From the IMG/VR virus record IMGVR_UViG_643348570_000002: a DNA stretch of 35,778 nucleotides; one strand, given 5' to 3'. A program made the position numbers and the translations under genes. Below the pieces are notes generated by a model, which saw nothing but the letters and a program-made list of their open reading frames with translations, was not told where the DNA came from and ran no database searches. Each line of letters opens with the position of its first letter. The first letter of the stretch is position 1. This stretch comes from an uncultured virus (IMG/VR IMGVR_UViG_643348570_000002) (Duplodnaviria; Heunggongvirae; Uroviricota; Caudoviricetes). Positions 1-35,778 of this stretch are shown here, one piece after another.

Positions 1-2
1 GG

Positions 3-2675
3 GAGGACTGGTCTGCCTCCATCGCCGAAATCGCCAAGAACCACATCACCCGCCTGACCGGCCTGCTGAAAGACCCCGACAGCGACGCCCGCCGCGCCTT
101 CGACGATTTCCTAGCCGAGCTGCGCGACGATCTGAACGACACGATCACCGAGGGCGACGCCATCGAGATGCTCGCCCAGCACATCATCACCCGGCCGGTG
201 TTCGAGACCCTGTTCGAAGGCCACAAGTTCACCGCAGAGAACCCCGTTTCGCGCGCCATGCAGCGCGTGCTGGATGTGCTGAACGAGGCCAACCTCGACA
301 AGGAGTCAAAGGACCTCGAGAAATTCTACGCCAGCGTGCGGATGCGCGCCCATGGCATCACCGATCCCCACGCCAAGCAGAAGCTGATCGTCGAGCTCTA
401 CGACAAGTTCTTCCGCCGCGCCTTTCCGCGCACCACCGAAAAGCTGGGGATCGTCTACACCCCGGTCGAGATCGTGGATTTCATCATCCATTCGGTCAAC
501 GAGATGCTGCAGGAGCATTTCGGCCAGACCCTCGGGTCCGAAGGCGTCCACATCCTCGACCCCTTCACCGGCACCGGCACCTTCATCACCCGGCTGCTGC
601 AGTCCGGCCTGATCGCGCCCGAGGAGATGGAGCGCAAGTTCCGCCACGAGATCCACGCCAACGAGATCGTCCTGCTGGCCTATTACATCGCCGCAATCAA
701 CGTCGAGGCGGTCTATCACGGCATCATGGGCGGCGACTATGTGCCGTTCGAGGGCATCTGCCTGACCGACACCTTCCAGATGTATGAAAGCGACGACCTG
801 ATCTCGCATTACATGCCCGACAACTCGGAGCGGCGAAAGCGGCAGAAGGCATCGGATATTCGGGTGATCGTGGGGAACCCGCCGTATTCTGTAGGGCAAG
901 CGACCGCCAACGATGACAATGCCAACGTGATTTACCCGGGGCTGGACGCTCGGATCAGGTCTACCTACGCGGCCAGATCGGCTAACACCAACATGCGCTC
1001 GTTGTATGATAGCTACATTCGCGCAATTCGCTGGGCCTCCGACCGGATCGGGGATGCGGGCATCGTCGCCTTTGTAACGAACGCGGGATGGGTGGACGGA
1101 AACGCGGCCGACGGGATGCGGGCGTGCCTAGCAGAAGAGTTCACAGATCTTTACGTCTTCCACCTTCGCGGAAACCAGCGAACGAGCGGAGAGAAGTCCC
1201 GCAAAGAAGGCGGCAAGATCTTTGGCTCGGGCAGCCGCGCGCCGATCAGCATCAGCGTCTTCGTCAAAAATCCGAAGGCAACGGAGATTGGCCGGATTTT
1301 CTTTCACGACATCGGTGACTATCTAGATCAGAAGCAGAAGCTTGCGATCATTCGAGATTTTGGTGCGATTGGCGGGATTTCCGATGCGGAAGCATGGGAG
1401 AGAATCATACCCAACGAGAATTTTGACTGGCTCGGGCAGCGAGATGCCGACTTCGGTAAGTTCATCGATATCTCTGAAAAGAACGGCTCCCAACCAGCCA
1501 TCTTCGAGACCCACTCCGCTGGGCTGAAAACTAACCGCGATTCATGGGTATACGGCGCATCAAAATCCGATCTGGGAAACCGAATCCAGGAGTCGATTGC
1601 CTTCTACAATCACCAGGTCAAGGAGCGCCAAACCGACAGCAGTCACAAGCCGGATACACGGGCCGATCAATTCAAGTGGTGCCAATCCACTCTAAATTCA
1701 TACGAAAAAGGCAGATACCTGTCGTTTTGCGAAGACCGACTTCAGCAAGCCATCTATCGACCATACCAAAGTACATGGCTGTATAAGGACAAAGACTTGA
1801 ACTGGAGCAGCTATCTAATGCCCCGGTTCTTCCCAAATCGAGAAGCCGTGAACCGCGTGATAATGGTTAAGCAAAGATGGCACGGTGATGGGCAGCTCGC
1901 ACTAATGGTTGACCGCGTCCCCGATCTCCAAAGTGATGGCGGCACACAGTGTGTGTCGCTCTACATCTACGATCAGCAGGACGAGGAACCCCTTGGCCTC
2001 TTTGAAGCCCAGTCCTCCGGCCTTCAGCGCCGCGATGCGATCACAAGTGCTGGGCTGGCCCACTTCCAGGACGCCTATCCCGGCGAGGCGATCACCAAGG
2101 AAGACCTGTTCTACTACGTCTATGGCGTACTGCATTCCGAGGATTACCGCGAGAAATACGCCGACAACCTGTCGAAGGAACTGCCTCGTATCCCCCGCGT
2201 GAAAACCGCTGCCGACTTCTGGGCCTTCAGCCGCGCGGGCCGCGAACTCGGCGACCTGCATGTGAACTATGAGACGGTCGAACCCTATCCCGTGACCTAC
2301 AAGCAGGGCGACCCGCGCACATGGGTCATCAAGGACCCGGAAGCCTTCTACCGCGTCACGAAATGGGCCTTCGGCAAGAACGGCAAGGAGAAGGACAAGT
2401 CCACCGTCATCTACAACGCCAACATCAGCATGACCGACGTGCCCCTCGCGGCCTATGACTATGTCGTCAACGGCAAGCCCGCGCTGGAATGGGTGATGGA
2501 ACGCCAGGTGGTCAAAACCGACAAGGCCAGCGGCATCGTCAACGACGCCAACCGCTATGCCATCGAGACAATGAACAACCCCGCCTACCCGCTGGAACTT
2601 TTCCAACGGGTCATCACCGTCAGCCTTCGGACCATGGAAATCGTGCGCGGCCTGCCGAAGCTGGAGGTGATGTGA
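3..2675 (+). CDS. Type ISP restriction-modification enzyme (LlaBIII/LlaGI-like), 5'-truncated by the window edge; N6-adenine MTase, TRD and C-terminal domain
   Basis: The frame is open from position 3 (EDWSASIAEIAKNHITRL...). It shows the SAM-binding motif ILDPFTGTGTF, catalytic VIVGNPPY, LGIVYTPVEIVDFI and the typical Type ISP C-terminus (YYVYGVLHS..YR..YA.NL.KELPRIP; YVVNGKPALEWVMER). Confidence 0.9.
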   Translation, partial: EDWSASIAEIAKNHITRLTGLLKDPDSDARRAFDDFLAELRDDLNDTITEGDAIEMLAQHIITRPVFETLFEGHKFTAENPVSRAMQRVLDVLNEANLDKESKDLEKFYASVRMRAHGITDPHAKQKLIVELYDKFFRRAFPRTTEKLGIVYTPVEIVDFIIHSVNEMLQEHFGQTLGSEGVHILDPFTGTGTFITRLLQSGLIAPEEMERKFRHEIHANEIVLLAYYIAAINVEAVYHGIMGGDYVPFEGICLTDTFQMYESDDLISHYMPDNSERRKRQKASDIRVIVGNPPYSVGQATANDDNANVIYPGLDARIRSTYAARSANTNMRSLYDSYIRAIRWASDRIGDAGIVAFVTNAGWVDGNAADGMRACLAEEFTDLYVFHLRGNQRTSGEKSRKEGGKIFGSGSRAPISISVFVKNPKATEIGRIFFHDIGDYLDQKQKLAIIRDFGAIGGISDAEAWERIIPNENFDWLGQRDADFGKFIDISEKNGSQPAIFETHSAGLKTNRDSWVYGASKSDLGNRIQESIAFYNHQVKERQTDSSHKPDTRADQFKWCQSTLNSYEKGRYLSFCEDRLQQAIYRPYQSTWLYKDKDLNWSSYLMPRFFPNREAVNRVIMVKQRWHGDGQLALMVDRVPDLQSDGGTQCVSLYIYDQQDEEPLGLFEAQSSGLQRRDAITSAGLAHFQDAYPGEAITKEDLFYYVYGVLHSEDYREKYADNLSKELPRIPRVKTAADFWAFSRAGRELGDLHVNYETVEPYPVTYKQGDPRTWVIKDPEAFYRVTKWAFGKNGKEKDKSTVIYNANISMTDVPLAAYDYVVNGKPALEWVMERQVVKTDKASGIVNDANRYAIETMNNPAYPLELFQRVITVSLRTMEIVRGLPKLEVM

Positions 2676-3115
2676 TCCGCGCCGTGATCCTGCTGGGCGT
2701 CCTGTCCATGGCCACCCCGGTCATGGGCCAGAGCTTTTCCTGCAGCATGGGGGCGCGACCCGCTTGCCTCGGCTTCGGCGAAACCGTCTGCTCAAGCAGC
2801 GGCATGTGCGTCAACCAGAACTCCGCCTGCTTCGACCGCTACCAGTGCAACTTCGAGGGTTTCACCTGCAGGTCCAACCTGACCGAGTGCGTCGACAGGT
2901 ATGAGCGGCTGCTCAGGGAGCACAACGACCTGGTGCGTGACTACAACGCGCTGCTCGCCGACCACCGGACGCTTCTGTCTACGCACAATGACCTTGTCGA
3001 CGAATACAACCAGAACCTGGCGATCACCCGACGCTTGAGGAGCGAACTGGCGGATGTCGAAACCTGCCTGATCCTCGCCCGGACGCTGGAGGACGCCCGG
3101 CTATGCGCACCATGA
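2672..3115 (+). CDS. Secreted/periplasmic Cys-rich protein with coiled coil (147 aa)
   Basis: GGAGG at 2663-2667 and a GTG start overlapping the upstream stop (GTGA). Signal-peptide-like VIRAVILLGVLSMATPVMGQ, 10 Cys, and heptad-like YERLLREHNDLVRDYNALLADH. Confidence 0.75.
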   Translation: MIRAVILLGVLSMATPVMGQSFSCSMGARPACLGFGETVCSSSGMCVNQNSACFDRYQCNFEGFTCRSNLTECVDRYERLLREHNDLVRDYNALLADHRTLLSTHNDLVDEYNQNLAITRRLRSELADVETCLILARTLEDARLCAP

Positions 3116-3984
3116 TCCCCGAGGGCGATTTCCGCTTCATCGCGCTGGACGTGGAAACGGCCTGCAGCGACGCGGGTAGCATCTGCCAGATCGGACTGGC
3201 CTGTGTGTTCCCCGACAACCGGATCCACACCTTCTCGACGCTCGTGAACCCCGGCACCAGGTTCGACCCTTTCAACGTCCGGCTTCACGGCATCGGCCCT
3301 GACCATGTGTCCGGCGCGCTCCGATTCGATGAACTCCTCGATCACCTTTTCCCGCTTCTCTCACGGCATCATCTGGTCCAGCACAGCAACTTCGACAAAC
3401 AGGCCTTGAATGCGGCTTGTCGCTCGTGTGGGAGAGAGCCGCCGGATTTTCGCTGGGCGGACAGTGTCACTATCGCACGCCGGGCCTGGCCAGAACTGCT
3501 CAGAAATGGCGGTCATGGCCTCGGGAACCTGAAGCGAGTGCTCGGCTTGGACTTCAACCATCACGACGCCGGCGAAGACGCGCGCGCGGCCGCTCTGGTG
3601 GTCCTGCATGCTGAAACGCACCTCAACCTGACATTCGAAGAACTGATCAAACCGGCGAGGAAAAACCATCCAGCCGCCATCACGCGGGAGGGAGATCCAA
3701 CAGGCGCGCTCTCCGGCTCAGTCGTCGTGTTCACCGGCGCACTGAGTATGTCGCGCGAAGAGGCGGCGGCAGCGGCCGCGCGTGTAGGCATGGACGTCAA
3801 GTCCTCGGTTACGAACAAGACAACCTACCTGGTCGTCGGCGACCAGGATCTGAACGTCCTTGCCGGACACACGAAGAGCAGCAAGCACCGACGCGCCGAG
3901 GAGATGCAGAGCGCCGGCCACCCGATCCAGATAGTTGGTGAGACCGAGTTCAGGACGCTCGTGACCAACGCGGCGGTGTCCTGA
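3103..3984 (+). CDS. DEDDh 3'-5' exonuclease (DnaQ/epsilon-like) with C-terminal BRCT domain
   Basis: ExoI IALDVETA, ExoII HSNFD, ExoIII HHDAGEDARA; BRCT signature VVFTGALSMSREEA...TTYLVVG...K..A. An alternative start at 3112 gives an ATGA overlap. Confidence 0.88.
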   Translation: MRTMIPEGDFRFIALDVETACSDAGSICQIGLACVFPDNRIHTFSTLVNPGTRFDPFNVRLHGIGPDHVSGALRFDELLDHLFPLLSRHHLVQHSNFDKQALNAACRSCGREPPDFRWADSVTIARRAWPELLRNGGHGLGNLKRVLGLDFNHHDAGEDARAAALVVLHAETHLNLTFEELIKPARKNHPAAITREGDPTGALSGSVVVFTGALSMSREEAAAAAARVGMDVKSSVTNKTTYLVVGDQDLNVLAGHTKSSKHRRAEEMQSAGHPIQIVGETEFRTLVTNAAVS

Positions 3985-4190
3985 TATGCGACCGGTAGTC
4001 CCATCCGGTGGCGGAGCACGGTCGGTCGCTTCGAGCAGAACAATTGCCCCAGAAAGTAGACTAATGCCGGCTCTACACAGCTTCGAGGGCGCGGCCGATC
4101 TAGGCCCAAGCAGTGCGGCAAATGACGTCTGTGCTCTCAATTCTTATTGCTCTGATATTGAAGATATATTTTGATCCGGAGGCTTTGTTC

Positions 4191-5642
4191 ATGGGAAAAA
4201 TTCGAAATCCAATTAGGTTTTCAGAGCACTACGGGATCGATGGACAAGCGCTGGAAGATCGAGGCATCCTCGATCCTACTTTGAACGCCGACACGAGGCT
4301 TTTCATCGACCCTCTCTTGCTCGAAAATTCAAGTCACTCCGAAATATCAGTCGGCGCACGGCAGACCTACGAGAATCACTTTGGAACTATCATTAAGTTC
4401 CTCGCAAAAACAAAAGTCCCGAAAGACGTCGCATGGAATAGTGCGGCACGCCTTCTTTCTTTTCCAGAGATCAAGTGGACCTGTCTTGGCTACGGTGCAC
4501 AGTCAGTGGCGGGAAGCGGTTCAGGCTCAGAAATGACCGGCCACTATATTGAAACAGCGCGTCAGATCGTTGAGCTTGGGATTGAAGACCCTGATCTCTT
4601 CGTCGCTATGGCACTGTTCGAAAACGGTGTTGGTCCCGATCGTATCAGTGACATGACCGCAAATGTCATTCTGGGCGATTTGATCAAGCTTAACGAGCGT
4701 ATCCTTCCAGAGCTTGGCATTGCCACGCAGCCAATGACCATTGCGCTCAAGAACGGCAAAAGCCATTCCGGTCGATTGGCGGCGAACCCCTACATCAGTT
4801 CAGAAGACCCCGTTATCCTTGTTCCAAGCGATATACTGCGACATCTACCCATTGCTACCGATTGGTCCAGTGTCGCCGACGCCGCTTCAAAGAACGCTCA
4901 AATACGTTCGCGTGTGAACGACCAAATCGCGCAGATGTGGCAGGTCAAGAGCAGAAAAGACAAAGATGAAATCCGCCGTTGGGCATTGGCTGACAAGGCT
5001 TCCTTCGAAACATTCATGGAGATGCTGCATGGTGCGAATCCGAATGCCTATGACATGAATGGCGATCCTTTGGGTGAGGTATTCTGGCGCAAGATCGCAG
5101 CCGCCTTGGCCGAAGAAGAACCGTTGGCTATCGACCCACCTAGGAAGATGGATCTTGCAGGCGTCGAAATGGTGGTCGAGGCTATCATCGAGCAGTTTCG
5201 GTTCCTGATCGAAGACCGCCGCTTTTCCGAGGAGCTGTATTATTACGGGAAGCCTCGACCGGAGATTGCGGCGCAGCGCCTATTCTTTGCAGTTGCACAC
5301 AGCTACTGTAAAGCAAATGACCTTGATCTGACGCCCGAAGCAGAAACAGGAAATGGTCCAGTAGATTTTAAAGTGTCAGCTGGTTTTACTGGACGCGCCG
5401 TGGTGGAAATCAAGCTTTCAAGAAACTCCAAGCTGGTGGATGGGTACATAAAGCAACTCGAAACCTACAAAAGAGCCGAGGAAACGGTCTCGGGGTTCTA
5501 CGTGGTCGTCGATGTCGGGAAAATGGGCCAGAAGGATGAGCGCCTACTCGCGATAAGGAACGAGGCGAGTGCGAGAGGCGACATCGCTTCTCGGATTGAC
5601 TTTATCGACGGATCACGTCGCAAATCCGCCAGCAAACTGTAA
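4191..5642 (+). CDS. Low-GC hypothetical protein with C-terminal PD-(D/E)xK-like nuclease motif (483 aa); candidate defence protein
   Basis: GGAGG at 4178-4182 then ATG 4191, with an AT-rich upstream tract. Motif PEAETGNGPVDFKVS...VVEIKLS. Codon usage is visibly less GC-rich than the phage genes. Confidence 0.7.
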   Translation: MGKIRNPIRFSEHYGIDGQALEDRGILDPTLNADTRLFIDPLLLENSSHSEISVGARQTYENHFGTIIKFLAKTKVPKDVAWNSAARLLSFPEIKWTCLGYGAQSVAGSGSGSEMTGHYIETARQIVELGIEDPDLFVAMALFENGVGPDRISDMTANVILGDLIKLNERILPELGIATQPMTIALKNGKSHSGRLAANPYISSEDPVILVPSDILRHLPIATDWSSVADAASKNAQIRSRVNDQIAQMWQVKSRKDKDEIRRWALADKASFETFMEMLHGANPNAYDMNGDPLGEVFWRKIAAALAEEEPLAIDPPRKMDLAGVEMVVEAIIEQFRFLIEDRRFSEELYYYGKPRPEIAAQRLFFAVAHSYCKANDLDLTPEAETGNGPVDFKVSAGFTGRAVVEIKLSRNSKLVDGYIKQLETYKRAEETVSGFYVVVDVGKMGQKDERLLAIRNEASARGDIASRIDFIDGSRRKSASKL

Positions 5643-5698
5643 CGACGGCGAAGCCTCAGTGCATCGATCATGGTGGCTTAGGGCCGCCCCCCTCCCAT

Positions 5699-5967
5699 GG
5701 TTCCTCCCGGGCTCGATCCGTATACGGGGGGGCTGAGCGCGCAAGTTTTCCAGCGTCTGGCCTTTTCACCGGGGAATCCAGTTGGAAGCCACCCCAGCGG
5801 ACTTGCTGGAAATTCTGACTCTATATCAGATTCTTACGGGATTGCCCCGCTGGCCGAGGTGGATTCCACCGGGAAGCCAGGGAAGCCACCCAGCTGAATC
5901 CACTGGCCACCGAAGCCACCTGTGGAAGCCATTTGTGACGCAGCTTGCCAGAACGCATTGAATCCAC
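5699..5967 (+). promoter_or_regulatory. Candidate lambda-type cos packaging site (cosQ/cosN-like, repeated terminase-binding-like sites, IHF site)
   Basis: GGTTCCT(5699-5705)...GATCCGTATACGGGGGGGCTGAGCGCGCAAGTTTTC resembles lambda GGGTCCT...GATCCG...TACGGGGCGGCGACCTCGCGGGTTTTC. It is followed by about 9 GAA(G/T)CCA-type repeats and TATCAGATTCTTA (5824-5836), which matches IHF WATCARN4TTR. Confidence 0.6.
5773..5967 (+). repeat. Cluster of short direct repeats G(G)AA(G/T)CCA(C)
   Basis: Copies start at about 5773, 5784, 5861 (GGATTCCAC variant), 5872, 5881, 5896, 5912, 5924 and 5960. Confidence 0.8.
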
Positions 5968-5980
5968 GCGTAAAAATGGT

Positions 5981-6010
5981 TTGACAAAGCTGCCCCCCTT
6001 GACGTAGCAA
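5981..6010 (+). promoter_or_regulatory. Putative sigma70 late promoter
   Basis: Perfect TTGACA at 5981-5986 and weak -10 TAGCAA at 6005-6010 (18-nt spacer). A second TTGACG lies at 5999-6004. Confidence 0.4.
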
Positions 6011-6027
6011 GGAACCATCGAAGAATT

Positions 6028-6060
6028 GCGCCCGGAGGATCCCCTCGCGGGCGCTTTTGT
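6028..6060 (+). terminator. Intrinsic terminator-like hairpin in the late leader
   Basis: GCGCCCG-GAGG/ATCC loop/CCTC-g-CGGGCGC followed by TTTTGT. Confidence 0.6.
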
Positions 6061-6090
6061 GTTCCTCCTCCACATCCCGAGCCCCTCCCC

Positions 6091-7353
6091 ATGGACCTCG
6101 TCTTCGCGCCGAGCCAGATCGAGACCTGGCCGATCGAACGGCTGCGCCCCTATGCCCGCAATGCCAAGATGCATGGCGACGACCAGGTTGCGAAGATTGC
6201 CGCCAGCATGGCCAAGTTCGGCTGGACGGTGCCCTGCATGGTGGCCGACGACGGCGAACTGATCGCGGGCCATGGGCGCGTGCTGGCGGCCACTATGCTC
6301 GGCCTGACCGAGGTGCCGGTGATCCGGCTCAGCCATCTCGACGAGGCCGAACGCCGCGCCTACCGCATCGCGGACAACAAGCTCACGGAGCTCGGCGAAT
6401 GGGACGAAGCCCTGCTGCGCGACGAGATCGCGGGGCTGCTGGCCGAGGATTTCGACCTGTCGCTGCTCGGCATCAGCGACGATGATCTGGATGCGCTGCT
6501 GCGGGATCCGGAGGCGCTGGGCGAGGATAGCCCGGTCGAGCGCGAGGACGACATTCCTGAGTTGCCGGTCACGCCGGTGTCGGTGCCGGGCGACCTTTGG
6601 CAGCTCGGTGCGCACCGGCTGATCTGCGGCGACAGCACCGCGGCCGATGTGGTCGGGCGGCTGCTCGGGGATGTGGGCCCCCTGCTGATGGTGACCGACC
6701 CGCCCTATGGCGTGGAGTACGACCCCTCCTGGCGCAACCAGGCGGGGGCCGCGAAGACGAAACGCACCGGGAGGGTGCTGAACGACGACCGGGCAGACTG
6801 GCGCGAGGCTTGGGCGCTGTTCCCGGGTGACGTTGCCTATGTCTGGCACGGTGCGCTCCATGCGGCGACCGTGGCGGACAGCCTGGTGGCGGCGGGCTTC
6901 GCGATCCGCTCGCAGATCATCTGGGCCAAGGACCGGTTGGTCCTCAGCCGCGGCGATTACCACTGGCAGCACGAACCCTGCTAGTATGCCGTGCGTGCCA
7001 AGGGCAAGGGGCACTGGGCGGGGGACCGCAAGCAGACCACGCTGTGGCAGATCGCCAATCGAGATCAGGATGCCGACACCGTGCACGGCACGCAGAAACC
7101 GGTGGAATGCATGCGGCGCCCGATCCTGAACAACTCCAGCCCCGGCCAAGCCATCTATGAGCCCTTCATGGGATCCGGCACCACGCTGATCGCGGCCGAA
7201 ACCACCGGCCGGGTCTGCCTCGGCGTCGAGTTGAACCCGGCCTATGTCGACGTCGCCATCGAGCGCTGGCAGTCCTTCACGGGCGAGGAGGCGATGCTGG
7301 CGGAGGCCGGCGAGAGTTTCGCCGCCCTGAAAGCAAAGCGGCTCGCGGCATGA
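6091..7353 (+). pseudogene. ParB/Srx N-terminal domain fused to beta-class DNA methyltransferase (DPPY), interrupted by in-frame TAG at 6982-6984
   Basis: ParB motif LIAGHGRVLAA...RIADNKL, TDPPY, HGTQKPVE and YEPFMGSGTT. ORFs 6091-6984 and 6991-7353 are in the same frame (HEPC*YAVR). Confidence 0.85.
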
Positions 7354-8726
7354 ACGCGCCGCTCCTGCCCGGCCGGATCGAGCACTGGCCGCTGGTCCGT
7401 CTCCGCCCCTATGCCCACAACGCCAAGACCCACGACGCCGAGCAGGTGGCCAAGATTGCTGCCAGCATGGCCGAGTTCGGCTGGACCGTTCCCTGCCTTG
7501 TCGCCGCCGACGGCGAGCTGATCGCAGGCCATGGCCGCGTCCTGGCCGCAGCCCAGCTGGGGTTGGCCGATGCACCGGTCATCGTGCTGGATCATCTCAC
7601 CGACGCGCAGCGCAGGGCCTATCGCATCGCCGACAACAAACTCACGGAACTGGGCGGCTGGGACGAGGCGCTGCTGCTCGAGGAACTGCGCGGGTTGCTG
7701 GCAGAAGATTTCGACCTCGGGCTGATCGGCATCCCTGAGGATGAGCTCGACGCGCTGCTCAACGATGCCGATGACAATCGCGCGCCGATTGACGATGACA
7801 CGGCCGACACCATCCCCGAGCCCCCGGCGGAACCGATCACGCGACCGGGCGACATCTGGGCGCTGGGCGACCATCGGCTGATTTGCGGTGACGCGACTGA
7901 TCCGACCGTGGTGGCACGGTTGATGGACGGGGCGCAGGCGTCGCTGATGTTCACATCCCCACCCTATGCTCAGCAGCGCGACTATGGCGCGGCGAAGGAG
8001 AAGGTGGGCGATTGGGATGCGCTGATGCAAGGCGTCTTCGTCGCGGCACCCGTCACAGAGGCCGCTCAGCTGCTGGTGAATCTTGGCCTCGTCCACCGCG
8101 ATGGCGAGTGGATCCCGTATTGGGAAGGCTGGCTCGACTGGATGCGCGCGCAGGACTGGCGGCGGTTCGGCTGGTACGTCTGGGACCAGGGGCCCGGCCT
8201 GCCCGGTGGCTGGAACGGGCGGCTGGCCCCCTCGCACGAGTTCATCTTCCACTTCAACCGCCAGCCCCGCAAACCCAACAAGACGGTCGAAAGCAAGCAC
8301 GCAGGCGAAACCCTCGGCGGCGGTGGGCTGCGCGGGGCCGACGGCACGGTCCATCGCAAGACCGGCTTTGGCAACGCGATCCAGAGCCACCGCATCCCCG
8401 ACAGCGTCTTCCGCATCATGCGCCACAAGGGCGGGCTGGGCGCGGCCGGATCGCACCCAGCCGTGTTTCCGGTGGCGCTGGTCGAGGCGGTTCTGAAGGC
8501 CTTCACCGATCCCGGCGACCTGGTGTTCGAGCCCTTCTGCGGCTCCGGCACCCAGCTGATCGCCGCGGAACGCACTGGACGGCGCTGCTCTGCGGTGGAA
8601 CTGGACCCGGTCTATTGCGACGTCGCAGTGCGCCGGTGGGAGACGGCGACGGGGCGAGCGGCCCACCGGATCACCGAACAGGAGGAGGCGAGGAAACCGG
8701 CGCGCCGGTCGCGGAACCGAGCATGA
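7350..8726 (+). CDS. ParB/Srx domain fused to beta-class DNA methyltransferase (SPPY, probably N4-cytosine)
   Basis: Paralogous ParB N-terminus, FTSPPY, HPAVFPVAL and FEPFCGSGT; ATGA overlap with the previous gene. Confidence 0.88.
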   Translation: MNAPLLPGRIEHWPLVRLRPYAHNAKTHDAEQVAKIAASMAEFGWTVPCLVAADGELIAGHGRVLAAAQLGLADAPVIVLDHLTDAQRRAYRIADNKLTELGGWDEALLLEELRGLLAEDFDLGLIGIPEDELDALLNDADDNRAPIDDDTADTIPEPPAEPITRPGDIWALGDHRLICGDATDPTVVARLMDGAQASLMFTSPPYAQQRDYGAAKEKVGDWDALMQGVFVAAPVTEAAQLLVNLGLVHRDGEWIPYWEGWLDWMRAQDWRRFGWYVWDQGPGLPGGWNGRLAPSHEFIFHFNRQPRKPNKTVESKHAGETLGGGGLRGADGTVHRKTGFGNAIQSHRIPDSVFRIMRHKGGLGAAGSHPAVFPVALVEAVLKAFTDPGDLVFEPFCGSGTQLIAAERTGRRCSAVELDPVYCDVAVRRWETATGRAAHRITEQEEARKPARRSRNRA

Positions 8727-8932
8727 CGCAGTCGCGCCGCATGTCGCTGATCGAGGCCATCGCCAATGTCGCCGTGGGCTACGCGCTGGCAGTTGCCACG
8801 CAGATCGTGGTGTTCCCATGGTTTGGCCTGCACCCGAGCCTCGGTGAGAACCTGGCGCTGGGCGGGGTCTTCACCGCGATCTCCCTGATCCGGGGCTACG
8901 CGCTGCGCAGGCTGTTCGAGCGATTTCGTTGA
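8723..8932 (+). CDS. Small two-TM membrane protein (69 aa) typical after phage MTases
   Basis: ATGA overlap; MTQSRRMSLIEAIANVAVGYALAVATQIVVFPWFG...RGYALRRLFERFR has two hydrophobic segments. Confidence 0.75.
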   Translation: MTQSRRMSLIEAIANVAVGYALAVATQIVVFPWFGLHPSLGENLALGGVFTAISLIRGYALRRLFERFR

Positions 8933-8957
8933 CGTCGCGTTCGCAGTTCTCTACCTT
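8929..8957 (+). promoter_or_regulatory. sigma70-type promoter for the HNH unit
   Basis: TTGACG (8929-8934), 17-nt spacer, TACCTT (8952-8957). Confidence 0.55.
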
Positions 8958-8959
8958 TC

Positions 8960-9159
8960 CTTCAAACGAAGGCCCCGACAAAGGCTTTGACGGAGCAAAA
9001 GTTCCCTCAGGTTGGCAGGATCATCCCTGACGACATCGTTGTACGGACTGCGGAACCACGATCAATCGGGTCTCGCGCGAGCATGAGCTTCCCGCCGGGG
9101 AGCGCCCGCCTTGGGCGCCGCGCATTCGCTTCTCACGAAGTTGAATGGAGACCCTGTAG
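8960..9159 (+). ncRNA. Candidate structured RNA/leader upstream of the HNH gene
   Basis: Multibranch fold closed by GGGTCTC(9068-9074)/GAGACCC(9148-9154), with internal hairpins at 9087-9103, 9104-9116 and 9123-9147. Further stems: CCTTC/GAAGG (8959-8972) and TCAGG/CCTGA (9007-9030). Confidence 0.4.
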
Positions 9160-9555
9160 ATGGGAAAGCTGTCGAATATTCGTCGAACCAGGATGCTGGC
9201 TCAGGAGGGGCGATGCTACTACTGCGACCTGCCGATGTGGGATCCGGAACTGGGTCATGCCGTGCCGGAAATCTGCCGGGCACCCGCCATGCGGAGATAT
9301 CTCCGCTGCACCGCAGAGCACCTGCACCCTCGATCCGAGGGCGGTGCTGACACGCCGGGCAACATTGTCGCGGCATGCTGGTACTGCAACACAAGGCGCC
9401 ATCACAGGAAGGCGCCACCCTCCCCGGACGTCCATCGCGCGCGCGTCCAGGAAAGAATGGCACAAGGGAAATGGCTGGCCGCGCAGTTGAAACAGATCAG
9501 CGCATCGGTCGGCCCGTGCGCGAAGCTCCAACGGGGCGTGCCGCTGCGGCCATGA
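9160..9555 (+). CDS. HNH endonuclease (zinc-binding, 131 aa)
   Basis: QEGRCYYCD...TAEHLHPRSEGGADTPGNIVAACWYCNTRR, i.e. CxxC, EH..P...GG, N, CxxCN; GGAG RBS at 9147-9150. Confidence 0.88.
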   Translation: MGKLSNIRRTRMLAQEGRCYYCDLPMWDPELGHAVPEICRAPAMRRYLRCTAEHLHPRSEGGADTPGNIVAACWYCNTRRHHRKAPPSPDVHRARVQERMAQGKWLAAQLKQISASVGPCAKLQRGVPLRP

Positions 9556-10122
9556 TCAGCGGAGAGAGTAGACGGTCCCCCTGCCCTCGACCTTCTCGGC
9601 GGTGACAGGTAGGCCCAGTTTCTTCTTGAGCCCGCCGGAAATCAGGCCACGCACGCTATGTGCCAGCCAACCCGTCGCCTCGACGATCTCGGCGATCGAC
9701 GCGCCCTCGGGCCGCCGAAGGAGCGCGATGATCTGCGCCTGCTTGGTGCCTGCGCGGATGGTGACGGGCTTTGGCGCATCGGTGGCCTCGGTCGCCGGCG
9801 CGGGTTCTGCATCCGGTTGTCGGTTCGCCTTCCGCGCGCTGGCGACGGCACTGGCGGCGACCGGCTCGATTCCGATGGCCTCCAGCCCGGCTTCGGTGGC
9901 GATCAGCGTGGTGCCGTGGCCATCGCCGGTCTCGCGCCAGAGCGGCTCGCCCCGGCGCAGGTCGGCATCGACCTCTTCCAGCCAGCCGCGCGTGATCATC
10001 GCGGTGACGGCCTTCTGCGCGGCGGCGCCGTGCAGGCCTTCGGGCAGCGGCATCGCCAGATTACCGGGGCGCGAGGCCGCGCGGCTGAGGATGAGGCTCT
10101 GGGTGTCGGTGAGCTTGGGCAT
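9556..10122 (-). CDS. DUF3489-like protein with C-terminal winged HTH
   Basis: GTKQAQIIALLRRPEGASIAEIVEATGWLAHSVRGLISGGLKKKLGL...GRGTVY; GGAG RBS upstream. Confidence 0.8.
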   Translation of the reverse strand: MPKLTDTQSLILSRAASRPGNLAMPLPEGLHGAAAQKAVTAMITRGWLEEVDADLRRGEPLWRETGDGHGTTLIATEAGLEAIGIEPVAASAVASARKANRQPDAEPAPATEATDAPKPVTIRAGTKQAQIIALLRRPEGASIAEIVEATGWLAHSVRGLISGGLKKKLGLPVTAEKVEGRGTVYSLR

Positions 10123-10216
10123 GGGTCGTCTCCATGGTCAGGGCCGCGATCATCGCCGGCCTTCCACGACCCCAGGCCGCGCTGGCGCGCGGCAGGAGTT
10201 CCGGCGGTTCCGGAGA

Positions 10217-10486
10217 TCAGCGGGCGTGTTCGCCCTCGCCGAAAGCGCTGTCGGTGATGCGCTTCAGGAGGCTGGCGTAGTGCTCAAGCGTGCCGACCAT
10301 GGCCCAGCCGACCTCGTCAGGGTGGCAGTTGAAATGGTCGTCGCTGAGCGCCTGCAGGCGGGCGAGCATCTCGTCGATTTCGGCCTTCTTGCCGATGAAG
10401 GCGTTCAGCGCGGCTTCGCGGTTGCGCCGCGCCTTCTCGGCGCGGAGCTCAAAGCGCGGGGTGGTGATCGGGTTGAGGCGGGTCAT
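10217..10486 (-). CDS. Hypothetical phage protein (helical, 89 aa)
   Basis: RBS GGAG (complement of 10496-10499); ALNAFIGKKAEIDEMLARLQALSDDHF...; GC3-rich coding bias. Confidence 0.75.
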   Translation of the reverse strand: MTRLNPITTPRFELRAEKARRNREAALNAFIGKKAEIDEMLARLQALSDDHFNCHPDEVGWAMVGTLEHYASLLKRITDSAFGEGEHAR

Positions 10487-10588
10487 CCTTGGTGGCTCCG
10501 TGGTGAGTTGCATCGTTTCCGTGCGACAACCATCGCTCCGGCGCGGCGATTATCGTAGGCAAATCATAGCAATATCAGTGCTTTCTGA

Positions 10589-10951
10589 TCATCCGATCCG
10601 ATGATGATCGATCAGCGCCGCCTGTTCCGCCTCATGACGCTGGGCGGCGTCGGGCGGGTCGCGGCGCGCGTTGACGATGGCCACGAACAGCGCGCGGGCA
10701 ACGGCGGCGACCTCGTCCGCCCCGGCGCTGGTCAACTCGGCGTCGTGGATGGCAATGGCCTCGCCCAGATCGGTCAGCGCATAGAGCGTCGCGAACTCCG
10801 CCTCGGGCGGGTCGCAGGTGATGGTGTCCCGGTCGTGCTCGGACACGGCGACGCTCCGGCAGAAGCGCAGGTCGAAGCCCATGGCGCATTCGCGGCGGAT
10901 CAGGTCGTCGAGGGTCTCGCCCTCGGGCAGGCAGTTGAAGGATTGCGTCAT
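10589..10951 (-). CDS. Hypothetical protein (MTQSFNCLPEGETLDDL...)
   Basis: ATGA overlap with 10948-11253; coding-like composition from 10951. Confidence 0.7.
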   Translation of the reverse strand: MTQSFNCLPEGETLDDLIRRECAMGFDLRFCRSVAVSEHDRDTITCDPPEAEFATLYALTDLGEAIAIHDAELTSAGADEVAAVARALFVAIVNARRDPPDAAQRHEAEQAALIDHHRIG

Positions 10952-11253
10952 GATGGGAGCTCCTCGGTCTGCGCAGCCTCGGGATCCAGTTCGACCCACG
11001 CCCCGTCCTGCCAGACATAAAGGTGGCAGAGTTCGCGGGTCGGGAGCGGCAGGATCGGGGGCTCGCGGGGAGGGTCGAAGCAGTCGAGTTCGTCGGCCCG
11101 CACCTGCCGGATTTCCTTCGCGGCAAGGATGTCCTCGGGCGTCCACGGGGCCAGCGCGGGCAACATGTGCGAGGGGTAGCCGTCGAAATGGCAATAGATG
11201 TGGGCCCATTGCTCGGGTCCGATCCGGATGGCGATCTGCGCGCGGGTGCTCAT
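10948..11253 (-). CDS. Hypothetical protein with YCHxDGYP motif
   Basis: MSTRAQIAI...HIYCHFDGYPSHM...LYVWQDGAW is a recognisable small mobile-element protein pattern. Confidence 0.75.
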   Translation of the reverse strand: MSTRAQIAIRIGPEQWAHIYCHFDGYPSHMLPALAPWTPEDILAAKEIRQVRADELDCFDPPREPPILPLPTRELCHLYVWQDGAWVELDPEAAQTEELPS

Positions 11254-11263
11254 GTCCGCGCCC

Positions 11264-11482
11264 TCAGATCAGCTGCAGGCTGGCCAGCATGGTGCTGGCA
11301 GCGGCGAGCTGGCCGGTCGGCAGTTCGATCTTGATGTGCGAGATGACGTCCGAAGCCTCGGCCGCGATCCCCTCGTCGCGCAGCGCGGCCTCGATCATGC
11401 GGGCGGCCGCGTCGGGGCCCTTGAGGTTCAGCGGGTCCGGCAGCGCGGCGTGATCGATGCGGATGGTGGTGATGGCGGTCAT
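11264..11482 (-). CDS. Hypothetical protein (72 aa)
   Basis: AAAGGA RBS; sits in the tightly packed leftward cluster. Confidence 0.65.
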   Translation of the reverse strand: MTAITTIRIDHAALPDPLNLKGPDAAARMIEAALRDEGIAAEASDVISHIKIELPTGQLAAASTMLASLQLI

Positions 11483-11494
11483 GGGCCTGTCCTT

Positions 11495-11707
11495 TCAGGG
11501 TTGGGTGTCAGCGGGTCCTGCGCGGCGTCCGGCCTCGAAGGCTTCCTCGAGCGCGGCGCGGATGGCCCAGACGGCGACGTCGTGGAAATCCAGCCGGTCC
11601 CAGTTGCGGGTCTCGAGCGTCTCGAGGTGGAACTGGCGCTGGGCGATCTCAAGCAGCCGGGCGTCGCGGGCGGCGTTGGGAGCTGCGGGTTTGCGGGCGC
11701 GCGCCAT
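11495..11707 (-). CDS. DUF6900-like small protein
   Basis: IAQRQFHLETLETRNWDRLDFHDVAVWAIRAALEEAFEAG; GGAGG RBS. Confidence 0.75.
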   Translation of the reverse strand: MARARKPAAPNAARDARLLEIAQRQFHLETLETRNWDRLDFHDVAVWAIRAALEEAFEAGRRAGPADTQP

Positions 11708-11709
11708 GG

Positions 11710-11928
11710 TCAGTCCTCCCAGCGGTGTTCGGGGTGGGTGGTCCGCGCGCGGGCTTCCTCGCGCATCATCTCCCGGGCCTTGGCCACCTCGACCATCCCG
11801 TCCGCCTGGCTCATCCGCCCGGACATCACCTCGTCCATCACCCAGTTCACCCGCTCCTGCGCGGGGCTGGTGTGGTTGCGCCACCCTTCGCTCATCGAGC
11901 TGTGCCCCATTCTCTCCTGTGCGCGCAT
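11710..11928 (-). CDS. Hypothetical protein (72 aa)
   Basis: GGAGAG RBS; first gene of the leftward cluster. Confidence 0.65.
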   Translation of the reverse strand: MRAQERMGHSSMSEGWRNHTSPAQERVNWVMDEVMSGRMSQADGMVEVAKAREMMREEARARTTHPEHRWED

Positions 11929-12068
11929 GGCTCTCTCCGATCCTTGTCCAAGGGGTGCGATGCACCCGTTTGCCTCGCACCATGAATCGCTCTATCCGGG
12001 AGTGTAATCAACTGAATAAGCAGAGCATTTCCGTTTAATTCCAATATCTTGAGGGTCGCCGCAGAGCC

Positions 12069-12617
12069 ATGGAAGGTATGTCCGAACGCGCCTATGCCGC
12101 CCATTCCGGCCTCTCGCGCGGGGCGGTGCAGAAGGCGCGGAAGAACGGGCGGCTGGTGCTCTTTGCCGATGGGTCGATCAACGCGGCCGCCTCGGATGCA
12201 CGGCGCGGCGCAATGACTGATCCGGACCAGCAGATGCGGTCGCGCGGCGGGTCGGGTTCTGGCGACGGTGCCGTATCCGGCCCCGGCGACAGCACCTCCT
12301 ATCTGAAGGCGCGCACGGCGCTGACCGTCTATCAGGCGCAGGAACGACAGCTGTCGATCCAGCGCAAGAAGGGCGTGCTGGTCGACCGCGCGCGCGCCGA
12401 GACGCTGGTGTTCCGCCTCGCGCGTCAGGAGCGCGATACATGGGTCACATGGCCCACCCGCGTGGCCGCGCTGATGGCCGCGCAATTATCCGCAGATATG
12501 GAGAAGGCATCGGGGGTGCCCGTGACGATCGAGACTGCGATCCTGCAGAGGGTGCTGGAAACCCATGTCCGAGAGCAGCTCGACGCCCTCGCAGACCTCC
12601 GGGTCAGCCTCGGTTGA
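12069..12617 (+). CDS. Terminase small subunit (Nu1-like)
   Basis: N-terminal HTH (MSERAYAAHSGLSRGAVQKA), coiled coil and GVLVDR; immediately precedes the large terminase. Confidence 0.8.
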   Translation: MEGMSERAYAAHSGLSRGAVQKARKNGRLVLFADGSINAAASDARRGAMTDPDQQMRSRGGSGSGDGAVSGPGDSTSYLKARTALTVYQAQERQLSIQRKKGVLVDRARAETLVFRLARQERDTWVTWPTRVAALMAAQLSADMEKASGVPVTIETAILQRVLETHVREQLDALADLRVSLG

Positions 12618-14586
12618 ACAGGAGGATTTGAGCGCCGATCTCGACCTCGGCTTCGACGGCGCGGAAGACATCCTGCGCGCCTGGCGGCGGGGGATGCGCC
12701 CGGACGCCGATCTGACGGTGTCGGAATGGGCGGATGCGCATCGCTGGCTCAGCTCGCGCGCCTCGGCCGAGCCCGGGCGGTACCGCACCGCGCGCACGCC
12801 CTATCTGCGGGCCATCATGGATGCGCTGTCCCCGAGCCACCCGGCGCAGCGGATCAGCTTCATGAAGGCTGCGCAGGTCGGCGCGACCGAGGCGGGGAAC
12901 AACTGGATCGGCTTCGTGATCCATCACGCGCCGGGGCCCATGCTGGCCGTGCTGCCGACCGTCGAGATGGCCAAGCGCACCTCGCGCGGCCGGATCGACC
13001 CGCTGATCGAGGACAGCTCGGCGCTGAAGGAGCGCGTCAGCCCCGCCCGCTCGCGCGACGCGGGTAACTCGATGCTCTCAAAAGAGTTCCCCGGCGGCAT
13101 TCTGGTGCTGACCGGGGCCAACAGCGCGACCGGCCTGCGCTCGATGCCGGCGCGCTATGTGTTTCTCGACGAGGTCGACGCCTATCCGGCCTCGGCCGAC
13201 GAGGAAGGCGACCCGGTCACGCTGGCCGAGGCGCGCACCACCACCTTCGCGCATCGGCGCAAGGTGTTCATGGTCTCGACGCCCACGATCCGGGGGCTGA
13301 GCCGGATCGAGCGGGAGTTCGAGGCCAGCGACCAGCGGCGCTATTTTGTCCCCTGCCCGCATTGCGGTCACAGGCAATGGCTGCAGTTCGAGCGGCTGCG
13401 CTGGGACAAGGGCCGACCGGAAACGGCCGCCTATCACTGCGCGGGCTGCGAGCGCCCCATCGCGGAGCATCACAAGACCGGGATGCTGGCGCGGGGCGAA
13501 TGGCGTGCGACTGCGGTCAGTGCAGACCCCAGGGCCATCGGCTTCCACTTGTCTGCCCTCTATTCTCCGATCGGCTGGAAGAGCTGGGAGCAGATCGCGC
13601 GGGACTGGCTGGCCGCGCAAGGCTCCGACGAGATGCTGCGCGCGGCGCGCAACACGCTCCTGGGCGAGACCTGGATCGAAAGCGGTGAGGCGCCGGAATG
13701 GCAGCGGCTGGCGGATCGGCGCATCGCCTTCCCGGCACAGATCCCGGCAGGTGGGCTGTTCCTGACCGCCGGGGCCGATGTGCAGAAGGACCGGATCGAG
13801 GTCGATGTCTGGGCATGGGGCCGTGGGCTGGAAAGCTGGCTCGTCGATCACATCGTGATCCCTGGCGGGCCGGATGATCCGGCCTGCTGGGACAAGCTGA
13901 CTGCGCTGCTGAGTCAGACATGGGCGCACGAGAATGGCGCGTTCATGACGCTGGCGAAGCTCGCGATCGACACCGGCTACGAGTCGGCGGCCGTCTATGC
14001 CTGGGCGCGCAAGCAGGGCATCGCGCAGGTGGCACCGGTGAAGGGCTTGGAAGGCTTCAACCGGGCCACACCCGTTTCGGGGCCGACCTTCGTAGATGCA
14101 ACGTTGAACGGGCGGAAGCTGAAGCGCGGGGCGCGGCTCTGGACGGTGGCCACGGCAACGTTCAAGGCCGAGACCTATCGGTACCTCCGCATCGAACGAC
14201 CGTCCGAACCAGATGCCCCCGTAGCGGCTGGCACGATCCACCTGCCCGACTGGGCCGACAGCGAATGGCTCAAGCAGCTGGTGGCCGAGCAGCTGGTCAC
14301 GATCCGCGACCGGCGCGGCTATGCCCGCCAGGAATGGCAGAAGCTGCGCGAGCGCAACGAGGCGCTCGACGCCCGGGTCTATGCGCGCGCCGCCGCGTGG
14401 ATCCTCGGCGCGGACCGTTTTGATGAGCGCATGTGGCGGCAGCTGGAGAAGCAGGCCGGCATCGACAGCGCAGCCGCCGCGGCTGCCCCTGCAGAGCAAG
14501 TAAAACCTGATGCGCCAGAAGCCGGGCGCATCACCGCACCCCGGCGGCGCGGCTGGAAGATCAGCACGCCCCGATACATGGAATGA
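12565..14586 (+). CDS. Terminase large subunit, lambda GpA family
   Basis: RTPYLRAIMD, Walker A MKAAQVGAT, Walker B VFLDEVD, STPT, CPHC/CAGC zinc motif, GADVQ nuclease, RNEALD. The start is uncertain. Confidence 0.95.
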   Translation: MSESSSTPSQTSGSASVEQEDLSADLDLGFDGAEDILRAWRRGMRPDADLTVSEWADAHRWLSSRASAEPGRYRTARTPYLRAIMDALSPSHPAQRISFMKAAQVGATEAGNNWIGFVIHHAPGPMLAVLPTVEMAKRTSRGRIDPLIEDSSALKERVSPARSRDAGNSMLSKEFPGGILVLTGANSATGLRSMPARYVFLDEVDAYPASADEEGDPVTLAEARTTTFAHRRKVFMVSTPTIRGLSRIEREFEASDQRRYFVPCPHCGHRQWLQFERLRWDKGRPETAAYHCAGCERPIAEHHKTGMLARGEWRATAVSADPRAIGFHLSALYSPIGWKSWEQIARDWLAAQGSDEMLRAARNTLLGETWIESGEAPEWQRLADRRIAFPAQIPAGGLFLTAGADVQKDRIEVDVWAWGRGLESWLVDHIVIPGGPDDPACWDKLTALLSQTWAHENGAFMTLAKLAIDTGYESAAVYAWARKQGIAQVAPVKGLEGFNRATPVSGPTFVDATLNGRKLKRGARLWTVATATFKAETYRYLRIERPSEPDAPVAAGTIHLPDWADSEWLKQLVAEQLVTIRDRRGYARQEWQKLRERNEALDARVYARAAAWILGADRFDERMWRQLEKQAGIDSAAAAAAPAEQVKPDAPEAGRITAPRRRGWKISTPRYME

Positions 14587-14807
14587 CCGGAACCCCGATG
14601 ACCCTCGATGATCTCAAGGCCCGCCACAGCGCGCTGCTGGCCGCGCGCTACAGCGGTACGCGCTCGGTCAGCTATGACGGCAAGAGCATCAATTATGGCT
14701 CGGATGCCGAGCTGGCCGCCGCGATTGGCGATATCGAGCGCCGGATCGCCGCGCTGGAACGGACCGGCAGGCGCGTGTTGCGCCCCTTCGCCGTGAAGGA
14801 CCTGTGA
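14583..14807 (+). CDS. Head completion protein, gpW-like
   Basis: SGTRSVSYDGKSINY...ELAAAIGDIE; lies between terminase and portal. Confidence 0.85.
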   Translation: MTGTPMTLDDLKARHSALLAARYSGTRSVSYDGKSINYGSDAELAAAIGDIERRIAALERTGRRVLRPFAVKDL

Positions 14808-16306
14808 TGGCCGGCGCGATGAACTGGCGTCAGCGCCTCGGGGCCTTCATCGGCGGGTTTGATGCCGGCCAGCACCATCGCCGACTGCGCGGCTTCCGCG
14901 CGACCCGCGCCCATGTCAATGCGTTGATCGCAGCCGCCGGGCCCGACATCACCGCCCGCGCCCGCTGGCTCGTGCGCAACAACGGCTATGCGGTGAACGC
15001 AGTCGAAAGCTGGGCCGCCAACACCGTGGGCGACGGGATCAAGCCGATATCAAAGATCCGGGATGCCGCGCGCAAGGAGGAGCTGCAGCGGCTCTGGCTC
15101 GCCTGGACCGACGAAGCCGATGCCGAGGGGCTGACCGACTTCTACGGGCTCCAGCGCCGCGCCGCGCGCGAGGTGTTCATGGCGGGCGAGGTGTTCTTCC
15201 GGATCCGCATGCGCCGCGCGGGCGACGGGCTGACAGTGCCGCTGCAGCTGCAGATGCTGCCTGCCGAGAGGCTGCCGCTCGAGCAGACCGGCACGGCGGC
15301 CAATGGCAACGTGATCCGCCAGGGGATCGAGTTCGACAGGATCGGACGCCGCGTGGCCTACCACTTCCTGCGCCGCCATCCCGGCGACAGCACCGATCCG
15401 GGGCTGGCGGGAGAGGTAGTACGGGTGCCAGCAGCCGAGGTGATCCATGTGATCGACCCGGTCGAGGGCGGCCAGCTGCGGGGCGTGTCCAAACTGGCCC
15501 CGGCCATCGTCAAGCTGTTCCTGCTCGATCAGTACGACGACGCCGAGCTGGACCGAAAAAAGGTCGCGGCGATGTACGCGATGTTCGTGACCTCGCCTGC
15601 GCCAGAGAACCCGCTCGCACCTGCCGAGGATGACGAGGTGCCTGATGGGGTCGAGATCAGCCCGGGCCAGATCGTTCGGCTCGACCCGGGCGAGGATGTC
15701 ACCGTGGGTCAGCCCGCCGACAGCGGCGCGACCTACGAGCCGTTCCAGTACCGCACGCTGCTGCAGATATCAGCCGCGCTGGGCATCCCCTATCCCTATC
15801 TCGCCAATGACATGGTGAAGGGGAACTTCTCGAACTCGCGCCTGGCGCTGATCGAATTCCGGCGCCGCGTCTCGGCCTGGCAGCATTCGGTGATGGTCTG
15901 GCAGCTTTGCCGACCCGTCTATGCCCGCTGGATGGATGCGGCCGTGCTGTCGGGCGCACTGACCCTGCCCGGCTACGAGGCCAATCGCGCAAGTCTCCAG
16001 ACCGCCGACTGGCTGCCGACCAAGTGGGACTGGGTTGACCCCCTCAAGGACGCCAATGCCGAGATCGCGCAGATCGAGGCGGGGCTTAAATCCCGCACCC
16101 AGGCCATCGCCGAGCGCGGCTACGACGCCGAACAGGTCGACCGCGAAATCGCCGCGGAGCGGTCCCGTGAACGCGCACTGGGTCTCGACTTCCGTCGCCC
16201 CGGCTCGCCCGCGCAGGGCGTGCAGGCCGTGCCGCAAAGCGACGACGACACCGACACAACCGATGACGCGGAGGACCGCCCGCGCCCAGACGAGGATCAG
16301 ACCTGA
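14807..16306 (+). CDS. Portal protein, lambda family
   Basis: RARWLVRNN, GIEFDRIGRRVAYH, GQLRGVS, NFSNSR and WDWVDPLKD. Confidence 0.95.
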   Translation: MAGAMNWRQRLGAFIGGFDAGQHHRRLRGFRATRAHVNALIAAAGPDITARARWLVRNNGYAVNAVESWAANTVGDGIKPISKIRDAARKEELQRLWLAWTDEADAEGLTDFYGLQRRAAREVFMAGEVFFRIRMRRAGDGLTVPLQLQMLPAERLPLEQTGTAANGNVIRQGIEFDRIGRRVAYHFLRRHPGDSTDPGLAGEVVRVPAAEVIHVIDPVEGGQLRGVSKLAPAIVKLFLLDQYDDAELDRKKVAAMYAMFVTSPAPENPLAPAEDDEVPDGVEISPGQIVRLDPGEDVTVGQPADSGATYEPFQYRTLLQISAALGIPYPYLANDMVKGNFSNSRLALIEFRRRVSAWQHSVMVWQLCRPVYARWMDAAVLSGALTLPGYEANRASLQTADWLPTKWDWVDPLKDANAEIAQIEAGLKSRTQAIAERGYDAEQVDREIAAERSRERALGLDFRRPGSPAQGVQAVPQSDDDTDTTDDAEDRPRPDEDQT

Positions 16307-17739
16307 TGCTCCATGCCCGCATTGCCGCGCGCGCCTTCAACACGCCGCTGCTCGTCGAACCCTCCAAGGCCATGGCGTTCCTGTCGGGCCTCGGGCCGCG
16401 CATTCTTGGGCGGCGGGTCGAACTGGCAAACGACGTCGAGGCACCGGTTGGGGCGGCCACCCTACCCACCCGCGCCAGTTTGCTGGCTGGCGGCCTGGCC
16501 GACAGCTACCGCCAGCATGGCGATGCGCTGTACCCAGTCGTCGACGGCATTGCCGTGATCGAGATCGCGGGCGTGTTGATCCATCGCGGCGGCTGGATCG
16601 GGCAATCCTCGGGCCAGACCAGCTACGAGGGGATCGCGGCGCAGATCAAGGCGGCGGCCAGCGATCCGGCGGTGCGCGGCCTAGCGTTGGAGATCGACAG
16701 TTTTGGCGGCGAGGTGGCGGGTGTTTTTGATCTCGCAGATCGCATTCGTGCCATCCGAGGCGCCAAGCCGGTCTGGGCCTTCGTCGCGGAACATGCCTTG
16801 TCGGCGGGCTATGCGCTGGCCTCCCAGGCGGATCGTATCCTGCTGCCGCGAACCGGCGCGCTGGGCAGCATCGGCGTCGTCGTGCTCCATGCTGACCTCT
16901 CTGGCAAGCTCGATCAGGACGGGGTGCGCGTCACGCTGATCCATTCCGGCCAGCACAAGGTCGATGGCAATCCGTATCAGCCGCTGCCCGAGGCCGTGCA
17001 GGGCGACATCCAGCGCGAGATCGATGTGCTGCGGTTCCTGTTCGCGGAGACCGTGGCCGCCGGGCGTTCTGGAAAGATCAGTCATGAGGCCGCGCTGGCG
17101 ACCGAAGCCGCGACCTACCGTGGCGCGGATGCTCTCGCCGCTGGCCTCGCCGACGAGGTCACCGATCTGACGCGCGGCTTCGCGGCGTTCCGGCAGATGC
17201 TGTCCCGCACCCCGACACTCTCTCCCATGCGCACCACGCGCGCATCCCTTCCCCACCCCAGACAGGAGGCAATCATGGCCACCGAAAACGACCCCGACGA
17301 CAGCCCGAAGGACACCGACATCGACCTGAATGATGTGGAGGACGGTGGCAGCGATGATACCGTTGCCCCACCTGACCTACCGGCTCCGCCCCCCGCAGCA
17401 GCTGTCCCAGCCGAAGCCGCCGCGCCAGCTTCCACCCAAGTCACGCCACAACCTGGCAATCTGGCCGAGCTCTCGGCGCAGCTTCGCGAGGCGGCGGCGG
17501 AGATTGCCGAGATCGCGGCGCAGGCGGGTCGTCTCGGCATCGCCATCGACGCGGCGAAGGCGCTCCGCGAGGGCACCACCCCCGAGGCGCTGCGCCGCCT
17601 GGTGCTCGAACGCGCCAGTGCAGCCGCGGATGCCCGTGACATTGTCTCCGCCCCGCGCTCGCCGGTCCTGCCGCTTGCGAAGGAAAGCCCCATCGTCGCC
17701 GCCGCGAAACGCGCCGCGGCCTCTGGAGCCCATCGCTGA
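16306..17739 (+). CDS. S49 family prohead protease (lambda gpC-like)
   Basis: IDSFGGE, ALSAGYALAS, GSIGVV and SGQHKVDGNPY; low-complexity C-terminal scaffold region. Confidence 0.92.
   Translation: MLHARIAARAFNTPLLVEPSKAMAFLSGLGPRILGRRVELANDVEAPVGAATLPTRASLLAGGLADSYRQHGDALYPVVDGIAVIEIAGVLIHRGGWIGQSSGQTSYEGIAAQIKAAASDPAVRGLALEIDSFGGEVAGVFDLADRIRAIRGAKPVWAFVAEHALSAGYALASQADRILLPRTGALGSIGVVVLHADLSGKLDQDGVRVTLIHSGQHKVDGNPYQPLPEAVQGDIQREIDVLRFLFAETVAAGRSGKISHEAALATEAATYRGADALAAGLADEVTDLTRGFAAFRQMLSRTPTLSPMRTTRASLPHPRQEAIMATENDPDDSPKDTDIDLNDVEDGGSDDTVAPPDLPAPPPAAAVPAEAAAPASTQVTPQPGNLAELSAQLREAAAEIAEIAAQAGRLGIAIDAAKALREGTTPEALRRLVLERASAAADARDIVSAPRSPVLPLAKESPIVAAAKRAAASGAHR
17275..17739 (+). CDS. 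Nested in-frame scaffolding protein (Nu3-like, 154 aa)
   Basis: Perfect AGGAGG at 17264-17269 ahead of in-frame ATG 17275, preceded by an unstructured C-rich tract. The product is acidic and Pro/Ala-rich, then helical. Confidence 0.7.
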   Translation: MATENDPDDSPKDTDIDLNDVEDGGSDDTVAPPDLPAPPPAAAVPAEAAAPASTQVTPQPGNLAELSAQLREAAAEIAEIAAQAGRLGIAIDAAKALREGTTPEALRRLVLERASAAADARDIVSAPRSPVLPLAKESPIVAAAKRAAASGAHR

Positions 17740-17854
17740 CGCCAGTCGGTGCCCACAACGGCCGTCACTTCCTCGATCAATCCACCGCCATGACACCCGC
17801 TGATTGCTGTCAGCGGGGCTCAGCGCTTGCATCTTTCGAACAGGAGCCCCCGCC

Positions 17855-18235
17855 ATGACCGTTCTTCATCAGCCCGCCACGATGGGCGATGTCCTCAAAT
17901 ACGAGGTCAATCCGAACTACAATCGCGAGACCGTCACGCTGCTCGAAGGGACCAACTATCCCGTCGGCGCCGTGCTCGGCCGCATCACCGCCAGCGGCAA
18001 GTACAAGCTCGCCACCTCGGGTGGCTCGGACGGCGCGCAGACCGCCGCCGCCGTGCTGCTCTACGCGGTCGATGCCAGCGCCACCGACGCCATCGGCGTG
18101 GTCGTCGCACGCGGTCCCGCCATCGTCTCGAAGGCGGCACTCGTCTTTGACGCCACCGTCGATGACGCACCCAAGACCGCCACCAAGCATGGCCAGCTGG
18201 CCGCGCTGGGCATCGTGCCCCGCGACACCGCCTGA
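17855..18235 (+). CDS. Head decoration protein (gpD-like)
   Basis: AGGAG RBS at 17842; GAVLGRITASGKY...DGAQTAAAVLL; immediately precedes the capsid gene. Confidence 0.88.
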   Translation: MTVLHQPATMGDVLKYEVNPNYNRETVTLLEGTNYPVGAVLGRITASGKYKLATSGGSDGAQTAAAVLLYAVDASATDAIGVVVARGPAIVSKAALVFDATVDDAPKTATKHGQLAALGIVPRDTA

Positions 18236-18319
18236 GCGGTCCTGCAGCGGCTGATTGCCTGAACCCGCCCCGCGCACAGCAAACCCAACCTCCCTGCCCC
18301 TCTTTCCCCGGAGTTCCCT

Positions 18320-19342
18320 ATGACCATCACCCGCAACCCGTTCGACGCGGGCGGCTATTCGCTCGCCGAGATGACGCAGGCCATCAACATCCTGCCCAAC
18401 CTCTACACCCGCCTCGGCCAGATCGGCCTCTTCCGCTTCGAGGGCGTCACGCAGCGCTCCATCGTCATCGAGCAGCGCGAGGGCGTCCTGAGCCTCCTGC
18501 CCTCCGTGCCGCTCGGTGCACCCGCCACTGTCGGCAACCGCGAGGCGCGCTCCATGCGCAGCTTTGCCCTGCCCTGGATCCCGCATGACGACGTGATCCT
18601 GCCCGCCGACATTCAGGGCATGCCAAGCTTGGGCGTCTCGGACGCGGCCGATCCGCTGGTCGAGGTGATGAACCGCAAGCTGACGCTCATGCGCCGCAAG
18701 CATGCCCAGACCCGCGAATACATGGAGATGAACGCGCTCCGTGGCATCGTGAAGGACGGCGCCGGCACCACCCTCTACAACTACTTCACCGAATTCGGGC
18801 TCGACCAGATCTCGGTCGACTTCGTCTTCGGCACCGCGGGCACCAACATCCAGGGCAAGGTGCGCAGCACGCTGCGCGCGATCGAGGACAACCTCAAGGG
18901 CGAGACCATGACCACCGCCCATGCTCTGGTCAGCTCCGAGTTCTTCGACAAGCTGATCAGCCATCCGAAGACCGAGGACGCCTACAAGTTCTTCTCGGCC
19001 ACCGGCGGCCAGCCGCTCCGCGAGGACATGCGCCGCGCCTTCCCCTTCGCCGGGATCCTGTTCGAGGAATACAACGGCTCGGTCACCCTTTCGAACGGCA
19101 CATCCGAGCGGCTGATCCCCACTGGCGAGGGCATCGCCTTCCCCATGGGCACCTTCGACACCTTCACCACCTATGGCGGACCTGCGAACCTGCTGGAAAC
19201 CGCCAATACTGTGGGTCTGCCGCTCTATGCCCGCCAGATGATGGATGCGAAGGGCCGCTGGATTGATCTCATGACCGAAGCCTCGATCCTGCCGGTGAAC
19301 AAGCGCCCGCGCCTCGCGATCCGCTTGCACAGCTCGAACTGA
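18320..19342 (+). CDS. Major capsid protein (lambda gpE family)
   Basis: 340 aa with strong codon bias; TREYMEMNALRG, FFDKLISHP and GPANLLETANTVGLPLYA. Confidence 0.93.
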   Translation: MTITRNPFDAGGYSLAEMTQAINILPNLYTRLGQIGLFRFEGVTQRSIVIEQREGVLSLLPSVPLGAPATVGNREARSMRSFALPWIPHDDVILPADIQGMPSLGVSDAADPLVEVMNRKLTLMRRKHAQTREYMEMNALRGIVKDGAGTTLYNYFTEFGLDQISVDFVFGTAGTNIQGKVRSTLRAIEDNLKGETMTTAHALVSSEFFDKLISHPKTEDAYKFFSATGGQPLREDMRRAFPFAGILFEEYNGSVTLSNGTSERLIPTGEGIAFPMGTFDTFTTYGGPANLLETANTVGLPLYARQMMDAKGRWIDLMTEASILPVNKRPRLAIRLHSSN

Positions 19343-19353
19343 CGGGCGCGCGC

Positions 19354-19665
19354 ATGTCGGTCTTCGCCGCCGCCATCGACAACCTGTTCGCCGATCCCAA
19401 CATCGCCCGCGATGCCACCTGGATCGCGGACGGTGGCGCACCGAAACTCGTCCGCGTGGTCACGCGCCGCGCGGATGAGGTCACGGGGTTTGGCGAGGCG
19501 CGCCTCTGGTCCGAGACCACGCGCATCGACCTGCGCGTCGCCGAGGTTCCCGAGCCTCGCCCCGGCGACCGCATCGAGCTCGACGGCGAGGCGTTCATCA
19601 TTCAGGGCGAACCGATGCGTGACCGCGAGCGGCTGATCTGGACCGTCGATCTGAGGCCGGCATGA
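19354..19665 (+). CDS. Head-tail joining protein (gpFII-like)
   Basis: Position after the capsid gene; PRPGDRIELDGEAFIIQGEP. Confidence 0.8.
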   Translation: MSVFAAAIDNLFADPNIARDATWIADGGAPKLVRVVTRRADEVTGFGEARLWSETTRIDLRVAEVPEPRPGDRIELDGEAFIIQGEPMRDRERLIWTVDLRPA

Positions 19666-20294
19666 AGTTGCAACTCGACATCACCCCTGACCTGGTCGCC
19701 ATGATGGCTGCCGAAATCACGGCTGGCGAGCGGGCCGTGAGCCAGGCGGTCAGCGAGGCCGGCAACAGCGTGAAATCCTCCTGGCGCACGCAGATCACCG
19801 TCGCAGGCCTCGGTCAGCGCCTCGCCAACACCATCCGCTCCGAGCAGTTCCCGAAAGGCCGACCCAGCCTCAGCGCGGCAGCGGTGGTCTGGTCGAAGGC
19901 CCCGGTCATCATCGGTGCCCATGATACCGGCCCGCTGATCCGGTCGAAGAACGGGTTCTGGCTGGCGATCCCCACGCCCGCCGCCGGGAAGTCCGCGCGC
20001 GGTGGGCGCATCACCCCCGGCGAGTGGGAGCGCCGCTCGGGCCTGCGCCTGCGCTTTGTCTATCGCCGGACGGGCCCCAGCCTGCTGGTTGCCGAAGGAC
20101 GGCTCAATGCCCGTGGACGCGCTGTCGCCAGCCGGTCGCGAACCGGCCGGGGCGTCACCACCGTGCCGATCTTCCTGCTGGTGCCGCAGGTGCAGCTCCG
20201 CAAGCGGCTGGAACTCGCTCGCGATGCTGCAAAGGCGCAGGAGGCCATCCCTGGCGCGATTGTCGCGAATTGGGTCGAAGGAAAGATCGGATGA
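19662..20294 (+). CDS. Neck/tail completion protein (DUF6441-like)
   Basis: Basic 210-aa protein with ATGA overlaps on both sides; WLAIPT and VPIFLLVPQV. Confidence 0.75.
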   Translation: MKLQLDITPDLVAMMAAEITAGERAVSQAVSEAGNSVKSSWRTQITVAGLGQRLANTIRSEQFPKGRPSLSAAAVVWSKAPVIIGAHDTGPLIRSKNGFWLAIPTPAAGKSARGGRITPGEWERRSGLRLRFVYRRTGPSLLVAEGRLNARGRAVASRSRTGRGVTTVPIFLLVPQVQLRKRLELARDAAKAQEAIPGAIVANWVEGKIG

Positions 20295-20710
20295 CACCCC
20301 GCGAGACCATCCTCATCGCCCTGGCGGACCTGTTGCGCACAGTGCCGCATGTGCCGGTGCTGCGCGGCGAGGTGCTGCCCGAACGCGTGCCCGCCGCCGG
20401 CCTGATGATCCTGCGCGATGGCGAGCCGGGAGAGCCCGGCGTGACATTGTCGCCGCTGCGCTACCACTACCAGCACCGCGCCGAAATCGAAGCGGTCGTG
20501 CAAGGTGAGGGTCGCAACACCAGTTTCGATGCGCTCTGCGCCAGCATTGGTGCCGTGATCTCCGCCGACCGCACGCTGGGCGGGCGCTGCGACTGGGTCG
20601 AAGCCGAAGCCCCGCGACCGGTTGATCTGCCCATCGAAGGAGCCGCCAGTCTGAAAGCAGCAGTCATCCCGATCATCCTGCATTATTCGACGGCCGATCC
20701 CCTGGCCTGA
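20291..20710 (+). CDS. Tail terminator-like protein
   Basis: ATG 20291 overlaps the upstream stop; MTPRETIL...ADRTLGG...Y; immediately precedes the tail tube gene. Confidence 0.72.
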   Translation: MTPRETILIALADLLRTVPHVPVLRGEVLPERVPAAGLMILRDGEPGEPGVTLSPLRYHYQHRAEIEAVVQGEGRNTSFDALCASIGAVISADRTLGGRCDWVEAEAPRPVDLPIEGAASLKAAVIPIILHYSTADPLA

Positions 20711-20739
20711 CCCCAACAGACAACCCGAGGAGAAACACC

Positions 20740-21681
20740 ATGGCACGAGCCCAGGGGGCGCGGGCGCAGATGGCGCTGGCGTTCGAGACGACCTATGGCA
20801 CGCCGCCCGCGAGCGGATTTGTGCGGATGCCCTTCGCCAGTGCGACGCTGGGGTCGGAGCAGCCGCTGCTGAACAGCGAGCTTCTGGGCTATGGCCGCGA
20901 TCCGCTGGCGCCGATCAAGGATGCGGTGACGGCGGACGGCAATGTTGTCGTACCCATCGATGCGCAGGCATTCGGCTTCTGGCTGAAGGCGGCGTTCGGG
21001 CAGCCAGTCACCACCGGCACCGATGCGCCCTACACTCACGAGTTCCGCTCGGGGAATTGGACATTGCCGTCCTTTGCAATCGAGACCGGCATGCCAGAGG
21101 TCCCGCGCTTTGCCATGTATTCCGGCTGCGTGCTCGATACGCTCAACTGGCAGATGCAGCGTTCGGGGTTGCTGACCGCGACCGCGAGCCTCGTCGCTCA
21201 GGGCGAAACCACCGCGGCGAGTTCGGCCGCCGGGACACTCGCCGAGCTCGCCCTGCAGCGCTTCGGCCATTTCAACGGGGCGATCACGCGCAACGGACAG
21301 CCGCTTGGCAACATCGTCTCGGCCGAGATCACCTATGCCAACAACCTCGATCGCGTGGAAACCATCCGCTCGGACGGGCGCATCGATGGCGCTGACCCCT
21401 CCATCGCCGCGCTCACGGGCCGGATCGAGGTGCGCTTTGCCGACTAGGTGCTGGTGACGCAGGCGATCAATGGTGATCCCTGCGAGATGAGTTTTGGCTA
21501 CACGCTGCCCTCGGGCGAAAGCCTCACGCTGGTGGCGCATGCCGTCTATCTGCCCCGCCCGCGCATCGAGATCGCGGGGCCGCAAGGGGTGCAGGGGACC
21601 TTCGACTGGCAGGCCGCGCGTGACGCCACGTTGGGCCGCATGTGCACCGTCACCCTGATCAACGCTATCGAGGAATACTGA
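20740..21681 (+). pseudogene. Tail tube (major tail) protein interrupted by in-frame TAG at 21445-21447
   Basis: Strong RBS GAGGAG; FETTYGTPP and LPSFAIETGMPEVP. Segments 20740-21447 and 21448-21681 are in the same frame (RFAD*VLVTQA). Confidence 0.85.
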
Positions 21682-21684
21682 TCC

Positions 21685-22122
21685 ATGCTGCGTCTGAACC
21701 TCGCCCGTGAGCCGCACTGGCTTGATCTCGGCCTCGGCGTGCGCGTGCGGGTCGAGCCGCTGACCACTGCACTGATGGTGGCCGCCCGCAGCGATCCGGC
21801 CGTGCGCGGGTTGCCGGAAGGCACCAGCGACGACGAGATCGCCGTGGTCTTCGGCAAGGCGCTGGCCGAACGTGCCATCCTCGATTGGGAGGGTGTCGGT
21901 GATGCGGAGGGCAACCCCACACCCGTGACGCCGGAAGGCATCGCCGCGCTGCTCGATATCTGGCCGATCTTCGAGAAATTTCAGATGGGCTATGTCGCGA
22001 AGGGTCTGGAGCTCGAGCAGGAAAAAAACGCCTCCGCGCCCTCGCCGACTGGGTCTGGAGCGGGGGCGACGGCTATTGCGCGGCCTGCGAAGGGGCGTGC
22101 CCGGACTGCCCGCAAATCCTGA
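21685..22122 (+). CDS. Tail assembly chaperone (gpG-like)
   Basis: Lies between tube and tape measure genes; ILDWEGVGDAEG; contains the slippery EKN codons GAA AAA AAC. Confidence 0.85.
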   Translation: MLRLNLAREPHWLDLGLGVRVRVEPLTTALMVAARSDPAVRGLPEGTSDDEIAVVFGKALAERAILDWEGVGDAEGNPTPVTPEGIAALLDIWPIFEKFQMGYVAKGLELEQEKNASAPSPTGSGAGATAIARPAKGRARTARKS

Positions 22123-22358
22123 ACGCACCGCGCACGCTCGAGGGCTGGCAGGTCTGGGATCTGGCCGGACGGCTTGGCGGTCAGATCCGCGCTGTCCCCG
22201 GCGTCGTGCTGGGCTGGGACATGAGCGCAGCCTTGTCGATGGCGGCGGCGATGGGCGTGGACGCCCGCGCCACAGCCGAGTTCCTGCCTGTGATCGAGGC
22301 GGTGATGGCGCGGCATCTCAACGACCAGATCGATGGCAGAAGGGAGTCTGACCCATGA
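22023..22358 (+). CDS. -1 frameshift extension of the tail assembly chaperone (gpGT-like); absent from the ORF track
   Basis: Heptamer A AAA AAC at 22023-22029. The -1 frame reads KKRLRALADWVWSGGDGYCAACEGACPDCP...EFLPVIEAVMARHLNDQIDGRRESDP* and ends in an ATGA overlap with the tape measure start. Confidence 0.8.
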   Translation, partial: KKRLRALADWVWSGGDGYCAACEGACPDCPQILNAPRTLEGWQVWDLAGRLGGQIRAVPGVVLGWDMSAALSMAAAMGVDARATAEFLPVIEAVMARHLNDQIDGRRESDP

Positions 22359-24817
22359 CGGAAAAACGCGTCAGCGTCCGCCTGTCTGCTGTTGGCGGGC
22401 GGCAGGTCAAGGCCGAGCTGGAGGGCGTGGGCGAGGCAGGCGCGCGGGGCTTTGGGCGTCTGTCGCGCGAGATGGAAGGAGCGAATGCACGGCTTGCAGC
22501 CTTCGCCCGGCGCGCGCGGGTGGCGATGGCCGCAGCGGCGGCAGCGATTGCGGCGGCGGCGACCGCGATGATCCGCTCCGGCCTGCAGGTGATCGACAGC
22601 CAGGCCAAGCTGGCGGCCTCATTGAACACGACGGTCGAAAGCATCCAGGTGCTCGAGCGCGCGGGCGATCTGGCGGGCGTGTCCATGGGGCAGGTCGAAC
22701 AGGCCGCCATGCAGCTGACCCGGCGGCTGAGCCAGGCCGCTGCCGGCACGGGGCCTGCCGTCGATGCCCTGACCCGCCTGCGGCTGTCGGCCGCCGAGCT
22801 GCAGGCGCTGCCGCTCGACCAGCGCATCGCACTCATTCAGGACCGGCTGGCCGAGTTCGTGCCGGAAGCGCAGCGCGCCGCCGTCGCCTCGCAGCTCTTC
22901 GGCGATCGGGCAGCGCTGGTGTTCACGCGGATCGACACGGCGACGCTGCGCCAGGCCACGCAGGACGTGCGCGATTTCGGGGTGGTGGTCTCCGATCAGG
23001 ATGCCGCGCAGATCGAGCGCACGAATGACGCGATTTCGCGGCTGGGCCTGATCTGGCGCGGGCTGTCGAACCAGCTCGCCGTCGCCGCTGCCCCGGCGCT
23101 GGAAGCGGTCGCGGATGCCATGGCCGCTGTTGCACGCACCACCGGGCCGCTGGGCATCGCCATCCGTGTGCTCTTCGAGAACCTCGGGCGTCTGACCTCC
23201 TATGCCACAGCGGTTGCGGTGTTCATGGCCGGGCGCTGGGTGGGGGCGATGGCCGCCGCCGCGCTATCGGTGCGCGGTCTGGCCATGGCGCTCGTGGTGC
23301 TGCGTGCCGCCTTGATCCGCACCGGCGTCGGCGCGCTGATCGTCGGGGTGGGCGAGCTGATCTATCAGTTCAGCCGCCTGGCACAGGGGGCGGGCGGGCT
23401 CGGTCGGGCGCTCTCGCTTCTGGGCGATCTTGCGCGCGAGGTCTGGGAGCGCATGCAACTCGGTGCCGTCGCCATGGGCCTCGCGATCATGGCGAGCTGG
23501 GCCGACATCAAGGCCGCGATCGCCGAGGCGCTGCAGGCCTCGCTGGAAGCCGTGGTCGGTTTTGGAAATGCCGCCCTGAACACCTTCCAGGGGGCTCTGA
23601 ACGCGATCAAGGTGCTTTGGGGCGCGCTGCCGGGTGCGATCGGGGACTTTGCCTTCCAGGCCGCGAATGCACTGATCGCAGCCGTCGAGGCCATGCTCAA
23701 CGGCGTCGGTCGGCGCATCAACGGGTTTCTGGACGGGATCAATGCCGGGCTCGAGGCGCTGGGCATCGAGCGGCGCATCTCGCTGATCGGCAATCTGGAA
23801 CTGGGCCGGATCGACAATCCCTTCGCGGGATCAGCGTCTGAGGCGGGGGCCGAGGCAAGGGCCGCATTCCAGGCGGCGTTCTCGGCCGAGCCGATCACCA
23901 TGCCGGACCTCGGGCTTGGCGCTTACGCGGAGGAGGCACGCGGCCAGGCCGAGGTCCTGCGCGCGACCATGGCCGGCGTGGTCGAAGCGGCCACCGCGCC
24001 GCTGGAGTCGGTGGCGACCCTCCGCGAGGCCGTGGCCGCGTCGGGGGCCGAGGCTGAAGCCGCTCTCACGGGCGCGCGGACCGCCGCCGAGAGCCTGGAG
24101 GATGCGCTCGATGCAACCGGCGAAGCCGCGGGCCGTGCTGGTGGCGCTGGCCGCGGGGCCGGTCAGGCCCTGCGCGCGGCGGCGGAAACGGCGCGGGACG
24201 CATGGGAGGCCACGGCTGAGGCTGTCCGCGCCGCGCAGGAGCGCTCGCGCGAGATCGCCCAAGGCCTCGCGCAGGATATTGTCGGTCCAATCAAGGAGGC
24301 GTTGAAATCCGGCGAGTTCACCTGGGAGACCTTCGCCAGCGCCATCTCGCGGATCGCCCAGAACCTTGCGAACCGGCTGATCGAGCTGGCCTTCAAGCCG
24401 ATCGAGAACGCGATCATACGCGCCTTCTCGGGCATGGGCGGCGGTGGCGGGTTCTTTGCGAGCCTCTTTGGCTTCGCCAAGGGCGGCGTCTTCGCCGGTG
24501 GCAAGGAGTTGACGGCCTTCGCGCGCGGCGGCGTGGTCAACCGTCCCACGGTGTTTCCGTTTTCGCGCGGGATCGGGCTGATGGGCGAGGCCGGGCCCGA
24601 GGCCATTCTGCCACTCCGGCGCGGGCGCGACGGGCGGCTGGGCGTGGAGATGAATGGCGGCAACATGAGCGGCGCGGGTGGCGGCGCGCCGGACCATGCC
24701 ACGCGGATCATCAATGTCCTCGACCCCTCGGTCGTCGGCGACTACCTCGCCACGCCCGCGGGCGAGCGGGCGATCCTGAACGTCATCCGCCGCAACCGGA
24801 GTGCGCTGAATGCCTGA
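22355..24817 (+). CDS. Tape measure protein (820 aa)
   Basis: Long Ala/Gly-rich helical protein; C-terminal FARGGVV...MGEAGPEAILPL. Confidence 0.92.
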   Translation: MTEKRVSVRLSAVGGRQVKAELEGVGEAGARGFGRLSREMEGANARLAAFARRARVAMAAAAAAIAAAATAMIRSGLQVIDSQAKLAASLNTTVESIQVLERAGDLAGVSMGQVEQAAMQLTRRLSQAAAGTGPAVDALTRLRLSAAELQALPLDQRIALIQDRLAEFVPEAQRAAVASQLFGDRAALVFTRIDTATLRQATQDVRDFGVVVSDQDAAQIERTNDAISRLGLIWRGLSNQLAVAAAPALEAVADAMAAVARTTGPLGIAIRVLFENLGRLTSYATAVAVFMAGRWVGAMAAAALSVRGLAMALVVLRAALIRTGVGALIVGVGELIYQFSRLAQGAGGLGRALSLLGDLAREVWERMQLGAVAMGLAIMASWADIKAAIAEALQASLEAVVGFGNAALNTFQGALNAIKVLWGALPGAIGDFAFQAANALIAAVEAMLNGVGRRINGFLDGINAGLEALGIERRISLIGNLELGRIDNPFAGSASEAGAEARAAFQAAFSAEPITMPDLGLGAYAEEARGQAEVLRATMAGVVEAATAPLESVATLREAVAASGAEAEAALTGARTAAESLEDALDATGEAAGRAGGAGRGAGQALRAAAETARDAWEATAEAVRAAQERSREIAQGLAQDIVGPIKEALKSGEFTWETFASAISRIAQNLANRLIELAFKPIENAIIRAFSGMGGGGGFFASLFGFAKGGVFAGGKELTAFARGGVVNRPTVFPFSRGIGLMGEAGPEAILPLRRGRDGRLGVEMNGGNMSGAGGGAPDHATRIINVLDPSVVGDYLATPAGERAILNVIRRNRSALNA

Positions 24818-25982
24818 CGAGGCAAGCCTGCCCCCGCCGCCGCTATGGCCCTTCCCGGCGGCGCAGGAGATCACCGAGGTGCTGGAATGGCGCACCGACG
24901 TGCTGCAATCGCGCGCGGGCGAGCAGCGCATCGCACTCCGGCCGCGGCCGCGCGAGATCGTGACGTTGCGCCATAGGCTCGACGCGCTGGGCATGGCGCG
25001 CGCGGCGGAGCTGGCCCGTACGGGGTTCGCCGGCGAATGGCAGGTCCCGCTCTGGCACATGGCGCTGCAGCCCAATGCCGATCTCGCGCAAGGCGCGAAC
25101 GAGATCCTGCTCGACACGGGGCTCGCGCATTTCCGGAGCGGTGGGCTCGCGGCGATTGCGGTGGATGGTCGTGAGCCGGTGACAGTAGCCATCGCCGGCA
25201 TTCAGCCTGACCGGTTGATCATGGAGGAGCCGTTGGTGCTGCAACTGCCCAGCCCGACCGTGGCGGCGCGGCGGATCACCATCGCGCCGGTCCGCGCGGG
25301 CGTGCTGACCTCAGCCATCGAGATCACTCGCCGCAGGCAAAGCGATGGCACGGTCAGCGCCGGCTTTCTCTTGCGCGATGCACCGAACCTCACAGCACCG
25401 GTCCTGCCAACCTATCTCGGCCGCCAGGTCCAGACCGACCCGAGCCTTGTGCGCCGCCCGCTCAGCGCCAGCTTGCGCCGCGCGGTCGAATACGTCGACA
25501 ACGGCTTCGGCCCGATCGTCGTCGAGCCGCTGCGTGACACCTTCGAGCGGGGCGAGACGATCACGCTCAAGGCGCAAGGCCCAACCGCGCGTTACGCCCT
25601 GCGCCGGTGGCTCTGGTCGCTTCGAGGGCGGCAGGCCAGCTTCTGGCTGCCGACCTGGGGGCGCGAGCTGCAGTTGCGCGCAGCCATGACCTCAGGATCC
25701 ACGCTGATGCGTATCGCCCCGGTTGCCTCGCTCGCGGCCTATGCCGGCCGCGCGATCCTGCTGGAAATGCCCTCTGCACTTCGGTTCCGCACGATCACCG
25801 CAGCCATCGCCGAGGGCGTTGATCACCGTTTGACGTTGTCCTCGAACCTCGGCGAGCCGGTGCCGCTCATGACCAAGGCGCATTTCCTGACCGCAATGCG
25901 CGCGGATGCCGACCGCGTCGAGATCCAGCATGGCGCTGTCGCCAGCGAGGTCACGCTGCCTGTTCTCGAGGTATCCGCATGA
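24810..25982 (+). CDS. Distal tail/tail tip protein (390 aa, internally duplicated)
   Basis: EVLEWRTDVLQSRAGEQRIALR...VPLW and a second half with LRGRQASFWLPTW; follows the tape measure gene. Confidence 0.75.
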   Translation: MPDEASLPPPPLWPFPAAQEITEVLEWRTDVLQSRAGEQRIALRPRPREIVTLRHRLDALGMARAAELARTGFAGEWQVPLWHMALQPNADLAQGANEILLDTGLAHFRSGGLAAIAVDGREPVTVAIAGIQPDRLIMEEPLVLQLPSPTVAARRITIAPVRAGVLTSAIEITRRRQSDGTVSAGFLLRDAPNLTAPVLPTYLGRQVQTDPSLVRRPLSASLRRAVEYVDNGFGPIVVEPLRDTFERGETITLKAQGPTARYALRRWLWSLRGRQASFWLPTWGRELQLRAAMTSGSTLMRIAPVASLAAYAGRAILLEMPSALRFRTITAAIAEGVDHRLTLSSNLGEPVPLMTKAHFLTAMRADADRVEIQHGAVASEVTLPVLEVSA

Positions 25983-26845
25983 CCTATGCCAGCATCGAAG
26001 CCTCGGTCGCCGAGGGCCGGCCCTATTTCCTCTACCAGTTCGTGGAGGGCGATCAGGTCTGGCGTTTCACCAGCCGCGCCACGACCTGGACCAGCGCGGG
26101 GAGCGGTGGGACGGAGATCACCTGGGAGCCTGCCGCCGTCGCCCATGGCGATGTGGTGCAGACGAGCGAGATCGAGCGCGGGCGGCTGGAACTGACCTGG
26201 CCGCTCTCTCATCCTTTCGCGCGGCGGTTTCTCGCCCCCTTGGGCAACACGCCCGTGACGCTGACGATCTTCCGTGGGCACGAGCAGGTGCTGGGCGAGA
26301 CGGTCGCGCATTGGAAGGGCCGCGTGGTGGGCGCCGAGGTCGAGGGCCAGCGCATCCTCCTGCAGGCGGAGTCGATCTTCAGCACGCTGCGACGCGCGGG
26401 CGTGCGGGCGAAGTACCAGCGGCTTTGCCGACACGCGCTCTACGGGCGCGGCTGCGGGCTCGATATCGCGCTCTATTGGGTGACCGGCACGGTGACGGCC
26501 GTATCCGGCAACGCCTCGAGCCTGACGATCCCAGAAGCGGCGGCCGAGCCCGATGGCTGGTATCGCGGTGGCGTGCTGCGCTTTGGGATGCAGCTTGGCT
26601 TCATCACCGGCCATGCCGGAGCGGTGCTGACCCTCTCACGCCCGATGCCGGAACTGGCGACAGCTTTTGCCACACCGGAGATCGACCCGGACACGGGCGA
26701 GCCACTACCGGTCCTGCTCGACATCGCGCCGGGCTGCGATCTGCGCGCGGCCACCTGTGCGGCCAAGTTCGGCAACCTTCTCAATTTCGGGGGTTTTCCG
26801 GAGATCCCCGGCCGCAACCCACTCGGTGGCGGCTCCATCGTCTGA
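25979..26845 (+). CDS. Tail tip protein, gpL/BR0599-like (four-Cys Fe-S motif)
   Basis: LCRHALYGRGCG...PGCDLRAATCAAKFGNLLNFGGFPEIP. Confidence 0.88.
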   Translation: MTYASIEASVAEGRPYFLYQFVEGDQVWRFTSRATTWTSAGSGGTEITWEPAAVAHGDVVQTSEIERGRLELTWPLSHPFARRFLAPLGNTPVTLTIFRGHEQVLGETVAHWKGRVVGAEVEGQRILLQAESIFSTLRRAGVRAKYQRLCRHALYGRGCGLDIALYWVTGTVTAVSGNASSLTIPEAAAEPDGWYRGGVLRFGMQLGFITGHAGAVLTLSRPMPELATAFATPEIDPDTGEPLPVLLDIAPGCDLRAATCAAKFGNLLNFGGFPEIPGRNPLGGGSIV

Positions 26846-26884
26846 CGCGCCCTGCAGGCGCCAATCCGCAATCGGCATTCCCTC

Positions 26885-27133
26885 ATGGTCTGGACCTTCA
26901 TCGCGCGGCTCGTCCTCGGGCTGGTGCTCTCGGCGATTTCCTATGCGCTGAGCCCACGCCCCAAGGTCGAGAAGCCGCAAGCCGCAGGGCTCGACGACTT
27001 CTCGTTGCCCACCGCCGAGGAGGGCCGACCGATCCCGGTGGTGTTCGGGACGGTGCTGATCACCGGGCCGAACGTCGTCTGGGCAGGCGACTTGAAGGTC
27101 GATCCGATCAGGAAGAAAGGCGGCAAGAAGTGA
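26885..27133 (+). CDS. Small tail assembly protein
   Basis: Hydrophobic N-terminus; PTAEEGRPIPVVFGT...NVVWAGD...KKGGKK. Confidence 0.8.
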   Translation: MVWTFIARLVLGLVLSAISYALSPRPKVEKPQAAGLDDFSLPTAEEGRPIPVVFGTVLITGPNVVWAGDLKVDPIRKKGGKK

Positions 27134-27348
27134 CGCGCGTGACCATCCAGGACCTGCGCGATGCCCGCTATTGCCTCGCAGGCGTGCGGCCATGGTTCCG
27201 CCGGCACGGGCTCGACTGGCAGGACTTCCTCGCGCGCGGCATCGAGGCCGACCGGCTGCGCGCGACCGGGGATGCGCTGGTGGAGCCGGTGATCCGGATC
27301 GCGGAGATGCGAGAAACGGCATCGGAGGCCAGTAATGGGCGGGCGTAG
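27130..27348 (+). CDS. Small tail assembly protein (72 aa)
   Basis: GTG start overlapping the upstream TGA; YCLAGVRPWFRRHGLDWQDFLARGI...LRATGDA. Confidence 0.75.
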   Translation: MTRVTIQDLRDARYCLAGVRPWFRRHGLDWQDFLARGIEADRLRATGDALVEPVIRIAEMRETASEASNGRA

Positions 27349-30300
27349 CAAGGCGCAGACCGTCGGCTTCCGCTATTCGCTGGGGATGCATCTGGCGCTC
27401 TGCCATGGGCCGATCGATGCCATCCGCGAGATCCTCGTCGACCGGCGCACGGCGTGGTCCGTCACCACCGGCGGCGGCGTTTCGGGTGGCGGCGCGGCCG
27501 TGGAGACGCGGATCGGCACGGTCGCAGGTATGGCGGCAACTGCGGCGCTGGCGGGCGACACGGGCGCCACGATCACCTTTCCGGGGACGCGCGCCGGGGT
27601 GCGCATCGGCCGGGACTACCGGCTGCAATTGGCGAATGGCACGAGCCAGACGATCACGCTGCGCGGCGTCACATTCAACGCCGCCACCAATGTGACCTCC
27701 TGGTCCGTGCTACCCGAGGCGCTGAACTTTGCAGCGCAGGCCGTCGAGGTGTTCGAGGCGACCAGCGCCGCCAGCAACGCAGGTGCCGGGGGTGGGCGTA
27801 TCCGCATCGACAAGTCCGACCTCTTTGGCGGTGAGAGCCGCGAGGGCGGGATCACCGGCGATGTCGATGTGCTGATGGGCGGGTCGGGCCAGGCGCAGAA
27901 CGATTACCTGGCTGCGCGCATGAACAGCGACGTGCCCGGCTATCGCGGGCTTTGCAGCCTCGTGCTGCGCCAGGTGTATCTCGGCATCAACCCCTATCTG
28001 AAGCCTTGGGCGGTACGCGTGACCCGGGTGCTGACCGGTGAGGCGGGCGCAGCGCAGTGGTATCCCGAGAAGGCCCCGATCGTCCCGGAGGCGAACATCT
28101 CGGACGCCGCGATCTACATCACGCTCGATGTCTCGGGCTCGATGTCGGGAACACGCATGGCGGCCCAGAAGGCAGGAGTTGCCGCCCTGATCCGCGAGAT
28201 CGGGGCCAGCGTCGATCCCGACCGTCCGAACGATATCCGCATCGTGCTCTGGAACGCGGGCCTCGCAGGCTCCATCGAGCGGCGCAACATGGAGCCCGAC
28301 GATTACACCGCGCTGGAAGACTGGATGCTGGCGCTCTCGAACAGCACTTCGGGGGGCACAAACTTCAACGCGGCCTTTGCCGAGGCCAGCACCTTCTTTG
28401 CCGGTGGCGGGTCCAAGCGTCGGATCGTCATCTTCGTGACCGATGGCGAACCCTCGCCCGTTTCCTCGGTCGATGCGGCCGAGGCCACCATCGCAAGCCT
28501 GCCGCCCGCCGACATCTTCGGCTTTAACATCGCGCTCGCCAACACGACCTCCACCGCGCGCATCGACAACACGCCGGTGGACGGCGTGCCGGTGATCCCG
28601 CCTGGCAGCCCGCAGGCGCTGGTGGCTTCCCTGCGCGGGGCTTTCGGCAACGGGCCGGACATGAACCCGGCTCATATCATCCGGGAATGCCTGACGAACC
28701 GCGACTGGGGTCTGGGCTATTCGACCGTCGAGATCGGGGCGAGTTTCACGGCCGCCGCAGACACGCTCTACAACGAGGGCTTCGGCCTGTCGCTGATCTG
28801 GCAGCAGGACAGCTCGATCGAGGAGTTCATCGGCAGCGTTCTCGACCATATCGACGCCACGCTCTTCATCGACCGGCGCACGGGGCTATGGGAGATCAGG
28901 CTGATCCGGGCCGACTACACGGCCAGCGCACTGCCCTTGTTCGACGAGACCAACGTCGTAGATTGGGGGCGGCTGGGGCGGCGCGCGCCCTCCGACCTGG
29001 TCAACAGCGTGACCGTGCGTTTCACCGATGCCTGGACCGACGACACCGGCGCCGTCAGCGTGACCGACACCGCCCGGGTCCAGTCCATGGGCGAGGTGAT
29101 CGCCACCACGCTGGATTATCCGGGGATCCGCTACCAGGGGCTGGCGATCCGTGTGGCTGAGCGCGACCTGCGGGCGCTTTCCGTGCCGCTGCTCACGGGA
29201 GAGATCGTGGTGAATCGCGAAGGTGCCGATCTCGGGCCCGGCGATGTGATCCGGCTGCGGTCGCTCCGCCTCGGGCTCGACGATGTCGTCATGCGCATCT
29301 CGGAGATCGGTCAGGGCGACGGGCGCGACAATGGCATCCGGCTGAAGCTCGCCGAGGACGTATTCGCGCTGGGGGCCACCGCCATCGCGGGGGGGCGGAT
29401 GCCGACCGGCACCGGCGTCGCCGCGCCGCCGCGGGCACTCGTCCGGCGCATGGTCGAAGAAGCGCCGTACTGGCTGCTGGTCCGCGAACTTGGGCATAGC
29501 GAGGCCGCCCGCATTCTGTCGGAGGATCCGGATGCGGGCGCGCTGGCCGCCACGGGCGAGCGCCCCAGCGCCGATGCGCTGGCGGCGGAACTCTGGATCG
29601 ACCCCGGCACCGGCCCCGCGCAGGAAGGCGCTGTCGCCTTCGCGTCGACGGCGCTGCTGGCGGCGGACGTCTCGGACCACCCGGAGGCGCGCGTCCTGCC
29701 CGTCACCGGCTGGCGCGACATCGGCGAGGTCGGGATCGGCACGCTGGCGAGCATCGGCGGCGAGTTGGTGAAGATCGACGGAATCACCCCCTCAGCCATC
29801 ACTGTCGGGCGGGGCTGCCTCGACACCGTCCCAAGCGCGCATGCGGCGGGCACACCAGTGGTCTTCTTTGACGAAGGTGCGCGGATCACCGAGGACAGCT
29901 GGGCGGCGGGAGAGACCCTTGCGATCCGGCTGCTACCCGAGACCGGGCGTGGCACGCTCGCGTTCGCGCTGGCGCCTGAGGACAGCGTGACGCTGGACCG
30001 CCGCGCGATCCGACCTTTGCCGCCCGGTCGGGTGCAGGCCAATGGCAGCTACGCGCCGGATGTGGATTCGCTGATCGCCGATGATCTCGTCCTGACTTGG
30101 GCCCATCGCGATCGCCTCACCCAGACCAGCCCAGTCATCGTCGATCACACGGGCGGCTCCATCGGGCCGGAGCCGGGCGTTGGCTATGCGATCGAGGTGC
30201 GCTGGATCGATCCCGACACTGGCACGGCCCTCATGCCGCCGGGCATCGTGATCGACGCCGGGAGTGGCACGAGCTGGACGCTGGCGCCCGAGGACGTTCC

Positions 30301-30466
30301 CGAGACCGGCGCGCCGGAGCGCACAGCCGAGATCGACCTCGCCGTCCGGTCGCGCCGGATGGTCGGCGGCGTCTGGCTTGCTGACCGCGAGGCGCGCCGG
30401 TTCCGCCTGACCGCCCCCTTCGCCGCCGGATGGGACCGCGGCTGGGGCTTCCTCTGGGGCAGCTGA
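27335..30466 (+). CDS. Central tail/host-specificity protein with inserted VWA domain (1043 aa)
   Basis: MGG.SK.QTVG.RY, LFGGESREGG, PGYRGL, NPYLKPW, DMNPAHIIRECLTN.DWG and RG.LDT; VWA MIDAS DVSGS...GGTNF...VTDGEP. Confidence 0.88.
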   Translation: MGGRSKAQTVGFRYSLGMHLALCHGPIDAIREILVDRRTAWSVTTGGGVSGGGAAVETRIGTVAGMAATAALAGDTGATITFPGTRAGVRIGRDYRLQLANGTSQTITLRGVTFNAATNVTSWSVLPEALNFAAQAVEVFEATSAASNAGAGGGRIRIDKSDLFGGESREGGITGDVDVLMGGSGQAQNDYLAARMNSDVPGYRGLCSLVLRQVYLGINPYLKPWAVRVTRVLTGEAGAAQWYPEKAPIVPEANISDAAIYITLDVSGSMSGTRMAAQKAGVAALIREIGASVDPDRPNDIRIVLWNAGLAGSIERRNMEPDDYTALEDWMLALSNSTSGGTNFNAAFAEASTFFAGGGSKRRIVIFVTDGEPSPVSSVDAAEATIASLPPADIFGFNIALANTTSTARIDNTPVDGVPVIPPGSPQALVASLRGAFGNGPDMNPAHIIRECLTNRDWGLGYSTVEIGASFTAAADTLYNEGFGLSLIWQQDSSIEEFIGSVLDHIDATLFIDRRTGLWEIRLIRADYTASALPLFDETNVVDWGRLGRRAPSDLVNSVTVRFTDAWTDDTGAVSVTDTARVQSMGEVIATTLDYPGIRYQGLAIRVAERDLRALSVPLLTGEIVVNREGADLGPGDVIRLRSLRLGLDDVVMRISEIGQGDGRDNGIRLKLAEDVFALGATAIAGGRMPTGTGVAAPPRALVRRMVEEAPYWLLVRELGHSEAARILSEDPDAGALAATGERPSADALAAELWIDPGTGPAQEGAVAFASTALLAADVSDHPEARVLPVTGWRDIGEVGIGTLASIGGELVKIDGITPSAITVGRGCLDTVPSAHAAGTPVVFFDEGARITEDSWAAGETLAIRLLPETGRGTLAFALAPEDSVTLDRRAIRPLPPGRVQANGSYAPDVDSLIADDLVLTWAHRDRLTQTSPVIVDHTGGSIGPEPGVGYAIEVRWIDPDTGTALMPPGIVIDAGSGTSWTLAPEDVPETGAPERTAEIDLAVRSRRMVGGVWLADREARRFRLTAPFAAGWDRGWGFLWGS

Positions 30467-30541
30467 ATCGGACCATTCGCATCGGCGACGTCACGACCGC
30501 GCACGCCACAACCATGATCACCACCACAAGCGAGGACGAGC

Positions 30542-31219
30542 ATGCCGGAACGGATCATGCCGGGACTGGGGCTGCGCGCCTTCTATGACCCCGGACAGCG
30601 CAACTGGGGCACCAGCGTCAGTGAGGATCTGCGTGCGCTGTCGGTACTGGTGCAGGCGCGCGCGCTTTCAAGAAGCACAGTCCTGCCACCCGCGGGCAGC
30701 CCCGGCGATATCCGCATCGTCCCGGCTGGCGCGCCGTCCCATGCCAATGCGCTGGCGCTCTGGGACGGCGGCGACCCGGGGGCGGAGGACTGGGTTTACC
30801 TCACGCCACAGGAGGGCTGGCAGGTCTGGGTGTCGGACGAGGCGCGGCATGTGCGTTTCGCGGGTGGAGCATGGGTGGCAGTGCCGCGCCCCGGTATCGT
30901 GCCGATCCGTACCCTGACCGCGACCAGCCACACGCTGGAACTGGTCGATCTGGGCAGCATTCTCGAGACCACGGGATCCTCGGCCGTCACCGTGACGATC
31001 CCTGGCGAGACGACCGTGCCCTTCGAGATCGGCACGCTCATAAATGTCACGCAGGTCGGCGCCGGGATCGCAACCGTCACGGCGGCTCCGGGCGTGTCGC
31101 TGAATGGCGTCACGGGCGGTTCCGTCGCCCTCGATGGCCAATGGTCGGGCGTGGCACTCGTCAAGCGTGGTGCAGATGCCTGGGTTATTCAGGGCGCGCT
31201 GGCGGGGGCCGTCGCATGA
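30542..31219 (+). CDS. Tail fibre-associated protein (DUF2793-like N-terminus)
   Basis: PPAGSPGD..IVPAG...W...PQEGWQVWV.DE...F..GAW; C-terminal QVGAG..T...LVKRGADAWVIQG. Confidence 0.75.
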   Translation: MPERIMPGLGLRAFYDPGQRNWGTSVSEDLRALSVLVQARALSRSTVLPPAGSPGDIRIVPAGAPSHANALALWDGGDPGAEDWVYLTPQEGWQVWVSDEARHVRFAGGAWVAVPRPGIVPIRTLTATSHTLELVDLGSILETTGSSAVTVTIPGETTVPFEIGTLINVTQVGAGIATVTAAPGVSLNGVTGGSVALDGQWSGVALVKRGADAWVIQGALAGAVA

Positions 31220-32085
31220 GCCTGCTGATGATGCGCGCCGCCATCCTCGCGCAGGGCGGCGACCCCGCCCCGCCGGTCGATATCGGCTCTGTCTGGCAAC
31301 TCGACGCGACGCGGCGCCCTCCAGGCTACACGCTGTCTGATGGCAACCAGACCGCCGTGAACACCTCGGGCGGGACCAACTACATGCGCTGGGTGCCGAG
31401 TGCCAAGGCCATCCTGCCCTCGGACGGGCGGCGCTATTGGGAAGTGCTCTGCGCAGCCAGCGGAGCCGCCAGTTTCGACGGCTACATTGGCGTCGTCTCG
31501 GCCGCACAGCGCGAGGAGTTCAATGTCGGCAACAACCCGATCACGCTGGGCTCCATCGGCTATCGCGGCAACGGCACCCTCTGGTCGTCGAACAACACTG
31601 TGGCCGAGCAGCGCCTGACTGGCCTGCCCACCTTCGGCGCGGGGGACGTGCTGATGTTCGTTCTCGATCCGGCCACCGCGCGCCTCTGGATCGGCAGGAA
31701 CGGCGTCTGGCGCGACGATCCGGTGAGTGGGGCTGCAACCTGGACGGCCGCGCAGAGCACGGCTTTCTATCCGCAGGTCCAGGGGCGCAATTCCGGCGAT
31801 GGCGGCACGCTGCGCTCGCAGCCCTCGCAGTTCAGCTACCCGGTGCCTCCAGGGGTGTTGCCACTCGGCTACGAGCACCCCGACCTGCGGATCTTCGAGA
31901 CGCATGCCTTCATCGAGCTGGCCTGGGACAAGGCCCTCAGCGTCGGCGAGCTCGAGGCCTGGTTGGATCTCGGCGGCGGCACGCGTCTGACCTCGGGCGG
32001 CGTCTCGATCTTCCTCGATCACGGCGGGGGCGCGTCCCTCACCGCTGCCCAATCCGCCCTCTACATCGAAGTGGAACTGCCATGA
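31216..32085 (+). CDS. SPRY/B30.2-like domain tail protein
   Basis: ATGA overlap; GRRYWEV, YIGVV, SIGY, FGAGDVLMFVLD...LWIGRNGVW, FYPQV and FSYPVPPG. Confidence 0.75.
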   Translation: MSLLMMRAAILAQGGDPAPPVDIGSVWQLDATRRPPGYTLSDGNQTAVNTSGGTNYMRWVPSAKAILPSDGRRYWEVLCAASGAASFDGYIGVVSAAQREEFNVGNNPITLGSIGYRGNGTLWSSNNTVAEQRLTGLPTFGAGDVLMFVLDPATARLWIGRNGVWRDDPVSGAATWTAAQSTAFYPQVQGRNSGDGGTLRSQPSQFSYPVPPGVLPLGYEHPDLRIFETHAFIELAWDKALSVGELEAWLDLGGGTRLTSGGVSIFLDHGGGASLTAAQSALYIEVELP

Positions 32086-33080
32086 GTTACATCCTGCATC
32101 TGGGCCACCAGCCCACCGACATCGCCGGCATCTCGGGGCTTCTGAACACGACCGCCGGGGGGTTCGACCCGACGCTCGACGTGAACGCGATCCGGCACGT
32201 CGGCTTCAACAGCTATTCCGCGCCGTTCTCCTTCTCGGTGCCGGAGCCCGTGGGCGATCTCTGGCTGGGGTTCCGCTACGTGCCGCCCAACGCCGACGCC
32301 AACAGCATCAACCGCGCCGAGGCGAGCTTCCTGGAATTCTACAGCGCGACCAACGTGCTGCTGGCCCAGATCAAGCCGATCACGACCACCAACCGCTATC
32401 ACGCCATCGCCGCTGGCGACACCAGCGTGCAGGGCAGTTCCTCCTACACTGCCCCCAATGGTCAGCCGCAATGGATCGACGTGCGGGTGGCGGTCGGTGC
32501 CCAGATCACCATCGAGTTCTATGTCGAGGGTGTGCTGCAATCGACGGCCACCGCCACGAACGCGAATGGAAAGGGCAAGCCGCGCCACGTGGTCTTTGCC
32601 AACACCGCGCTCCACGGGATTTCCGCGAACCGCACCTGGTACTACGCGCATATCGCGGCCCTCGACGGGGTCTCAACCATCGGGCGGCGTTTCGTGCGCC
32701 GCAGCCCCAACGCCATCGCAAGCTTCAACCAGATGGTGGGCAGCATCGACGCGCTGCGTGACGGCGATATCGCCACCCGGGTCGCCAGCACGGCAGCGGG
32801 GCAGCGGATGTCCTTCTCGCTCACGGGGCCGACTGGGCCCGCCTCGGTCTCGGCCATTGCGGGGGTGCACCTGAAGCAGATCGCGCAGGCGGGAACGGAT
32901 GGGCCCGACGCCACAGCGGGTTTCCTGCGCATGGGCGGCGTGAACCATGACGCCGCGCCGGTCACGGTGCCAAGCCTCGCGCCGGTGCCGGCCTATTCCA
33001 GCTGGGCGGTCAATCCGGTCGATGCGAGCCCCTGGAGCGATCTGACCCTGCCCAACGAGGTCGGGATCCTGTCCGCATGA
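32082..33080 (+). CDS. Beta-rich putative receptor-binding/lectin-like tail protein (332 aa)
   Basis: ATGA overlap; Thr/Ser/Ala-rich; WIDVRV...IEFYVEGVLQ; C-terminal NPVDASPWS. Confidence 0.65.
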   Translation: MSYILHLGHQPTDIAGISGLLNTTAGGFDPTLDVNAIRHVGFNSYSAPFSFSVPEPVGDLWLGFRYVPPNADANSINRAEASFLEFYSATNVLLAQIKPITTTNRYHAIAAGDTSVQGSSSYTAPNGQPQWIDVRVAVGAQITIEFYVEGVLQSTATATNANGKGKPRHVVFANTALHGISANRTWYYAHIAALDGVSTIGRRFVRRSPNAIASFNQMVGSIDALRDGDIATRVASTAAGQRMSFSLTGPTGPASVSAIAGVHLKQIAQAGTDGPDATAGFLRMGGVNHDAAPVTVPSLAPVPAYSSWAVNPVDASPWSDLTLPNEVGILSA

Positions 33081-33385
33081 CGCAACAGCCCTCCCTCTTC
33101 GAGCAGATCGCGCAGGCCTTCCGCGATCATGGCATCACCGCCGCCATCGGCGTCTGGTTCACCTTCATCGCGGGGCTGGCCACGGCCGTCACCAGGAAGG
33201 CCTTCACCAACGAGGCGCTGCTGCACAAGCTCGAGCAGGAGCTGGCCGAGGAACGCGCGCGCATCGAGAAGCGCCGCGACGAGGATCGCAAGATCGACCA
33301 TGACCGGCTCGCGCGCATCGAGCGCGACATCCACGACATGCGCAACCTGATCTTCGCCGCGTTTCAGCGCAAGAACGGAGATTGA
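33077..33385 (+). CDS. Holin-like protein (one TM segment plus charged coiled coil)
   Basis: GITAAIGVWFTFIAGLATAV then a highly charged tail; immediately precedes the endolysin gene. Confidence 0.6.
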   Translation: MTQQPSLFEQIAQAFRDHGITAAIGVWFTFIAGLATAVTRKAFTNEALLHKLEQELAEERARIEKRRDEDRKIDHDRLARIERDIHDMRNLIFAAFQRKNGD

Positions 33386-33537
33386 CGCCAGGCAGTCGCA
33401 CAGCCCAGCGCCCGCTCTGGCCACCGGTCCACAAGCCAACGCTGGCAGCCTGCCCAACTCGCAACACCGACAACCCATCCGCCGCGCCTGCGCACGGCGG
33501 CCCCTTCCGCATGCCCTTTCACCCCAAGGAGACCACC

Positions 33538-34218
33538 ATGCCCGACCCCATCCGCACCTTCCGCCATTTCCGCGATGTTCCGGACAGCCTCTGGCGCTGG
33601 CGGAACTTTTCCCCCGCCGAGATCGCCTGCCGCGGCACGGGGCAGCTGAAGCTGCACCCGGAAGCGCTGGACAAGCTGCAGGCCCTGCGCGACCGGCTGG
33701 GCAAGCCGCTGATCGTCCGCTCGGCCTATCGGAGCCCCGAGCACAACCGCAATGTCGGCGGGGCGCCGCGCTCGAAGCACATGGACGGGACGGCCTTCGA
33801 TATCGCCATGTCGAACCACGACCCTGTGGCGTTCGAGGCCGCTGCCCGCGCCGTGGGGTTCCTCGGCTTCGGGTTCTATCCGCGCTCGGGCTTCATCCAC
33901 ATCGACCTCGGCCCCGCGCGCCAGTGGGGCGAGCGGTTCCCGGCGCGCGCGGCGCCGTTTGCCGCCGAGGCCCCGCCCGCGCGCGAGACGCTGGCCGACA
34001 GCCGCACGCTGCGCGGCACCGGCGCGGCCGGTGTCGCAACCGTCGGTGCTGCCGGGGTCGAGGTCGCACAGGAGGTTCTGACCGAGGCGCAGGACGCCGT
34101 CCTTCCGCTCGTCCCCTATCTGGATACCCTCCGCTGGCTGTTCATCGCCCTGGCGCTGGGCGGGATCGCGGTGGCCGTTTGGGCGCGCCTGGACGACTGG
34201 AAGAAGGGCCTGCGCTGA
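33538..34218 (+). CDS. Endolysin, peptidase M15 family, with C-terminal membrane segments
   Basis: AAGGAG RBS; NFSPAEIAC, SAYRSPEHN..VGGA..SKHMDGTAFD and FIHIDLG; hydrophobic tail WLFIALALGGIAVAVW. Confidence 0.88.
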   Translation: MPDPIRTFRHFRDVPDSLWRWRNFSPAEIACRGTGQLKLHPEALDKLQALRDRLGKPLIVRSAYRSPEHNRNVGGAPRSKHMDGTAFDIAMSNHDPVAFEAAARAVGFLGFGFYPRSGFIHIDLGPARQWGERFPARAAPFAAEAPPARETLADSRTLRGTGAAGVATVGAAGVEVAQEVLTEAQDAVLPLVPYLDTLRWLFIALALGGIAVAVWARLDDWKKGLR

Positions 34219-34475
34219 TGTGGGCCAGCCTTGCGGTCGGGCTTCTTGCCCGGCCATGGGCGCGGCGGGTGGCGGCCATCGCCCTCGCCCTGCTCACCAT
34301 CTTCCTGTTCATTCTCAACATCCGCCGCACGGGCGAGCGCGCGGGCCGCGCCGCCGAACGGCTCGAAACCCTGGAGCGCAACGATGCCATCCACCGCCAG
34401 ATGCTGGACGCCGCCGCGCGCCGCCCTCGCAGCCGCCACGATCTTCTTGACCGGCTGCGCGACGGCGGGTTCTGA
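34218..34475 (+). CDS. Inner-membrane spanin (Rz-like)
   Basis: TGATG coupling; TM VAAIALALLTIFLFIL then a helical periplasmic part ending DRLRDGGF. Confidence 0.7.
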   Translation: MWASLAVGLLARPWARRVAAIALALLTIFLFILNIRRTGERAGRAAERLETLERNDAIHRQMLDAAARRPRSRHDLLDRLRDGGF

Positions 34476-34638
34476 CGCCCCGCCCAGCGCCTGCCCGCCG
34501 GTGGTCGAGTACAGCAGGGCCGAGCAGGCGCGCGTGGCCGAGGAAGTGGCCGCGCTGCCCGAGGGGACGCTGATCCCAAGCTGGCTCGCTGATTACGCCG
34601 TCCTGCGCGACCAGGCTCGGGCCTGCGCGAGGCGATAG
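34384..34638 (+). CDS. Outer-membrane lipoprotein spanin (Rz1-like), overlapping Rz
   Basis: GGAG at 34373; lipobox IFLTGC; CPPVVEYS...DYAVLRDQARAC; different frame from the Rz 3' end it overlaps. Confidence 0.72.
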   Translation: MPSTARCWTPPRAALAAATIFLTGCATAGSDAPPSACPPVVEYSRAEQARVAEEVAALPEGTLIPSWLADYAVLRDQARACARR

Positions 34639-34695
34639 CCTGGAACCCCGTCCGAAATCGTGGCGCGACTGCGGGCATCCGGCTATTCTCGCCTG

Positions 34696-35061
34696 ATGAA
34701 CGAGGACGACAAAAAGCGCATTGCAGCAAGGCTGGCCAGGATCATGGCCATGCTCTGCGTGCGCAACACGCAGCTCGAGATGCTGCATTCCGGACTGACC
34801 CCCGTGACCCGGACCGGCGACTACTCGGATGTCTTCGTGGAGGACGCAGACGGCCGGCGCATCCCGTGGTCGGATGTCTCGCGCTTCGATGACGCCGAAA
34901 TGCGCGCGCTGATGCAGGACATCGTCAAGCGCCTCTACACCTTCCATCTTGAGGCCAGCGATCCCAAGCTGCAGGCGACCATCGAGCGCTGGATGGGCGC
35001 CGCGATGAAATGGGACGAGCCAGAAATCGATCACCGGATGATTAGCCGCGGGCGGGAATAG
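34696..35061 (+). CDS. Hypothetical protein
   Basis: MAMLCVRNTQLEMLHSG.TPVTRTGDYSDV...IPWSDVSRFDD.EMRALM; coding-like bias. The start could be GTG 34660. Confidence 0.7.
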   Translation: MNEDDKKRIAARLARIMAMLCVRNTQLEMLHSGLTPVTRTGDYSDVFVEDADGRRIPWSDVSRFDDAEMRALMQDIVKRLYTFHLEASDPKLQATIERWMGAAMKWDEPEIDHRMISRGRE

Positions 35062-35216
35062 CGCCGCGAGCGCCCCACCCAGAGCCATTCGAAGACAGCC
35101 GAACCCTCGGGCAAGTGCCCTGCAGGGCTCTCTGTCGCTCACTGCCGACAATCAACTGGACTATGCGCGCGGGTCACGCCTGATGTCGTGGTGCCGCGTC
35201 GATGGAGCCGCACCGA

Positions 35217-35417
35217 ATGACCCCGAAACACCCCGACATCATTGTCACGCTCACCGGCGAGGACGGCAACGCCTTCGCCATCCTCGGTCGCTGTCGCGCC
35301 GCCGCTCGCGATGCCGGGCTCTCCGACGAAGAGATCGCCGCCTTCATGGACGAGGCCATGGCGGGCGACTACGACCATCTCCTGCAGACCGCGATGCGCT
35401 GGTTCGAGATCAGGTGA
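35217..35417 (+). CDS. Small phage hypothetical protein (66 aa)
   Basis: GGAG RBS; LTGEDGNAFAILG...A.AGDYDHLL is a recurrent phage motif. Confidence 0.75.
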   Translation: MTPKHPDIIVTLTGEDGNAFAILGRCRAAARDAGLSDEEIAAFMDEAMAGDYDHLLQTAMRWFEIR

Positions 35418-35433
35418 TCCGAGCCGATCCGCT

Positions 35434-35778
35434 TCATACGAAAGCGTCGGCCCGCGGCCCGAAGACCGCCGCGCACTCGGCCTGCCATGCCGCGCGATGC
35501 TGCCCCGGATCCTCCGGAAACCGGCCCAGCGCCACCGCGAGATCGAAAAAGCCTCGCCGAGGCATGTCGCCCGCGCGGCTGATCACCAGTGCTGCGATCA
35601 TCGGCCGACCAGCGGCGACATCCTCGCGCATGGTCTGCTCGAGCGCGGCGGCGACGCGCTGGATCGTGCCGGGTGGCTGCAAGCCGAGTGCTCTGGCCAT
35701 CTCCTGATAGGTCGTGAAGGGGTCAGCCGGGGTGCGACGCGCCAGAAGCGCCCGCGCTTCACCCGCCAGCGCGGTCAT
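35434..35778 (-). CDS. Hypothetical protein, winged-helix-like
   Basis: TTYQEMARALGL...L...GRPMIAALVISR...PRRGFF; ATG at the window edge. Confidence 0.65.
   Translation of the reverse strand: MTALAGEARALLARRTPADPFTTYQEMARALGLQPPGTIQRVAAALEQTMREDVAAGRPMIAALVISRAGDMPRRGFFDLAVALGRFPEDPGQHRAAWQAECAAVFGPRADAFV

What the first reader, a model, noticed from the sequence alone, without database searches (positions are those of the whole stretch)
8929..9555. Self-contained unit: promoter, ~200-nt highly structured RNA and a small HNH nuclease (candidate RNA-associated nuclease or RNA-controlled toxin/defence system)
Seen: a good sigma70 promoter (TTGACG-17-TACCTT), then an unusually long non-coding stretch in an otherwise overlap-packed phage. 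It folds by eye into several hairpins and a cloverleaf-like domain. The closing stem GGGTCTC/GAGACCC, together with CATTC/GAATG, buries the GGAG RBS of a 131-aa Zn-HNH gene. Established: HNH proteins pair with ncRNAs in HEARO/OMEGA systems, and phage c4/CI-type cloverleaf RNAs control toxic genes. This protein is far too small for IscB and shows no RuvC motifs. Inference: an undescribed ncRNA-HNH module, either a ribonucleoprotein nuclease or a translationally locked nuclease released on infection.
Basis: partly seen in the sequence, partly recalled or inferred. Interest (0 to 1): 0.8.

Follow-up and report, generated by a model that had tools for sequence, protein, structure and literature searches.

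The report
Conserved structured leader RNA of HNH cassette
A small self-contained gene cassette (own promoter, a roughly 195-base many-hairpin leader RNA and a minimal HNH nuclease gene) sits in this prophage and, in other bacteria, between ordinary chromosomal genes; the RNA is better conserved than the protein, hides the gene's ribosome-binding site, and matches no catalogued RNA family.

Summary
Window 8929-9555 is a discrete cassette: promoter-like hexamers, a ~195-nt leader and a 131-aa HNH gene. It is absent from sister prophages at the same site. The leader core (9041-9147) is 84% identical in nucleotides (median) where the HNH coding sequence is 67.5%. It folds into a hairpin, a perfect four-way junction and a further hairpin; 93-97% of cells pair, against 34-50% in slid controls, and 16-17 pairs show compensatory change, against about 5 in shuffles. 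It is not coding, not a tRNA and not in Rfam 15. A covariance model finds it only directly upstream of this HNH clade. That holds for 5 of 5 hits in genome scans and 23 of 23 assessable RNA-first hits in viral contigs. The same promoter-leader-HNH unit also lies as a solo insertion among housekeeping genes. The ribosome-binding site is paired in all clades, with different sequences. Best reading: a cis-acting translational lock or switch on a mobile nuclease gene (0.55). An RNA-protein partnership remains untested.

The parts
8929..8957 (+). Promoter-like element of the cassette: -35 TTGACG (8929-8934, overlapping the stop codon of the upstream DUF7220 gene), a 17-nt spacer, and -10 TACCTT (8952-8957).
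   Evidence: Sequence. Not called by the consensus scan. TTGAC plus a TAnnnT-like hexamer is kept in 17 of 17 aligned cassettes, including solo chromosomal ones whose DNA further upstream is unrelated. Among 16 close relatives the spacer varies while the hexamers stay. The transcription start is inferred, not shown.
8965..9040 (+). 5' half of the leader: hairpin H1 (8969-8974 with 8983-8988), hairpin H1b (about 8987-9010) and hairpin H2 (9011-9034).
   Evidence: Minimum-energy fold (z -2.43 for 8933-9066). In the 17-sequence leader alignment I saw the stems change sequence while staying complementary (read by eye; no formal pair count was made for this half).
9041..9147 (+). Conserved core of the leader RNA. 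It comprises a single-stranded stretch (ACGGACUGCG, 9043-9052) and helix Pa (9052-9059 with 9068-9074). A four-way junction follows: P2 (9075-9079/9119-9123) enclosing P3 (9080-82/9087-89), P4 (9090-93/9098-9101) and P5 (9102-07/9113-18). Hairpin P6 (9124-9132/9137-9146) closes the core.
   Evidence: Alignment A2 of 56 sequences: 96.6% of cells paired against 34-48% when slid, and 16 pairs with changes on both sides against 4.6 in shuffles, with 0 of 500 shuffles reaching it. Covariance model R1 scores 120.7 bits here. Frequent G-U pairs on this strand. The + strand folds better than the - strand, z -3.83 against -2.53.
9068..9154 (+). Alternative closing helix P1: GGGUCUC (9068-9074, the same strand that forms the 3' side of Pa) pairs with GAGACCC (9148-9154). 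This covers GAG of the Shine-Dalgarno GGAG (9147-9150).
   Evidence: Present in the minimum-energy fold of the window. It is used in 18 of 53 distinct homologues, while Pa is used in 33 of 53. 79.8% of cells pair, and 4 of 7 pairs show change on both sides. It is in the fold of 14 of 16 close relatives from either assumed 5' end.
9160..9555 (+). HNH endonuclease gene, 131 aa, with two CxxC pairs and the motif TAEHL...N...H. The last ~20 residues are variable and poorly modelled.
   Evidence: PF01844 at E 1e-9. Closest solved relative is 4H9D, by sequence E 6.1e-6 and by fold, Foldseek top hit with probability 1.00. 90 homologues found. Invariant residues are listed.
8923..9567 (+). Extent of the cassette as an insertion relative to sister prophages: it lies between the convergent genes DUF7220 (8723-8932, +) and DUF3489 (9556-10122, -).
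   Evidence: Homology to cassette-less relatives stops at 8920-8924 and resumes at 9568-9611. Those relatives hold 40, about 111, about 122, 325 or 1250 bp there. Contigs from an RNA library join 8920/8922 to 9614/9616 (table 5).

Best explanation
Window 8929-9555 is a compact, portable transcription unit: its own promoter, a ~195-nt leader RNA and a minimal HNH nuclease gene. The leader is the 5' untranslated region of the HNH mRNA and acts in cis on translation.

Proposed mechanism (inferred):
- A conserved 7-nt strand (GGGUCUC, 9068-9074) can pair downstream with GAGACCC. Together with the base of hairpin P6, this buries the Shine-Dalgarno sequence: the off state, and the default fold in the window.
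- The same strand can instead pair upstream with GGAACC (helix Pa), which leaves the ribosome-binding site free: the on state.
- The four-way junction and the invariant single strand GGACUGCG are the likely docking site for whatever shifts this balance. That could be the HNH protein itself (autoregulation), another protein, or a small ligand.
- The effect is to keep a potentially harmful nuclease at low or conditional levels.

Shown here: the RNA structure, its strand, its strict linkage to the gene, the occlusion of the ribosome-binding site, and the portability of the cassette. Inferred: that the two helices alternate in vivo, that translation is the controlled step, and the identity of the trigger.
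For: 1. Real RNA structure. 93.0-96.6% of cells pair against 33.7-50.1% in slid controls. 16-17 pairs have changes on both sides against about 5 in shuffles, with 0 of 500 shuffles reaching that.
2. Selection on the RNA rather than on a peptide.
- Core nucleotide identity to the window has a median of 0.84, against 0.675 for the HNH coding sequence. The core is higher in 43 of 46 loci, and in 35 of 35 loci with coding identity below 0.75.
- The distance from the invariant CGG to the start codon takes all three values mod 3 (29/13/11 of 53).
- 24 of 56 rows carry an in-frame stop.
3. Placement as a 5' UTR. The model hits end 10-25 nt before the start codon in all loci. No U-tract or terminator lies between P6 and the ATG. 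Contigs from RNA libraries span leader into gene: X1 covers 8974-9193 at 100% identity and X2 covers 8700-9199. These are contigs only, so this is weak.
4. Strict linkage. 5 of 5 genome-scan hits have the HNH directly downstream (the scans covered 151, 151 and 147 genomes). Of 24 RNA-first pattern hits in viral contigs, 23 lie on contigs already found through the HNH, and the other is cut off by its contig end. 45 of the 80 genome loci and 32 of the 80 viral loci found through the HNH carry the RNA at E < 0.01.
5. The ribosome-binding site is paired.
- P1 is in the minimum-energy fold in 18 of 53 homologues.
- It is in the fold of 14 of 16 close relatives.
- Clear compensatory versions exist, for example CGGACUUC with GGAGUUCG in L049.
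- In Rhizobiales- and Sphingomonadales-type copies the site is paired by different sequences: GUCC/GGAC, AUCC/GGAU, UACC/GGUA.
6. Competing helix. Pa is 97.5% paired, with changes on both sides at 3 of 6 pairs. The two constrained folds differ by 3 kcal/mol or less in 29 of 53 sequences (rows; that script stopped with an error after printing them).
7. Precedent. Phage homing-endonuclease genes such as I-TevI, segB and Aeh1 mobE are held in check by RNA structures that sequester the ribosome-binding site (PMC2988022, passages of sections 11-14 read). IS200 tnpA is repressed by mRNA structure (PMC4513863, abstract in listing only).
Against: - No transcript ends, no expression data and no binding data exist. 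The RNA-library evidence is from assembled contigs, which cannot exclude DNA carry-over.
- P1 is weak or absent in some clades (the L122 group, L046, L034, L023, L064) and pairs in only 79.8% of cells.
- Two conformers within a few kcal/mol are common in any GC-rich leader, so bistability is not demonstrated.
- A simple lock needs one hairpin. A four-way junction whose stems and loops are conserved in sequence suggests a further, unexplained role.
- A T4-style switch, in which the gene's own promoter would omit the inhibitory strand, was tested and not supported. The predicted state is the same from a 5' end at 8933 or at 8965 in 16 of 16 sequences.
Confidence: 0.55

Rival explanations
1. The RNA is a working partner of the HNH protein, not only a regulator. 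After transcription, and perhaps processing, it binds the nuclease as a scaffold, cofactor or targeting RNA, so the cassette is a two-part RNA-protein nuclease. It would resemble the transposon-borne IscB/IshB-omega-RNA systems, or be a new kind.
For: - The RNA is more conserved than the protein and never found without it, as is typical of RNA-protein machines.
- The architecture, a structured RNA directly 5' of an HNH ORF in a compact portable unit, parallels IscB. An HNH-only lineage, IshB (about 180 aa), is on record as linked with omega RNAs (PMC11610941, PMC13284715; passages read).
- Stems and loops are conserved in sequence, as expected for protein contacts.
- The protein carries a conserved basic C-terminal helical extension.
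Against: - No match to HEARO or any other Rfam family.
- The IscB model matches the HNH core only: profile positions 206-243, 30 bits against a cut-off of 175.
- No IS200/605 transposase among 54 neighbour proteins of 16 loci, nor among the proteins scanned from window 168-19342.
- The conserved promoter lies inside the cassette, so the transcript cannot carry a flank-derived guide.
- No unstructured variable segment of guide length lies in or beside the core.
- One copy per genome in all 8 genomes where it was counted.
Confidence: 0.15
2. The conserved structure acts at the DNA level. It would form a single-stranded or extruded branched DNA that the HNH nuclease recognises or nicks, serving the spread or maintenance of the cassette (a homing or insertion signal).
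For: - The cassette is portable. It shows presence/absence at one site in sister prophages and in one genus, where G459 and G466 hold 56 bp in place of about 797 bp.
- It lies as a solo copy between unrelated housekeeping genes in 16 loci.
- Small HNH enzymes of this type are nickases (4H9D title), and one PHROG hit is annotated as endonuclease VII.
- The junction has no unpaired bases.
Against: - Pairs such as G-U are frequent on the + strand only and would be A-C mismatches on the other strand. A one-strand DNA form is not excluded by this.
- The structure abuts and pairs with the ribosome-binding site in every clade, which a DNA signal would not need.
- I noticed no terminal repeats or target duplication at the junctions, from reading the junction sequences without a repeat search.
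Confidence: 0.1
3. It is a ligand-sensing riboswitch that turns the nuclease on in response to a cellular metabolite or signal.
For: A conserved multi-helix domain followed by an expression platform with two mutually exclusive helices.
Against: - It is found upstream of one gene family only, unlike ligand-sensing classes that control a pathway.
- The junctions have no unpaired conserved pocket.
- The most conserved unpaired bases lie in a 5' tail and in hairpin loops.
Confidence: 0.08
4. It is an independent small RNA gene that regulates other phage or host messages and merely lies next to the HNH gene.
For: The 5' UTR of IS200 tnpA is processed into regulatory RNAs (PMC5435999, abstract in listing only), so a leader can have a second life.
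Against: No terminator lies between the RNA and the ORF. The RNA is always linked to the HNH. No second copy or obvious complementary site was found in the window.
Confidence: 0.05

Closest known systems
RNA structures that sequester the ribosome-binding site of phage homing-endonuclease genes (T4 I-TevI, I-TevII, I-TevIII and segB; Aeh1 mobE)
   Same: A nuclease gene inserted between conserved phage genes, with presence/absence among relatives. An mRNA structure pairs the Shine-Dalgarno sequence (PMC2988022, passages read; window).
   Different: Those are single hairpins, relieved by a late promoter placed inside the structure. Here a ~195-nt conserved multi-domain RNA with a four-way junction is used. 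The predicted state does not depend on the assumed 5' end. The protein has no extra DNA-binding domain. The cassette also occurs outside phages.
IscB / IshB with omega RNA (HEARO RNA; OMEGA systems of IS200/605)
   Same: A structured RNA directly upstream of, and strictly linked to, an HNH-bearing ORF in a compact portable unit. IshB is an HNH-only lineage of about 180 aa (PMC11610941 and PMC13284715, passages).
   Different: No HEARO match. Only the HNH core matches the IscB model. No IS200/605 transposase nearby. The promoter lies inside the unit and there is no guide-like segment. 131 aa.
Small phage HNH nickases next to cos and terminase (Geobacter Gme HNH 4H9D, HK97 gp74 type)
   Same: Closest solved relative by sequence and fold: a small ββα-metal fold with two CxxC pairs. 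In this prophage family the gene keeps a fixed place 1-2.5 kb before the small terminase gene. PMC3592412 states that many prophages encode such enzymes next to cos and terminase (abstract in listing only).
   Different: Not adjacent to terminase here: the minus-strand block 9556-11928 (five genes from my composition-based gene list) lies between them. In 16 solo loci no terminase matched by tblastn and the scanned neighbours are housekeeping genes. No leader RNA is reported for that class in what I saw.
IS200 tnpA leader
   Same: A ~0.6-0.7 kb unit whose only ORF is kept nearly silent by 5' UTR structure that hides the ribosome-binding site (PMC4513863, abstract in listing only; the size is recalled).
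   Different: The ORF there is a Y1 transposase, with subterminal hairpins and many copies. Here the ORF is an HNH nuclease, single-copy, and I noticed no terminal repeats.
Phage morons
   Same: An independent promoter-gene unit inserted between two genes that are adjacent in related prophages. The concept itself is recalled, not from a call.
   Different: No terminator follows the gene in the window: the stop codons of HNH and DUF3489 abut. The same unit recurs in chromosomes with its leader intact.

Membership tests
Any Rfam 15 family (including HEARO/omega RNA, tRNA-like, known ribozymes and riboswitches) | Covariance-model score at or above the family's gathering threshold | tested here: not met
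   0 matches in the whole window at gathering. With E up to 10 on 8700-9700 there were only 3 sub-threshold matches, none within 9041-9147. No tRNA or tmRNA.
IscB / IshB OMEGA system | HNH nuclease domain | tested here: met
   PF01844 at E 1e-9. IscB model positions 206-243 match.
IscB / IshB OMEGA system | N-terminal PLMP domain and the other IscB-specific parts | tested here: not met
   Only the HNH core aligns to the NCBIfam IscB model, at 30.1 bits against a cut-off of 175. No IshB sequence was at hand for a direct comparison.
IscB / IshB OMEGA system | IS200/605 setting (Y1 transposase nearby or in the genome, subterminal hairpin ends) | tested here: not met
   No Y1 transposase among the proteins scanned from window 168-19342, nor among 54 neighbour proteins of 16 loci. 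I noticed no terminal repeats. Genome-wide presence of such a transposase was not tested.
IscB / IshB OMEGA system | RNA with a variable guide segment taken from the flank | tested here: not met
   The conserved promoter lies inside the cassette. The region 5' of the core is made of hairpins.
Free-standing homing endonuclease gene | Nuclease gene present or absent at one site between conserved genes | tested here: met
   Sister prophages hold 40-1250 bp of other DNA at the site. Empty sites occur in G459 and G466.
Free-standing homing endonuclease gene | Extra DNA-binding or targeting domain, and cleavage of the empty allele | not testable with these tools
   The 131 aa comprise the HNH core plus a basic helix. 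No further Pfam domain. Cleavage needs an experiment.
Terminase-associated phage HNH (gp74 / 4H9D type) | Small two-CxxC HNH fold | tested here: met
   4H9D is the best match by sequence (E 6.1e-6) and by fold.
Terminase-associated phage HNH (gp74 / 4H9D type) | Gene adjacent to the terminase or portal genes and the cos site | tested here: not met
   The small terminase gene starts at 12069, with the minus-strand block 9556-11928 (five genes from my composition-based gene list) in between. The 16 solo loci gave no terminase match by tblastn, and the neighbours scanned are housekeeping genes.
Riboswitch | Conserved structured domain plus alternative-pairing expression platform | tested here: inconclusive
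   Structure and two competing helices are seen. Alternation in vivo is not shown.
Riboswitch | Control of genes of a shared pathway, and a ligand | tested here: not met
   Only this HNH gene lies downstream. A ligand is not testable here.

The most novel reading that the evidence does not exclude
The cassette is a minimal, previously unrecognised kind of mobile RNA-protein element. In it, a ~195-nt structured RNA and a ~115-130-aa HNH nuclease work together. The RNA would bind the nuclease as scaffold, cofactor or specificity element, in addition to locking its translation, and the pair would promote its own spread or retention between convergent genes in prophages and chromosomes of Proteobacteria. 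Beta- and gammaproteobacterial relatives of the HNH carry other leader architectures built on the same logic.
Probability: 0.12. Interest if true: 0.9.

Novelty: new variant of a known kind. Interest (0 to 1): 0.62.

Why it matters
Structures that hide the ribosome-binding site of selfish nuclease genes are known, but only as simple hairpins in T4-like phages. This case differs in several ways:
- A large leader supported by covariation, with a perfect four-way junction, is conserved across Rhodobacterales, with weaker model matches in loci from Rhizobiales and Sphingomonadales.
- The RNA is conserved more strongly than the enzyme it precedes.
- It travels with the gene as a ~0.6-kb unit into prophages and into chromosomal intergenic sites.

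This yields a new, well-defined RNA motif for the catalogues. It also gives a tractable system for asking how a minimal HNH nuclease is controlled or targeted. Finally, it tests whether RNA-nuclease partnerships exist below the size of IscB and IshB.

Tried and rejected
- Coding N-terminal extension. Three database proteins (P0012, P0029, P0046) carry the translated leader as an extension. Rejected: the frame is not kept (29/13/11 of 53 mod 3) and 24 of 56 rows have in-frame stops.
- tRNA or tRNA-like element: none.
- Known RNA family: none. Also none for the leaders of 20 other HNH loci, apart from a BjrC1505 sRNA and a tRNA elsewhere in those loci.
- T4-style control by promoter position: the predicted state is the same from 5' ends at 8933 and 8965 in 16 of 16 sequences. 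A long-range pairing of 8939-8949 with GGACUGCGGAAC in the window's fold is not kept in L103, L104 or L108 (by eye).
- Pseudoknot between the 5' CCGG and the P4 loop CCGG: no consistent covariation (by eye).
- cos-site reading. Several contigs end inside or near the leader (L106, L114, L118, L021, L022), but at differing positions. This is better explained by assembly breaks at a repeat shared among related phages.
- Cultured phages: no match to 8700-9600 in 50,697 phage records.
- Metagenome pattern scan: 120 stretches matched a 15-specified-base pattern, 80 were fetched, and 0 matched the model, so all were chance hits.
- Defence-system models: only weak hits.
- RNA-library contigs cover the region in 4 of 4 runs laid (X1, X2, X4, X5). 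They cannot show transcription, ends or strand.
- Earlier findings of this scan: three look-ups, nothing returned.
- The summary lines of the script failed; only its printed rows are used. The '<' and '>' constraint symbols were assigned from the fact that the '<' energy equals the unconstrained fold that contains P1 in the window.
Full report
**Setting.** The window is a prophage of a Rhodobacterales bacterium. Its head and packaging module is lambda-like: small terminase 12069-12617, large terminase 12565-14586, portal, protease, decoration protein and major head protein. The nearest public contigs are titled Roseovarius, Rhodovulum and Rhodobacteraceae. Two ParB-methyltransferase genes and a small DUF7220 gene (8723-8932, +) lie upstream of the finding. 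Downstream lies a converging DUF3489 gene (9556-10122, -) that heads a minus-strand block reaching 11928.

**The observation.**
- The 131-aa ORF at 9160-9555 is an HNH nuclease (PF01844, E 1e-9).
- Folding energy alone is equivocal for the whole leader (243 nt, z -1.68, 12 of 200 shuffles as good).
- It is clear for the 3' domain 9066-9156 (z -3.83, 0 of 200). It is weaker for 8933-9066 (z -2.43, 4 of 200) and on the opposite strand (z -2.53 and -0.26).
- The consensus promoter scan did not call the TTGACG-17-TACCTT pair.

**The cassette is a discrete insertion.** Sister prophages in the nearest held genome and its relatives keep DUF7220 and DUF3489. Between them they hold only 40 bp (L012), about 111 bp (L003), about 122 bp (L004), 325 bp (L010) or 1250 bp of other DNA (L002). 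One copy (L001) carries the same 645-bp block. The cassette-less copies L003, L004 and L010 have a GC-rich terminator-like hairpin at that place.

**Comparative evidence for the RNA.** The HNH protein has 90 homologues in the protein collection. I fetched 160 loci encoding relatives.
- BLASTN of the leader found 74 loci in which window 9036/9041-9154 is kept at 73-99% identity, although many of the proteins are only 47-60% identical.
- Measured pairwise, the core is 0.84 identical to the window (median) against 0.675 for the first 330 nt of the coding sequence. The core is higher in 43 of 46 loci, and in 35 of 35 loci whose coding identity is below 0.75.
- The stretch is not a conserved peptide. 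The distance from an invariant CGG to the start codon takes all three values mod 3 (29, 13 and 11 of 53 distinct sequences), and 24 of 56 rows have an in-frame stop. This explains as annotation artefacts the three database proteins that carry the translated leader as an N-terminal extension.

**Structure.** On an alignment of 56 sequences (53 distinct), RNAalifold and pair counting support the following parts:
- helix Pa (9052-9059 with 9068-9074);
- a five-pair stem P2 closing three hairpins P3, P4 and P5 with no unpaired junction bases;
- hairpin P6.

With Pa, 96.6% of cells pair, against 33.7-48.2% when the partners are slid by 1-3 columns. Sixteen pairs show changes on both sides against 4.6 ± 1.4 in shuffles, and 0 of 500 shuffles reach the observed value. 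P1 itself is 79.8% paired, with 4 of 7 pairs changed on both sides. G-U pairs are common on the + strand (for example 36, 30, 20 and 13 sequences at four pairs), which fixes the strand as that of the HNH gene.

**The 5' half of the leader is also part of the unit.** In an alignment of 17 full leaders I saw three things (by eye):
- the -35 TTGAC and a TAnnnT-like -10 are kept in all 17;
- three further hairpins (H1, H1b, H2) change sequence while staying complementary;
- DNA upstream of the -35 is unrelated between loci.

TTGAC lies 210-235 nt before the start codon in 16 of 18 solo loci by a simple search. The start of transcription itself is not shown.

**Linkage.**
- A covariance model of the core (R1) hit 45 of the 80 genome loci and 32 of the 80 viral loci at E < 0.01. 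Every hit is on the HNH strand and ends 10-25 nt before the start codon.
- It also reached weaker copies in loci whose contig titles name Rhizobiales and Sphingomonadales taxa: L082, L087, L090, L057, L076, L089 and L070. A further weak copy, L007, lies in a genome of the nearest genome's own genus.
- Scans that did not start from the protein gave 3 of 151 genomes (family), 1 of 151 (class) and 3 of 147 (genus). These are five distinct genomes, each with one copy and each with the HNH gene directly downstream.
- A pattern from the RNA alone found 24 places in viral contigs. Of these, 23 are contigs already found through the HNH, and one is cut off 56 nt after the match.

**The ribosome-binding site.**
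- In the window's fold, GGGUCUC pairs with GAGACCC, and the base of P6 ends one base before it, so GGAG (9147-9150) is buried.
- Across 53 distinct homologues the shared strand pairs downstream (P1) in 18 minimum-energy folds and upstream (Pa) in 33.
- The two constrained folds differ by 3 kcal/mol or less in 29 of 53 (rows).
- In 14 of 16 close relatives P1 is in the fold, whichever 5' end is assumed.
- In the distant copies the ribosome-binding site is again paired, but by other sequences placed right after P2: GUCC/GGAC, AUCC/GGAU, UACC/GGUA.

Occlusion of the ribosome-binding site is therefore the most widely kept functional feature. A competing upstream helix is well conserved in the Rhodobacterales group.

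**Portability.**
- In many prophages the order DUF7220 - RNA - HNH - DUF3489(-) - small and large terminase is kept, even at 40-60% protein identity.
- In 16 other loci the cassette has no phage neighbours. The flanking genes include ribosomal protein L19 and a DEAD-box helicase (L049), a ketoacyl synthase and an enoyl-ACP reductase (L060), polynucleotide phosphorylase (L046), a histidine-biosynthesis gene (L044), a 5'-nucleotidase (L043) and others.
- Homology among 18 such loci runs from at most about 265 nt before the start codon to the 3' end of the ORF. The C-terminal tails differ.
- In the genus of L049, all 13 genomes keep the left flank. Two of them (G459, G466) hold 56 bp where L049 holds about 797 bp, again between convergent genes and beside a GC-rich terminator hairpin.
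- One copy per genome was seen in all 8 genomes where it was counted.

**The protein.** The closest solved relative is the Geobacter Gme HNH nicking endonuclease 4H9D, by profile (E 6.1e-6) and by fold. The AlphaFold model has mean pLDDT 80.6, and 4H9D is the Foldseek top hit with probability 1.00, followed by Cas9 HNH domains. The IscB model matches the HNH core only. Defence-system models give nothing convincing.

**Relatives with other leaders.** HNH homologues from Xanthomonadales and other beta/gammaproteobacterial loci lack this RNA but have their own conserved leaders.
- One class has three hairpins after a GCGCGATAA box: 22 predicted pairs, 8 of them with compensatory change.
- Another has the form CUGGUNCCCG-hairpin-CGGGRCUUC, followed by GGAGYCCC before the start codon. 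The CUUC strand can therefore pair with the ribosome-binding site (by eye).

None is in Rfam. Their neighbours are varied and seldom phage structural genes. This suggests that a structured, occluding leader is a general trait of this HNH family.

**Expression.** Contigs assembled from RNA libraries cover the region. X1 covers 8974-9193 at 100% identity, X2 covers 8700-9199 and 9175-9700 at about 93%, and X5 covers it at depth 115-127. Contigs cannot show strand, ends or true transcription, so this is only compatible with a leader-plus-gene transcript.

**Interpretation.** The most economical reading is a cis-acting leader that keeps translation of a potentially harmful, portable nuclease gene low or conditional. 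It would do so by pairing the ribosome-binding site, with a competing helix and a conserved junction domain that probably receive a signal. Precedents are the sequestering structures of T4-type homing-endonuclease genes (PMC2988022, passages read) and of IS200 tnpA (PMC4513863, abstract in listing). This model does not explain why so elaborate and sequence-conserved a domain is needed. That gap leaves room for the bolder reading, that RNA and nuclease act together. The nearest known comparison is the IscB/IshB-omega-RNA systems. Every membership feature I could test for these, apart from the HNH domain itself, was not met.

**Novelty in print.** The motif matches no Rfam 15 family. Full-text searches for an HNH-linked RNA motif returned no paper on an HNH-linked RNA motif of this kind in their listings. 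The word 'HNH' does not occur in the main text of the two large motif surveys. Their supplements were not examined.

Noticed in passing
Loci L051-L081, L131, L160 (about 135 nt before the HNH start): Xanthomonadales-type relatives of the HNH carry a different conserved leader. A GCGCGATAA box is followed by three hairpins: 22 predicted pairs, 8 with compensatory change. It is not in Rfam.
   Followed up: partly
Loci L061, L084, L085, L091, L128-L130, L135, L140, L149, L152-L157, L164, L165, L173: A third leader type has the form CUGGUNCCCG-hairpin-CGGGRCUUC, then GGAGYCCC just before the start codon. The CUUC strand can pair with the ribosome-binding site, and the CGGG strand can pair either upstream or downstream. 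This is the same logic as Pa/P1 in the window, read by eye only.
   Followed up: partly
window 6091-6984 and 6991-7353: The first of two ParB-methyltransferase paralogues is in two ORFs (297 aa and 120 aa) separated by a stop and 6 nt. Together they cover one PHROG methyltransferase profile (positions 31-322 and 328-444). The same split appears in relatives at over 90% identity.
   Followed up: no
window 9553-9558: The stop codons of the HNH gene (+) and the DUF3489 gene (-) abut with no spacer or terminator, so convergent transcripts would overlap. Cassette-less relatives have a GC-rich bidirectional terminator-like hairpin at this place.
   Followed up: partly
L049 2653-2694; empty sites in L336 and L337: A ~35-nt GC-rich hairpin (GCCGCCCC-loop-GGGGCGGC) lies at the left junction of the solo cassette. 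It recurs at many places in those genomes in both orientations. Similar hairpins mark the empty site in the prophages. It may be a preferred insertion neighbourhood or simply a common terminator.
   Followed up: no
L082 1342-1476: An Rfam BjrC1505 alphaproteobacterial sRNA (83.2 bits) lies about 240 nt downstream of the HNH gene in an Afifella-labelled contig.
   Followed up: no
window 8920/8922 joined to 9614/9616 in run X5: Contigs in a sludge RNA library join DUF7220 directly to DUF3489, skipping 693 bp. Cassette-less relatives therefore coexist with cassette-bearing ones in that sample.
   Followed up: no
L048 (about 2983-3291): A Fuscibacter copy of the HNH lacks the N-terminus (match from residue 7; database protein of 86 aa) and has no leader RNA upstream. 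It looks like a decayed cassette.
   Followed up: no
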